From: an uncultured Acidobacteriaceae bacterium
GTDB lineage: Bacteria > Acidobacteriota > Terriglobia > Terriglobales > Acidobacteriaceae
Direction: 5' to 3'
Assembly: GCA_963823865.1 (NCBI GenBank)
Contig: CAWGNC010000003.1
Coordinates: 1,603,842-1,667,841, forward strand
DNA: 64,000 nucleotides
Each line of letters starts with the position of its first letter. Position 1 is the first letter of the stretch. Under the pieces are notes generated by a model. That model made no database searches, was not told the origin of the DNA, and saw only the letters and a program-made list of their open reading frames with translations. The position numbers were made by a program, and so were the translations under genes. Of this stretch, positions 1 through 64,000 are shown in pieces.

Positions 1-1
1 G

Positions 2-376
2 CATCGTGCCGGCATCACATTTGGCGCTCATACGATGACTCACCCAGTCGTGAGCCGACTTCTGCCAGAGGCATTGCGGGATGAGGTCTCCCAGTCAAAA
101 CGACTGGTAGAGCAGCGACTGGATACCGCGGTTAACGAATTCGCCTACCCTTTTGGAAAGGTGCGGGACTGCGGGACTGCGGCGGCCTCTACTTTGAAGC
201 AGCTTGGCTTCTTAACCGCACTGACAACCATAGTCGGCATCAATGAACCAGGGTCGAGCTTGCTGCGACTACGTAGGCTGGTAGTTAACAACGACGCATC
301 GATTTCGAGATTTGCGCTGCAATTGCAAAGACTTTTCTTTCATCCGGTGGATGAGGAGCTCTCGGCAGTCGTATAG
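2..376 (+). CDS. polysaccharide deacetylase (NodB family), 3' part; 5' end outside window
   Basis: The frame of ORF 35..376 is open from nt 2 and reads GITFGAHTMTHP (NodB H-[ST]-x-x-H metal motif). It is the first gene in the window, at the left edge of the exosortase EPS locus. Confidence 0.7.
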   Translation, partial: HRAGITFGAHTMTHPVVSRLLPEALRDEVSQSKRLVEQRLDTAVNEFAYPFGKVRDCGTAAASTLKQLGFLTALTTIVGINEPGSSLLRLRRLVVNNDASISRFALQLQRLFFHPVDEELSAVV

Positions 377-399
377 GCTCAATTACTTTCGGAGAACGT

Positions 400-1734
400 G
401 TGAGAGATTACATAGTATTGGCGATCGTGCTGTTATCAGTGCCGGTGGCGCTGGTAAACCCCTACTATGGCGTCCTCATGTGGTCATGGCTGGCCTACTT
501 CAACCCTCATCGATATACGTGGGGCATCGCGCGCGACTTTCCTGTAGCCGTACTTATAGCGGTTCCCACGCTTGTGGGTGCAGTCTTCGCCCGCAAGAAT
601 CGGCACATCTTTACCCGGGAAACTGTGCTGCTTTGTCTGTTGTGGGCGTGGTTCGCCTTTACCACCCTCTACGTAAAAACGATTCCGGCGTTTGCCGGAC
701 ATTTAGGCGAAGCCACCGGACATCTGGAAGAGATCAGCAAGATTTTGTTGATGACGTTCGTGACCATTCTGCTGGTCACCTCCAAAGAAAAGCTACGGCT
801 TCTTCTGCTCGTCATCGTTGGCAGCTTTGGCCTGCGCGCCTTGATCGCGGCGGTCTTCTTTATCGGCACTGGAGGGCAGTTCAAGATTTGGGGTCCGGAA
901 GGCACGTTCCTGGCCGACAACAACGACTTTGCGCTGGCCTTGAACATGACCATCCCCATGTTCTTCTTCCTCGCTCGTTCCGAGCCACGGAAATGGCTGC
1001 GGGTTACCATCCGAATCCTGATGGTCTGCGTCATTATCTCGGTGATTGGCACGTATTCACGAGGTGGTCTCATCGGTCTCGGAGCGGTGACTCTCGGATT
1101 GCTCGTCAAGTCGAACCGGAAAGTGCTGAGCCTATTTTTGGTCGGCATCGGAATGTTCTTTGTCCTGACGTTCGCCACTCTTCAGTGGAAAGAGAGGATG
1201 GATACATTCCTGCATGGAGACTTGGATCAGTCCGCGGAATCGCGAATTACAGTCTGGATAGCCGGATGGCATCTGGTGCAGGACTATCCACTCACTGGCG
1301 GGGGCTTCGATGTCTACACCGATCCTTCCGTCATTGTTCGCTATTTGCCGGAGGACACACCAGACTCTAATCTTCATGGTCCCCATAGCATCTATTTCCA
1401 GATGCTGGGCGAGCAGGGATTTGTAGGTTTGGCGTTGTTCCTGGGCTTGCTAGCTGCGGCCGTCCTGCGGCTCAGAAAGATCTGCCGAATAGCCAAGCGG
1501 GACGACGAACTTTCGTGGGCAGCACCCTACGCCGACATGTTCCAGATCACATTGCTCGCTTACATGGCGAATGGTGCGACCCTGGGTAGGGCCTACTTTG
1601 ACTTCTTTTACGTAGTCATCGCCTGCATCGTGATTCTTGACGTTTTGTTCCGTAGAGATATTAAGGCAATGATGGACCGCGAAGGTGAGCCTGTGCTCGA
1701 GACTACGGATGACCTGATACCCGTCGCGGTCTGA
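400..1734 (+). CDS. O-antigen ligase/Wzy-like polytopic membrane protein, exosortase-locus type
   Basis: 444-aa ORF with a GTG start and about 10 hydrophobic segments. Its N-terminus VNPYYGVLMWSWLAYFNPHRYTWG is typical of exosortase-system-associated O-glycosylation ligases. It sits next to a GT4 gene and the exosortase. Confidence 0.75.
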   Translation: MRDYIVLAIVLLSVPVALVNPYYGVLMWSWLAYFNPHRYTWGIARDFPVAVLIAVPTLVGAVFARKNRHIFTRETVLLCLLWAWFAFTTLYVKTIPAFAGHLGEATGHLEEISKILLMTFVTILLVTSKEKLRLLLLVIVGSFGLRALIAAVFFIGTGGQFKIWGPEGTFLADNNDFALALNMTIPMFFFLARSEPRKWLRVTIRILMVCVIISVIGTYSRGGLIGLGAVTLGLLVKSNRKVLSLFLVGIGMFFVLTFATLQWKERMDTFLHGDLDQSAESRITVWIAGWHLVQDYPLTGGGFDVYTDPSVIVRYLPEDTPDSNLHGPHSIYFQMLGEQGFVGLALFLGLLAAAVLRLRKICRIAKRDDELSWAAPYADMFQITLLAYMANGATLGRAYFDFFYVVIACIVILDVLFRRDIKAMMDREGEPVLETTDDLIPVAV

Positions 1735-1755
1735 TCGCGACTCATGGTGACGTAA

Positions 1756-2928
1756 ATGGATGCTTATTGCTGGATGTTCGAACAACCTATGAAGTATTTA
1801 GGACTGGATCGCAAGTCGAGTGGGATGCTGTTGCGGATAGCTTTGATGACGGCGTTGCTATGTAGTAGGGGAGCGGCCGCCGCAGAGCGTAACTGGACTT
1901 CACAGGATGTTGGGCACGGCATAGCCTCGTCCATCGCTGTTGACGTCAATCAAAACCTGCACGTGGTTTATCTGACCAGCGATGCCAGACTAATGTACGC
2001 CTTCCGGCCGCCGGCGTCGGAGAAGTGGTTTTCCACCACAGTTCTGGCGTCCACGCATGCCAACCAGCACGTGTACCCTCGGATCGCGGTCGATAAATAT
2101 GACCGGCCTCACATCTGCGTCGCTATTGGCACTCTTGAATACATTACCTACGACGGTGGTACCTGGAAAGCCCAGGAGATAGACCCGGATTCCGGTACGC
2201 TTTCCTACCACTGTTCGGTGGCCCTCGCGCCCGACGGCACGCCGCACCTTAGCTGGTACCACGAATTTCTGCCGGATGGTAAACAGTTTTCTCATCTTCG
2301 GCATGCCGAGCTCGACAACGGGCAGTGGGTGGTTCGCTCCGTGGATGGCGGAATCTCCGGCAAGTGGAACTCGATGGCGATTGATGATAAGGGCTTTGCG
2401 CACCTGGTCTACAGCCAGTGGGCCGGTGGAAGTGAAATACGATACGCAGCCTGGGATGGCAAAGACTGGGCGATTGGACCGATCGCTACCGCCACGAAAA
2501 CCGCGACTGACCGGGGTTACGACAACAGTATCGCCATATCGCCGGACGGAATGGTGGGAGTAGCCTACTTCGACGACGCTAATCTGCGCTATGGCCATGT
2601 CCAGGACGGTAAGTGGGTCACCGAAAAGGTAGCAGATGTAGGCGGACGATATGACTACTATCGCGGCGACATAACTGTACTCTTGGACAAGGAAAAGTCG
2701 CCACACATTATTTTTGGCGATGTCGGCGCACTAAAGCATGCCTTCTGGGATGGCAAGCAATGGCAAGTTGAAGTCATTGCCTCTGGCGGCTACTCGCAGT
2801 ACGCCACGGTTGGTGGAGCTATCGGTTCTGACGACACCCTTTACGTTAGCTATTCGGATCCCACTGACGGCGGACTGAAAGTGGCAATCGGAAAAGTCGT
2901 AACGGGAAGTGGGGATACCAAGAAGTGA
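1756..2928 (+). CDS. secreted repeat protein, probably a 7-bladed beta-propeller; function unknown
   Basis: 390-aa ORF. Signal-peptide-like LLRIALMTALLCSRGAAAAE (an alternative ATG is at 1789). About seven ~45-aa repeats follow the pattern [IL]A[VI]D..G..H[VIL].[YFW]...L.Y..(W)DG..W. Confidence 0.6.
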   Translation: MDAYCWMFEQPMKYLGLDRKSSGMLLRIALMTALLCSRGAAAAERNWTSQDVGHGIASSIAVDVNQNLHVVYLTSDARLMYAFRPPASEKWFSTTVLASTHANQHVYPRIAVDKYDRPHICVAIGTLEYITYDGGTWKAQEIDPDSGTLSYHCSVALAPDGTPHLSWYHEFLPDGKQFSHLRHAELDNGQWVVRSVDGGISGKWNSMAIDDKGFAHLVYSQWAGGSEIRYAAWDGKDWAIGPIATATKTATDRGYDNSIAISPDGMVGVAYFDDANLRYGHVQDGKWVTEKVADVGGRYDYYRGDITVLLDKEKSPHIIFGDVGALKHAFWDGKQWQVEVIASGGYSQYATVGGAIGSDDTLYVSYSDPTDGGLKVAIGKVVTGSGDTKK

Positions 2929-4238
2929 TGGCCGTGTCTGAGCTAAATATCGGGGCTCTGGAACGCCCTGCCGTTGATCGCGGAGACAAGGGGAAGGCTC
3001 GAGTCTTGCATGTTCTCGATCATTCCCTTCCCGTCCTCAGTGGATATGCGGTGCGCAGCCGCGGCCTGGTGACCGGACAAGCTCGTCTGGGCCAACCCAT
3101 AGCCGTGTTGACCGGCCCATTGCATCAGATCGACGACGCGGATGCTTGCGAGCTTACGGTGGACAATGTGACATATTTCCGCACGCCGATTCCCCGCGGC
3201 TATTCAAAGATGGCATTGGAGCGCCGATGGCCACTCCTACGGGAATGGGAGGTTGTACGCTTACTCCGTGCCCGCATTCTCCAGTTGATCGACAGCCAGC
3301 CGGTGGACATCGTGTACGCACACTCTCCCGCGCTCTGCGGATTGGCCGGACTACAGGCTGCACGGAAACGCGGACTACCTTTTGTCTATGAGATTCGGGC
3401 CTTCTGGGAGGACGCAGCCGTAGACCAGGATCGAACAAACACCAAGTCGCTACGCTACGGTCTAACCCGCCACCTTGAAACGTATCTAGCCAGAAATGCT
3501 GACGCCGTCTGCGGCATCGCGAAAAGCATTCTGGATGAGCTGCGCTCCCGGGGCATCCCGCAAAAGAAGCTGTTTCATACCCCAAACGGTGTGGACGCGG
3601 AGCGCTTTCGTCCGCTGGACCGCGACCTACAATTGGCGGCAGCGCTGAAGCTGCCTGATGTGCCGGTGTTAGGCTTCTTTGGGTCTTTCTATCGCTACGA
3701 AGGCGTGACTTGGCTTGTTCGAGCGGCTGCGGAGTTGCGCAATCGCGGGAACCAGTTTGTCCTGCTGCTTATCGGCCGCGGTGAAGAAAGCGATAAGATC
3801 CGGGCTGCCATTCGGGAATGCGGGATGGAAGACTATGTTCGCCTCCTCGACCATGTACCGTACGATCAAATACTGCGTTACTACTCGCTTGTGGATGTGA
3901 TGGTGTTCCCGAGGCTCAGCGTTCGCATTACCGAGCAGGTAACTCCGTTGAAGCCCCTGGAGGCAATGTCGCTCAGCCAAGCCGTCCTGGGCAGCGCGGT
4001 TGGCGGCATACGCGAACTGGTTAAGCACGAAGAAACAGGCCTGTTATTTCGGCCGGAAAACATTCCGGATTTCTGTCATCAGGCTGAGCGCCTTCTCCGC
4101 TCGCCGGAGCTGCGCGCACAGCTTGGGCGCAATGGCCGCGAGACGATCTTACGGGAAAAGGATTGGAATGTACTCGCGCGAAGATATCAGACTGTGTACG
4201 ACTATGTTCTGCAACGTCGCAGCGCGTTGGCAAAATAG
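2925..4238 (+). CDS. glycosyltransferase family 4 (PEP-CTERM/exosortase-associated type)
   Basis: 437-aa ORF with N-terminus RVLHVLDHSLPVLSGYAVRS and a C-terminal GT1/GT4 E-x7-E region (PLEAMSLSQAVLGSAVGGIRELV). It overlaps the upstream gene by 4 nt. Confidence 0.85.
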   Translation: MMAVSELNIGALERPAVDRGDKGKARVLHVLDHSLPVLSGYAVRSRGLVTGQARLGQPIAVLTGPLHQIDDADACELTVDNVTYFRTPIPRGYSKMALERRWPLLREWEVVRLLRARILQLIDSQPVDIVYAHSPALCGLAGLQAARKRGLPFVYEIRAFWEDAAVDQDRTNTKSLRYGLTRHLETYLARNADAVCGIAKSILDELRSRGIPQKKLFHTPNGVDAERFRPLDRDLQLAAALKLPDVPVLGFFGSFYRYEGVTWLVRAAAELRNRGNQFVLLLIGRGEESDKIRAAIRECGMEDYVRLLDHVPYDQILRYYSLVDVMVFPRLSVRITEQVTPLKPLEAMSLSQAVLGSAVGGIRELVKHEETGLLFRPENIPDFCHQAERLLRSPELRAQLGRNGRETILREKDWNVLARRYQTVYDYVLQRRSALAK

Positions 4239-4314
4239 CTACGAGAGCTTTTATTAATTGTCGCAGCACCGAATGGTCGGCGAATCATTAGCACTTGGTT
4301 TGCGAAGGAACAAG

Positions 4315-5244
4315 ATGGCTACTACTGATACTACCGCAGTCATGCTCTCCGCCCATCCCAACACACAGGGTGGAAGCTGGTTTTCTGCGTGGATCAGCCC
4401 ATTGTCAGCGCTCGCAGTTTCTGTACTAGTCAGCTTCGTTCTCTTCCGCCAAACCGTCGTATCTCTGATAACCATCTGGAGCGATAGCCGTACTTATTCG
4501 TACGGATTTATCATCGTTCCTATCTGCGCGCTCCTCGTGGTGCGCCGGAAAACTGATCTAAAAACTCTTCAACCGGAAACATCGTTTCTGGGGTTGATAT
4601 TCGTCGTCTTCTCCGTGTTGCTCTGGCTTGCCGGCAACATCGGAGACGTTCAACTTCTCCAGCAGTTTGCGCTAGTTGTCTTGATTGACTCTCTAGTGTG
4701 GACGTTTCTTGGACTTCCGGTCGTGAAGATCCTGAGCTTTCCTTTATTTTTTCTATTTTTTGCAATTCCGGTGGGCGACAGCCTTGTTCCCCACCTGCAA
4801 ACGTGGACTGCTGACTTCACAGTGAGCGCTCTCAACTTTTCCGGGATTCCCACAGTTCAAGATGGATTTGTGCTGTCGACGCCTTCGGGAAGCTGGCAGG
4901 TCGCAGCGGCCTGCAGCGGAATACGATATCTGCTTGCTTCCATCGTAATTGGCGTCCTGGTAGCCGGGGTGGCCTATCGAAGCTGGAAGCGGAGGATTGC
5001 GTTCCTGCTGCTCTCCGCCGTTTTGCCCATTGGCGCCAATGCAATCAGAGCCTACGGAATTGTTGTTCTAGCCTACGTCTCGGGAAATACCATTGCGGTA
5101 GGCGTGGACCATGTCGTTTATGGATTTGTTTTCTTCTCCCTCTTGACGGCGTTCCTGGTACTTGCCGCGATGCGGTCTTATGAGCCAGACATCGAGTCGC
5201 CTGAGCGCGCGGCGCAGACAGTAGCTCTGCGTCCCCCAGCTTGA
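4315..5244 (+). CDS. exosortase (EpsH/XrtA-like transpeptidase)
   Basis: Polytopic protein with the exosortase motifs WSDSRTYSYGFIIVP, AAACSGIRYL (catalytic Cys) and NAIRAYGIVVLAY. The ATG at 4315 is preceded by GAAGGA; the ORF track starts at a TTG at 4258. Confidence 0.85.
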   Translation: MATTDTTAVMLSAHPNTQGGSWFSAWISPLSALAVSVLVSFVLFRQTVVSLITIWSDSRTYSYGFIIVPICALLVVRRKTDLKTLQPETSFLGLIFVVFSVLLWLAGNIGDVQLLQQFALVVLIDSLVWTFLGLPVVKILSFPLFFLFFAIPVGDSLVPHLQTWTADFTVSALNFSGIPTVQDGFVLSTPSGSWQVAAACSGIRYLLASIVIGVLVAGVAYRSWKRRIAFLLLSAVLPIGANAIRAYGIVVLAYVSGNTIAVGVDHVVYGFVFFSLLTAFLVLAAMRSYEPDIESPERAAQTVALRPPA

Positions 5245-5832
5245 GGCGGAACCATCGCCGCATTCTGCGTTGTATCGTGCTTTCGTTATCGGCGACAGCC
5301 TTCGCGCATCACGTCTGGGAGCGGCCATCTGCCGCCATCTCGGAGAATTCGGTCAAGGTTCCTGCCGGCTGGTCTGCCGCCACAGACGATCGAGATGAGG
5401 AGTGGGCTCCCCACCTGATCTCTGTGCAGTCCAAGGTTACGCGCTCCTATGCTTCCACTGACAGAACAAATCTCTCTATGCGTAATTCGTTATTCCGACG
5501 ACCGGCGGGGCGTCGAACTTGTGAATGCTCTGAACTTGGTCGGAGTCGGTAGCGCCTGGACGGTTCTGAGCAGCGGTACCCGTCCGGCCACGATTGATGG
5601 CCAACATTTTCCAGTTACCGAATATGTAATTGCCACAGGACCGGAACACAGGCTGGTTTGGGTTTGGTACTCCGTGGGCGACACGCTTACTTCAAGCCCT
5701 TATCGACTGCGCATGCTGCAAGCCAGGAATCGACTTATGGGTTTGCCTAACACCACAATGGCATTCGCGGCTTCAACACCAATCCACAGTGACTCCGACG
5801 CTTCTTCCGTCCTCTCAGGCTTCTTGAAATAA
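5241..5832 (+). pseudogene. EpsI-family exosortase-associated protein, split by one frameshift near nt 5457
   Basis: The N-terminal part (TM segment, VPAGWS..) is in the frame of ORF 5241..5552. The C-terminal EpsI-like part (ISLCVIRYSDDRRGVELVNALN...RLVWVWYSVGD...YRLRMLQARNRL) is in the frame of ORF 5449..5832. The TTG start overlaps the exosortase TGA (TTGA). Confidence 0.7.
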
Positions 5833-6072
5833 ATTATTTCTTCTGTTGTATTCCTTCGCCAATATGCTCAATTTCTTTTCGGCAACGGTGTTCAGCTTCC
5901 TTAGGTACTTTCTTGCACTTACCCCTGCGGAATTAGTTATTTCCGCTGATTCCTGAGCAGTTTCAACCCATCGGCTTTGGCGATCAACCTGCAACTTAGC
6001 TTGGAAACGGGTGTAGTCCGTCAAGGGTTTCGAACCACCCAGCAACCTAGGAATCTGGAGGAGGTACACGGA

Positions 6073-6823
6073 ATGAGAGGAAAGTATCAAGTAGTTCTTC
6101 TGGCCCTATTCGCAATGGCCTTGCTAATAGTGCCGACCGCAGCACGGGCCGGGACGAATTTGGGGATGACAGCTGTCGAGCGGCTCCACGACCAGACGTT
6201 CTGTGCGACAACAACATCGATTTCGCCGGCTGCACACATAACAGCCGGCCGGACCAACTGGCACAACTGGATGCTTCAGTTCTCTGGACTCCGTTGGTGG
6301 ACTGGAATGTTCAGTCAACGACCGGCACGGACCAACCCGGTCCTAAACCTGCCCGAACTGCTGGACTTCAACAATACATCGGTCCACCACCAACGGGGCT
6401 GCATCCGATCACGTTGATGCTAACGTTGACGACCTGACTGGCCCCTGGGCAACCAGCTGTTCATCAACAGCATGGCCGGAACCAGCGACCGGCAACGTAG
6501 CAATCGTACGTTCAAACGTCTGGCTGTCTCAGGCGAACACAGCGTTCTGTGCGAGCGGCACTTGCGGGGGCACGGACGTCCTCAGCCAGACTTCAATCTA
6601 ACTGGGGTAGAACCTGTTCGGAAACAAGACGTCCGGCACGGCGCTGACCGGCAGCGGACCGTACTCCCTAACTCTAGCAATCACGATTGACGGCCACGGC
6701 AGCGCGGCTGATGTGACCTTTGACGACAATCTCAGCATCCCCGAGCCGGCAACCCTGTCGGTGCTGGGAGCTGGCTTGCTGGCTCTTGGAACTGGACTGC
6801 GGAAGAAACTTCTTCGTGGCTAA
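6073..6823 (+). pseudogene. PEP-CTERM sorting-domain protein, disrupted by several frameshifts/stops
   Basis: GGAGGAGG SD followed by ATG and the signal peptide MRGKYQVVLLALFAMALLIVPTAARA in frame 1. The 3' end in frame 2 reads ...VTFDDNLSIPEPATLSVLGAGLLALGTGLRKKLLRG* (PEP motif, TM segment, basic tail). The length is not a multiple of 3, and there are two in-frame stops at 6598-6610. Confidence 0.65.
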
Positions 6824-6873
6824 ATACTCTGGCGTCCGAACCTGGCGCCGTAGTATTGATGCCCCATAACCTT

Positions 6874-6902
6874 AAGGAAGGGGATGACCCTTCCTTATTT
6901 TT
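6874..6902 (+). terminator. intrinsic terminator after the PEP-CTERM gene
   Basis: 9-bp stem AAGGAAGGG/CCCTTCCTT with a 5-nt loop, followed by ATTTTT. Confidence 0.7.
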
Positions 6903-6994
6903 GGTGGATATAGGAAATAAGTTATTTCAGGACTTCTCTAGACATGTCCGGCCAAATGGACATTATTTCTCCTAATTGAGGCGGGTAACACTGG

Positions 6995-8335
6995 ATGAGC
7001 TCGCAAGCTCCGAATAGAGAAGTCTCGCGGATCCCGGCACAGAGCACTGATTTCGGCCAGCAGAGCATCAGGGGGCTTATCCGCATCCTGGCTCTGCTTT
7101 ATACATTGCTGATCATTTATGGCAGCCTCTATCCCTTTTCCGGTTGGAGTCACGCTTCCAGTCCTCTTTTCTCCTTTCTGACAGCTCCCGTCCCAGATCA
7201 TCTCTCGCGCCCGGACGTATTGACCAACGTCTTCGCCTATATTCCGCTGGGCGTGCTCCTTGTGACCGGCTTTCGTCTGCGCTCAGGAACGATGTCGGTG
7301 GTGATGGCGACCACCCTGGGAGCTGTGCTTAGTTTCGCCATGGAGTCGGTCCAGATGTTTCTGCCAGCCCGCATCTCCTCGAACATCGATTTGACGACGA
7401 ATATTGCGGGAACCCTGATTGGAGCAGTTCTCGCACTGGCTGTGCGGCAGGACACTCTCTTTCGTCTTAGCCTGCGCCGCACCCGCGAGGAGTGGTTCGA
7501 ACCAGGTCTAGCAACTGATATTGCTCTATTTGCTGTCGCTCTATGGGTAGGCTCGCAACTTTGTCCGTTTGTGCCGTCCATGGACGTTTCGAGCGTTCGG
7601 GAAGGTCTCGCGCCCCTGCGGAACCTATTGAATCCGACGTCGTTCCTGCCCGCAAAGTGCGCCGCATACGGTTTCAGCATTGCCGGCCTGGGGCTTCTAA
7701 CCATGGTCGTTGCCCGCCGCAAGGTACGACTGACATATCTAGCGCTCGCCGGTCTTGTGCTCTGCCTGAAGCCTGCGATCGTTACTCGGCAGATTTCTCC
7801 GGAGTCGCTTTGCGGCTTGGGCCTTGCTGCTGTCATGCTCCTGATCGCGCCCAGGACGAAGCCCGCACAAACATTGCTTGCGATGTTTTGCATACTATCG
7901 GGGTTCATAGCCGCCGAGCTGTATGGGGTTGCCGGCGGCGGCTTGCATCCATTCAACTGGATACCCTTCGCCGTTCAATTGGACGAGACCGTAAGTGGTA
8001 TGCAAAGCATCCTGGAAAATCTCTGGCCTTTTGTCGCACTGGCATCTCTCTCCATCCTGGGCTTCGGCCGGAAACGCTTGCCCATGGTGGGTTTGGGCGG
8101 CATATTAGTTCTCTTGGTCCTGTCGTTGGAGTGGATGCAGACTGGAATTGAGGGACGCTACGGCAACATTACTACGGTCATGACAGCTGCAGTCGGCTGG
8201 TTTTTTCCCTGGCTATTTTTCCTTGCCGTGCAGCCTGCACCGGCAGTCACCTCAGGATCCGCGAGGCGTCGCAGATCCCGACACGCGGAGTGGCATACAG
8301 ACGAGTCTTCCACGCCAGAAATCACCTCTACTTAA
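6995..8335 (+). CDS. VanZ-like family membrane protein with extended polytopic C-terminal region
   Basis: 446-aa ORF. The N-terminal VanZ-like pattern is LLIIYGSLYPF ... DVLTNVFAYIPLGV ... ESVQMFLPARISSNIDLTTNIAGTLIG. Several further TM segments follow, then an Arg-rich tail. Confidence 0.7.
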   Translation: MSSQAPNREVSRIPAQSTDFGQQSIRGLIRILALLYTLLIIYGSLYPFSGWSHASSPLFSFLTAPVPDHLSRPDVLTNVFAYIPLGVLLVTGFRLRSGTMSVVMATTLGAVLSFAMESVQMFLPARISSNIDLTTNIAGTLIGAVLALAVRQDTLFRLSLRRTREEWFEPGLATDIALFAVALWVGSQLCPFVPSMDVSSVREGLAPLRNLLNPTSFLPAKCAAYGFSIAGLGLLTMVVARRKVRLTYLALAGLVLCLKPAIVTRQISPESLCGLGLAAVMLLIAPRTKPAQTLLAMFCILSGFIAAELYGVAGGGLHPFNWIPFAVQLDETVSGMQSILENLWPFVALASLSILGFGRKRLPMVGLGGILVLLVLSLEWMQTGIEGRYGNITTVMTAAVGWFFPWLFFLAVQPAPAVTSGSARRRRSRHAEWHTDESSTPEITST

Positions 8336-8634
8336 GGACCCTCTCCTGTCCCAGGTGCCTCCGCTACGTCCAGTTTCGGGTGGCTCTGGGAGCCGAGATT
8401 ACTAAATCCTTGGGAAAACTCCTGCACTGAACGATTCGATGGGAGCTGACGGAAGACGATTTCTAGCGCGTCGAGACCCGTGATCGAGCGGCCGACAATG
8501 AGAAAAGTAGAAAGCGTAATAACACGAATTTGTAACTACCTATAGGCAAAAGATTTATAGAATGTCGAATTGATGTTGAATTTGGCCGCAGAAATAAATT
8601 AATTCCGCTGCTGCTTGGTTGTTTCCCAACTCCT

Positions 8635-8650
8635 TGGCCGTCGAGGTGCA
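8635..8650 (+). promoter_or_regulatory. candidate sigma54 (-24/-12) promoter
   Basis: TGGCCG-TCGAG-GTGCA has the exact GG-N10-GC spacing of TGGCAC-N5-TTGC. It lies 55-70 nt upstream of the PEP-CTERM gene at 8705 and downstream of an AT-rich tract (8480-8620). Confidence 0.35.
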
Positions 8651-8704
8651 ACATCCTAGCCAGAGTTATAGGACAAGGTCATCGCCACTGCGATCGGAGA
8701 CACT

Positions 8705-9382
8705 ATGCTGAGAGGGTTAACCAAACAAACAATTTTCCGCTTCACGCTGCTGGCCTGCATGCTGGGCATGACACTGGCTGCCTACGCAGGGAACAATGTG
8801 AGCGTGACACTTACCGGAGTCGGCGGTGCCGAGTACGGGTACGGATCGAACTACGCAGACGGCGAATATGTGTTGCCCTACTACGTCTCGATCAACAATG
8901 GCACCCCTATTGCCGTCATTTGCGACGACTTCAATCACAGCGTTAGCCTGAATGAGAATTGGACCGCTACGATCCATACCTTCAGCGATCTGACTGGAAC
9001 TCGGTTCGGAACTGCCGATTCGACTCAGTATCACGAAGCCGTCTGGCTTGCATCGCAGGTTACCTCCGGATCGTCGCTTTCGACCATCGCGGCGATTCAA
9101 TTCGCGATCTGGTCGCTGTTCAGCAGTGGCGTTCCGCAGGTCAGCGGAGAGAGTTCGTGGCTGGCACAGGCTACCACGGCGTCCTCCCACAACTACTACG
9201 GTCTGGACTTCTCCCACTGGGAGATTCTAACGCCGCTGAGTCCTTCGTCGCCCCAGGAGTTCTTCTTCTACGTTCCGTCGATTCCTGAGCCCAGCGCGTG
9301 GCTCGACTTGTTTGTCGGTCTGGTCGCATTCGCTGGAATCTGGACGATGAAGCGTCGGCAGATTGCTTCGGCACGCATCTAG
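8705..9382 (+). CDS. PEP-CTERM sorting-domain secreted protein (paralog of 38565..39245)
   Basis: Signal peptide present. The C-terminus is VPSIPEPSAWLDLFVGLVAFAGIWTMKRRQ (PEP, TM, basic). It shares AV[IM]CDD[FY].H, Y.EA.W, A[IV]W, ILTP and QEF with the 38565 protein. Confidence 0.85.
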   Translation: MLRGLTKQTIFRFTLLACMLGMTLAAYAGNNVSVTLTGVGGAEYGYGSNYADGEYVLPYYVSINNGTPIAVICDDFNHSVSLNENWTATIHTFSDLTGTRFGTADSTQYHEAVWLASQVTSGSSLSTIAAIQFAIWSLFSSGVPQVSGESSWLAQATTASSHNYYGLDFSHWEILTPLSPSSPQEFFFYVPSIPEPSAWLDLFVGLVAFAGIWTMKRRQIASARI

Positions 9383-9405
9383 GTCCCATAGCACTGGTAC
9401 TGCAA

Positions 9406-9431
9406 AAGGCCCACTCGCGTGAGTGGGCCTT
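9406..9431 (+). terminator. hairpin terminator after the PEP-CTERM gene
   Basis: 11-bp stem AAGGCCCACTC/GAGTGGGCCTT with loop GCGT. The T-tract is weak (TGCTATT). Confidence 0.55.
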
Positions 9432-9493
9432 GCTATTGGCGCGGCTGCCGTATAATTCCAGCAACAAAACTCTAGCGGTACCGCGGGCTTTCC

Positions 9494-11305
9494 TTGGGCA
9501 TCTTCGTCGCGATCAGTGCGCCTCCAGACCCTTCGGCTTCCGAGAATCTTTATCCTCAGGCCCTTCAAGCCGGCCGTAACCTATTCGGGCGCCCTCCTGA
9601 ATCTACTGTTAGCAAGAACTGGTGTCTTGCCACCTCGTTCCGGCGGGAGAACGGCTTCGGCTCCGGTATTGCTACTGACGTCGCGTCAGGAAACTGGATC
9701 GCGGTAGCGGGCACTTGCTTTCACTCCTCCGGCGCGACCGCTGCCGAAGGATTGCTGAAGCATGCTTTCTCAGCGAGTCTGGACCAGTTTGCGCAGTCGA
9801 TTCACGGCTTCTTCGCGATTGTCCTGGGCAATTCCAAGACTCAAGAGTTAACGGTAATCACCGACATCATCGGCAGTTGCCATCTCTATCTTCGGCAGAT
9901 TTCTGGGCACGCGATCCTTTCCACCTCTTCCCTTCTGCTCGCTTCGCTCGCCGAAGTGTCGCTCGACCCCCTGTCGTCTCAGGAATTTCTTGGCATGGGC
10001 GTCATTTATGAAGACCGCAGCCTCTATCGCGAGATCCAGAAGCTACCGGCTGCCTCGGTGATCACATTCAAGGACGGCGTTGAAGTGGGCCGGCGCTCGT
10101 ACTGGGAACCGAGTCGGCTATCGCCGGAGTCGCTGACCTCGGCGCAAGCAACAGAGTTGCTGTGGAACCACCTGGTGTCGGCTGCGACGCAAATCGATAA
10201 CCGCTTTGAAGACATCGTGTGCGATCTGACGGGGGGATATGACTCACGCGCCATGGCCGCCGCTTTTCTTGGTGCCGAGCGTCCATTCACTACGGCGGTG
10301 TCCGGGCCGCCGGACAGTGCCGACGTAACCATCTCTCGCGGACTCGCTGCAAAGTTGGGCTTGCAGAACCTTCACTCGCCTCCGGGTGAAGCTCCGGCCT
10401 TCGATGACCTGAGCGCTGCGGTACAACTGACGGACGGTGAGTATGACGTGGTGGAATACTCCGCGATCACTCGCATCCATCGTGCGTTGTCGCGGAATTT
10501 TCAGATCAGCATCAATGGCTCTTTTGGAGAAGTGGCACGGGGTTACTGGTGGGAATTACTGTTTCCGCACACCGGAGCGCGGCAAGCGTTGGACAGTCAC
10601 AAGCTTTCCGCTGGACGCTATGCGTGGAACTCGGCCAACGATCTGTTCCAGAAACAATTTCAAGTGAACCTGGTCGATCACATGGCTGCCGTGGTGACGC
10701 GAAATACGGCAGACCTGGCCGGCTCTCCCAACACGTTCCAGATGGACGTCGCCTATCTCAGGATGAGGATGCAGCATTGGCAGGGCCGTATTGCCAGCAG
10801 CACAGACCGTATATGGCCTTGTCTCTCGCCCTTCATGTTCCGCCCGGTGCTGGAGACCATGCTGCAATCGCCGCATGCGGCACGGCAGCGAAGTCTTTTG
10901 ATACGGCAAATGCTGGCGAAGTATCAGCCAGTGCTGGCGGAATACCCGTTAGAGCACGGCTACCCCGCGGCGCCGATGAGTGTGGGAAACTTTTGGCGCT
11001 TCTGGCCGCTGGTGCCATATTACGGGCAGCGCGTCTCGCTCAAATTGGCTTCACGTTTTGCAACTGGGAAGTCAGCCGCCAAACAGGAGAGCCTGAGTTC
11101 GCGATTGTGGAAGATGGATGAGGTCCGCGAAGTGCTCGACACGCAACGGATGAGAACGTCGTCAGTCCTGGCTCCGCAAGCCTTGATTTCGTTTTTGGAA
11201 TCTTCGAAGCAGCCCGGCTTTTCGCGTCAGGCGGAGTGGAACCGGCTGCTGAGTATTGAAATGGCGTTCAGTCTCGGCGGGCAACCCAAAGTGACAGCTC
11301 CATAG
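9494..11305 (+). CDS. asparagine synthase (AsnB)-like amidotransferase homolog lacking the N-terminal Cys nucleophile
   Basis: 603-aa ORF with the PP-loop-like motif CDLTGGYDSRAMAAA (compare SGGxDS). It has an Ntn-like N-domain, but the only start (TTG 9494; an in-frame stop lies at 9473) gives MGIFVAIS instead of MCGI. Confidence 0.75.
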   Translation: MGIFVAISAPPDPSASENLYPQALQAGRNLFGRPPESTVSKNWCLATSFRRENGFGSGIATDVASGNWIAVAGTCFHSSGATAAEGLLKHAFSASLDQFAQSIHGFFAIVLGNSKTQELTVITDIIGSCHLYLRQISGHAILSTSSLLLASLAEVSLDPLSSQEFLGMGVIYEDRSLYREIQKLPAASVITFKDGVEVGRRSYWEPSRLSPESLTSAQATELLWNHLVSAATQIDNRFEDIVCDLTGGYDSRAMAAAFLGAERPFTTAVSGPPDSADVTISRGLAAKLGLQNLHSPPGEAPAFDDLSAAVQLTDGEYDVVEYSAITRIHRALSRNFQISINGSFGEVARGYWWELLFPHTGARQALDSHKLSAGRYAWNSANDLFQKQFQVNLVDHMAAVVTRNTADLAGSPNTFQMDVAYLRMRMQHWQGRIASSTDRIWPCLSPFMFRPVLETMLQSPHAARQRSLLIRQMLAKYQPVLAEYPLEHGYPAAPMSVGNFWRFWPLVPYYGQRVSLKLASRFATGKSAAKQESLSSRLWKMDEVREVLDTQRMRTSSVLAPQALISFLESSKQPGFSRQAEWNRLLSIEMAFSLGGQPKVTAP

Positions 11306-11327
11306 TACTCGCGAGCGCCACCTTCCC

Positions 11328-12131
11328 TTACTTTCTCCGATACAAGGCCAGAAGCCAGGGCTTATGCGGCAAATGGGGAAGATTCGAATTGATCAGATCG
11401 CAATAACGAGCGAGCTTTGGCCGACTCGGTGTCATCGTTCGGAACGAATGGCACTCGGGACAGGGGCTGATATCGTCGACAGCCCACGCGTTCGCCATAC
11501 GCGTCCTGACCCAGTGAAGGACAGGATTGTACCGCCGCAGATTGTCACCGAACGCGTTGATGGAAACCGATTCGAAGTCGGGAAACAGAAATCGCAAGTC
11601 GGGCGGCGTGAAGCGACGGCGATGGCTCCAGATGTGAAACGAATGATGGCAATCTCCGCAGACTGCCATATTCTCGCGCATCTTCTCGCTGTTCGGGACG
11701 GTGATCAGAATCGCGGATCCCGCCACTCGATTAAACTCCCGCAACGCGCCGCGATAAGTAGGCTCGTCCAGATGCTCCAGCATCTCGGTGCAAAGCACGA
11801 GATCGTAAGATCGATCCTGAACGCCGACCAGGTTGTCGGCGGAACATTGCAATGTCGGAGCATTCACCCTTGAAAGCGCCACAGCGCTGATGTCGACCGC
11901 CAGCAGAGACTTGCCGCGGCTTGCGATAGCGTTGCTCAATAACCCGTTGCCCGCGCCAACATCGAGAACCGAATGGCAGTCCTCAGGCACCATCTGAACA
12001 GTGGTCGCGACGCGGTTGCGCTCGCGAGTCGTGACTTCCTCCGCGCCGGCCCAGCGGAGGTCGTAAAAAATCTGGTCTGCATCAATCGTCTTCATCGTCT
12101 GCCCTTGCTCTTGAATTTCAACGCCGTGCAA
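11328..12131 (-). CDS. class I SAM-dependent methyltransferase with C-terminal Cys4 (zinc-ribbon-like) motifs
   Basis: Motif I is VLDVGAGNGLL. CGDCHH and CPECH pairs are present. An alternative ATG lies at 12095. Confidence 0.8.
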   Translation of the reverse strand: MHGVEIQEQGQTMKTIDADQIFYDLRWAGAEEVTTRERNRVATTVQMVPEDCHSVLDVGAGNGLLSNAIASRGKSLLAVDISAVALSRVNAPTLQCSADNLVGVQDRSYDLVLCTEMLEHLDEPTYRGALREFNRVAGSAILITVPNSEKMRENMAVCGDCHHSFHIWSHRRRFTPPDLRFLFPDFESVSINAFGDNLRRYNPVLHWVRTRMANAWAVDDISPCPECHSFRTMTPSRPKLARYCDLINSNLPHLPHKPWLLALYRRK

Positions 12132-13688
12132 CTACGCTCGTGCACCCTTCACCAATAAATAGAATTTCCGCATGCGTTGCCTCTCCGCCAACATGACGAA
12201 GGCCAAGTAAGTGATCGCCCCGGCGGCTACTGAAATGGAAAAACGTAAGAGAATCGGCCAGGCCGCCGGTTCGAGCGCCCGAACTCCCAGGACCAAGGCC
12301 CCCATGACGACACACGCCCGTAGAGCCGGAACCATCGAGGACAGGTACTTCCAGATCGACAGGTTGAGTTCTTTGGCGGTGCGCCATATGAGCGGCGCGG
12401 TGATGCATGGATAAATGACAATCCACGTCGCGGCAATACCGGTGGTTCCCCAATGACTGCTTACGTAGAACGAGACTGGGAAGATGATGGCAGCGACGAC
12501 CGTATTTAACATCACGAATCGCGATCGCTCGATGGCGTTCAACAGGTTCGGCAGCAATGTGGTAACCGAGCGCAGCGCGGCGCAGAGGGCGAGCAGTTGC
12601 ATCGGCAGCACCGCCGGAAGCCATTTCGCGCCCAGCACGACCAGCACAAACTGATCGGCTACAATCGCCAGCCCCACGCTCGCCGGGAAGCAGAGCAATG
12701 CCAAGCCTTCCGTAATGCTCAACAGGTAGCGTTGGAGTTGCGCTTTGTCGTGGCGCACAGCCGAAAAGAACGCCGGCGTCACCTTCATCACCATGTTGGT
12801 GATCTTTTCGACGGGAGTTGCAGCCATGGTCCACGCCATGGTGTATGCGCCCAGGCTGGCCTGACCTAAGACGCGGCCTGCAACCAGGAAATCGGAATTG
12901 GAATACGAGTACCAGGCGACGCGGGAGCCAAGGATGTCGGCGCTGAACTTCAGGGATCGCTTGATTTCCCTCAAGTTCGGCCAGGCAAAGCTGTGCCGTC
13001 GCGCCAGTATGACCAGCACGGTGTAAAGCGTCGTACCGGCCAGATTGCCCAGCGCCAGGCTCCAGTAGCCGAATCCCGCCCACGCCAACGTTACTGTGCC
13101 CAGCCCCTGCACCAGTGCTCGCATAATGTCGAACGATGCGATCACTTTGAAACGCAGCTCTCGCTGCAGCAAAGCGTCGGGCACAACCTGAAATCCCGCG
13201 ATGAGGAAGCCGACACTCATGGCCATGATCACCGTGGGCAGTTGCGCAGCATGGAAGAACCGTCCGATCACAGTGGACAATGCGACGGAAACGGCGCATA
13301 AACCCGCGCCCAACATGAGCGAGATGCTGTTGATCTGCGAGATATGGCGGCGAGTCATGTCGCGCAAGGTGATGATGGACTGGCCCATGCCAAATTCGCT
13401 GATGAGCGAGACCAGACCGATGTACATGGTGGCCATGCCGTACAGGCCGTAGTCGGAGGGAGCGAGAATGCGCGCGGCGATAATGCTGGCCGCCCACGTC
13501 ACCAACTGCGTGGCCCACTTGGCGCCGCCGGTCCAGGCGATGGCGTGCAGCAAGGTGTGGTCCATCGAGGTCTGGGCCTCGGCCGCGGGTGCCGGCCTAG
13601 GCTCCGTGACGCCTGGCTCAGGGCCCAAAGGCAGTGCCTGGTCGAAACCCTCTTCCGACACTTCTAGCGCTGTGTTCTTACCGGCCAT
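12132..13688 (-). CDS. polysaccharide/oligosaccharide flippase (Wzx, MOP superfamily)
   Basis: 518-aa ORF with about 12-14 TM segments and typical Wzx-like composition, in an EPS locus context. Confidence 0.8.
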   Translation of the reverse strand: MAGKNTALEVSEEGFDQALPLGPEPGVTEPRPAPAAEAQTSMDHTLLHAIAWTGGAKWATQLVTWAASIIAARILAPSDYGLYGMATMYIGLVSLISEFGMGQSIITLRDMTRRHISQINSISLMLGAGLCAVSVALSTVIGRFFHAAQLPTVIMAMSVGFLIAGFQVVPDALLQRELRFKVIASFDIMRALVQGLGTVTLAWAGFGYWSLALGNLAGTTLYTVLVILARRHSFAWPNLREIKRSLKFSADILGSRVAWYSYSNSDFLVAGRVLGQASLGAYTMAWTMAATPVEKITNMVMKVTPAFFSAVRHDKAQLQRYLLSITEGLALLCFPASVGLAIVADQFVLVVLGAKWLPAVLPMQLLALCAALRSVTTLLPNLLNAIERSRFVMLNTVVAAIIFPVSFYVSSHWGTTGIAATWIVIYPCITAPLIWRTAKELNLSIWKYLSSMVPALRACVVMGALVLGVRALEPAAWPILLRFSISVAAGAITYLAFVMLAERQRMRKFYLLVKGARA

Positions 13689-13742
13689 TCTTTTCGACCT
13701 TCAATGCCGCACCTGTCGTGGTTAACAAAACTCTCTCCCGCT

Positions 13743-15122
13743 TCACTTCTTACTTTTTACTTCGGCGAGCGCCAGCGCGCGTTCGTAAGTCTGCTGAGCG
13801 TCCTTCTGCATGCCTTTCGCTTTGTAGGCCAAAGCCAACTGAAGCAAAGCGTTGGCATTGTCCGGCTCAATATCAACCTGTTTCATCAACGCGGCCACAG
13901 CTATATCAGGCTCATTGAGTTGCATTGCCGCCACGCCGATGCCGGCATAGACCTGCGGATTGGCAGGATCGAGTTTCGCGGCACTCTGGAAGGCTTGCAG
14001 CGCGAGTTCGAAATTGCCATTCATTGCAGCGGCGGTGCCAATTCCGATCCGAGCCGAGGCATTGGCCGGATCGCGCTTGACGATTTCCGCGAAGGCGGCG
14101 ATGGAATCCTTGGCGCGACGCTCGGCCAGCAAAACCATCGCTAGCTGGTAACGAACATCATTGGCTGCAGGTTGAAGAGCCAGTGAGCGACGGAAGGACT
14201 GCTCCGCCGCCGGAAACTGTTGCTGCTGCAAGTAGGCCTGTCCCAACAGGGAAAATCCTTCGGCGAAATCAGGATTCTTGCGCACGCTTTCGTTCAAGTC
14301 GCCAATTGCCTGCTTGCTCTGTCCGGCGGCAAGCAGCGTCCGGCCTCGTTCTGCGGGAACAATGTAGCCTTCCGCGCGGACAATCAGACCGTAGCCGAGG
14401 ACCAGACTGCAGGCCGCCGCCGCGACGACCATCCAGCGCGCCGACGTCCACGCCAGTAGAGCGCCAACTAACAATCCCGATACCAGGCCACCGATGTGCG
14501 CCGCATTTCCGGCGCCTCCATTGAAAATGCCAACGAAGAGGTTGTATCCGGCAAAGGCGAGGACGCTCAACAGCACGGCCTTCATCGCGTTTCGAGGAAA
14601 AGGATGGTCACCCAGACAAAACGATGCGATCAGGGCTCCGGCTATACCAAAGACGGCACCGGAGGCACCGGCCTCGACGGAGAATGGATGCCAGAGAAGA
14701 CTGAGCAGCGATCCCGCAATGCCAGTGGTCAGATAAATGGTCAGGAACATTGTGCGGCCGTAGAGGCGTTCGGCAAATGATCCCAAGTCCCACAGACACC
14801 ACATGTTCACCGCGAGGTGCAGCCAGCCGAGATGCACAAACACCGAAGTAAACAGCCGCCAAGGCTGACCGCCGAGAGTCAATGGGCCGAAGTTTGCGCC
14901 CCATAGCGTGGACCGCTGCGATGCCATCAACCCGTGCGGCATCGGCAACAGCTTCATCGCGCAGAAGACCACGACACAAGCCGCGATCAACAATGGCGTG
15001 ATGACAACGGCAGGTACCGGATTGATCGAAGCCGTCACGTTGTTAGCGCGGTCAGCAGGCAGCGCGCCCGCAGTCGACGCGTCGATCAACAGCTCCCCCG
15101 AATTTGTTTCGGCTCGATTCAT
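13743..15122 (-). CDS. rhomboid-family intramembrane serine protease fused to C-terminal TPR repeats
   Basis: Rhomboid motifs WRLFTSVFVHLGWLHLAVNM, GASGAVFG (catalytic Ser) and AHIGGLVSG (catalytic His). About five TPR-like repeats lie in the C-terminal 200 aa. Confidence 0.85.
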   Translation of the reverse strand: MNRAETNSGELLIDASTAGALPADRANNVTASINPVPAVVITPLLIAACVVVFCAMKLLPMPHGLMASQRSTLWGANFGPLTLGGQPWRLFTSVFVHLGWLHLAVNMWCLWDLGSFAERLYGRTMFLTIYLTTGIAGSLLSLLWHPFSVEAGASGAVFGIAGALIASFCLGDHPFPRNAMKAVLLSVLAFAGYNLFVGIFNGGAGNAAHIGGLVSGLLVGALLAWTSARWMVVAAAACSLVLGYGLIVRAEGYIVPAERGRTLLAAGQSKQAIGDLNESVRKNPDFAEGFSLLGQAYLQQQQFPAAEQSFRRSLALQPAANDVRYQLAMVLLAERRAKDSIAAFAEIVKRDPANASARIGIGTAAAMNGNFELALQAFQSAAKLDPANPQVYAGIGVAAMQLNEPDIAVAALMKQVDIEPDNANALLQLALAYKAKGMQKDAQQTYERALALAEVKSKK

Positions 15123-15127
15123 TGGTT

Positions 15128-16339
15128 TTAGGCCATTACCGCCGGCTGCGCTTCCGGCACCTGCTGCCGGGTTGAACGCCGCAGGAAGTCCTCCACCCTA
15201 TCCGCGACGTCATCCCATGTCTGGGAACGCGCGTAGCGAACAATCCAGTCGCGATCCCAACTGATGGCCAAGGCGCCGCGCAAGCCGCCGTAGATTGATT
15301 CCGGCGTAGCCTCGACGACGATGCCGAGTTTGGGATCACTCAGAATCTCCGAGACTGCACCAGTATCCGTCGCGACGACTGGTATGCCACACGCGAGAGA
15401 TTCAAGCACAACGTTGGGCCAGCCCTCTTTGCGGCTTGGCAGACAGCTGACGTCGGCAGCGACGAAGTATTGTCTGAGTTCGCAGTTGTCGACAGCTCCG
15501 GCGAACCGGCAAACATCCGCACAACCGAGCTGCGCCGCCAACCGCTTGAGATTTGTCAGCTCTTCTCCTCGCCCGACGAACACGACCTTCAGTGTGGGAA
15601 CATCTTTTTTCAGCAACGCTGCAGCGCGAACCAGCAGGTCTGGACCTTTTACGTTCCGCAAGGCAGCCACGCTGACAATCATTTTGTCTGCGTCAGCAAT
15701 TCCGATCGCGCGCCTGGCCGAGGCGCGGTCACCCGGATAGAAGCGTCCGGCATCGACGCCGTTGCCGATCACTTCCGCCGACGCCAGCGTTCCTTCCAGC
15801 TCCAGCATGGCTCGTGCCAGAGAAGTGGACACCGCCGCTACAGCGTCAGCGTGACGAAGCGTCCAGCGAATCTGCGGACGAATCGTAGCGAACGACGGAA
15901 ATGTGTGGACATCGCTGCCGCGCGCAGTGACCGTGACTGGGATGTTCAGCGCCCGGCCCGTCATCACCGCCGCCAGGCCATCGGGAAAAACGTAGTGAGC
16001 GTCAATGCAGTCGAACCGGCGCTCCTGATGCAGCTGCCGCACGCGTCGAATGCACCCGGCGTACATGAGAGCGCCATGCAGAGGCATCGATACTCCCGGC
16101 AGCAGCGGATACCGGGGGTGATGGACCGACAGGCCGGCAAGGGTCTCGGCTTGCGGAATGGTGGCGACGCCTCCTCGCGAAGTGTTACTAAGAAATCTGG
16201 GTGCGTAGGGGACAGGCGCGACGACCTGAACACTATTGCCCTCGCGGCGCGCCAGGTGCAGAGTGCGTTGCAGGATAAAGATCCCGTGATTCGGCGACTG
16301 CGCGTTCGGAAAGAGACTGGTGAACGTCAGGATACGCAT
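15128..16339 (-). CDS. glycosyltransferase family 4
   Basis: 403-aa ORF starting MRILTFTSLFPN. Its C-terminus is GT4-like (PSRKEGWPNVVLESLACGIPVVATDTGAVSEIL). Confidence 0.85.
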   Translation of the reverse strand: MRILTFTSLFPNAQSPNHGIFILQRTLHLARREGNSVQVVAPVPYAPRFLSNTSRGGVATIPQAETLAGLSVHHPRYPLLPGVSMPLHGALMYAGCIRRVRQLHQERRFDCIDAHYVFPDGLAAVMTGRALNIPVTVTARGSDVHTFPSFATIRPQIRWTLRHADAVAAVSTSLARAMLELEGTLASAEVIGNGVDAGRFYPGDRASARRAIGIADADKMIVSVAALRNVKGPDLLVRAAALLKKDVPTLKVVFVGRGEELTNLKRLAAQLGCADVCRFAGAVDNCELRQYFVAADVSCLPSRKEGWPNVVLESLACGIPVVATDTGAVSEILSDPKLGIVVEATPESIYGGLRGALAISWDRDWIVRYARSQTWDDVADRVEDFLRRSTRQQVPEAQPAVMA

Positions 16340-16342
16340 GGT

Positions 16343-17248
16343 CTACACCTGTACACAGCGCTCCTTGACGTTTGCTGCGGACCGCTCTCCGGCCGCACCG
16401 TTGATTTCCGCCCGCGCGGGAAGATATACGTTTTCGTAAATCGTGCCAAGCTTGAACTGCTGCAGCAGCCGCTCCAGCTTGGTCTTCATTTGCGAAAGGC
16501 CGGTGTATTGCCGCAGCCGCGATTTCGCGGAAGCGTGCAACCGGGGCTGCGACGGATCAATTTCCCACGGATGCAGATACAAGACCGCAGGTCGCCGTTC
16601 GTCATGATTGATGGAGCGCAGGCCGGTGCGCATCAGCGCGTAGGGCAGAATCCGCAGGTAGGCTCCGCCCGCGACCGGAACGTTTTGCCCCAGAACACGC
16701 CAGGTCGCCACGGGTAGCTCAAGCAAGTTACGACCGACGCGGAAAGGCTCCCGGCTGGCGCCTGCGTTTCCGTAAAAACCGTGATGGATCGGGTTCACGC
16801 TGGAGTCATAAGAGAAGCCCAGCTCTTCCAGAACGTCGTAGGCCCACGGCACGGCCTGCGTGATGGAGAAGCACGGAGCGCGATAACCGTAAACCGGCGC
16901 GCCGCTCGCATCTTCGATCAAACGCTTGGCTCGAAACGTGTCTTCGCGAAATTCCGCCGGGGTCAGCCTAAACACGGCCCGGTGCCAATAGCTGTGACAT
17001 CCCACCTCATGCCCAAGATCGCTGGCCTGCTGGACGAGCGCGGGGAACCTTTCGGCTACCCAGCCTAGAAAGAAGAAAGTGGCGCTGACGTGATACCTGG
17101 CGAATAGCTCGAAAAGGGCGTTTGTATTGGCCTCAACGTGGCAGTCGAAGGCGTTCCAGCGCTCGCGCGGCGCGACAGCCGACATGGCTTCGGTCTGGAA
17201 GTAATCCTCGACATCGACGGAGAGGGCGTTTACTGGAATCATTCGCAT
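16343..17248 (-). CDS. polysaccharide deacetylase, PEP-CTERM-locus subfamily (DUF3473-type)
   Basis: Reading from the ATG at 17248 gives MRMIPVNALSVDVEDYFQ, the characteristic N-terminus of this subfamily. The ORF track extends to 17467 but that upstream part is not protein-like. Confidence 0.8.
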   Translation of the reverse strand: MRMIPVNALSVDVEDYFQTEAMSAVAPRERWNAFDCHVEANTNALFELFARYHVSATFFFLGWVAERFPALVQQASDLGHEVGCHSYWHRAVFRLTPAEFREDTFRAKRLIEDASGAPVYGYRAPCFSITQAVPWAYDVLEELGFSYDSSVNPIHHGFYGNAGASREPFRVGRNLLELPVATWRVLGQNVPVAGGAYLRILPYALMRTGLRSINHDERRPAVLYLHPWEIDPSQPRLHASAKSRLRQYTGLSQMKTKLERLLQQFKLGTIYENVYLPARAEINGAAGERSAANVKERCVQV

Positions 17249-17505
17249 TGACAGTTGCAGTCGAACTGCCAAAAACTCAAGCCTTTGCCGAAGCCACGGG
17301 CGGCAAAACCATGGGGGAAGCAGCGAAAAAGAGGTTTCAACGGAAAAAGTTTTCTTAATTAGCTGACAAATTGAGCCTAGTTCGTTATCTCTAGAGACAG
17401 CCGCTCCAGATCGCCAAGCTGTAGCCGCGCTGACGCTTAAGACGTTTAGACGGCCCAGGACCACCAATTTCCAAGCGCTGCAGACGAAGGTCCCGAAAGC
17501 TGAGG

Positions 17506-19212
17506 ATGAGCCAGAATTTGACGCGAAAAAAATTGAAAGAACTGGACGACTGCAGACATTGTTACGGAAGAGGCTGTGCGGCGAAAGTCGAGAAGCTGCT
17601 TCGCGGCTTTCGTAACCTGACGTTCAAGGATGCCGAATCCCTGGTTCACTTCCATGACGTGCTGTTATTCTTGCGCGCGTTTCCCCAAAGTCCCCGAGTC
17701 GCGAAGTTGGCCGATTCCCTGCTGGCGGGTGTCGGCAGGCAGGTGCAGCAACTTCGCGAGAGTGGTGCGAACCTTGACCTGTTTGACGATGAGGAATTTT
17801 CCGGCGTAGCGAACACCGTCGTTCGCGACAACTCGACCTATGATGTAGCGCATTGGCTGATGAATCGGCACGGGAAGCAGATCACCGTAAACTGGGACAT
17901 CGATGAGCAAGGCCGGCAGATGTCATCCAGCCTTCCGCCTTTTCTGCCGTTGCTTGCGGACGACTGCCTGGTGGAAGCTGACACACCTTACTTGAAGTGG
18001 CTGATGACCGCTGCCGGCGGCAGCGAGCGAATTCTGCCATGGTTGCTGCAACGTATCGAAAGCCTGCCGCTCTCTCCCGTGGAAAAGACTGCCGCATATG
18101 ACGCGTTGCGGATCGAGTTGGCATGGGATCTCGCCGAATCTCCCGACAGCCGAACGTTGGCGCGCCGCAATCCCCAGCGTTTCTTCTTTCATCGCGAACC
18201 GCTGCTGCAACGCAAGCAGGTTTCGCTTGCCGATGAGCTGACTTCGCCGGCATTGCCGCTTCGCAGGTTGTCGCGGAGGGAAGGCGAAGAGGTGCTGGAC
18301 ATGGCGCGAGCGATTTTGGCCGTGCGTTATCGCGAGCTTTATGGAACCACCCGCGCCGATCCTGAGAGCGTGATCGAGTTTGACGTTGGCCGCGGCGTGC
18401 AAATCTTCCTGTGGGGCATTCCGCCCGAGCGGCGCTTGCCGCTGCGCGCCTACCACGCGGGAACCACACTGAAAAACGGCGTCCCCATCAATTATCTTGA
18501 GGCGATTTCGCTCTTTGAATGGATGGAGGTCGGCTTCAACACCTTCTATGCGTTTCGCGAAGGAGAGACTGCGTGGATCTATGCCAAGGTCTTGCACCTG
18601 CTGCATCAGGTAACCGGCGTGACCACGTTTTCGGCGTATCCGTATCAGCTGGGCCATGAAAATGAGGAGGCCATAAAATCCGGCGCGTTCTGGTTTTATC
18701 GCAAGCTCGGTTTTCGGCCCGGCCGTCCTGAGTTGCTGGCGCTGGCCGAGCGGGAGGAAGCTAGGATGGTGCGTAGCCCGGGACATCGTAGCTCAGCCGC
18801 AACCTTGCGAAAGCTGGCGGCTCACCATGCCTTCTATGAATTTGGCGACGGGCAGCGCGAATTGTGGGACGCATTCTCCACTCGCAATCTCGGCTTTGCG
18901 GTGCAGCGGGAAATAGCCAGTAAGTTTGGAAGCGACCCAAATAAGATGCGCGAGGCCGCGGTAGCGCGTCTCTCCGGCGTTCTCGATATCGATCCGGCCG
19001 GGCTCAATCAGGATGAGCGCACCGCGTTCGACGATTTCGCTCCATTGCTCTGGCTGGTGCAGGACCTTTCATCGTGGAGCAAACAGGAAAAAGGCGCGCT
19101 GGCCGAGGTTATTCGCGCGAAAGCCGCGAAAGACGAAGTCGAATATTTGCGGCAGCTACAGCGGCACCACAGGTTGAAAGCGGCTCTTCTTCGGCTGGGA
19201 TCCGCTGACTAA
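17506..19212 (+). CDS. hypothetical protein with N-terminal CxxCx4C and C-terminal GNAT-like motif
   Basis: 568-aa intact ORF, transcribed divergently from the EPS locus. It contains DDCRHCYGRGC near the N-terminus and ...AIKSGAFWFYRKLGFRPG (GNAT-type A..FY.K.GF) around residue 400. I did not recognise a family. Confidence 0.6.
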   Translation: MSQNLTRKKLKELDDCRHCYGRGCAAKVEKLLRGFRNLTFKDAESLVHFHDVLLFLRAFPQSPRVAKLADSLLAGVGRQVQQLRESGANLDLFDDEEFSGVANTVVRDNSTYDVAHWLMNRHGKQITVNWDIDEQGRQMSSSLPPFLPLLADDCLVEADTPYLKWLMTAAGGSERILPWLLQRIESLPLSPVEKTAAYDALRIELAWDLAESPDSRTLARRNPQRFFFHREPLLQRKQVSLADELTSPALPLRRLSRREGEEVLDMARAILAVRYRELYGTTRADPESVIEFDVGRGVQIFLWGIPPERRLPLRAYHAGTTLKNGVPINYLEAISLFEWMEVGFNTFYAFREGETAWIYAKVLHLLHQVTGVTTFSAYPYQLGHENEEAIKSGAFWFYRKLGFRPGRPELLALAEREEARMVRSPGHRSSAATLRKLAAHHAFYEFGDGQRELWDAFSTRNLGFAVQREIASKFGSDPNKMREAAVARLSGVLDIDPAGLNQDERTAFDDFAPLLWLVQDLSSWSKQEKGALAEVIRAKAAKDEVEYLRQLQRHHRLKAALLRLGSAD

Positions 19213-19249
19213 GCAGGTCGCGATTTCCGCGAACGGTCCTGGCTCAAGA

Positions 19250-20155
19250 TCAGCGAATCTCCACGTCGCCCGAACTCGTCGAGACCTCAACTTCAGGGCC
19301 GCCGCCGTTGACCGTGCCTTTCAGTTGATTCTTGTTGAGCGAGCCCTGCACGGTGATCGGCATATTGGAGTGAATCGATCCCGAGCTAGTGTGCACGTTC
19401 AGGTTGAAGCCCTTTTCGGTTCCCACCGCCAGCGTGACATTCCCGGAGCCGCTATGAAGCTGCCACGGACCAGTCACGGTGCCGTCCGTTTCAATGTTGC
19501 CACTGCCCGTATGAGCCTGGACGCCGCCCTTGATGCCGCGCACACGAATCGTGCCGGAGCCGGTGCGTGCCTCGACGTCACCCGAGCCAGTCAGCTCGGC
19601 TTCAATATCGCCACTCCCAGTCTCGGCGAAGAATGGGGCAGCGACCGATTCCGCCTTAATGTTTCCGCTGCCGGTATGGGCGCGGAACTTGCTCCCAATA
19701 TCGCGAGCGCGAATGTCGCCTGAGCCGGTATGTGCTTCCACGGTAGAACGCACACCGTCGACGCCAATATTCCCGGAGCCGCTGTGCGCCAGTACGGAGG
19801 CGTCAGCGGGAAGCGTGATTTCGTAGTCGATGGAGACATGCCGCTTCACATCGTCGGGAAGATCGTAGCCAATGCGGATGCTGTTGCCGCTCTGCTGAAT
19901 GGGCGGATTGGATTGGACCTTCTGCACGGCGCTGCTGTCGCCAAAAACCCAGTTACTGCTGTGCACGGTGCCGTGCACCACCACTTGATTGCTGCTGCCC
20001 GTCTTTACCGTGATATCGCCGGATCCGGTGCTCACGTCGAGCGCGACTGAGCCGTTGACCTGTAGCGTCCGGTCAAAGCGGCCTTCGCTGCTGGCATACA
20101 CGAAAACTGGGAGGAACAGCAGCGCGATCAGGATGAGGGAACAACGTTTGTTCAT
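19250..20155 (-). CDS. DUF4097-like beta-helix repeat protein (putative adhesin), secreted
   Basis: Signal peptide MNKRCSLILIALLFLPVFVYA, followed by about 12 repeats of [ST]GSG[DN][IV]. Confidence 0.8.
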   Translation of the reverse strand: MNKRCSLILIALLFLPVFVYASSEGRFDRTLQVNGSVALDVSTGSGDITVKTGSSNQVVVHGTVHSSNWVFGDSSAVQKVQSNPPIQQSGNSIRIGYDLPDDVKRHVSIDYEITLPADASVLAHSGSGNIGVDGVRSTVEAHTGSGDIRARDIGSKFRAHTGSGNIKAESVAAPFFAETGSGDIEAELTGSGDVEARTGSGTIRVRGIKGGVQAHTGSGNIETDGTVTGPWQLHSGSGNVTLAVGTEKGFNLNVHTSSGSIHSNMPITVQGSLNKNQLKGTVNGGGPEVEVSTSSGDVEIR

Positions 20156-20233
20156 GATGCGGCTCCGCTGGAACTGAATTGGCTCGCGGAATACAGGGCT
20201 GCCCTTGCGAACAGCCCTGGGGGAAGGCTTCCG

Positions 20234-21445
20234 CTACTGCTGAAGGACGACCTGGTCGCCCTCTTTCAAGCCCGAATCGACTTCCGTCTTCACGCCGTTG
20301 GAGATACCGATGTTGACTGCGACTTTGCGCATGCCATCTTTCCCTTTGGGATCCGGTATGTCGACCGACGCCTTCTTATCTTTGTCGTACATGATGGCCG
20401 ATTCCGGAATCATCAGGACGTTGTGATGCTCGTCGAGGATGATCTCGGCGTTGGCGGTCATCTCGGCCTTGAGCTCGCCGCCGGGATTATTGATGGACAC
20501 ACGCACTTCGAAGGTGGTCACGTTGTCCTTCTCGACGCCCATAGGCGCGATCTTGGTGACGTGCCCGGTGAAGGTTTTGTCCTTAAACGTCTCAACCCGG
20601 ATCCGGGCCGGCTGACCCAGATAAACTTTTCCTATATCGCTCTCGTCCACCTTGCCTTTGACGTAAACCTCGCTGGTATCGCCGAGCGTCATGACCAGGG
20701 TCGCACCCGAACCCAGTACCAGGATGGAGCTGACCGCATCGCCAACTTCTACGTCACGCGACAGCACCACGCCGTCGATGGGCGCAGTGATGGTGGTATA
20801 GCTGAGCTGCTCTTCGAACTGCTTCAGGCTGGCTTCGTCTTTTTCCACTTCGGCCTGTGCCTGCGAGACTTTTGCCTTATTCACAATCAGCTGAGCTCGG
20901 GCAACATCTCGCTTGTTGACGGCGAGAATGTAACTGCGCTGCGCATCGTCCAGAGTCGACTGCGAGACCACGCCGTCCTTGGACATTTCCTGAGCACGCT
21001 GATAGGCGCGCTGAAGCGTGGGGATGTCGACGCCCTGAGCATCGACTTCGGCACGCTTTTCATCGGCCTCGGCACTCTTCAGGTTGGCCTGCGACGACAG
21101 CAACTGCGCCTTGGCGGAATTCACCTGCGCTTCAATCTCGATTTTGTCGAGTTCGGCCAGCACCTGACCCTGCTTAACGTGGTCGTTGGTATCGACGTAA
21201 AGCTTCTTCACGATGCCGCTGGCTTTGGACTTGATCTCGACCTTGGTGATGGGAGTTACCTTCCCGGTTGCCACAACACTCCGAGCCAGGTCGCCCTTTT
21301 CCGCCTTCGCCAGCTTGGTGGGATCGATCTTGGTGCCGCCACGAGTTGCCGCCACAGCCACAACAATCAGCAACAACACCGCGGCCACCACTACGGTAGT
21401 AATAATCCAGCGCTTCTTCTTATTATGATTCTTTCCGTTTGCCAC
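20234..21445 (-). CDS. HlyD/MacA-family periplasmic adaptor (membrane fusion protein)
   Basis: A GTG at 21445 is preceded by GGAGGG. The protein has an N-terminal TM segment, a long coiled-coil (AQVNSAKAQLLSSQANLKSAEADEKRAEVD...) and beta-barrel/lipoyl-like flanks. The ORF track start at 21577 is unlikely. Confidence 0.8.
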   Translation of the reverse strand: MANGKNHNKKKRWIITTVVVAAVLLLIVVAVAATRGGTKIDPTKLAKAEKGDLARSVVATGKVTPITKVEIKSKASGIVKKLYVDTNDHVKQGQVLAELDKIEIEAQVNSAKAQLLSSQANLKSAEADEKRAEVDAQGVDIPTLQRAYQRAQEMSKDGVVSQSTLDDAQRSYILAVNKRDVARAQLIVNKAKVSQAQAEVEKDEASLKQFEEQLSYTTITAPIDGVVLSRDVEVGDAVSSILVLGSGATLVMTLGDTSEVYVKGKVDESDIGKVYLGQPARIRVETFKDKTFTGHVTKIAPMGVEKDNVTTFEVRVSINNPGGELKAEMTANAEIILDEHHNVLMIPESAIMYDKDKKASVDIPDPKGKDGMRKVAVNIGISNGVKTEVDSGLKEGDQVVLQQ

Positions 21446-21960
21446 TGCACCCTCCGCCAACGGGCAGCCACTTCTGTTTCTGTTAGTTAGTACGTCGCCG
21501 AATAAACAATTGTTCCGTTGAACGACAAGGAAATAGACAGGAAGAGGCGCACTGCGCCCCCCTCTTCTATTAGACAATCAGACTGGGGAATTCGATAGCA
21601 AAACGGCCGGAAGATCATGTTGCGGCGGGATTTACTTCCCGATTCGGACGGTTGCGCCAGGTCGCCGTAATGCGAATTGGCTCCTGATTCGATGTCCCTT
21701 CTCAAATCCAACAAAGCTCAGCGGTTCTGCGGAGGAACGCTTCGCGAGGCGGTGAGACGCGGCAACGCCTTGGAAATCCGGAGTCGGCGCCATCGGCAAT
21801 TTTGTAAATTCTTGCTCATAATCACCGCGGACGAAGCACAAGGTGCTCCTGCGCAGAAAGCCGGCGTGAGCAACACTGAGCTGAAATCACATTAACCCTC
21901 TGGTGTCGCGACACCGCGCCCAGCCTTGGCTGCGGGCGTTGCGGCCTCGATTCATCTTGA

Positions 21961-24531
21961 TTACACGCGGCGGGCCACGATCAGCGTCATGTCGTCGGCT
22001 TGCCAGCCTTTGCTGAAGCCTTGCACCTCGGCGACGATTGCGTCCAGCATCTCGGCGGAAGCCTGAGGCTGGTGAACGCGCACGCTGGCGATCAGGCGGT
22101 CCTCGCCAAACTCTTCGGCATCGTCGCCTTCAGCGGCTTCGGAAATCCCATCCGTATAAATCACCAGCACGTCGCCGGCCTCCAGCTTCCGCTCGGCTAC
22201 GGTGCAATCCCATTCCTCGAACAGCCCCAGGACCGTCGCAGTCGCCTCCAGCCGCTCTACCTCGCCACTGCTCCGCAACAGAATGGGAGGATTGTGTCCG
22301 CAGTTCACGTATTGAAGCGTGCGCTGCTTATCGTCATAGATGGCGAAAAACATGGTGGCGTAGTTGCTGGTTTCGGTGTTCTTGTAGAACAGAGAATTCA
22401 CCGAACGAAGCAGGCGCGGAAAATCTTCCATCGCCAGGGCATATTGGCCTCGAAGGTTGGCCTGAAGATTCGCCATCAGCAGCGCGGCTGACATTCCCTT
22501 CCCTGAAATATCAGCCAGGATAAGTCCCAGCTTGCCCGCTCCAAATTCGAGAAAGTCGTAGTAGTCGCCGCCAACGGCTCGTGTCTGGATGCATTTGCCG
22601 GCAGTGTCGAGGGACTTCAGCACCGGAGCCTGTTGTGGCAGCAAGCGGGTCTGCACTTGACGCGCGAATTGCATTTCCTGCTCGGCGCGACGCTCTGCCT
22701 CCATGCGCGCGGCCATTTCTTCCGCCAGCGAGATGCTGCGCATCGCAATCCCAGCCTGGCTGGCAACCGACGCCAGCAGTCGCTTGTCCCGCGTGGAATA
22801 AGGCTCTTCGGAAAGACGTGGCCCCAACGCCATCAGCCCTTGAAGCTCGCCGTCGGCAGCGCCGCGAATGGGTACCAGGCACTCGACCCCTAGACCTTCC
22901 ATGGGAGTGCCGCGCAACGTTGCCGGATCCAATTCCACCGGCTCTCCACGACCGGCAAGTTGTTCCAGAACCTTTGCGCCACTCGACAAATCTTCGGCCT
23001 CGTCGGGCGGATGGCCGGCGTAGGCATGCAGTTTCCCTTCCCGCGACCGCAGATACATCAACAGAGGCATGGGATGCAGCGCGTCGTGAATCTGGAGATG
23101 CAGCAAAGCGGCCAGATGCTCGCGATCGGTGATGGTCAATGCCGTGGCGGCCAGGTTTTCCAGGATCTGCTGCGCGTCATAAGCGCTGCGGAAGAAGGCA
23201 CGGTCCAGCCGCGTCCGTACCCGGCGGTGCACCTGTGTTGCCCCGGCGAAGAGCAGCATGCCGAAGGTCGCACCGATAGGAATCGCCGCTCCGGATCCCG
23301 CTGAGAAGCGCCGCGAGAACGCCTGCCCAAACCACAGCGTGATACCGACGGAAAAAATCAAGATCAGGATGGCAAAGCCGCGCTCCACCAGAAAATAGCG
23401 GGCGCTGCGCCGCAGCAGCACGGGAATGTCCATCACGCGATGCTTAACGACCGCGTAAGCGAACGACAGTGGCAGCAGGAAGAGGAACACTCCCTTGGCG
23501 AAACCAAGCCAGAAAGGAGTTTCGGCGTGAGACAGGTCGTACGGGATCCCGATCAGGACGGCTGGTGCGATCCCAATCAGAGTGCCCCAGACGATCACCT
23601 TCAACTTGCGGCGATCGTCTACGCTGGTCGCGGCGATCATGTTCCATAACAGCGAGACCATTCCCAGCAGGACAGAGCCATAGCCGAAGACCAGGCTCAC
23701 CAGGCCGACCGTGTGTCTGCCCAGAGCAGCATTCAGGAAGGGCAGAGCCTCGCGCTCTCCATTACTGATTCGTCCCCCGTCGAGGCAAACGCCAATTAAC
23801 AGCAGCAGCCACTTCAGGCGCGGAAACTTGCGATCGATGGGGGAGCGCACCGGAAATATCGCGAAAAAGAAATAGAACAGCCCGGGCAGGACGCTCCTGG
23901 CGATGGTGATGTACGTATAGAGAAATTGCCGCAGCGCGTCGGGGGCGCGCAAGAAAGCCAACGGCATATCCGCTTCGGCGATGAGGCCGGCGAATACCAG
24001 CGCCAGGAGCCAGGCATTGCGGTCTTCGATCCGCAGAAATAAGACGGAAAGCCCGACCACCAGAAATAGCAGCGGATAAATGCCGATGACCTGAACCGCT
24101 CCCCGGCGGGCCAGCGAGGCGCTGTCGCCACTGCCTTTCATTGAGCGGAATACGGGTCTGATGGTCAGCGGTCCGAGCTCGCCGGGACGGCTGAGCGTCA
24201 GTTGGACCACATCGCCCGGCCGCGAGTCCAACCAGATCTGGTTGAGGATGTCGGGCCCGTCGTGTATGGCGACATTTCGGCCATCGATGGCAGTGATGAC
24301 ATCCTTGGGCCGCAGGCCAGCTGTTTCGGCAGGGCCGCCGGGCCAGACATCTTTCACCTGGATGCCCGCCGGAACCGGCGTCGTGTCCATGCCAATCTCA
24401 ACTTGAATGGTGGTGCGGACGTAATACATCCAGGCGACGCTATAGACAACGGTCGCCGCGGCAAACACAACCGCCAACGCCAATAGAAGTGGCCGGTACT
24501 TTCCTGCGCGAGTTTGATCAGCCGGCATCAT
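21961..24531 (-). CDS. membrane-bound PDZ-domain / PP2C (SpoIIE/RsbU-type) serine phosphatase
   Basis: 856 aa. It has a TM segment plus PDZ domain (VWPGGPAETAGLRPKDVITAIDG), about 9 TM segments, and a C-terminal PP2C domain (AVGGDYYDF...LADISGKGMSAALLMA...DDMTLIV). Confidence 0.85.
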   Translation of the reverse strand: MMPADQTRAGKYRPLLLALAVVFAAATVVYSVAWMYYVRTTIQVEIGMDTTPVPAGIQVKDVWPGGPAETAGLRPKDVITAIDGRNVAIHDGPDILNQIWLDSRPGDVVQLTLSRPGELGPLTIRPVFRSMKGSGDSASLARRGAVQVIGIYPLLFLVVGLSVLFLRIEDRNAWLLALVFAGLIAEADMPLAFLRAPDALRQFLYTYITIARSVLPGLFYFFFAIFPVRSPIDRKFPRLKWLLLLIGVCLDGGRISNGEREALPFLNAALGRHTVGLVSLVFGYGSVLLGMVSLLWNMIAATSVDDRRKLKVIVWGTLIGIAPAVLIGIPYDLSHAETPFWLGFAKGVFLFLLPLSFAYAVVKHRVMDIPVLLRRSARYFLVERGFAILILIFSVGITLWFGQAFSRRFSAGSGAAIPIGATFGMLLFAGATQVHRRVRTRLDRAFFRSAYDAQQILENLAATALTITDREHLAALLHLQIHDALHPMPLLMYLRSREGKLHAYAGHPPDEAEDLSSGAKVLEQLAGRGEPVELDPATLRGTPMEGLGVECLVPIRGAADGELQGLMALGPRLSEEPYSTRDKRLLASVASQAGIAMRSISLAEEMAARMEAERRAEQEMQFARQVQTRLLPQQAPVLKSLDTAGKCIQTRAVGGDYYDFLEFGAGKLGLILADISGKGMSAALLMANLQANLRGQYALAMEDFPRLLRSVNSLFYKNTETSNYATMFFAIYDDKQRTLQYVNCGHNPPILLRSSGEVERLEATATVLGLFEEWDCTVAERKLEAGDVLVIYTDGISEAAEGDDAEEFGEDRLIASVRVHQPQASAEMLDAIVAEVQGFSKGWQADDMTLIVARRV

Positions 24532-24664
24532 CCCTGAGAGCGCAATAGCTCACCCCGCAGTAGTGTAGACCATCTCGCCGCCCACTTACCGCATCCTCAA
24601 GTAGTAACAGCGCGGCGAACCGTCACTCATCGCCGGCGCAACCCTAAGCGCAGGAGAACGAATC

Positions 24665-25165
24665 ATGCCGGACAAGGAAACACTGGAACGCGCAAAAGAA
24701 GATGCCCGCGAAGGAAAAGCGCCAAGCACGCAAGCGGGAGAGTTCGTGAAAGAAGAGATGGACCACATTCGGGAAGGTAAGCACGGAGCTGCCTCCACCA
24801 AACAAGCTATTGCCATTGGCCTGTCGAAGGCGCGGCGCGCTGGAGTGAAACTGCCTCCGCCCAAGAAAGGTACGAGCTCAGCCGCCACACGCAAGAAAGC
24901 TGCCAGCGATACTCGCAAGGCAAAGTCGCCGGCGAAGAAAGCCTCGGCCAAACGGTCGCGCGCGACGACAAATGCCCTGAAGCGCGAAGGCCGTTCCGCG
25001 GCGTCGCACCGTTCGTTATCGAAGCAGGCCCGCGATTCGGCACGCCAACGCGGGAGCACCGCCCGGAAGCAGGCGGCACAAAAAGCAGTTCGCACCAAGG
25101 GCGCCGCGGGACGTCGCCGTGCGGCCAAGAAAGCAGCCAGGACGCGGCAAGGGAGTTCGCGGTGA
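24665..25165 (+). CDS. DUF6496-like small protein with Lys/Arg/Ala-rich histone-H1-like tail
   Basis: The N-terminus is MPDKETLERAKEDAREGKAPSTQAGEFVKEEMDHIREGKHGA.S.KQAIAIGLSKARRAGVKL. About 100 aa of KKA/RKA low-complexity basic tail follow. Confidence 0.7.
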   Translation: MPDKETLERAKEDAREGKAPSTQAGEFVKEEMDHIREGKHGAASTKQAIAIGLSKARRAGVKLPPPKKGTSSAATRKKAASDTRKAKSPAKKASAKRSRATTNALKREGRSAASHRSLSKQARDSARQRGSTARKQAAQKAVRTKGAAGRRRAAKKAARTRQGSSR

Positions 25166-25206
25166 TTCTTCGTGTGATGAGAACCCACTCCCGGGTGAGC
25201 GCCTTT

Positions 25207-25237
25207 CCCACTCATTCGAAAACCGCGAATGAGTGGG
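25207..25237. terminator. 12-bp hairpin between convergent genes
   Basis: CCCACTCATTCG / CGAATGAGTGGG with a 7-nt loop and only weak T-tracts. Confidence 0.4.
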
Positions 25238-25340
25238 TTACCCGACAGAGTTCGTCCGCTTGGCAAACCTGACATCTTCCTTTTGCTGAATGGGCGAATT
25301 CGTCAGAACATCCCGTTTTCTGCATTTTCGGATTGCAGCC

Positions 25341-27056
25341 TTAGCTGTCGTCGTAATCTTCCGTCAGCGAATTCAGAAAAGCGACAAGCGAATCGATGTC
25401 GCTCTGACTGAGCGACATGTTCTGAAACTCAGGAGGCGCATTTCTGAGCAATCCCTGCCGTGCCAGTTGCGACATGTTGACGTAGAAGTTGATGACGTCA
25501 CTGAAGGCCAGCTTGCTGCCGTTGTGGAGGTAGGGCTGGGAGTCGGCAAGATCACGAAGAGTCGGCGTCTTGAATTGAGCGATCGTATTCGCCAACCCCT
25601 GATCGACAGTGCAATCGTTGCCCAGCGCACAAACCACTTTCTGCAAATCCGACTGCGGGTTCGGCATGTCGGGATTCAGATAGACATTCCACAAACCCAG
25701 GTCGGCGTACTCGGGATGACCGGCAACCGCTTCGCGACGAAAGCGTTCGCTGGCATTCGGGTGAGCAGCGGAGGCGGGCAGATACTGGTTGAAGTTCTGA
25801 TTCCGGGTGGTGAGATTGGGAATCTGGATCTGCGCAAAGGCACCAGCACCGTTTACCGCATCGTATTCTTCCTGCGAGGCTCCGGTGTTGTGGAACTTGA
25901 AGTCGGTAAAATTCGGCGCCTGATGACAAGCCGAGCAGTTGCCCGCGTGCTGCGAGCCGTCGGTAGCGCCTACTGCTGCTTTGAGGAAGACCTTCAGACC
26001 GGCCAACTCCGCCGCTCCAAAGGCGAACGGCTGCGCGTGATACTGGAACGAGCCGTAGGAACCGTTAACGTAGATCGGATTATTCAGCGACAACACGATT
26101 TGATAGAGCCGCTGGTTGTATTGCGCAATGGTCTCGCCTGCTATGGGCTGCGTTGGCAGATGATTGATGCGCAGGAAGACGTCGTAGGGCGAAGAGGTGT
26201 AACGGCCAAAACTGTCCTGCTTGAATAGCAGGCCCTGCATGTAGGCCGAGATTAGATTGGCGACGGCGGACAGGACTTGTTCGTCGGTCGCGCTCTGCAC
26301 GTCTAGGCGATAAGACGCCGGAATCAGAAGAGTAGCGGGAATCGAAGGATCGGTCCCCAGAAGCAGCGTCGAGTAGGACAATCCATTGGAGCGATCGGCC
26401 GCGAGCTGGCTGGAGCCATCGTCCTGACGAATGACCAGCGCCACCTGAGCGACAGCCTGACTGTACTGGTCGGGCGTCCACCCGAAGTTGCGGCCGGTCA
26501 GCGTTGCTTTCACCAGGTCAACCGGACTGTTGAATTCCCCATCGGAGTGCAGGAAGGTTGGTCCGTTGCGGGCTTGCAGCGATCCCACCATTTCAATGGC
26601 GTTGCGCGGCGTGTGATCGAATCCGTTGATCACGCGCGGGATCGGACTTCGCGTGGTGAAATCGGCGTAGGTGCGATTGCCCGCTCCCGGCACACCTTCG
26701 AACTCGGTAACGAAATGGCACGAGCGGCAGTTGATGGACTGCCCCGCGAATGGGCCCGGTAGCGTTCCGGAGGTGGTTTGGACCTGCTGCACAACCGGAT
26801 CGCCCACGGCCAGCGGTTGATTGACGCCCGTCATGTTTGCCGCGAAGTATTGCGCGAAACGGGTATCCAGGAACAGCCGTTCGCCAAGAGCTTGCGCCGC
26901 CGCCGGGATGCCGGCCGCTGCGCCGGTCTGATCCGGATCGGCGGCTTGAAACGTGGGAGCCTTTCCCGAGCCACAACCATTGAGAAGAAATGCGACGGCC
27001 AAAGCTATCGCAACATACCGTAAAACATGTCGAGCATCAGAGCGCAGGATTTTCAT
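25341..27056 (-). CDS. di-heme cytochrome c peroxidase (CCP/MauG family) lipoprotein
   Basis: Lipobox LLNGC and two CxxCH motifs (CRSCH, CSACH); 571 aa. Confidence 0.85.
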   Translation of the reverse strand: MKILRSDARHVLRYVAIALAVAFLLNGCGSGKAPTFQAADPDQTGAAAGIPAAAQALGERLFLDTRFAQYFAANMTGVNQPLAVGDPVVQQVQTTSGTLPGPFAGQSINCRSCHFVTEFEGVPGAGNRTYADFTTRSPIPRVINGFDHTPRNAIEMVGSLQARNGPTFLHSDGEFNSPVDLVKATLTGRNFGWTPDQYSQAVAQVALVIRQDDGSSQLAADRSNGLSYSTLLLGTDPSIPATLLIPASYRLDVQSATDEQVLSAVANLISAYMQGLLFKQDSFGRYTSSPYDVFLRINHLPTQPIAGETIAQYNQRLYQIVLSLNNPIYVNGSYGSFQYHAQPFAFGAAELAGLKVFLKAAVGATDGSQHAGNCSACHQAPNFTDFKFHNTGASQEEYDAVNGAGAFAQIQIPNLTTRNQNFNQYLPASAAHPNASERFRREAVAGHPEYADLGLWNVYLNPDMPNPQSDLQKVVCALGNDCTVDQGLANTIAQFKTPTLRDLADSQPYLHNGSKLAFSDVINFYVNMSQLARQGLLRNAPPEFQNMSLSQSDIDSLVAFLNSLTEDYDDS

Positions 27057-27129
27057 TACGTTTCCGAGTGCGTCCGTTTGTCACATGGATCGTCGACGGA
27101 CATTTGCAGGCTGTGGCATCCAAAGACCA

Positions 27130-28047
27130 TCACGGCGTTCCACTCTTGTCGTGATGCAGATGACGGAAAGCCTGCTGAAATTCATACGAGACATTAAAAC
27201 GGTAGATAACGCCGAGACTGTTGGCATTCAGACCAAAATCGGTGCCGAACGAGATGCTCGGGCCGTTTGGAATGTTAAAAGCGACCGCAGGACCGGCATA
27301 CTGGGAGGTTGCTTCCAGCCCGAAGCTGGTGGTGGTACCCAGTCCGCCATACAACTCGGCGCCGGCGGCGAAGTTTTCGCGGCACCAGACGCAAGGTTTG
27401 GGGCTGGCCGCCAATCCCAGCGGACGGGTCGCGCCCAGGGCATAGCCAAATTCCCAAGGCTCGCCGGAAAAGCTCTTTTCCCCGATAAAATTCTCCGAGA
27501 CATTCCAGCCCTTGAAGTTGCTCGACAGGATCAGTTTCAACTCCAGCGAACGCTCCACATCCTGGCGAGCCTGGGCGTTGGTCAGCAGGAAGTCCGCAAT
27601 ACTGGCATGGCCGGTAACTTCCAATATGCTTTTCTCCGCCAGATTCACGTCTTCGTACTCGACGTACAGGATCGGATTGACGATGTGCTGCGTCGGAAGC
27701 GGCCGAAAGCGATTTTCGAAACGCCAGCCTCCGAAGATAGTGCTGTCGTTGTAGGTATGCTGGCCGCTCAAGTAGACTTCGCTCGTCCACCACGCCGTGA
27801 CCCCGTATTCGAATTCCAACGTCTCGCTCAGGAAGGGATTTCCGTACTTCGGCGCCGCCTGAACCGTCTTTGACGACACTTCGAGGTTCCCCGGCTCTTC
27901 CAGGTCATCCGAATAGGTCACGAAATATGGCTTCTCCTGCGCACGAGCGACAGGCGCGGATAGGAACAGCAGCAGTCCCATCAGGAATATCAACCCCAGC
28001 GAAGCGGTGAAGCGGGCCTGCGGGAATCGCTGACGAATCACGGCCAT
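27130..28047 (-). CDS. putative outer-membrane beta-barrel protein
   Basis: Reading from the ATG at 28047 gives the signal peptide ...LFLSAPVARAQE. The protein has an alternating aromatic/Gly-rich strand pattern. It is adjacent to and co-oriented with the peroxidase. Confidence 0.55.
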   Translation of the reverse strand: MAVIRQRFPQARFTASLGLIFLMGLLLFLSAPVARAQEKPYFVTYSDDLEEPGNLEVSSKTVQAAPKYGNPFLSETLEFEYGVTAWWTSEVYLSGQHTYNDSTIFGGWRFENRFRPLPTQHIVNPILYVEYEDVNLAEKSILEVTGHASIADFLLTNAQARQDVERSLELKLILSSNFKGWNVSENFIGEKSFSGEPWEFGYALGATRPLGLAASPKPCVWCRENFAAGAELYGGLGTTTSFGLEATSQYAGPAVAFNIPNGPSISFGTDFGLNANSLGVIYRFNVSYEFQQAFRHLHHDKSGTP

Positions 28048-28389
28048 ACTCCCAACGCCCCACAACCGGACACGTGTTCCGGCGAGGGCGATCCTCGGTT
28101 GCCGGTCCTGAGGTCGCACCTGAGTAATTTGCAACAGCGGTTGCATATAAAGCCACGTTACTAAAGGTGCGGTTTCTTGCCCGTCCATGTCAAGGAAACG
28201 GCGAAGATTGTGTCTCAGCATCGTTGCACTGGACTGCAACTCAGCCTCACTTTCTCCTTAATTGCCGCTAATCATGCGGGTTTGTGGTGGTTCCCGAGTT
28301 GTCGAACCGGCAGACGCGGTCAAGTTCAGCTCAATTGACGAAGGGCAAGGTCACGGCTATATTTACAGCAGGATTACAGATGCAACGGT

Positions 28390-28405
28390 ATTGCATCATT
28401 ATCGA
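28390..28405 (+). promoter_or_regulatory. candidate Fur-box half-site upstream of the fur-family gene
   Basis: ATTGCATCATTATCGA contains ATCATTATC, which matches the 3' half of the GATAATGATAATCATTATC consensus. It lies about 80 nt upstream of the ATG at 28483. Confidence 0.25.
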
Positions 28406-28482
28406 ACACGGCAATTCGCGAAGCCAATTCCCGGCAGGAAGGCCTCTGCGGATTGCTTTGTTTTGGGGGCGAGAAGATATCC

Positions 28483-28935
28483 ATGCCATACACAGAGACC
28501 GGGGTTCCGGGTGCTTTGCAAGCAGTACTGGTGAGTCGGGGGATCCGGCTGACCCGCCAGCGCCGGATCATTCTCGAAATCATTGAGACTGCGAAGCAGC
28601 ATCTCGATGCGGCCCAAATTCTGCGCAAGGCCGTCAAGATCGATCCGCGCATCAACCGGGTCACGGTCTATCGGACGTTAGCCTTGCTGAAGCGACAGGG
28701 GTTGGTCGACGAACTGGACCTGCTGCACATCAACGGCGAAGGTCATTTCTACGAACGCCATCCGCAACGCGACCACATGCATATGACGTGTCTGCGCTGC
28801 GGCAAAGTCCAGGAGTTCGAAAGCGAACTGCTGGATCGGGTGAAAGGGCAGGTCGAGCGAGACTGCAACTTTCATATTGCCATCGCGCGTTTCGAAATCG
28901 GCGGACACTGCGTAAACTGCCGGGAACGCTTTTAA
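28483..28935 (+). CDS. Fur-family metalloregulator (Fur/PerR/Zur not resolvable)
   Basis: RLTRQRRIILEIIE...VYRTLALLKRQGLV (winged helix), HxH and two CxxC pairs (CLRCG, CVNC). It is divergent from the peroxidase/OMP pair. Confidence 0.85.
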   Translation: MPYTETGVPGALQAVLVSRGIRLTRQRRIILEIIETAKQHLDAAQILRKAVKIDPRINRVTVYRTLALLKRQGLVDELDLLHINGEGHFYERHPQRDHMHMTCLRCGKVQEFESELLDRVKGQVERDCNFHIAIARFEIGGHCVNCRERF

Positions 28936-29189
28936 GCGCAGGCCGGCGTTTTGCGTTTTAGACGAAGAACGACGACGCAGCGAAGAGCTGCGACGCGCCA
29001 AAGCATAGTTTTGCCCACACCACGCCGATCGCGGGGGCCAAGCCGACCTCCCCGGAAGTCCCAGTTGAACTCGAAGAGTTGAGCACGCGGCCGTCGCTTC
29101 GCTGCGCTTTTCGAATATCTCCGTGCCCTTCGCTCCAATGATCCGCTTACTTCAGATACCATAGCCGCACCCCCTTTGAGGGGCGCCCG

Positions 29190-30389
29190 ATGCCTTTACA
29201 TTCCGCAATCTTCAAAGAGCTTTCTTATGTGTTTATCGCCGCCATCCTTGGCGGTGCTTTGGCTTGGCGTCTGCGGCAGCCGCTCATCCTGGGATACGTG
29301 CTGGCGGGCATTGCGATCAGCCCGTACACGCTGGGCCCGCGCGTCAACGAGACTCACACCTTCCAGGTCATCGCCGAGGTCGGCGTTGTCTTCCTGATGT
29401 TCTCCATCGGGCTGGAGTTCTCGATTGCCGAATTGCTGGAGGTGAAGTGGGTCTCGCTGATCGGCGGACCGTTGGGTGTCATCCTGCTGTCGGCGCTGGG
29501 CGCGGGCATCGGCGCCGCGATGGGATGGGGCGCCATGTGCGGCCTGGTCATGGGGATGATCATCTCGGTCGCCAGTACCATGGTGCTGTCGCGCCTGCTG
29601 ATCGACCGTGGTGAGCTGCAGTCGCCGCACGGCAAAGTGATGATCGGCATCACGCTGGTGGAAGACCTGGTCGTGGTCGTACTGACCATCCTGATGCCTG
29701 CGCTGGTCAGCCTGACTCCGCATCACCTGCTAGGCATCGGGATGGCGCTTGGGAAAGCCGCGCTGATACTGGCGCCGATCGGAATTCTGGCCGTATATCT
29801 GGTGCCGCGCTGGCTGACCCAGGTGGCGCGCTCTCAAAATAACGAGTTGTTCTTGCTGGTGATTCTCGCGGTCTGCCTGGGCACCGCCGCATTGACCGAA
29901 GCGGTGGGGCTTTCGCTGGCGCTGGGCGCCTTCGCCGCCGGACTCATCATCAGCGCATCCGATTATGCGCACCGCGCTCTGGAACAGTTACTGCCGCTGC
30001 GTGACGCATTTGTTGCGCTGTTCTTCGTGACCGTCGGCATCCTCATCAACCCGCACGAAATCCTGCGGCACCCGCTACTGCTCGCCGTCATTCTGGCGAT
30101 GGTCGTCATCGGCAAGTTCGTGGTGTGGGCGGGAGTGGTGAAGCTGTTCGGCTATCCCATGCGAACGGCTGCGTTGACGGGCATCGGGCTGACGCAGATC
30201 GGCGAGTTCTCGTTCATCCTGGTGCAGGTAGCACACGCCAACGGGCTGGTCGGCGACGAGTTTTACTCGGCAACGCTGGCAGTGTCGCTGCTGTCGATTC
30301 TGATCAATGCGACACTGGTGAGGATGGCACCGCGGTGGTTGAGCGCAACGGGCGGACGGCGGCGTGCAGCGACCAAGGTTTTATCTTGA
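29190..30389 (+). CDS. cation:proton antiporter (CPA2, Kef/NapA-like membrane domain)
   Basis: 399 aa with about 12 TM segments and typical Na_H_exchanger composition (GYVLAGIAISPYTLG..., EVGVVFLMFSIGLEF). Confidence 0.85.
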   Translation: MPLHSAIFKELSYVFIAAILGGALAWRLRQPLILGYVLAGIAISPYTLGPRVNETHTFQVIAEVGVVFLMFSIGLEFSIAELLEVKWVSLIGGPLGVILLSALGAGIGAAMGWGAMCGLVMGMIISVASTMVLSRLLIDRGELQSPHGKVMIGITLVEDLVVVVLTILMPALVSLTPHHLLGIGMALGKAALILAPIGILAVYLVPRWLTQVARSQNNELFLLVILAVCLGTAALTEAVGLSLALGAFAAGLIISASDYAHRALEQLLPLRDAFVALFFVTVGILINPHEILRHPLLLAVILAMVVIGKFVVWAGVVKLFGYPMRTAALTGIGLTQIGEFSFILVQVAHANGLVGDEFYSATLAVSLLSILINATLVRMAPRWLSATGGRRRAATKVLS

Positions 30390-30452
30390 GCGCAGCGCAG
30401 CGGAGACCAGGACTTTCAGACGGCAACCCCGAGCTTGTCTAACAAGCAGCCA

Positions 30453-30489
30453 CATCAAAACGAGAAAGGGCGGCATCGCTGCCGCCCTT
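30453..30489 (-). terminator. intrinsic terminator of ahcY
   Basis: On the minus strand: 10-bp stem AAGGGCGGCA/TGCCGCCCTT, a 4-nt loop, then TTCTCGTTTT. Confidence 0.65.
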
Positions 30490-30520
30490 CAACTACTTGC
30501 CATGGCGGTCGCGTCGTCGT

Positions 30521-30553
30521 AACTGACAACTGACCACCGGCAACTGACAACTG
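30521..30553 (-). repeat. heptamer array (sense CAGTTGT-type) 2 nt after the ahcY stop
   Basis: 7-nt periodicity: AACTGAC AACTGAC CACCGGC AACTGAC AACTG. A 31-nt core is identical to 32086-32116. Confidence 0.9.
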
Positions 30554-30555
30554 CT

Positions 30556-32019
<1,464 letters not shown>

Positions 32020-32075
32020 TTACGCGCACATGCTGCAACGACCCACAGCTGTGCCGAGCAATCGGGACGACCACG

Positions 32076-32116
32076 ACAACTGTTGCTGACAACTGACCAC
32101 CGGCAACTGACAACTG
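32076..32116 (-). repeat. heptamer array 2 nt after the metK stop
   Basis: ACAACTG TTGCTG ACAACTG ACCACCG GCAACTG ACAACTG. It contains the 31-mer identical to the one behind ahcY. Confidence 0.9.
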
Positions 32117-32118
32117 AT

Positions 32119-33306
<1,188 letters not shown>

Positions 33307-33580
33307 AATAGAACTCCTTTTATGGTCAGCCACTCGGGGCGATACAGAGCGAATCAGCTGGACACAGTGATACTGCGGTCAGTTGAAGCCTTACCGAAGA
33401 GGATAGCGAGCAACTGGGAAACTCCCAATATTTTACGGCCAAAAGGGGCGTTTCGACCATTTAAACGGTGGAAATCGGCATTGAATCTGTTGCCTGAAAA
33501 GACGCCTATGGGAACCGCCATCTTATTGACGGTGCGAGGGCTATGCGAGCACAACAGCGGCCAGAGTACACTCAGCACCC

Positions 33581-34099
33581 ATGGGTGACCTGAGACAGAC
33601 CGTAGAACTGGATTTATGTTACTCCGCGTGGGCAAGCCGCATGTTGCTGTCGGCATCTTCTGAGCTGCCCGTTGCCGACAGAAGCCTGGACCTTATGCTG
33701 TCGCATGGCAGCGTGCTGGCCACCTTGCACCACGCCTACGTGTCTGAGCAGTTTTGGACGCAGTGCCTGCTGGCCAATAAGATTCCACCGCTCGATCAGA
33801 TCGGCGTCGCGCCGAAGCCCGCAGCGTTTGCTCTGGAGGATCTGGAGCAATCGTGGACGGAGGTATGGAGCAGTCTGGAACAGTGGCTGGCTTCGGTTAC
33901 GGATGAGGAGCTTGCGCAACCGCTGAGCTGCCGCATTTCGGCAGAGATCGAATTCCCCTACATACGCTGGCAGGTGGTCCGGCACTTCGTCAATCATTCC
34001 ACGCTGCACCGCGGGCAGGTTGTCGGCATGATCCGTAGTTTGGGCAAGCGGCCGCCCAACGTCGACCTGATGACGTACTTGTTGAAGGACCGCCGCTAG
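33581..34099 (+). CDS. DinB-family (DinB_2/YfiT-like) protein
   Basis: 172 aa with a four-helix His-triad pattern (...LHHAYVSEQFW..., NHSTLHRGQVVGMIR). Confidence 0.8.
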   Translation: MGDLRQTVELDLCYSAWASRMLLSASSELPVADRSLDLMLSHGSVLATLHHAYVSEQFWTQCLLANKIPPLDQIGVAPKPAAFALEDLEQSWTEVWSSLEQWLASVTDEELAQPLSCRISAEIEFPYIRWQVVRHFVNHSTLHRGQVVGMIRSLGKRPPNVDLMTYLLKDRR

Positions 34100-34827
34100 T
34101 CTCGGGAAGCGGACGGCAACCGGCTTGTGATCTTGCCGTTTTCGTCCAGAAACTCCACAACCGGTGACCCGTCGGGCTGAACTCGAATCACCAGGCGGTC
34201 GCGGCCTTGTTCATCCTTCAGGCGGAGCGCGACAGAACGGTCATCGCTGCGGCCCAGCACGATGCGCGGCTCAGAGTGGGGCGTGGTGGCGCGGAACTGC
34301 TTCCATGCGGCCGCTTGCCGATCCTCCGGTAGCTTGCCGATGCGCTCCGCTGCCGCAATGTCCTCCGTGATCGGATGGTCGGGCTGATCGATCACGCGCA
34401 ACTCAGAGGTGCGCTTGCCGTTCTCTTCCCCCGCATCGATGCTGAACACCTGGTCCTGCTCGTACTGATCGAAGCTGAGATGACCGTAGCTGCTGACTTT
34501 TCCCTGCTTGTCCTTGCTGCCGCCAAAGATCAGCCCGCCGTTCTCCGTGCCTTCATCATTGAAGAACAACATGCCCGCGGTGCTGCGGTCGGGATGAGGC
34601 GTTTCTTTTCCCTTGATGATGATGCCCGGGAACTCGGCCTTGTTGGAGATGACCAGGCGCAGCGTCCCGTCGGGCTCGATGACGTTAATCCGATGTACAT
34701 CAATTTCGTCGAACGTCTGCTTCCGCCGGGATTCGGCGAAGCCGGCGAGTACGACCACGGCGAAGGCAACGGTTAGAACTCCGGAGTAGATGGCCAGGAA
34801 ACGCGGACTGGAGAAAAGCTTAGTCAT
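34096..34827 (-). CDS. hypothetical membrane-anchored protein
   Basis: 243-aa ORF with an N-terminal TM segment (FLAIYSGVLTVAFAVVVLAGF). No family was recognised. It shares a palindromic CTAG stop overlap with the DinB gene. Confidence 0.55.
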   Translation of the reverse strand: MTKLFSSPRFLAIYSGVLTVAFAVVVLAGFAESRRKQTFDEIDVHRINVIEPDGTLRLVISNKAEFPGIIIKGKETPHPDRSTAGMLFFNDEGTENGGLIFGGSKDKQGKVSSYGHLSFDQYEQDQVFSIDAGEENGKRTSELRVIDQPDHPITEDIAAAERIGKLPEDRQAAAWKQFRATTPHSEPRIVLGRSDDRSVALRLKDEQGRDRLVIRVQPDGSPVVEFLDENGKITSRLPSASRD

Positions 34828-34903
34828 GGGAAGATGCTAGCGCAGGAAGCGCGCGGATCGAATGCGGAATTCTTGTTCATCACGAGGAGGCCTTCAGGCC
34901 GAT

Positions 34904-34944
34904 GAGGGATCTGCTTTCCAGCGCGCGCGAACAGCAGATCCCTC
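34904..34944 (-). terminator. 12-bp hairpin downstream of kdsA
   Basis: GAGGGATCTGCT / AGCAGATCCCTC with a 17-nt GC-rich loop and no clear U-tract. Confidence 0.35.
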
Positions 34945-35010
34945 GCCAAGAACATGGCGCTCGTGATGACAATATACGGAATGACTGGGAGCCTATCGTG
35001 GTCGGCCTTA

Positions 35011-35850
35011 CTACTTCAGCGCCGAATGGATCGCGATGAGTTGGTCGAGCACCTCTGGCAGGAGTTTCAGATCGAGCGCATTGGCGCCGTCGGATTTTGC
35101 TTGGGCTGGGTTATCGTGCACTTCCATGAAAACGCCATCTACTCCGGCAGCCACAGCCGCGCGCGCGAGCAGTGGGATGTATTCAGGCTGGCCACCGCTG
35201 ACTGCCGCACCATCGCCAGCGCTGGCTGACGGCAGTTGCACGGAGTGCGTTGCATCGAAGACCACCGGCGCAAACTTGCGCATGATAGCCAGCGAGCGCA
35301 TGTCTACTACGAGATTGTTATAGCCGAAGCTGGCGCCGCGTTCGGTCAGGAAGACGCGCTCGCCGCCCGCTTCGCGAACCTTGTCGACGGCATGACGCAT
35401 ATCCCACGGCGAAACGAACTGGCCCTTCTTCACATTGACTGCACAGCCACTCTTTCCGGCCGCCACCAGCAGATCAGTTTGACGGCACAGGAACGCCGGA
35501 ATCTGCAGAACGTCTACCGCTTCCGCCACTTGCGGAACATCGACAGCTTCATGAACGTCGGTAAGCACGGGAATCTTGGCGATATCACGGATCCTCCGAA
35601 GGATGCGTAATCCCTCTTTTAATCCAGGTCCGCGGAAGCTGCGAATCGAGGTGCGATTAGCTTTGTCGTAGGAAGCCTTGAAGATATATGGCAGCTTCTT
35701 CTGCCGTGCGATCGCGGAAATCGCTTCGGCCATTCCGAGCGCGTGCTCCTCGCTCTCGATCACGCAAGGGCCAGCGATGAGGAAAAGCTTGCCTCCGCCG
35801 ATGGTTACGTCTCCGACTTGGAAGGACTGCGACAGCTCTCGGTCCGTCAT
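35011..35850 (-). CDS. kdsA: 3-deoxy-8-phosphooctulonate (KDO-8-P) synthase
   Basis: 279 aa with LFLIAGPCVIESEE, KASYDKANRTS and DATHSVQLP motifs. Confidence 0.9.
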   Translation of the reverse strand: MTDRELSQSFQVGDVTIGGGKLFLIAGPCVIESEEHALGMAEAISAIARQKKLPYIFKASYDKANRTSIRSFRGPGLKEGLRILRRIRDIAKIPVLTDVHEAVDVPQVAEAVDVLQIPAFLCRQTDLLVAAGKSGCAVNVKKGQFVSPWDMRHAVDKVREAGGERVFLTERGASFGYNNLVVDMRSLAIMRKFAPVVFDATHSVQLPSASAGDGAAVSGGQPEYIPLLARAAVAAGVDGVFMEVHDNPAQAKSDGANALDLKLLPEVLDQLIAIHSALK

Positions 35851-36620
35851 TGCGCCGGGGCCGGCTTGGTTGAGGTAGGAGGCGTGCGAAGATCCACAAT
35901 CTTCGTCGTTGCCGGAAGAACGAACAGGCGCGCGTCGGGTTCTCCCAGCTTCAGATCGGTTACATTGAAGAATTGGTCGCCGTGCATAGGATCGAGTCGT
36001 GTCACTTGCAAGTTGAGTCCAAGCTGTTTCGAGTACCAGAATTCTTTGGTGTACTCCAGAGACGTGTTGCTGCCGTTGGGATCCGTCGGCAACACTGTGC
36101 TCTCGCGCGTTCCGGTTGTTTCCAGTCCGTCGATGACCTTCGCTCCCAGGTTCACGCGGTTTACGGGCCGGTTCGTGTCGAACTCTTCCGACGAAGCGAC
36201 CAACGCGTTCGCGGGAATGTCGTAGGCCCGCAACTCACACGAACTCAGATCAGGCTCACAAAAATACTTGGTGTGCGCCATTGGGTCGCTGATCTCGATG
36301 CGAAGCAGTAGGCTCGGACGCATTCCACTACCAGGAACCAAGTCACGGCGCTCCTGATAAATCCTGCCTTTGCCATCCCGAACCACCAGCCTGCGGTTTC
36401 TGCGGGTGAAGGTCGAGCCGTCGGGCAGATACTTTGTCCATTCGGTTGTAACCGTCGCCTGAAAAGGTGCGCTGGGCAGCGGCGAAATGAAGATGCTGGA
36501 AATCATCTCGCGCGCCCCAAAATCGCGGGCGTGCGGAACATCTGTCGGATCCTGAGAGTATGCAGGCAAACATGCAAGTAATAGCGACGCCAGGAAAAGC
36601 AGAGACGGCATCCTTCTCAT
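35847..36620 (-). CDS. hypothetical secreted protein
   Basis: Signal peptide MRRMPSLLFLASLLLACLPAYSQ. It overlaps the kdsA start by 4 nt and sits between pyrG and kdsA. Confidence 0.6.
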   Translation of the reverse strand: MRRMPSLLFLASLLLACLPAYSQDPTDVPHARDFGAREMISSIFISPLPSAPFQATVTTEWTKYLPDGSTFTRRNRRLVVRDGKGRIYQERRDLVPGSGMRPSLLLRIEISDPMAHTKYFCEPDLSSCELRAYDIPANALVASSEEFDTNRPVNRVNLGAKVIDGLETTGTRESTVLPTDPNGSNTSLEYTKEFWYSKQLGLNLQVTRLDPMHGDQFFNVTDLKLGEPDARLFVLPATTKIVDLRTPPTSTKPAPAQ

Positions 36621-36673
36621 GCGACACCTCGGGATGCCGTTAATGTTACCTCACATGTCTCAGCGATAAAAGG

Positions 36674-38429
<1,756 letters not shown>

Positions 38430-38480
38430 TCAGCGCAATCAGGGTGGAGCGCGTATGCGTGCACGACCAATTATGACTGG

Positions 38481-38524
38481 AAACGCTCCCTGGAGCAAGA
38501 TGGTCTTTGCTCTCGGGAGCGTTT
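38481..38524 (-). terminator. long hairpin after the PEP-CTERM gene
   Basis: AAACGCTCCC..GAGCAA / TTGCTC..GGGAGCGTTT, an interrupted stem of about 16 bp flanked by A/T runs. Confidence 0.5.
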
Positions 38525-38564
38525 TTACTTCTTGGGGAAGGACATCTGTTCTTACGGCAAAAGC

Positions 38565-39245
38565 TTAGCTGAATATCTTTTTTCGCAGCACTGCCAGTAT
38601 GCCAGTCCCGAGCAACAGGAACGTTCCGGGCTCGGGTGTCGAAGCGCTAGCCGCACCGCCGCTGCTGGAAGCATCCTGACCGAGATACATGAATTCCTGC
38701 ATACTGTTGGGATCGGGATCGTGCTGGTCTACTGGGGTAAGAATGTAGACTTTGTTGAAATCGGACCCGGGGAAGCCAATGTGTTCCTGCGCCTGAGCTG
38801 CGGCAATCCAAGTAGAAGCATCGCCAAACAGGGGAGCGGCGGAATCGAAGATATGCCAAACCGCATATGTCATCGATTTCCACTCGGTGGGATTCTCAAC
38901 TTGGGTCTGTAACAGGATCCAACCAGCCTCATCGTACAGTTCGAGTGCGTACAGAGCGTTCGGACCGACTAGGTTATTGAACCGCACCTTGGAAAGATTG
39001 TCGCTGCCCAGGACGGTTAGGTTGGCCGACCACTGATCTCCCGGCATCCCGCCGTGGGCATAGTCGTCGCACATCACTGCGTAAATCAGAGAGTTGGGAC
39101 CATTGACGGGCTCAATGAAATACGGGTACCCATTCGTCCAGTCGCCACCGCTCCAATTCACAAATTGCCATTCGGTAGGATCCGCATGAGCATAGACAGA
39201 CCCAAATACACACATCAGAACAGCCAACAGCAACAACCGACGCAT
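38565..39245 (-). CDS. PEP-CTERM sorting-domain secreted protein (paralog of 8705..9382)
   Basis: Signal peptide present and a strong SD (GGGGGAGGG). The C-terminus is ASTPEPGTFLLLGTGILAVLRKKIFS. It shares the AVMCDDYAH motif set with the 8705 protein. Confidence 0.85.
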   Translation of the reverse strand: MRRLLLLAVLMCVFGSVYAHADPTEWQFVNWSGGDWTNGYPYFIEPVNGPNSLIYAVMCDDYAHGGMPGDQWSANLTVLGSDNLSKVRFNNLVGPNALYALELYDEAGWILLQTQVENPTEWKSMTYAVWHIFDSAAPLFGDASTWIAAAQAQEHIGFPGSDFNKVYILTPVDQHDPDPNSMQEFMYLGQDASSSGGAASASTPEPGTFLLLGTGILAVLRKKIFS

Positions 39246-39976
39246 ATTCCCTCCCCCTTAGGTCACCGGTTCAACAACTGCTACGCACCACACCAGCCCT
39301 CATATCCGGAACCACGTTTGCAGAGGGAAAAGCGAGAGCAAAAATGCCTTCTAGCCCACTGCAATGGAGAGACTTCTGATCCTCCACGGACGCAATTCGA
39401 ATGGCGCAGATACAAACCTCCTGGCCGGGATCGCTCCGCGTGGCGCCACAGAGTCCCCAACGCACTACCGCTCGGATGTCTTGAGATCCCCGCCGCCTGC
39501 CCCACAGCGGCTAAACAGCGTTGGCTCTCGGTCCGGCATCCTTAGCCGTAGACTTTCTCTAGAACTAGACAAATCCCTCGGCCGTAACTTCTTCAGAAAC
39601 GGTCAACGGATGACGAGCTAACCGTGAATTCAGTTGGTTAGGTGGACCGATGTCGCACCCAGCGACTGGGCGGACTACGGCTCTCTTTATCGCATTGCAA
39701 TCCACATTCCGCGAAATTGCCTTATAAATGCTCTACTTAGAATTTCCAACATGCAAGGAATTGCAACATTGTAGATGAACATTTCCCCACGAATCGGGTA
39801 TTTTAGCCGCCGTCCCAGTGGAAAAATCCCACCCAAACCGTTATCTTAGACTCCCTTTTCTTAGCATCTTAGTGGTGCAACAGATGGTGCCGACACACAG
39901 TCGGCTCTAGACGAGCCCTGACAATCGTTGTACTTCTTCTCAAGATCCCAGGCAGGGAAACCGATATTTTGCACGA

Positions 39977-41299
39977 ATGACGTTTTCACGGGCGAGCTCG
40001 AGTTGGACGAGCGGCGGTCTTCGACGCGCCCACCCGACGCTCATTTCTGCAATTACGTTCCGTCCTTGGCAAAGTCGTCTCAATCGCATGCTTGCGGTCT
40101 CGTCTCTGTGCCTCCTGTCGGGATGCTACTTCGCATTGGTCATCGCGCCCGTCGCGTTGGGAGGGAAAGCGCCAACCGTTCAGCAAGGTCTCTTTCCCGA
40201 ATGGCTCGGCGTCAGAGAGATTCTGCAAAGGGGCAATCCCTACCGTCAGGAGGTAACGGACCAAATTCAGGCGGCAAGCTACGGCTCAACACCGCCGGGC
40301 AAGCGAGTCAATCAGCAGCGATTTGCTTACCCTGTCTATTTCGCGTTTCTGTTTCTACCGTTGGCGGTCGTCCCGTTTTCCGTGGCCCGAATCCTAGCTT
40401 TCGCTGGCTGCCTGGCATCGACAATCGCCACCGTTCATCTGTGGTGCAGATGGCGGGGGTGGCAGCCGGCAGCGACCGTGATTGTGGGGCTGTTTGTCTT
40501 TGCCAGCTATCCCGCGATCCTGGGACTGCAGTTATGCCAGCCGTCGCTTCTTATCGCTGGTTTGTTAGCGGTGGTCGTGTATTGGGTCCACTCAGGGCGG
40601 CTCGTTCCGGCGGGGATTCTGGCCGCACTCTGCAGCGCGAAGCCCCAGCTGGCGGTCGCGGTCTTGTTGCCCTTGTCGATCTGGGCAGCAGCCCAGTGGC
40701 ACACTCGAAAACGATTCGTCATGGCATACGGCTGCTCCCTTTCCGCGCTACTACTTGCCTCCGACGTCTTGGTCCCCGGCTGGTTTCCTCAATGGCTCAC
40801 GACCATTCGCGCCTATTCGGACTATGCCGGCAGCAAACCCCTGCTGGCTGATTTGCTTCATGCACATTTCGTTTGGGGGACAGCCTCCCTGCTTGTGATC
40901 GCAACTGCCTGGATAAGCCACAAGTTCTGCGAAGTCGATTTGCTCTTCGCAATCAGCTTCTCGATAGCTGTGTTTCAGCTGCTGTTCCCATTTCTTCTGT
41001 ATAACGAGATCCTCCTGTTGCCGGCAACTCTGTGGTTGGTGCGCACACCAGCAGAAGTCAAAACGGCCGGACAGATCTTTGAGCTGCTCTGGGGTTGCTG
41101 TTGGGCGTTATTGATCGCGGGGGCGGCAGCCTCGCTGGGGCTCGCGGTTTCAAACCTTATCGTGCCCGGCTCAGGACTGAAGTTGTGGCAACTTCCATTC
41201 GTGGCGGCATGGCTCTACCCCTGGTCAGTGTTGCTGGCTCTCGCCTGCTACGCAGCTTGCTGGCGAGTTAGATTTGGCGGCGCGAAAGTCCGGCCGTGA
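39977..41299 (+). CDS. DUF2029/GT87-like polytopic membrane glycosyltransferase-like protein
   Basis: 440 aa with about 11 TM segments and the motif FAYPVYFAFLFLPLAVVPF, typical of DUF2029 proteins. Confidence 0.65.
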   Translation: MTFSRASSSWTSGGLRRAHPTLISAITFRPWQSRLNRMLAVSSLCLLSGCYFALVIAPVALGGKAPTVQQGLFPEWLGVREILQRGNPYRQEVTDQIQAASYGSTPPGKRVNQQRFAYPVYFAFLFLPLAVVPFSVARILAFAGCLASTIATVHLWCRWRGWQPAATVIVGLFVFASYPAILGLQLCQPSLLIAGLLAVVVYWVHSGRLVPAGILAALCSAKPQLAVAVLLPLSIWAAAQWHTRKRFVMAYGCSLSALLLASDVLVPGWFPQWLTTIRAYSDYAGSKPLLADLLHAHFVWGTASLLVIATAWISHKFCEVDLLFAISFSIAVFQLLFPFLLYNEILLLPATLWLVRTPAEVKTAGQIFELLWGCCWALLIAGAAASLGLAVSNLIVPGSGLKLWQLPFVAAWLYPWSVLLALACYAACWRVRFGGAKVRP

Positions 41300-42570
41300 T
41301 CCGCAGCTTGGGAGACCGCAAAGCTATTGCCGCTGCGGTTCTGATTGCATTTGCTGGTTATATGTTCCTGAACCTCCGGATTGCTCCGTCCGTCTTCGGC
41401 CGATCCAAGAACGATTTTGCCTGCTTCTACCGCGCCGGCAGAATGGTCCTCGAAGGGGATGGATACCGAATCTATGAACTATCTGCAGAACGCGACTACG
41501 ATGACACGCTGGGAACCAAATCCGTAGATGCGGACGGAAACGCTATTTCCCTGCCCTTTGTTTTCGCGCCTTTCACGCTTGTTCTGTTCGTGCCGATCGC
41601 GGAACTGCCTTTTCGTCAGGCAGCGTTTGTCTGGTACACCCTGAACGTCGCAATACTGCTCGCGCTGCCATTCCTGTTCAGGAGGAGCCTTGATCTTGGC
41701 CCTAAGGCCCTCGTCGTAACCTTGATTGCTCCTCTTTTTTTCCTCCCAGCAATCCTTGCTTTGATACAGGGTCAGCCTGCCATCCTGATGTTGCTGTTCT
41801 TCGTTCTCGCTTACCTTAATTTGGAGTGCGGCCGGGAATTGCGCGCAGGCTGCTGGCTAGGCTTGGCAAGCTTCAAACCGCAATTCGTTCTACCGATGTT
41901 GCTGGCACTCATGGTGTGGCGTAAGAAAAGAGCATTGCTAGCCTTCGTCCTGACTTGTGCCGGCCTGATTGCCGTCTCAATTCCAATGGTGGGATGGCGG
42001 GCGACTTTCGGCTACCCTCGCGCGCTGATGCGATACGCCGGCATGGCAGGCCAGTTTGGTGGGGAACACCCGGCCAGCATGCCAAATCTGCGAGGCTTCT
42101 TATACTCGGCCTGGCACACTCGAGTAACGCCAGCTTTGCTGCAGCTAATTACGTTTGCAATCTCATTAGTGCTGCTGGCGGCCATGGCGTGCGTGCTGGA
42201 GCGGTGGAAGAAACTCTCGTGGGACGCCTTCTCATTGGTGCTCATCGTCACATTGCTGACCAGCTATCACGCCTACTTGCACGACGATTCGCTTCTGCTT
42301 CTGCCTTGTCTCATCCTCGGAAGACAGGTGCTTCACTGCAATGAACCTGTTTTTCAAGTGTTGGCGTTTTCGAGTATCGCGGCCGTCTTTATCGTGCCCT
42401 TGGTTCCGACTTCACTGACTACGACAGCTTCGCAGATGTTTGTGGTTATCCTGGCGTCCGCGACCCTGATGTCCGTTCGCATGTTCATGACAGATAACAC
42501 CGCACCACCGCCAGAAGAGATGAAGGGGCGTTCAGTTTCCGTTGACGCCAGATCCCTGGTTTCACGTTAG
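41296..42570 (+). CDS. DUF2029/GT87-like polytopic membrane glycosyltransferase-like protein
   Basis: 424 aa with DFACFYRAGRMVLEG and LPFVFAPFTLVLFVPIAELPF. It overlaps the preceding paralog by 4 nt (GTGA). Confidence 0.7.
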   Translation: MIRSLGDRKAIAAAVLIAFAGYMFLNLRIAPSVFGRSKNDFACFYRAGRMVLEGDGYRIYELSAERDYDDTLGTKSVDADGNAISLPFVFAPFTLVLFVPIAELPFRQAAFVWYTLNVAILLALPFLFRRSLDLGPKALVVTLIAPLFFLPAILALIQGQPAILMLLFFVLAYLNLECGRELRAGCWLGLASFKPQFVLPMLLALMVWRKKRALLAFVLTCAGLIAVSIPMVGWRATFGYPRALMRYAGMAGQFGGEHPASMPNLRGFLYSAWHTRVTPALLQLITFAISLVLLAAMACVLERWKKLSWDAFSLVLIVTLLTSYHAYLHDDSLLLLPCLILGRQVLHCNEPVFQVLAFSSIAAVFIVPLVPTSLTTTASQMFVVILASATLMSVRMFMTDNTAPPPEEMKGRSVSVDARSLVSR

Positions 42571-42751
42571 GTGAAACGCTCGCCAAGGTTTTCGAGCCGC
42601 TGCGGCTCGGTGGAGGCGTGTCGAAGAACTGCTTCTCGCCGTTCCGGATGGAGACCGCCAATCCGCACCAGCAGCAGCGTCCTACACTCCGCTTCGGTCT
42701 TGTCGGGACAACAACGAGAGGTGAAAAACGTTCCTAAGCTCGCCTGACTCT

Positions 42752-43456
42752 TTACCGCCGCTCGGGCGGCAACGCGCTGGCAATTGAATCTCTCACAGCC
42801 AACATTAGCGTGTCCCGATCCGCATAATCGTGCGGCTCAATCGGCGAATGAAAAATTACCGTCGCCGTTCCTTTGCGCAACGCGAAGCGCCGCTTCGGCC
42901 AGCTTTCGAAGGTTCCTAGCAGCGTAACCGGAATCACCGGAACGCCGGAGTCCATTGCGAGATGGAATGGGCCTTTCTTGAAAGGCAGCAGCCGTCCATC
43001 GCTCGAGCGCGTTCCCTCAGGATAGATCACCATGTGCAAGCCTTTCTTCAGAACCTCGGTCGCTGCGCGAACACTCTCGATGGCTGCTTCGCGGTCCGAA
43101 CGATCGACGGGCACCAGGTCCGCCTGATGCATTCCCGTCCCTAGGATTGGAGTGCGGAAGAGCTCTTTCTTCACCAGCACCGAACAACGTCCGGGGATGC
43201 TCGGAACCAGTACCGGCGGATCGAGGTTCGAAACGTGGTTGGACATAAAGATGTAGTTCTGGCCGGGACGAAGGCTTTCCATCCCTTGCAAAACGATCTT
43301 CACGCCCACCAGTCGGACCCCGAGGATGCCGAGGCGCGTCGCGATGTTATACAGCGGGTTGATATTTCCGGTGAGGGCGGCGAACAGGACCAGAGGCGGG
43401 CCGACGATCAGGATCGAAACTCCCCAAAACGCCAGCAACGCGACCGCCCTAATCAA
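42752..43456 (-). CDS. plsC: 1-acyl-sn-glycerol-3-phosphate acyltransferase
   Basis: NHVSNLDP (HX4D) and YPEGTRS motifs. The TTG start overlaps the stop of the M61 gene. Confidence 0.85.
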   Translation of the reverse strand: MIRAVALLAFWGVSILIVGPPLVLFAALTGNINPLYNIATRLGILGVRLVGVKIVLQGMESLRPGQNYIFMSNHVSNLDPPVLVPSIPGRCSVLVKKELFRTPILGTGMHQADLVPVDRSDREAAIESVRAATEVLKKGLHMVIYPEGTRSSDGRLLPFKKGPFHLAMDSGVPVIPVTLLGTFESWPKRRFALRKGTATVIFHSPIEPHDYADRDTLMLAVRDSIASALPPERR

Positions 43457-45318
43457 TGGGCAGCCCCGGTTTCATCGTCCCCGCGTACCCACGCCGCCCG
43501 ATGGGCGCGCTGCTCGGCGGTGACCGTCGGAAGATCGCGCAGCTCGTAATATTTTTCCTGACGTTCCGTCAGGCGAATCTCGACCTGGCGTTTGCCGCGC
43601 CGATTCTCCAGTTCAAAGTGAACCAGGGTCCCCGGCGACATGCGCGCAAGTTCGTTGTCCAGGTAGGCACTCGCGGGCGCGCCATTCATCGCGGTCACTC
43701 GATCGCCGGCGGTAATTCCCTGCCGCTGCGCCTCGCTGTTCGGCTCGACCGCCGAGACCTCAGACTGGCCACCAAGGTTCGCCGTAGTGGTGAAGCCCGC
43801 ATTGCCGACGCGGTTCGTGTTCGTCACCAGATGCAGGCCGGCAAACTGGAAGAACTCGTCGTAGGGAAGCTCCTTCAAACCGGAGACGTAATCATTGAAA
43901 AAGTCCGCGAAGCTTTGGCCCGTTACTTTCTCGGCGGCCGCCTCGACTCCCGAGGAGTCGGGAAAATAGCGGTGCTGCTTGGCGTATTCGTCGTTCATGT
44001 AGTGAAACAGGTCGCGCAGCGACTTCTTGCCATTTGTCAGCTGGCGCATGCGAAGATCGAGCAGAATGCCAAGCAGTTCGCCCTTATTGTAGTAACTGAT
44101 GCTGCGCTCCGGTGACCGGTAAAACGGGATTCCCTCAAACCACGCGTCGAGGCTCGATTCCTCCGCCGACTGCCAGGTATGCGCGGGGCGATGCTGCAGC
44201 TCCGTAATCTCTCCCGCCACCTGACCCAGATACTGTTTCTCATCGATCAGCCCGGAGCGCACCAGCATCAGGTCGCCGACCGTGCTGGTTACCCCCTCGC
44301 TGAACCACAGAGCGCGAGTGTCCATCTCCTGCTGATAGTTGATGGGCTCCAGAGATTGCGGCCGGATGCGCTTTACATTCCACAGATGAAAGAACTCATG
44401 CGCGGTGACCTCGGCCAGGGGCAACAGGTCGGCACGCAACCGTTCGGCATTGACGTCGATGGCGGTTCCGTAGGCGTGTTCCATACCACCGCCCGCCGGT
44501 CCATGCGGAAAGTGATACAGGAACGTGTATTCGTCATAGGGCCGGTCTTGCATCCAATCCACTTCCGCATGGGTAACTTGCTTCAATACGCCATCGAGCT
44601 TAGGCATGTCGTAATCAGCCGGATTGCCATGTACCACAACGTGGTAAGTAGCCCCGTCTTGCTGAAAAGAAGATTGCTGGAAGGTACCTACTTCTGCCGG
44701 GCTATCCACGAGCTCGTCGTAGTTGGCTGCCACCCCTACAGTCTGTTCAACCTTACCGGGCGCAGCTGAGCCAAAGACGTGCACATCTCGCAGCTCCCAC
44801 GTTGTGGGAACGTCGAGGAAGCGAATGCTCATCGGTTGCGAGCGAAGATCTGGCAAATACATCAGCACCATGGCCCAGTTGAAAAAGCCGTGATCGGCAT
44901 TCAGAGTGCTTCCGAACGGTCCGGGGCTGTTCAGGTAAATGTCATAACTGACGACAACGCAGCCCGCGGGGGCGACAACCCTCCACTCGCCGGTCTTTTC
45001 GTTGTTGGCCAGAACCTTTGCGCCGGAGGCATCCTCAGCACGAACGTTTTCGATATTGGCCGCGAAGTTGCGAACCTGATAAAGAGCGTTCCAGGCCGGC
45101 ATGAACAGAATGCGACTGCTTCGATCGTGCAGCCGGATACTCACATGCGCCAGGTGGCTGGCGGGATCGCTCAGCGAGACGAAGTACTCGGTCGCCTCAG
45201 GTTCAGGGCTGGCCGGAGTCGCGCAGGTGACCGAGGTCGCCGCGTAGGCATTCGTTAAGGGTAAACCGACGGCGAGCATCAGGAACCAACAGGCAAGAGT
45301 TGTGCGGATGCGGCTCAC
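43453..45318 (-). CDS. M61-family glycyl aminopeptidase with C-terminal PDZ domain
   Basis: Signal peptide, HEFFHLWNVKRIRP (HExxH) and a PDZ-like GITAGDRVTAMNG. Confidence 0.85.
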   Translation of the reverse strand: MSRIRTTLACWFLMLAVGLPLTNAYAATSVTCATPASPEPEATEYFVSLSDPASHLAHVSIRLHDRSSRILFMPAWNALYQVRNFAANIENVRAEDASGAKVLANNEKTGEWRVVAPAGCVVVSYDIYLNSPGPFGSTLNADHGFFNWAMVLMYLPDLRSQPMSIRFLDVPTTWELRDVHVFGSAAPGKVEQTVGVAANYDELVDSPAEVGTFQQSSFQQDGATYHVVVHGNPADYDMPKLDGVLKQVTHAEVDWMQDRPYDEYTFLYHFPHGPAGGGMEHAYGTAIDVNAERLRADLLPLAEVTAHEFFHLWNVKRIRPQSLEPINYQQEMDTRALWFSEGVTSTVGDLMLVRSGLIDEKQYLGQVAGEITELQHRPAHTWQSAEESSLDAWFEGIPFYRSPERSISYYNKGELLGILLDLRMRQLTNGKKSLRDLFHYMNDEYAKQHRYFPDSSGVEAAAEKVTGQSFADFFNDYVSGLKELPYDEFFQFAGLHLVTNTNRVGNAGFTTTANLGGQSEVSAVEPNSEAQRQGITAGDRVTAMNGAPASAYLDNELARMSPGTLVHFELENRRGKRQVEIRLTERQEKYYELRDLPTVTAEQRAHRAAWVRGDDETGAAH

Positions 45319-46742
45319 GCGGTCGTCGTCACCTCATGGAGCGACTTCAACTTGGCCGGTAGCTTCTCGTAGATTCCGCCGAAGCCGCCGTTGGAGAGGA
45401 TGGCGACCACATCTCCACTCCGAAGCTCCGGCGCGATCGCGTCAACGATAGCATCGGCATCAAGCAACAGCCGCGCCGGCTTGCCGTTGGCGTTCAAGTC
45501 GGCGACCACGGCAGCCGGGTCAAGACGTTCGCCCTCAGGAATCGCTTCCGACTTGAACACATCGGCGAGAATCACCTGATCGGCGACTGCCAGGCTCTGC
45601 GCGAGTTCATGCTGAAACACGGCCCGCCGCAGCGTGTTCGAGCGCGGCTCAAGCACTGCCCAGATGCGGCGCCCGGGATAACGTGTGCGCACCGCCTGCA
45701 GCGTCTGCGCAATCGCCGTGGGATGATGCGCGAAGTCATCAATGATCGTGATTCCGCCGATCTCGGCCTTCACTTCCAGCCGCCGCTTTACACTGCGAAA
45801 TTCACGCAACGCATTCGTGATCGCCCTGACGGTTAGCCCGCAGTGACAGGCCAGCGCGGCCGCCGCTGTTGCATTCAGCACGTTGTATTCGCCGGCCAGC
45901 GGAAACGCCAGTTGGGCCGGCTCCCATCCATCGCGTGAGAGCTTCCAGCGGGTTTCGTCCGGCAAGTACTCGACGTCGGAGATGTGCCATGACGAATTCT
46001 TGGCAAATCCGTAGCGCTCGACCCGGCACAGAGCACGGCTGGCGCATTCGTCGACGTTCGGATGTCCGTCCCATGCAATCAACACACCACGTCTTGGAAT
46101 CAGATTCACCAGCCGCTTGAACGCCGTCTTGACCTCGTCAAGATTCTTGTAGATATCGGCGTGATCGAATTCAACTGAAGTCAGGATGACAGCGTCAGGA
46201 AAGTAGTGCAGGAATTTCGGCCCCTTATCAAAGAAGGCGGTGTCGTATTCGTCGCCTTCGAGGACGAATTCCTTGCCCTGACCCAGCGCGAAGGAGCTGC
46301 CGAAGTTTTCCGGAATGCCGCCGATTAGGAAGCTGGGCGAACGGCCGGCGTGGTGCAAAATCCAGCTGACCAGCGACGTAGTTGTGGTCTTGCCGTGGGT
46401 TCCCGCGATCACCAGTCGCTCTCTGTCCATGAGGAATTCGTCGTGCAGCACCTGCGCCATCGATTGCAATGGCATACCTGCGTCAAGAACGAACTCCAGT
46501 TCAACATTACCTCGGGAAATCGCATTGCCCACAACCACCAGGTCGGGCCGGGGCTCCAGGTTGGCGTGGCTGAACGGCTGCGAGACCGGGATGCCAAGCG
46601 AAGCCAGAAAGTCTGACATTGGAGGATATGCCGCAGCGTCAGACCCTGTGACTCGGAATCCGCGCTGCTTGAGCATGCCCGCCAGCGAGGCCATTGCCGT
46701 GCCGCAGATGCCGATCAGGTGTATGTGTTTCGATGTCGTCAA
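45315..46742 (-). CDS. mpl: UDP-N-acetylmuramate:L-alanyl-gamma-D-glutamyl-meso-DAP ligase
   Basis: KHIHLIGICGTAMASLAGML, GTHGKTTT and DDFAHHPTAI motifs. The start is probably the TTG at 46742, preceded by GAGGAA; the longer ORF-track start overlaps ldcA. Confidence 0.85.
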   Translation of the reverse strand: MTTSKHIHLIGICGTAMASLAGMLKQRGFRVTGSDAAAYPPMSDFLASLGIPVSQPFSHANLEPRPDLVVVGNAISRGNVELEFVLDAGMPLQSMAQVLHDEFLMDRERLVIAGTHGKTTTTSLVSWILHHAGRSPSFLIGGIPENFGSSFALGQGKEFVLEGDEYDTAFFDKGPKFLHYFPDAVILTSVEFDHADIYKNLDEVKTAFKRLVNLIPRRGVLIAWDGHPNVDECASRALCRVERYGFAKNSSWHISDVEYLPDETRWKLSRDGWEPAQLAFPLAGEYNVLNATAAAALACHCGLTVRAITNALREFRSVKRRLEVKAEIGGITIIDDFAHHPTAIAQTLQAVRTRYPGRRIWAVLEPRSNTLRRAVFQHELAQSLAVADQVILADVFKSEAIPEGERLDPAAVVADLNANGKPARLLLDADAIVDAIAPELRSGDVVAILSNGGFGGIYEKLPAKLKSLHEVTTTA

Positions 46743-46761
46743 GAAGCTGTTCCTCGAAAAC

Positions 46762-47737
46762 TCAATCGCGTACCACCGCCGGTCTCCTTTGCACCGCCGC
46801 CTGGTAGCTGAGTACCATCCCCGCCGCACTCGCCACGATATTCGCCTTCACTCCAAAGGGCAGAGTCAGCGCGCGGCTGGAAACATGCCCCGACTTCAGC
46901 CCGAAAACGATAGGAACATCCAGATAGCCGATGATCCGCATGAATGACCTGGGGTAGCGTATAGTCCAGCGCGCCGGCTTCATTGCAGTCGATCATCTCG
47001 CCGAAGACGATACCGCGTACGGCGTCGAACTTCCCTGCCAGCTTCAACTGCATCAGCATGCGATCGATGCGATAGGGGCGTTCCGCGCGATCTTCGAGGA
47101 ACAATATCGTTTCGTCGGTCTGAATCTCGTATGGCGTCCCCAGCGAGGCGACCAGTAGCGAGAGGCAGCCGCCGTATAGAACGCCTTCCCCGCTTCCCTG
47201 TTTGAGCACCTGGATACCATCCGCGGCTCCAAAGTCGCGACGGTACGACTGGTCGAAGGCGACAGCCGCGTTCCAACTCGACTCGTCCATTCCATCCGGC
47301 CGGGCAAAATCTCCGGCGACCATTGGCGCGTGGAAGGTCACCAGACCAGCCGCATCGCAAAGATACGTCAGCAGCGTAGTCACGTCACTGCAGCCGGCAA
47401 GAATTTTGGGATTGGCGCGAATCAATTCGAGGTCGAGATGCGGCAGCAGGTAGTTGCAGCCATAGCCGCCGCGGGCGCAGAGAATCGCCTTCACCTCAGC
47501 CCGGCGAAACATCTCGTGCAACTGGTCGACACGTCGGCGAACCGGCCCGCCAAAATACAGCTCGCGATCGAAGATTGACGGCAGGTAGAACGGCTGGTAT
47601 CCCAAACGCAACAAGTGCGCGCATCCCGCCTCGAACTCATCGCGCCGGAAACTGCTGGAGGGCGCAACAACTCCAACTGTATCGCCGGGTTGCAGGGCCG
47701 CGGGACGGACGCGCTCGGGCTGCGAATGAGAGCTCAT
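46762..47737 (-). pseudogene. ldcA: LD-carboxypeptidase (S66) with one apparent frameshift near nt 46940
   Basis: VAPSS, CARGGYGCNYLL and GCSDVTTLL lie in ORF 46739..47737. The conserved C-terminus IIGYLDVPIVFGLKSGHVSSRALTLPFGV is in the frame of ORF 46762..46983. Confidence 0.8.
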
Positions 47738-47751
47738 GAGGAAGGCTTATC

Positions 47752-48534
47752 TTAACTGAAAAACTCGCCGCGGCAGAGTAGCGTGGCAGGTCCAGTGAGG
47801 AAGACCTCGCGATCCCATTCCACCGTCTGTGCTCCACCCAGCGACCGCACGCGGACCGGCGACTTCGCCCTGCCGACATGAATGGAAGCGACCGCGGCCG
47901 CGCTCGACCCTGTGCCCGACGACATGGTCTCGCCCACGCCACGCTCGCAGAACCGCACGTCGATTTCTCCCGTGCCCAGGACCTTTACGACCTCGACGTT
48001 CATGCCTTGCTTGAAGTCCGGGTGCATCGAGATCTGTTCGGCGACCGTCTGCCAGCCCGGCTCGAACTCCGAAACAAACGCAACAAAGTGCGGATTGCCC
48101 ATCGATACCGGGATGCCCGTCACCCTGCCGCCCTTGACGTCAACGGTAAGGTCGCCGCCGATCTCGGGCGCTCCCATCGAGCTGCGAAATTCGAATTCGT
48201 GGCCGTCACGCGACTTTAGCTCGCAGGTCTTCAGCCCGGCACCTGTGCGAATCACAACCGAACTCCGGTGATTCTGGTCGCAATACCACGCCGCGACACA
48301 GCGCGTGCCGTTGCCTGAGATTTCGGCCTCGGAGCCGTCGGCATTGAAGAGCCTTATTGCTAAGTCTGCATCGCCGGCAGGCAAAACCCACTCAACCCCG
48401 TCGGCGCCCACGCCGTTATGCCGGTCGCAGATGCGACGGGTAAAGGCGGGCATATCGCTGGGAGCATGGGAGAGGTCGATGATCAGGAAATCATTGCCGC
48501 AGGCAGTTGCTTTGACAAAAGGGATGCTCGCCAT
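47752..48534 (-). CDS. dapF: diaminopimelate-epimerase-fold protein (DapF homolog) with Ser at both catalytic Cys positions
   Basis: ACGNDFLIID, FNADGSEAEISGNGTRC, MGNPHFV and ERGVGETMSSGTGSSAAAVA. This is colinear with DapF, but the canonical C-G-N-G and A-C-G-[ST]-G cysteines are encoded as TCA and TCG (Ser). Confidence 0.8.
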   Translation of the reverse strand: MASIPFVKATACGNDFLIIDLSHAPSDMPAFTRRICDRHNGVGADGVEWVLPAGDADLAIRLFNADGSEAEISGNGTRCVAAWYCDQNHRSSVVIRTGAGLKTCELKSRDGHEFEFRSSMGAPEIGGDLTVDVKGGRVTGIPVSMGNPHFVAFVSEFEPGWQTVAEQISMHPDFKQGMNVEVVKVLGTGEIDVRFCERGVGETMSSGTGSSAAAVASIHVGRAKSPVRVRSLGGAQTVEWDREVFLTGPATLLCRGEFFS

Positions 48535-48607
48535 AACGGGGTGTACTGCGCGGATTGTAGCAAAGCATGCGCCCGCAGCCTATCGTCGCCAGGTCTGGTG
48601 AAAGCGC

Positions 48608-50306
48608 CTACTGGGATTCCGGCGCCGCCTTCGGCTTATACACCGTGCAGCTCGACTGATATGGGGCGCTTATTGTTATCAAGCCGGTGAATTCTGCCTT
48701 GTGACCCTGCACCGCGGCCCAGACCGGATCGCCCTGGCATGCGACCGCGTAGTCTGCACGATGCGCCGGGTCGAGGAGAGCCAACTCCCAATCGGGATGC
48801 TCGGCCTCAGAGATTACGTGGCGCAGCGGAATTCCTGCCAGGCGGATCGCGCCCGCATGTTCGGCTTCGTACATCAGCAGTGTTGAGTTCGGCGGCAGCT
48901 GGATGAGAACCCCGGCCAGTCCCTGTTCCAGCGAGTTTCGGTCGCGCGAGTTCACCTTGGCCTCGCGCAGAGTGATTGGCGACTCAGCGTAAGCGGAGAT
49001 GTAGCTGACAAGGACGGCGGCGATCAGCAGACACGGAAGCATCACCCTCAACGCGGCCGAGGTCGCCTTATCCCGGAGAGCCATCACAGCGATCACCGGA
49101 AACACCGCGAAGACCGGTAGCAGTTCCATTCCGTAACGGACGTTGTAATACGAAAAGGGATACCAGACCGGAATGTAGATGGGCACGCTGCCATAGGCAA
49201 TCGAGAGCGAGTAGAACGCAAACGGCAGCCAGAGCAGCAGCAGGACTCCGTAGCGCCGGAAGCGCCACGCCGCCACCCCAGCGCCCAGCAACGCCAGCGC
49301 GAACAGAAGCTTGCCCCCAGACCGGCGATCCCATGTTCAGCTGCGCCGACTTCAGGAAGTAGAAAGCCGCAGTGAATACGTCATGCTGACCAGGATATGG
49401 CGGAGCGCCTTGCGCCGTGCTTCGCAGCGCGATCGCCTTGGCAGAATACGGACCGTTGATGAAGTCCAGCGCGTTGCCAGAGACAGCCCAGGTGTACACC
49501 AGCCAGTAAACCGGCACGAGCGCATTCAGCAACAGGACTTCAACGAACGACTTCGTCATCGCTGCGGCGGAGCCGTGCATCGGCCGTGCGACGATACCAG
49601 GCGACGAAGAGCCCAACGAGGATCAGGCCAAAGATAGCCGCGGAGAACCAGCCGTCATAACGAGTGAGAGCGCCGCCATACATCGTGATACCGCAGTACT
49701 CCAGCGCACGTTGCGGACTGAGTTGAGCCTCGGCAAGAGCGGAGCCTGGCAGCGGCGGATTCGTGGCCCGCAGAAATTCATCGAGATAGACCAGCGACCA
49801 GATGAAGAACGCCAGGAAAATCGGCTCATTCATCGCCGTAGTCTGCATGTACAGCAGATTAGGATTGAGCGCGTAGACCGCTGCAGCGAGATAAGCCAGC
49901 AAGTTGCCCGGCGTCGCGCGTTCACCAGGCGATAGATGCCGAGCGTGCCGAGTACGAAAGCCAGCATGCCGGGAATCGCTCCCGCAATGCCGCTCTGCCA
50001 AAGGGTCGTTACCCAGACGAACGGCAGCATGGCGATGTGCTGCAGCGGAAGCCACACGGTGCCCAGTTGCCCGTAGGATTCGATGGGATGCCGGTTGTCA
50101 ACCACTCGCCGCGCGATGTTCAGATGGGCGACCGCGTCGCCGTAGAGCAGAAGTTCCTGCTTGGCGTAATAGAACAGCAGCGCAGCAACCGAGACGGCTG
50201 CCAGCAGCATGGTGAAGCGCGCCTCATTGCGCTGCTGCCGAAATTGTCGCGCACCATTGACTCGATAATCCTTCTTTAGAGAAGGCGAGGCGCTAGTTTT
50301 CGGCAT
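48608..50306 (-). pseudogene. GT-C-type (ArnT/PMT, GT39-like) polytopic membrane protein, broken by about 3 frameshifts
   Basis: Four consecutive ORFs (49830..50327, 49540..50055, 49068..49616, 48608..49291) join into one ~565-aa membrane protein (LLLYGDAVAHLNIARR...). The junctions are near 49920, 49580 and 49318; the last falls in a C5/G5 run. Confidence 0.6.
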
Positions 50307-50328
50307 TTGATTGCTGGGCGGTCTCACG

Positions 50329-50607
50329 CTAAGGCCACCTCTGCGCCCCGTGGACTATGCTGAGAATGAGGACGCGCTCAGGTCCAACACGATAGACAAT
50401 TACGTAGGGTAGTGGAAGCAGGCTCAATTCCCGTGTACCGGGCACACGTCCGGACCTCCCACGGTTGGGCATTTCTTTCAGACTTTGAATTGCGTCGTAG
50501 ATGGACCGCGACACCCGATTGGCGACTTCCAGGCTGCGGTCAGCTTCAATGTACTCGGAAATTTGCTTCAGGTCGGACACCGCATGGCCAGACCATTCGA
50601 CACGCAT
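50329..50607 (-). CDS. type II toxin, ParE/RelE family
   Basis: 92 aa reading MRVEWSGHAVSDLKQISEYI...YVIVYRVGPERVLILSIVHGAQ. It directly abuts the antitoxin stop. Confidence 0.8.
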   Translation of the reverse strand: MRVEWSGHAVSDLKQISEYIEADRSLEVANRVSRSIYDAIQSLKEMPNRGRSGRVPGTRELSLLPLPYVIVYRVGPERVLILSIVHGAQRWP

Positions 50608-50832
50608 TTAGGGGCGTTCTCGCTGCTCTAGCCATCCGCGAACGTCTTCGTCCGCGACCACATCGCCATGATCCGCCGCCTCTTGGCTCGCGGTTACCTT
50701 GCGTTCGAACCACTGATTGTAGGCAACCAGGTTATTGACCGCCTCTTCCAGAAGTTCGCTTTTGTCCCGATGGGTACGCTGGGCCAACTCGTCCAATTTG
50801 GCTTCGAGTTCCGGGGTCACATGGAATGCCAT
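50608..50832 (-). CDS. type II antitoxin (ribbon-helix-helix/ParD-like)
   Basis: Reading from the ATG at 50832 gives MAFHVTPELEAKLDELAQRTHRDKSELLEEAV. It lies immediately upstream of the toxin. Confidence 0.7.
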   Translation of the reverse strand: MAFHVTPELEAKLDELAQRTHRDKSELLEEAVNNLVAYNQWFERKVTASQEAADHGDVVADEDVRGWLEQRERP

Positions 50833-50978
50833 GCGAGTTAGTTTAACGCGACGTGATAAGTAACGAAAGGAAGAAGCTCTGGCCGTACCCTCGGCTGGAG
50901 CCAACTCTGGGCCGCAATTAACGACAAGACGCGGGCCTAGCGCCCGGCTCGCCGAAACAATGCTGAACGGCGGCCTTC

Positions 50979-51902
50979 TCAGTCCAGGTGCGTCAGCTCG
51001 CGGAACATATTGAAGCGCTGGTCGATCTCTTCGCGTGTCAGCGACTGCAGACGCTCGGTGCCGAAGCGCTCGACGGCAAACGATCCCATCACGCTGCCGT
51101 AGAACATGGCATGCCGCAGCACGCGGCGGTTGATCTCGCCCTGCGACGCCACGTATCCCATGAAGCCCCCGGCGAAACTGTCGCCTGCTCCGGTAGGATC
51201 GCGCACTTCGTCGATCGGCATGGCCGGAGCGCGGAAGGGATGATCGCCGGCGCCAAACTCGTGATCGCGGAAGAAGATGGTCGCGCCGTACTCGCCGTGC
51301 TTGATGACCAGCGCGCGCGGGCCCATTTCCATGACCTTGCGGGCGGCCCGCGGCAGGCTGTTGTCGTCGGCCAGCATCTTGGCTTCGCCGTCGTTGATCA
51401 GCAGGATGTCGACGCCCTTCAGCATCTTGTCCAGGTTTGCACGATGGCCGGTGATCCAGTAGTTCATGGTGTCGCCGCCGACCAGCTTCACCTTCTGCAT
51501 GTTGTCGCGAACGCGTTTCTGCAATACGGGATCAATGTTGGCAAGGAAGAGAAAGTCGGAGTTGTTGTACTCAGCCGGAATCGACGGTTGAAAGGTTTCG
51601 AAAACGTTTAACTCGGTATTAAGCGTTTTGGCTTCGTTGACGTTCTCGCCGTACTCGCCGGTCCAGTGGAAGGTCTTCCCTTTCGCGTGCTGGATGCCTC
51701 GGGTGTCGACGCCGCGCTTCTTCATGACGTCTTCGTTCTCGGCCGTGAAGTCTTCGCCCACCACGGCCACGACGCGCACGTCGGTGAAGTAGCTGGCGGA
51801 AAGCGAGAAGTAGGTAGCTGCGCCGCCCAGGATCTTCTGGCGCTCGCCGAATGGGGTTTTCAGAGTATCGAATGCGACCGAACCAACCACAAGAATGGAC
51901 AA
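50979..51902 (-). CDS. PfkB-family carbohydrate/nucleoside kinase
   Basis: 307 aa with the DPTGAGDSFAGGF motif and the N-terminus ILVVGSVAFD. It lies 3 nt downstream of mtnP. Confidence 0.85.
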   Translation of the reverse strand: MSILVVGSVAFDTLKTPFGERQKILGGAATYFSLSASYFTDVRVVAVVGEDFTAENEDVMKKRGVDTRGIQHAKGKTFHWTGEYGENVNEAKTLNTELNVFETFQPSIPAEYNNSDFLFLANIDPVLQKRVRDNMQKVKLVGGDTMNYWITGHRANLDKMLKGVDILLINDGEAKMLADDNSLPRAARKVMEMGPRALVIKHGEYGATIFFRDHEFGAGDHPFRAPAMPIDEVRDPTGAGDSFAGGFMGYVASQGEINRRVLRHAMFYGSVMGSFAVERFGTERLQSLTREEIDQRFNMFRELTHLD

Positions 51903-51905
51903 GGC

Positions 51906-52790
51906 CTACGCTCCCGCTTTCTTTTCGGAATCGAAATATTTACCGACCAGCAACTGCAGCCGCTCGAGCGTTGCCGCCGGTACCGCGCTTTTCTGGGTAA
52001 GGATGGCGTTCTTCAAGGCCGAGCCGCATTTGCAGACGCGCGTCTTCGGCATCGACGCGACGGCTGCCCGCACAACACTACAGGCGTGCTCGGCGTTTTT
52101 CAGCAGCACAGAGACAATCTGCTCGACGCTAACATCGTCATGCTCCTCATGCCAGCAGTCGTAGTCGGTAACCATGGCGACGGTGACGTAGCAGAGTTCA
52201 GCCTCGCGGGCCAGGCGCGCCTCGGTAAGGTTGGTCATGCCGATGACGTCAAGACCCCAGCTGCGATACAGGTTCGATTCCGCCTTGGTGGAAAACTGCG
52301 GGCCTTCCATGTTGAGGTAAGTGCCGCCACTTTTCACATTGACGCCGGTTGCCTTGCAGGCGGCGACGGCGACCCGCGACAGCTCACCACAAACCGGGTG
52401 TCCAAGACCGACGTGCACCACCAGGCCATTGCCGAAGAAGGTATCCACGCGATGACGCGTGCGGTCGACGAACTGATCGGGAATCACGAAGTCCAGCGGG
52501 CGATGCTCTTCTTTCAGCGAGCCCACAGCCGAGAGCGACAGAATGCGCTCGACGCCTAGCTGCTTCATGCCGTGAATGTTGGCGCGGTAGTTGATCTCGG
52601 TCGGCGAGAAGCGATGCCCGGCGCCGTGGCGCGAGAGAAATGCGACCTTGCGGCCTTCGAGCGTGCCCAGCATGTACGGGTCGGAAGGCGCGCCGAACGG
52701 CGTCTCTAGCGTGACTTGCTGAACGTCGCTAAATCCCGGCATGGTATACAAACCGCTGCCGCCGATGATGCCAATCTCTGCCTGCTGCAA
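51906..52790 (-). CDS. mtnP: S-methyl-5'-thioadenosine phosphorylase
   Basis: IGIIGGSGLY, FLSRHGAGHRFSPTEINYRANI and GMTNLTEARLAREAE motifs. Confidence 0.9.
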   Translation of the reverse strand: MQQAEIGIIGGSGLYTMPGFSDVQQVTLETPFGAPSDPYMLGTLEGRKVAFLSRHGAGHRFSPTEINYRANIHGMKQLGVERILSLSAVGSLKEEHRPLDFVIPDQFVDRTRHRVDTFFGNGLVVHVGLGHPVCGELSRVAVAACKATGVNVKSGGTYLNMEGPQFSTKAESNLYRSWGLDVIGMTNLTEARLAREAELCYVTVAMVTDYDCWHEEHDDVSVEQIVSVLLKNAEHACSVVRAAVASMPKTRVCKCGSALKNAILTQKSAVPAATLERLQLLVGKYFDSEKKAGA

Positions 52791-52841
52791 CCGCTGCTCC
52801 TAAAATGTGGTGTGCAAACCCACGATTATACAGGCAAGTTC

Positions 52842-52884
52842 CCGGGGTATTCCCGCTTGCAGGCGGGATCTCCGAATACCCCGG
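52842..52884 (-). promoter_or_regulatory. interrupted 11+4 bp hairpin in the mtnP leader
   Basis: CCGGGGTATTC...GAATACCCCGG encloses CCGC-TTGCAG-GCGG. It lies 52-94 nt upstream of the mtnP ATG. Confidence 0.3.
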
Positions 52885-53096
52885 AGACTTGCGCGGTTCG
52901 TCGTCAGCCTTTGTATTTCAGTTGTCAAAGAAGTTTCAGGCGCGAGCGCTGGGCTAGCCTGTTTCCTCTGCGAGCCCAGCTCCGGTGCAACAGGAGTTTC
53001 GGCTGCGGCCCCCGATACGACGACCGGCAAGCGCTTGCCGGCGGGGCTGGCCTCACTCGCAGCGACAAGCGCTTGGCGGATGCGGCGGGACCGCGC

Positions 53097-53141
53097 AAAG
53101 AAAAAAGAGATCTGCCTGGGCACGAATGCCCAGACCGATCT
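53097..53141 (-). terminator. intrinsic terminator of the nuo operon
   Basis: On the minus strand: stem CTGGGCA/TGCCCAG (extendable by AGATC/GATCT), loop TTCG, then CTCTTTTTTCTTT. It lies about 100 nt after the nuoN stop. Confidence 0.65.
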
Positions 53142-53236
53142 CCAGTTACTACGTTACGCGATTGGCAATGGCGCAAGTCAAGGACGAGGGAAGATTTTTC
53201 GCGCCCGTGGTTCCAAATCGGGAGCGGCGGCACACC

Positions 53237-54786
53237 TTACCGCAGCAGCGCCGCCATGCCCTGCGCGCTCTGCGTCAGACCCAGCGACCAGTTCACCGCG
53301 TTGATGAAGAAGTTCGGGAACAGCCCGATGCCGACCGTTCCGAGCGCGGTGATGCGCCAGCGCCAGCCTCATCGCCGGACTCAGCCGCACCGGCTCGGTT
53401 TCCATCGGCTGGCGCATCAGCATGGCATTGGCGATGCGCATGTAGTAATACAGGCCGATGACGGCGTACAGCACGGCGACCGCGGCCAGCGAGTAGTGTC
53501 CCGTCTGGATCAGGCTGAGGAAGATGAAGTACTTGCCCCAGAAGCCCGCCAGCGGCGGAATTCCCGCCAGCGACAGCAGGAAGAGCAGCATCAGCATGGC
53601 TTCGGTCGGCGCTTTGAAGAAGAGGCCGGCGATGTCGTCGATCTCGTCGCCAATGATGTTGCGGCGGCGCAGCGAGGTGATGACCGCGAACGCGCCCAGG
53701 TTCATGAACGTGTACACCAGCAGGTAAAACAGGATCGCCATGATGCCGGTGGAATTGTTCTGGCCATCGCTGGCGACCAGGCCCAGCAGCATGTAGCCGA
53801 CGTGCGCGATCGACGAGTACGCCAGCAGACGCTTCAGGTTGGTCTGCGTCATCGCCGCCAGGTTGCCGCCGGTCATGGTGGCGATGGAGACGAAGACCAG
53901 CAGCGGCACGTACATCGAGCGCAGCGGATACAGTCCGAAGAGGAAGATGCGAAGCAGCATCGCCCAGCCCGCAGCCTTCACCGCGACCGACATAAAGCCG
54001 GTCACGCTGGTCGGCGCGCCTTCGTAAGCGTCGGGCGCCCATTGATGGAATGGCACGGCGGCGATCTTGAAGAGCAGGCCGGCGGTCGTCGTCAGCAGCG
54101 CGAAGATGACGATCGGATCGTTGGGCCGGGTGGCGAGCAATCTTCTGCAGCCCCTCCGCAATGCCTGCCAGGTTGGTGCTGCCGGTCAGTCCGTAAAACA
54201 GCGACAGGCCGTAAGCGAAGATGCCGGACGAAAATGCGCCCAGCAGCAGATACTTCAGCGCCGCTTCGTTGGAGCGTTTGTCGCGGCGCAGGAAGCCGAC
54301 CAGCACGTAGGTCGAGATGGCCATCAGTTCCAGGCCGATGAACAGCAGCACGATGTCGTAGCCGGCGGCCATGCACATCATGCCGACGACGGAGAACAGC
54401 AGCAGCGCGTAAAACTCGCCGTGGTTCTCCTGCTCGATCTCGAGGTAGCGAATCGACATCAGAACGGCGATGGCCGCGCCCGCCAGAAACAGGTAGAAGA
54501 AATAAATGGCGAACGGATCGACCAGCAGCGATCCCATGAAGCCGGTGTCGATGAATGCGAGTCCCTGCTCGCTGGGCCAGGTGATAGGCCCAATGCAGCT
54601 TGCCGACTGCGGCGGCGGAAAATGCGATGCCCAGCCAGCGCGATGAAGGCGTTGACCCGCTTCCACTGCTTTCGGGAGGAACAGGTCGATCAGCAGGATG
54701 CCGAGCGCAAACAGCGTCAGCAGCAGCATGGGCAGGGCCAGCAGGTAATCGGAAGCCGAAAAAAATTGTGTGAGCGAGGTGGTCAC
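53237..54786 (-). pseudogene. nuoN: NADH-quinone oxidoreductase subunit N, at least 5 apparent frameshifts
   Basis: NuoN sequence is recovered only by switching frames near 54671, 54631, 54575 (all three at 3-nt homopolymers), 54138 and 53356. The true C-terminus ...ITALGTVGIGLFPNFFINAVNWSLGLTQSAQGMAALLR* ends at 53237. Confidence 0.85.
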
Positions 54787-54878
54787 GAGGTCATCCTCAC
54801 TTCGTAACGGCGGCCAGAGTAGCCGCCGCTGTGGTTACAGGTCGACCGGCGCGATTGCCGCCGGAGCGTTGAATGCGG

Positions 54879-54960
54879 TGTCATCCTGAGCGGAGTCGAC
54901 CGCTCTGTCTTTTCGACTCGCCGACGTTGCGAGTCGGGCGGGCGCGCAGTCGAAGGACCT
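54879..54960. repeat. variant copy of the GTCATCCTGAGCG...GTCGAAGGACC element (with internal insertion)
   Basis: It shares both termini with the four copies listed below and lies in the nuoM-nuoN spacer. Confidence 0.75.
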
Positions 54961-55080
54961 GCTATGTCCGGCTGCTCGACCGAATAGCAGGTACCGCTCG
55001 GACTGCGCCGCGATCGAAAGGCGCCGTCGCCTCCGCTCGGGCTGACTACATCGGCTGGCGTCGGGTCCGTCGCGGCGCCG

Positions 55081-56652
55081 CTAGCCGGAGCTTCTGCCGG
55101 AGCGACAGGCTGCGTCGCCAGCACCGGCTTGATGCATGCCCGGATAATCCGGACGCACCGTCGCCACCAGGTTGTTTACCGGCGTGGAGAGAATCTGGAA
55201 GAACGGCTTGGGATACAGGCCGATCCAGAAAGCGATGATCACCAGCGGAATCAGCGTCGCCAGCTCGCGTCCGGAAAGATCGAGCAGCTTCTCGTTCTTG
55301 GGATTTTCTACCTTGCCGAAGAACACGCGCTGATAGAGCCACAGCAGGTACGCCGCGGCGAGAATCACGCCCGGCACCGCCCACGCGGCCCAGATCTTGT
55401 TCTCCATGAACGTGCCTTGCAGGATGGTGAACTCGCCGACGAAGCCGTTCAGCAGCGGCAGGCCCATCGACGACATGAACATGATCAGCGTGATGGTCGC
55501 GTACACCGGCATCACGTTCGAGATGCCGCCGTACTCCGCGATCTCGCGCGTGTGCCGCCGCTCATACAGAATGCCGACAATCAGGAACAGCGCGCCGGTG
55601 GAGATGCCGTGGTTGATCTGCTGCAGCACCGAGCCGCTCAGGCCCAGCGGGCTCAGCGCGAAGATGCCGAGCGTGCAGAAGCCAAGGTGGCTGACCGACG
55701 AGTACGCCACCAGCTTCTTCATGTCCTTCTGCATCAGCGAGACCAGCGCGCCGTAGATGATGCCGATCAGCGACAGCGTGATCATCAACTGGCGCACCCA
55801 CGGCGTCATCGCCACGGCCGGGAAGAACGGCAGCGAGAAGCGGATCATGCCGTACGTTCCCATCTTCAGCAGAACGCCGGCCAGGATGACCGAGCCCGCG
55901 GTCGGCGCCTCGACGTGCGCGTCGGGCAGCCAGGTGTGGAACGGGAACATCGGCACCTTGATCGCGAAGCCGAGGAAGAAGGCGAAGAACAGCCAGATCG
56001 CCGCGTGCCCGCCGATCTTCGGCGCCGTCGCGTAAAGGTCGGGCAGGTAGAACGTGTACACGCCGGTCAGGGTGTGGTGATGGAAGTACAGGAACAGGAT
56101 GCCCAGCAGCATCAGCACCGAGCCGAACAGGGTGTACAGGAAAAACTTGATCGCCGCGTAGAGCTTGCGCGGTCCGCCCCAGATGCCGATCAGCAAGTAC
56201 ATCGGCACCAGCATGGCCTCCCAGAAAACGAAGAAGAGGAACATGTCGTTGGCCATGAAGACGCCGAGCATGCCGGTCTGCAGCACCAGGAACCAGACGT
56301 AATATTCCTTGACGCGGTCCTGGATGGCGTTCCACGACGACAGGATCGAGATCGCGCCCAGCAGCGTGGTCAGCATGATCAGCAGGAACGAAATGCCGTC
56401 GATGCCGAGGACGTAGCCGGCGCCGATGGTCGGGATCCAGTTGTTGGGCGCGCCTTCGACAAACTGGAAGCCGGCGCGCTCCTTCAATGCCCAGAACCAC
56501 GGAATCAGCGGCAACGAAACCGCAAAGCCGAGGAACGCGAAGATGTTGGCGATCCAGCGGATCGCGTTCTTGTTTTCCTTGGGCACCAGCAGCAGGAGCG
56601 CAGCTCCCACCAGCGGCGTAAATAAGACGATCGAAAGAATATGGTTGTACAT
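55081..56652 (-). CDS. nuoM: NADH-quinone oxidoreductase subunit M
   Basis: Intact 523-aa ORF with typical NuoM sequence (FFVFWEAMLVPMYLLIGIWGG, HVEAPTAGSVILAGVLLKMG). Confidence 0.95.
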   Translation of the reverse strand: MYNHILSIVLFTPLVGAALLLLVPKENKNAIRWIANIFAFLGFAVSLPLIPWFWALKERAGFQFVEGAPNNWIPTIGAGYVLGIDGISFLLIMLTTLLGAISILSSWNAIQDRVKEYYVWFLVLQTGMLGVFMANDMFLFFVFWEAMLVPMYLLIGIWGGPRKLYAAIKFFLYTLFGSVLMLLGILFLYFHHHTLTGVYTFYLPDLYATAPKIGGHAAIWLFFAFFLGFAIKVPMFPFHTWLPDAHVEAPTAGSVILAGVLLKMGTYGMIRFSLPFFPAVAMTPWVRQLMITLSLIGIIYGALVSLMQKDMKKLVAYSSVSHLGFCTLGIFALSPLGLSGSVLQQINHGISTGALFLIVGILYERRHTREIAEYGGISNVMPVYATITLIMFMSSMGLPLLNGFVGEFTILQGTFMENKIWAAWAVPGVILAAAYLLWLYQRVFFGKVENPKNEKLLDLSGRELATLIPLVIIAFWIGLYPKPFFQILSTPVNNLVATVRPDYPGMHQAGAGDAACRSGRSSG

Positions 56653-56660
56653 AATTTAAT

Positions 56661-56703
56661 AGCTCTCAGCAATTCAGCTATCAGCCGTCAGCAATTAGCT
56701 AAG
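56661..56703 (-). repeat. heptamer array (sense GCTAATT-type) just upstream of the nuoM start
   Basis: AGCTCTC AGCAATT CAGCTAT CAGCCGT CAGCAATT AGCTAAG. Confidence 0.85.
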
Positions 56704-56715
56704 TCAAAACCTCGC

Positions 56716-56766
56716 TGTCATCCTGAGCGCAGGATCGCGTCTTCTGCGATCCGGAGTCGAAGGACC
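56716..56766. repeat. GTCATCCTGAGCG-(GGATCGC hairpin)-GTCGAAGGACC element
   Basis: TGTCATCCTGAGCGCAGGATCGCGTCTTCTGCGATCCGGAGTCGAAGGACC. Confidence 0.9.
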
Positions 56767-56784
56767 TCTACCGTCCGCCAAGAT

Positions 56785-56880
56785 CTGCCGTCCCTACGGG
56801 ACTCAGCTCTTCGAGGGGTAGCCAACCCCGCGGCTCCCGACCGGGGCCTAAAATCAGTTTCGCCCTTCGGGCTCGGACAT
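56785..56880. repeat. CTGCCGTCCCTACGGGACT module plus GC hairpins
   Basis: The core is identical to 31905-31923. CCCGACCGGGG- and GCCCTTCGGGC-type hairpins follow. Confidence 0.8.
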
Positions 56881-56943
56881 TCGTTATTCAAAGATCTAGA
56901 CCAAAATCTTCGGCCACTCATGACCGCATGGTTTTCAAAGACC

Positions 56944-57013
56944 GCAACTGCGTTACCAACAACCGAACTGGCCACCGGATCACTGACAACTGGCCACTGA
57001 CAACTGACAACTG
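56944..57013 (-). repeat. heptamer array (sense CAGTTGT-type) 4 nt after the nuoL stop
   Basis: About ten 7-nt units, including ACAACTG GCCACTG ACAACTG ACAACTG. Confidence 0.9.
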
Positions 57014-57017
57014 TCTC

Positions 57018-59177
57018 TCACCACTTCACCACGTAATAGAAAACAAATCCCACCAGCCCGGCGACCATCACCAGCGCGTACCACTGCACCAGGCCCCACT
57101 GCACCAGGCGCACGGGATACGAAGCCAGCCGCGTCACGATGGCAACTCCGTTTACGAACAGGCCGTCGATAATCCACTTGTCCCACAGGTTCGACAGCGT
57201 GCCGCTCATGCGCGTCGATCCAGCCCGCGCCGTTCACGGCTGCCGTCGATAACCTCGGCGTCAAACTTCCATAGCCCTTCGCCGAGACCCATCGCGCCCA
57301 GGCGCACGTCGCCGACTTTCTTGCGTCCGGTGAACACCCAGTCGTAGATCTCGTCGATGTACCACTTGTGGAAGAGCGTCGTGTAGAACGCGGGAGCGAC
57401 TTCGCGGATCGGCTCCTTGTAACCCTTGTCGGCCTTCTTGTAGGCGCGTTGCGCCATGAACCAGCCGAGAATCGCCGCTCCCACCGAGGCGAACATCAGC
57501 GCGTACTCCAGCGGATCGGTGTGCTCGACTTGCTGCTCACCGGCGGCAACCTGCGCGGCTGCGCCTTCGTGCTCCAGCACGACAGCTTCTTTGGCGAACA
57601 CCGGCTCCAGGAACTTCTCGAAGCGGTTCGAGCCGCCCAGGCTGTGCGGCAATCCCAGGAAGCCCGCGCCGATCGAGCAGATCGCCAGGATGACCAGCGG
57701 CACCGTCATCGTCTTGGGCGATTCGTGGATGTGGTGCTCGACTTCGTGGTTCATGCGCGGCTTGCCGAAGAACGTCAGGTAGATCAGCCGGAACATGTAG
57801 AACGACGTCATCAGCGCGGTGAGAAATGCGATGTACCAGAGGTAGCGATAACGCGCCGCCCTCGCGCGACCACGTCTCCCACAGGATGGCGTCCTTGGAG
57901 AAGAAGCCCGCGAAGCCGGGAATGCCGGAGATGGCGAGGGTCGCGATCAGCATGGTGCCGAAGGTGACCTTGATCTTCCCTGCCAGCGCGCCCATGTGCT
58001 GCATCTCCTGCTCGCCGCTCATGGCGTGAATCACCGAGCCGGCTCCGAGGAAGAGCAGCGCCTTGAAGAACGCGTGCGTGAAGACGTGGAAGACGCCGGC
58101 GGCGAATGCGCCGACGCCGAGCGCCAGGAACATGTAGCCCAGCTGCGAAACCGTGGAGTAGGCCAGCACGCGCTTGATGTCGTTCTGCACCAGTCCGATC
58201 GTCGCGGCGAAGATCGCGGTCAGCGCGCCGATGATGGCGACGGTCTTCATCGCGTTGGGCGCCAGCACAAACAGCGCGTTGGAGCGCGCCACCATGTAGA
58301 CGCCGGCGGTGACCATCGTCGCCGCGTGGATCAGAGCGGAGACCGGCGTGGGACCTTCCATCGCGTCGGGCAGCCAGACATACAGCGGAAATTGCGCCGA
58401 CTTGCCGCAGGCTCCGACGAACAGCAGCAGGCAGGCGGCGGTAATCACCGGATCGCCGATAGCGAAGCGTCCGCTGCGCGCCAGATGATTGACCGCGGTG
58501 TACTGCACCGAGCCGAAGTACCAGGCGATGGTCAGCATGCCCAGCAGAAATCCGGCGTCACCCACGCGGTTGACGATGAATGCCTTGTTCGCGGCGGTCG
58601 ATGCCGAGTGTCGCTGGAAGTAGAAGCCGATCAGCAGGTACGAGCACAGGCCCACGCCCTCCCACCCGACGAACATCAGGGCGTAGTTATTGGCCAGGAT
58701 CAGCGTCAGCATGGAGAACATGAACAGATTCAGGTAGCCGAAGAAGCGGTAGTAGCCGCCCTCGTGCGCCATGTAGCCCATCGAGTAAATGTGGATGAGC
58801 ATGCCCACGCCGGTGACGAACAGCAGCCAGATCGAGGACAGCGGATCGAGCAGGAAGCCGGCGTCGACGTTGAACTGCGCCGCGCCGCCATGCATGGGAT
58901 AGCGAGCGAGGTGTTAGGCCTGCCAGCGCAGCGGGTGTGCGGTGCCGGTGCCGAGCCAGGTGAACAGGATCGTCTCGAAGGGCTTGCCGGGATTGGCGGC
59001 CGAGTATCCGGTGTACTGCCAGACCGCAAGGCAGGCCCACGCGAAGGCCAGCACGATGACGCCGACGCAGACGCCGTTCACCGCGGATTTCGAGAGCTTG
59101 CGTCCGAAGAAGAACATGCAAGCCGCACCGAACGCGGGAAGCAGCGGAATGATCCAGATGTGGTTTAAGAAAAACAT
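57018..59177 (-). pseudogene. nuoL: NADH-quinone oxidoreductase subunit L, one in-frame TAA plus about 3 frameshifts
   Basis: ORFs 58914..59177 and 57537..58895 are in the same frame, separated by a TAA at 58914-58916. Frame switches near 57855, 57241 and 57216 are needed to reach ...MTSFYMFRLIYLTFFG..., AVNGAGW and the C-terminus ending at 57018. Confidence 0.9.
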
Positions 59178-59232
59178 AGCAATTAGCCGTTAGCACCTAG
59201 CCGTCTACGCAATTAGCAATTCGCCCTTAGCC
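59178..59232 (-). repeat. heptamer array (sense GCTAATT-type) directly abutting the nuoL ATG
   Basis: AGCAATT AGCCGTT AGCACCT AGCCGTC ... AGCAATT CGCCCTT AGCC. The first unit begins at the nucleotide next to the start codon. Confidence 0.9.
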
Positions 59233-59245
59233 AAAACCTAGAACG

Positions 59246-59296
59246 TGTCATCCTGAGCGGAGGATCGCTTCTTTTGCGCTCTGGAGCCGCAGGACC
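59246..59296. repeat. degenerate copy of the GTCATCCTGAGCG element
   Basis: TGTCATCCTGAGCGGAGGATCGCTTCTTTTGCGCTCTGGAGCCGCAGGACC. Confidence 0.8.
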
Positions 59297-59303
59297 CCTA
59301 CCG

Positions 59304-59609
59304 CTACCACTTCAACAAATCGATCTCGTCCACATTCACCGTCTCCTTATTGCGGAAGAAGGCGATGATGATGCCCAACCCGACCGCGGCTTCAGCCGCT
59401 GCGTCGGTGATGACGAAGATGGAGAACACCTGCCCATGCAATCCGTAGAGCCGGGAGAACGCCACCAGGTTCAGGTTCACGGCGTTCAGGATCAGCTCAA
59501 TCGACATCAGGATGATGATCACGTTGCGCCGCGTCAGCACGCCGATGGTGCCGATGATGAACAGCGATGCCGCAACAACCAGGTAATGCAATGTGGTGAT
59601 CTCGGTCAT
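59304..59609 (-). CDS. nuoK: NADH-quinone oxidoreductase subunit K
   Basis: Intact 101-aa ORF with the typical NuoK sequence ([19 protein letters not shown]). Confidence 0.95.
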
Positions 59610-59613
59610 AAAT

Positions 59614-59648
59614 AGCTCTTAGCTCTTAGCAATTGGCAACTAGCCAAA
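59614..59648 (-). repeat. heptamer array (GCTAATT-type) upstream of the nuoK start
   Basis: AGCTCTT AGCTCTT AGCAATT GGCAACT AGCCAAA. Confidence 0.85.
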
Positions 59649-59653
59649 AAACT

Positions 59654-59702
59654 TGTCATCCTGAGCGGAGGATCGCGGTTTTGCGATCGGAGTCGAAGGA
59701 CC
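59654..59702. repeat. GTCATCCTGAGCG element copy
   Basis: TGTCATCCTGAGCGGAGGATCGCGGTTTTGCGATCGGAGTCGAAGGACC. The hairpins GCCGGCTAAAGCCGGC, CACGGCTAAAGCCGTG and GCGGAGCTGAAGCTCCGC follow at 59730-59838. Confidence 0.9.
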
Positions 59703-59844
59703 CCATTCCAGCACCCGCTCTTCCTGCCGCCGGCTAAAGCCGGCTTACATCCCGTGTCGCTCGTTGCACGGCTAAAGCCGTGCCCTTTCAATTCGCTCTG
59801 TTCGATCAGTCTCATTGAGCGCGGAGCTGAAGCTCCGCAGGACT

Positions 59845-59872
59845 CAAACTGACAACCGACAACCGGCAACTG
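59845..59872 (-). repeat. heptamer array 5 nt after the nuoJ stop
   Basis: CAAACTG ACAACCG ACAACCG GCAACTG. Confidence 0.85.
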
Positions 59873-59877
59873 CCTTC

Positions 59878-60396
<519 letters not shown>

Positions 60397-60402
60397 AAAA
60401 TC

Positions 60403-60437
60403 AGCAATTAGCAATTAGCCGTTAGCAATTAGCAAAA
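60403..60437 (-). repeat. heptamer array (GCTAATT-type) upstream of the nuoJ start
   Basis: AGCAATT AGCAATT AGCCGTT AGCAATT AGCAAAA. Confidence 0.9.
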
Positions 60438-60475
60438 TCGCGATTCGCGTTCGCTCTTACCCAGAAAACTCATCG

Positions 60476-60536
60476 TGTCATCCTGAGCGCAGGATCGCGC
60501 TTATTGCGATCCGGAGCCGAAGGACCCCTGCCGCTA
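60476..60536. repeat. GTCATCCTGAGCG element copy
   Basis: TGTCATCCTGAGCGCAGGATCGCGCTTATTGCGATCCGGAGCCGAAGGACC. Confidence 0.9.
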
Positions 60537-60543
60537 CGAAAAC

Positions 60544-60650
60544 CTGCCGTCCCTAAAGGGACTCTGACTCTTTATCTGCCTACCCAGCACTCCGCCTTCG
60601 GCTCCGTGCTGGGCTAAGCTATTCCGTCCCGCCTTGCGGGACTGTAGCTT
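60544..60650. repeat. CTGCCGTCCCTAAAGGGACT module plus hairpins
   Basis: A core variant followed by the hairpins CCCAGCAC..GTGCTGGG and GTCCCGCCTTGCGGGAC. Confidence 0.8.
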
Positions 60651-60654
60651 TAAC

Positions 60655-60786
60655 GTTCCCGCATCACTCTGAGCTCGGAAATCCTTCACCGTTCCGCAAT
60701 CACACTCGAGCTCGGCGACCCTTCACCCGCATCACTCTCGAGCTCGGAGGTCGTTTACCGTTCCGCATCACTCCAACTCAGAGATC
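60655..60786. repeat. tandem repeat of about 36 nt, about 3.5 copies
   Basis: The units GTTCCCGCATCACTCTGAGCTCGGAAATCCTTCACC and GTTCCGCAATCACACTCGAGCTCGGCGACCCTTCACC are followed by CGCATCACTCTCGAGCTCGGAGGTCGTTTACC and a partial fourth unit. Three of the four units carry a (C)GAGCTCG(G) palindrome; the partial fourth unit lacks it. Confidence 0.85.
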
Positions 60787-60862
60787 TTGGTCATTGGTAT
60801 CGACCCGACGGCAACCGACAATTACTTCCTAACCCCCGGTCCTGCTAATCCCTGGTCCCTTG

Positions 60863-60890
60863 CAGACTGACAACCAGCAACCAACAACTG
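60863..60890 (-). repeat. heptamer array 1 nt after the nuoI stop
   Basis: CAGACTG ACAACCA GCAACCA ACAACTG. Confidence 0.85.
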
Positions 60891-60891
60891 C

Positions 60892-61353
60892 CTACTTCTC
60901 GTACTTCACCGGCGTCGGCCCGTCTTCCAGCGCCTTCTGGTCCAGCACCATGCCTTCGCGGGTGTAGAGCGCCATCTCGAAGTCCGGCGTCAGCTCCAGC
61001 GCGTCGGTCGAGCAGGCTTCGGCGCACAGGCCGCAGAACATGCAGCGGCTCAGGTCGTAAGTCCACGTCACGGGAAATTTGCGCTTGGTCACCGGATCGC
61101 GATCGCCCTTGATGACGATCAGCTGCTCCGGGCAGGCCAGCGCGCACAGGTTGCAGACGATGCACTTCGAGTGGCCGGAGCTTTCGTCCATGCGCAGCCG
61201 CGGCTGCCCGCGATAACGCTCGGCGACTTGTGGCCGCTCCAGCGGATACTGCTCGGTAACGGCCTCGCTCGGCGCCTGGTAGTTGAACGTGACCTTCAGG
61301 CCTTTCACCAGGTCCACCAGCAGAAGTTTGCGAAGCAGTGGCGGCAGACTCAT
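60892..61353 (-). CDS. nuoI: NADH-quinone oxidoreductase subunit I
   Basis: Intact 153-aa ORF with two 4Fe-4S motifs ([23 protein letters not shown]). Its ATGA overlaps the nuoH stop. Confidence 0.95.
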
Positions 61354-62631
61354 CGCAGTACCCCCAGAATGGCCGACGACATTTCCGGCACCAGCCCCCA
61401 GAGCGCTGTAGCAATCAGAACGCCCAGCCCGGTCGGCAGCAGTACCTTCCAGCCCACTTTCATGAGCTGATCGAAGCGGTAACGCGGAAACGTTCCGCGA
61501 TACCAGATGTACAGGTACATGAAGAACGCAACTTTAAGCGACAAACCAGAAGATGTCCTGCACCCGCTCGCGCACCCGGGAGAACGAGCAGTACCAGCCC
61601 GATGAAGCCAAGCAGCAATCCGAAGATCGCCAGGCCAACAGTCTGAATCTTCATCTGCGGAATCTTCGGCATCCGCGCCGCGCCCAGCAGGCAAAGGCCG
61701 GCAAGTCCGAACAGCGTCAGCGCCGGAATGAACGAGAACGCCGTGTCCCAGGCTGATCCGCTCAACCATGTCGGGAAGGGCCGCATCCATCCGCCCAGCC
61801 ACAGCGTGACGGCGATCGACGAGACCGCCAGCATGGCCGCGTACTCGGCCAGGAAGAACAGAGACCAGCGGAAGCCGCTGTACTCGGTGTGGAAGCCGGC
61901 GACCAGCTCCGACTCAGCTTCCGGCAAGTCGAAGGGCGCGCGATTGGTTTCCGCAACCATCGCGATGGCGAAGACCATGAATGCGATGAATCCCAGCGGG
62001 AAGAATTTGAAGATGAACCAGGTGTGCTGCGCAGCCTGCGCTTCGACGATGCCGATCATGCTCAGCGTGCCGGTGCCGGTCTGCATGCTGGTCATCATGA
62101 CCGCGCAGACGATGGCCAGGCCCATGGCGATTTCGTAGGAGACCATTTGCGCGCTCGAGCGCAGCGAGCCCATCAGCGGGTAATGCGAGTTCGACGACCA
62201 GCCCGCCATGATGATGCCCAGCACGCCCAGCGACGAAACGCCCAGCATGAACAGAATGCCAATGTTCATGTCGGTGACGGCGTGCGTGCGTCCGAAGGGC
62301 ACGACCAGGAACGTGGTGAAGGCCGTCATGGTCACGACGACCGGAGCGCTCCAGAACACCAGCTTGTCGGCGTCCTGCGGGATGATGTCTTCCTTGATGA
62401 GCAGCTTCAGCGCATCGGCAAAGGGTTGCAGCAGTCCGTGCGGACCTACGCGCATGGGGCCAAGACGAATCTGCATGTGCGCCAGAATTTTGCGCTCCAG
62501 CCAGTTCATCGCGATCACCGACAGCGAAATGCCAACGGTGATCAGCAGGATGTAGACGGTCGCCCAGAACATGCTGCCGGCTTCGCCCGGGGTGCCGGTT
62601 GACGTTAAGTAGGATTTGATGGCGTGAAACA

Positions 62632-62632
<1 letters not shown>
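61350..62632 (-). pseudogene. nuoH: NADH-quinone oxidoreductase subunit H, 2 apparent frameshifts
   Basis: ORF 61460..62632 is canonical NuoH up to ...[22 protein letters not shown] and then [25 protein letters not shown]... need frame switches near 61577 and 61536. Confidence 0.9.
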
Positions 62633-63826
<1,194 letters not shown>

Positions 63827-63830
<4 letters not shown>

Positions 63831-64000
63831 TGCGCGCTCTCGATGCCGATGTTGGTCTTCACCCATTCCGCGTCCTGCTGCAGGATGCCGTAGTCCTTGC
63901 GCAGGGGATGGCCCTTCCAGTCGTCGGGCATCAGGATGCGTTTCAGTTCCGGGTGCCCCTCGAACTCGATGCCGAACATGTCGAAGACTTCACGCTCCAG
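63827..64000 (-). CDS. nuoC: NADH-quinone oxidoreductase subunit C, 3' part; 5' end outside window
   Basis: It reads [37 protein letters not shown]...IESAQ*. Its stop overlaps the nuoD ATG (ATGA). Confidence 0.85.

Follow-up and report, generated by a model that had tools for sequence, protein, structure and literature searches.

A natural diaminopimelate epimerase homolog of Acidobacteriota with serines at both catalytic cysteine positions, a candidate thiol-free epimerase

Diaminopimelate (DAP) epimerase, DapF (EC 5.1.1.7), is the textbook example of an epimerase that works with two thiols and without a cofactor. Inhibitors of this antibiotic target, aziridino-DAP and other thiol-directed compounds, rely on its cysteines. 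E. coli tolerates null mutations of dapF, with a build-up of LL-DAP. Canonical enzymes, such as those of H. influenzae (2gke), Anabaena (9mro) and A. thaliana (3ejx), have a two-domain fold, the motifs GNDF, NADGSE, GNPH and ERGxGxT, and a catalytic thiol/thiolate pair (Cys73/Cys217). Serine has been placed at the catalytic cysteine position in engineered proteins that share this fold, namely H. influenzae DapF C73S and C217S (PDB 2q9h, 2q9j) and histidine racemase HisR C67S and C209S. When a single catalytic Cys of a DapF-fold racemase is mutated to Ser, turnover is ‘greatly reduced’, and such mutants have been used for trapping inactive open forms (PMC11602996; PMC12039745). In trans-3-hydroxy-L-proline dehydratase (Cys/Thr) and the Asp/Glu racemase EcL-DER (Thr/Cys), a hydroxyl takes the place of a catalytic cysteine and the reaction outcome is changed (PMC8142540). 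Our literature search, with subscription journals outside its coverage, found no paper on natural Ser-containing DapFs, and ‘not described’ is a provisional statement; papers on lysine auxotrophy in Chloracidobacterium do not mention DapF. The DapF homolog analyzed here, in which both cysteines are serines, is a real and widespread natural variant of this well-known enzyme, and appears unstudied.

The gene lies in a 64-kb stretch of DNA from an uncultured Acidobacteriaceae bacterium, called the window below. It heads a run of genes on the minus strand. The relevant features are:

42752..43456, minus strand: PlsC-type acyltransferase (PF01553), the closing gene of the run
43453..45318, minus strand: M61 peptidase with a C-terminal PDZ domain (Pfam)
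45315..46733, minus strand: mpl, UDP-MurNAc:L-Ala-gamma-D-Glu-meso-DAP ligase (TIGR01081, 439 bits against a cutoff of 388.7)
46789..47737, minus strand: ldcA, LD-carboxypeptidase of the Peptidase_S66 family (Pfam S66/S66C), 14 bp downstream of the dapF-like stop
47752..48534, minus strand: DapF-family coding sequence, Acidobacteriota-type Ser/Ser variant, 260 amino acids (open reading frame with ATG start, stop included)
47917..47919, minus strand: codon TCG for Ser206, in the column of the second catalytic cysteine (Cys217)
48316..48318, minus strand: codon TCA for Ser73, in the column of the first catalytic cysteine (Cys73 of H. influenzae and E. coli DapF)
50979-51902, minus strand: PfkB-family kinase (NCBIfam/Pfam)
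51906-52790, minus strand: MTA phosphorylase, MTAP (NCBIfam/Pfam)

The Pfam and NCBIfam identities agree with the sequence-only reading, which had described a run of dapF-like gene, ldcA, mpl, M61-PDZ peptidase and plsC headed by the dapF-like gene. The homology of mpl begins near 46733; its mechanical open reading frame starts at 46829. In ldcA, a tblastn alignment with an intact relative jumps from frame -1 to frame -2 at 46941/46943. The apparent 90-bp overlap of ldcA and mpl is therefore due to a frameshift near 46942.

The protein is recognized by the DapF equivalog model TIGR00652 (NCBIfam; 196.1 bits against a cutoff of 114.65, 7.5e-58, residues 5-258) and by PF01678, DAP_epimerase, with two domains (Pfam; 9.4e-44, 148.8 bits against 34.7). 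It has the same length as canonical DapF, and its motifs are GNDF at 13-16, NADGSE at 64-69, GNPH at 146-149 and ERGVGET at 197-203. In phmmer alignments to the solved DapFs 9mro, 5h2g and 3ejx, ‘aeiSgngtrc’ aligns on ‘pemCgngirc’ and ‘getmsSgtgs’ on ‘gitlaCgtga’, and no alternative alignment to these three proteins puts a cysteine in either catalytic column. The same two columns are occupied by Ser73 and Ser206 in an alignment of 150 representatives. The earlier description of the protein as a colinear DapF with these motifs and serine for both catalytic cysteines is borne out by the phmmer alignments and both family models. The PROSITE DapF signature, which we take to be N-x-D-G-S-x(4)-C-G-N-[GA]-x-R, fits the segment N64-A-D-G-S-E-A-E-I-S73-G-N-G-T-R everywhere except at the cysteine, as the sequence-only reading had anticipated. 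The thiol/thiolate pair of DapF is absent, with Ser73 and Ser206 instead. Pfam gave no match to PF05544 (proline racemase, hydroxyproline epimerase and T3LHyp dehydratase) or PF02567 (PhzF/YddE isomerases). Other cysteines of the protein were considered as relocated catalytic residues and rejected. Those at 12 and 196 are kept in near relatives only (family-wide, position 12 is Leu, Cys or Ala and position 196 is Trp, Phe or Tyr), and Cys36 and Cys79 are frequent in Cys/Cys DapFs too.

The two serines are strictly conserved. All 120 closest database homologs (73-99% identity) have serine at both positions, reading EISGNGTRC and xSSGTG. So do all 91 related genomic loci, where the codons are TCC, TCG, TCA, TCT and one AGC. 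When proteins were clustered, Ser was found at 73 and 206 in 46/46 clusters of the acidobacterial type and Cys in 57/57 clusters of the canonical kind. Comparisons with relatives give pairwise dN/dS values of 0.06-0.14, with dS near saturation. The strict invariance, the use of all four TCN codons and the dN/dS of ~0.1 indicate that the serines themselves are selected and not drifting. The assembly of the window is error-prone, which might raise the suspicion of an artefact, either a sequencing or assembly error or a decaying pseudogene. Frameshifts occur not only in ldcA but also in the upstream membrane glycosyltransferase (48608-50327), which is split over four frames, and in nuoN, which is split in two. 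The dapF-like reading frame, however, is intact, and identical serines with different synonymous codons recur in independent assemblies. Judged by this conservation, the Ser/Ser state is neither a sequencing error nor a decaying gene; the data rule out an artefact, to which we assign a negligible probability. The sequence-only reading had reached the same view from the codons, arguing that they are not single-base errors. Its conclusion holds, given the conservation with synonymous turnover in hundreds of relatives. Its codon argument is weak, since Cys can reach Ser via TCY or AGY, one step away.

We searched 1.84 billion cluster representatives for related proteins. At the 50% identity level, the Ser/Ser clusters number in the tens and reach down to ~38% identity to the query, and in a neighbour-joining tree they part almost cleanly from the Cys/Cys clusters. 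A scan for the peptide E[IL]SGNGTRC, with one genome per GTDB species, gave at least 600 matches, the best 80 of which are all Terriglobales, from metagenome-assembled genomes of Acidobacteriaceae or Korobacteraceae; by these matches the window belongs to Terriglobales. A profile search with distant Ser/Ser members returned 116 proteins, all 116 Ser/Ser; those named include ‘Acidobacteria’, Blastocatellia and Candidatus Saccharicenans/Aminicenantes, and one distant member lies on a 2.75-Mb Aminicenantes record (CP070757.1). As judged from these named members, the variant spans the phylum Acidobacteriota, including Terriglobia, Blastocatellia and Aminicenantia. No second DapF homolog was seen in the window or in the 91 related loci, which together cover ~1.3 Mb and are small parts of their genomes.

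The AlphaFold2 model, computed from 45 Ser/Ser sequences, reaches a mean pLDDT of 97.5 and a pTM of 0.93. It shows the DapF arrangement of two pseudo-symmetric alpha/beta domains with the N-termini of the central helices facing the cleft. In the model, Ser73 and Ser206 immediately precede the predicted helices 74-88 and 207-219, as the catalytic cysteines do in DapF. In a Foldseek search against the PDB, ranks 1-26 are all DapF or O-ureidoserine racemase, with TM-scores up to 0.91. The highest scores belong to closed, inhibitor-bound DapFs (9mro, 0.91; 3ejx, 0.90), and chains of the engineered Cys-to-Ser mutants are among the matches. Matches of the PhzF/YddE type begin at rank 27, with 14-18% identity. 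The proline-racemase superfamily is found only as distant structural matches of lower rank and 13-19% identity. The sequence-only reading had invoked that superfamily, in which a Cys/Thr enzyme is a dehydratase. The analogy transfers poorly, because the Cys/Thr and Thr/Cys enzymes of that scaffold retain one cysteine as base and the acidobacterial protein retains none. The engineered mutants differ in another way. They are single laboratory substitutions, whereas the acidobacterial protein is a natural double serine variant, under purifying selection across a phylum and with co-varying neighbours.

The DAP pocket has been kept. We take the DAP-binding residues, in H. influenzae numbering, to be Asn11, Asn64, Asn75, Asn157, Asn190, Glu208, Arg209 and Ser/Thr219. 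In an alignment of 46 Ser/Ser representatives of the acidobacterial type and 57 Cys/Cys representatives, N14, N64, N75, N147, N179, E197, R198 and T208 and the flanking glycines are invariant in both groups. The roles of the DAP-contacting residues were mapped from published DapF structures (PMC12039745). On this mapping, the predicted set of contacts to both ends of DAP is complete in the acidobacterial protein.

The surroundings of the catalytic positions have changed. Apart from 73 and 206, the following positions discriminate best between the two groups:

Position 82: Ala in Ser/Ser proteins, Lys/Arg in Cys/Cys proteins
Position 231: Thr/Ala/Ser in Ser/Ser, Leu in Cys/Cys
Position 195: Phe/Ile in Ser/Ser, Val in Cys/Cys
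Position 72: Ile/Leu/Val in Ser/Ser, Met in 54/57 Cys/Cys
Position 60: Met lost in Ser/Ser, Met in 55/57 Cys/Cys
Position 205: Ser in Ser/Ser, Ala in Cys/Cys
Position 210: Ser in Ser/Ser, Ala in 54/57 Cys/Cys
Position 149: His in 28 and Gln in 18 of the 46 Ser/Ser, His in 57/57 Cys/Cys
Position 77: Thr in about half of Ser/Ser, mainly Ile/Leu/Val in Cys/Cys

Compared with canonical DapF, the acidobacterial type has a remodelled second shell: of the residues that hardly vary in Cys/Cys proteins it has lost Met60, Met72 and Lys/Arg82 and keeps His149 in part, and it has gained Ser205, Ser210 and Thr77. Residues 77 and 210 each lie four places (i+4) after one of the two serines. The setting of both catalytic positions is richer in hydroxyls and poorer by the methionines and one basic residue. 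In the alignment of 46 against 57 sequences, the Ser/Ser group shows no His, Lys, Asp or Glu of its own, and no new general base is obvious. A triad of Ser206, His149 and Glu197 was considered and discarded; with Gln for His149 in 18/46 clusters it is not family-wide.

A second Ser/Ser family was found through a Nitrospirota representative (P0233) nested among Cys/Cys clusters. It comprises at least 119 clusters, all 119 with serine at both positions, in the motifs AEKSGNGLRI and TLASGSS[SA]C. Its named members are from Armatimonadota, Rokubacteria, Binatia and Nitrospirota, and they score 243-266 bits on TIGR00652. Like the acidobacterial type, this family has an intact DAP pocket and a peptidoglycan-related gene context, and Ser210, present in 83/119 of its clusters, is enriched in both families relative to the Ala of 54/57 canonical ones. 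It differs in having Lys82, His149 and Ala205 as in Cys/Cys proteins, Lys72, and a place beside ddl instead of ldcA and mpl. In two lineages the gene lies directly behind ddl and overlaps its stop codon, an arrangement of translational coupling. A plsC-like gene is nearby in one of these lineages and a NamZ gene in the other. In a bootstrapped neighbour-joining tree, the second family forms its own clade (bootstrap 100/100) and does not join the acidobacterial type (joint clade 8/100), suggesting that the Ser/Ser state probably arose twice independently, both times in a context of peptidoglycan-precursor metabolism, although a distance tree gives no proof. The survey of phylogenetic spread proposed by the sequence-only reading thus yielded the variant across Acidobacteriota and a second family elsewhere.

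Gene order around the acidobacterial gene was compared across relatives. In ~80 Terriglobales species, whose DapFs are 58-79% identical, the order is MTAP, PfkB, membrane glycosyltransferase, dapF(Ser/Ser), ldcA, mpl, (M61) and plsC. The Ser/Ser gene adjoins ldcA in 86/91 loci; M61 is present in 46/91 and plsC in 71/91. The 14-bp gap to ldcA, the lack of a terminator-like site and the order conserved in the ~80 species suggest that the dapF-like gene, ldcA and mpl are probably co-transcribed. A promoter and terminator scan of the 42-53 kb section of the window gave nothing over background, and neither the window nor six distant loci showed a lysine riboswitch 5' of the Ser/Ser dapF. Two matches to the Acido-Lenti-1 sRNA occur in the window and agree with its acidobacterial origin, and a ParE/RHH toxin-antitoxin pair is inserted there between PfkB and the glycosyltransferase. 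Outside Terriglobales the picture is different. Blastocatellia and two other acidobacterial lineages have the MTAP-PfkB-dapF synteny without ldcA and mpl. An Aminicenantes genome has htrA-dapF with neither ldcA nor mpl beside the Ser/Ser gene, and in further acidobacterial lineages the neighbours are unrelated and ldcA and mpl are absent. The linkage to murein recycling is a trait of Terriglobales and not a property of the Ser/Ser family, and cannot alone define its function. The common theme of the neighbourhoods is peptidoglycan-precursor metabolism, not specifically recycling. The placement of the protein among enzymes of meso-DAP-containing peptides, made earlier from the window, is correct for the ~80 Terriglobales species but does not extend to the other acidobacterial classes. 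Fusions of Ser/Ser domains to Rce1-like/CPBP membrane proteases or NUDIX domains were considered as a functional hint of the Rosetta-stone kind and judged uninformative; the fused NUDIX domain is MutT/NudG-like, not RppH-like, and the linkers are of low complexity, typical of merged gene calls.

Taken together, these comparisons show that the gene encodes a full-length DapF whose predicted DAP pocket is intact, and that it has been inherited vertically under strong constraint. Named members throughout the phylum and the MTAP-PfkB-dapF synteny across classes argue for a vertical housekeeping ortholog and not a patchy accessory paralog. The reading we tentatively favour, a substantial possibility that stops short of being probable, is that the protein is the DapF ortholog of the phylum and that free DAP is still its substrate, at a Ser/Ser site without thiols. 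Free LL- and meso-DAP would bind in the unchanged pocket. Proton acceptor and donor would be the hydroxyls of the two serines, one at the start of each central helix, in place of the thiol/thiolate pair and in a setting that Ser205, Thr208, Ser210 and Thr77 may make rich in hydroxyls. As the DAP epimerase of the cell, the protein would supply meso-DAP to MurE and Mpl, for peptidoglycan synthesis and recycling, and to lysine synthesis. In Terriglobales, its gene has become fixed at the head of a probable cell-wall operon, dapF-ldcA-mpl-(M61)-plsC. Turnover would probably be much lower than in Cys/Cys enzymes. The viability of E. coli dapF nulls suggests that low activity could suffice in slow growers. 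This reading is favoured by the score above the equivalog cutoff, the resemblance to closed, ligand-bound DapFs, the invariant DAP-binding residues, the housekeeping inheritance and synteny, the invariance of the serines, the probable second origin with its Ser210, and the aspartate/DAP route. Acidobacteria use that route; in Solibacter, asd-lysC carries a lysine riboswitch (PMC5584792). That both Acidobacteriota and, convergently, the second family (Armatimonadota, Rokubacteria and Nitrospirota types) epimerise LL- and meso-DAP thiol-free with Ser/Ser sites is conceivable, and we propose it with some reserve. Several points speak against epimerase activity. An enzyme with two serines should perform far worse than the single Cys-to-Ser mutants, and no activating base seems to have been gained. 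The loss of Met60, Met72 and Lys/Arg82 and the relaxation of His149 look like decay as much as adaptation.

These points favour the main rival, a protein that binds DAP and no longer epimerises it, for instance a pseudoenzyme serving as sensor, as ligand carrier, or as partner or regulator (in a heterodimer with an active DapF, say), with meso-DAP made by a canonical DapF or a meso-DAP dehydrogenase elsewhere in the genome. Both acid/base residues are gone, the known Cys-to-Ser mutants are nearly inactive, and a wholly kept binding pocket suits a ligand-binding role. Serine is a favoured helix N-cap residue, and at the start of the predicted helices its invariance could be structural. However, catalytic positions of dead enzymes usually drift, and across several hundred sequences neither serine varies at all, with no change to Ala, Gly or Thr. 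The phylum-wide vertical distribution and the housekeeping synteny are also unlike such a protein, the Ser/Ser state probably arose again beside ddl, and none of the fetched loci, small parts of their genomes, contains a second DapF. We consider this explanation rather unlikely. The sequence-only reading had offered different catalysis or a pseudoenzyme. Either is possible, but they are not the sole readings; since the gene looks like a vertically inherited, phylum-wide DapF ortholog with an intact DAP pocket, an epimerase without thiols is no less likely. Different catalysis could mean a murein-recycling enzyme with an altered substrate or reaction, acting by serine hydrolysis or transfer on DAP-containing stem peptides, such as the tripeptide ligated by Mpl, or on a DAP-like compound. 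The tight and probably co-transcribed arrangement with ldcA and mpl in the ~80 Terriglobales species would fit this, and in the model an oxyanion hole might be built from backbone NH groups at the helix N-termini by the two serines. Nevertheless, N64, N147, N179, E197 and R198, which bind the free amino and carboxyl groups at the distal L-centre, are invariant, and peptide-linked DAP would use them differently. Furthermore, the model has the closed, substrate-enclosing DapF form, a nucleophilic serine would have no conserved His, Asp or Lys partner (His149 is not invariant), and neither in other acidobacterial classes nor in the second family do the Ser/Ser genes adjoin ldcA and mpl. Given the invariance of the residues that contact the free distal end of DAP, and an ldcA/mpl linkage restricted to one order, we regard a peptide-directed recycling enzyme as improbable, and less likely than a DAP-binding protein that no longer epimerises.

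If the thiol-free epimerase reading is true, cofactor-independent amino-acid epimerisation would not require its defining Cys thiol/thiolate pair. A catalytic hydroxyl pair would be mechanistically new, resistant to oxidation and to thiol-directed inhibitors, and useful for biocatalysis. Otherwise, a phylum that ranks among the most abundant in soil would make meso-DAP and lysine by an unrecognised route while carrying a conserved DAP-binding pseudoenzyme. The probable independent second Ser/Ser form points to the same two alternatives. Annotation pipelines label all of these Ser/Ser proteins ‘diaminopimelate epimerase’ through the equivalog model, and the missing catalytic residues go unnoticed. 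Natural variants with a single serine also occur, among them a Cys/Ser protein of the isolate Rubrobacter indicoceani (WP_119065600.1).

Serine in both catalytic columns is also found in a second family of DapF homologs, with the motifs AEKSGNGLRI ... TLASGSS[SA]C (database proteins P0426-P0542). Its hosts are Armatimonadota, Rokubacteria, Binatia and Nitrospirota, and its scores against the DapF model exceed that of the window protein. In two genomic loci, L097 and L099, ddl directly precedes the gene:

L097:10001-10855, second-family Ser/Ser DapF homolog
L099:10001-10867, second-family Ser/Ser DapF homolog

This family probably arose independently of the acidobacterial type. Natural variants with a single serine, Cys/Ser or Ser/Cys (P0239, P0268, P0205 and P0238), fall within the canonical Cys/Cys sequences. 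One of them, P0239 (WP_119065600.1), belongs to a cultured actinobacterium, Rubrobacter indicoceani, and its gene lies on a 2.86-Mb contig.

Some proteins carry a Ser/Ser DapF domain together with another domain, either as a true fusion or as a product of the gene call. The partner is an Rce1-like/CPBP intramembrane protease in P0151 and P0153, and a NUDIX hydrolase in P0169. At locus L093, a stand-alone Rce1-like gene lies upstream of the dapF homolog. The NUDIX enzyme RppH is a binding partner of E. coli DapF. The P0169 domain, however, is MutT-like and not RppH-like.

The region around the window dapF gene contains conserved, inserted and split genes:

46789-47737, ldcA, with a frameshift near 46942
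48608-50327, membrane glycosyltransferase of roughly 600 aa upstream of dapF, split over four frames
50329-50904 (-), ParE toxin (92 aa) and ribbon-helix-helix antitoxin (98 aa)
50979-52790, MTA phosphorylase and PfkB kinase
53178-54786, nuoN, with a frameshift that divides Proton_antipo_M between two ORFs

Comparison with loci L090, L092 and L096 showed that the order MTA phosphorylase, PfkB kinase, dapF is common to Terriglobia and Blastocatellia-type lineages, with DapF identity of about 40%. In the latter, MeaB, a glyoxalase-family protein and a rotamase precede this set. The toxin-antitoxin pair is inserted between the PfkB and membrane glycosyltransferase genes, and no genes were called in the matching interval of the related locus L001. 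The frameshifts in ldcA, the membrane glycosyltransferase and nuoN are probably assembly indels and not signs of pseudogenes, because related long-read metagenome contigs have comparable split genes.

The Acido-Lenti-1 small RNA motif (Rfam RF01687) occurs twice in the window, scoring 54 and 39 bits where the gathering score is 37. Both copies are listed here with other features of the window:

31945-31990 (+), Acido-Lenti-1 copy 1, between the AdoHcyase and MetK genes
60583-60643 (+), Acido-Lenti-1 copy 2, within the nuo region
39977-42570 (+), tandem pair of paralogous membrane glycosyltransferases of the GT87 family (440 and 424 aa)
400-17467, large exopolysaccharide locus

The GT87 pair lies just upstream of the dapF operon's plsC end, in convergent orientation to it. 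The exopolysaccharide locus encodes a Wzy-type O-antigen ligase, GT4 glycosyltransferases, the exosortase EpsH, a Polysacc_synt_3 flippase, a rhomboid-TPR protein and a polysaccharide deacetylase with DUF3473.
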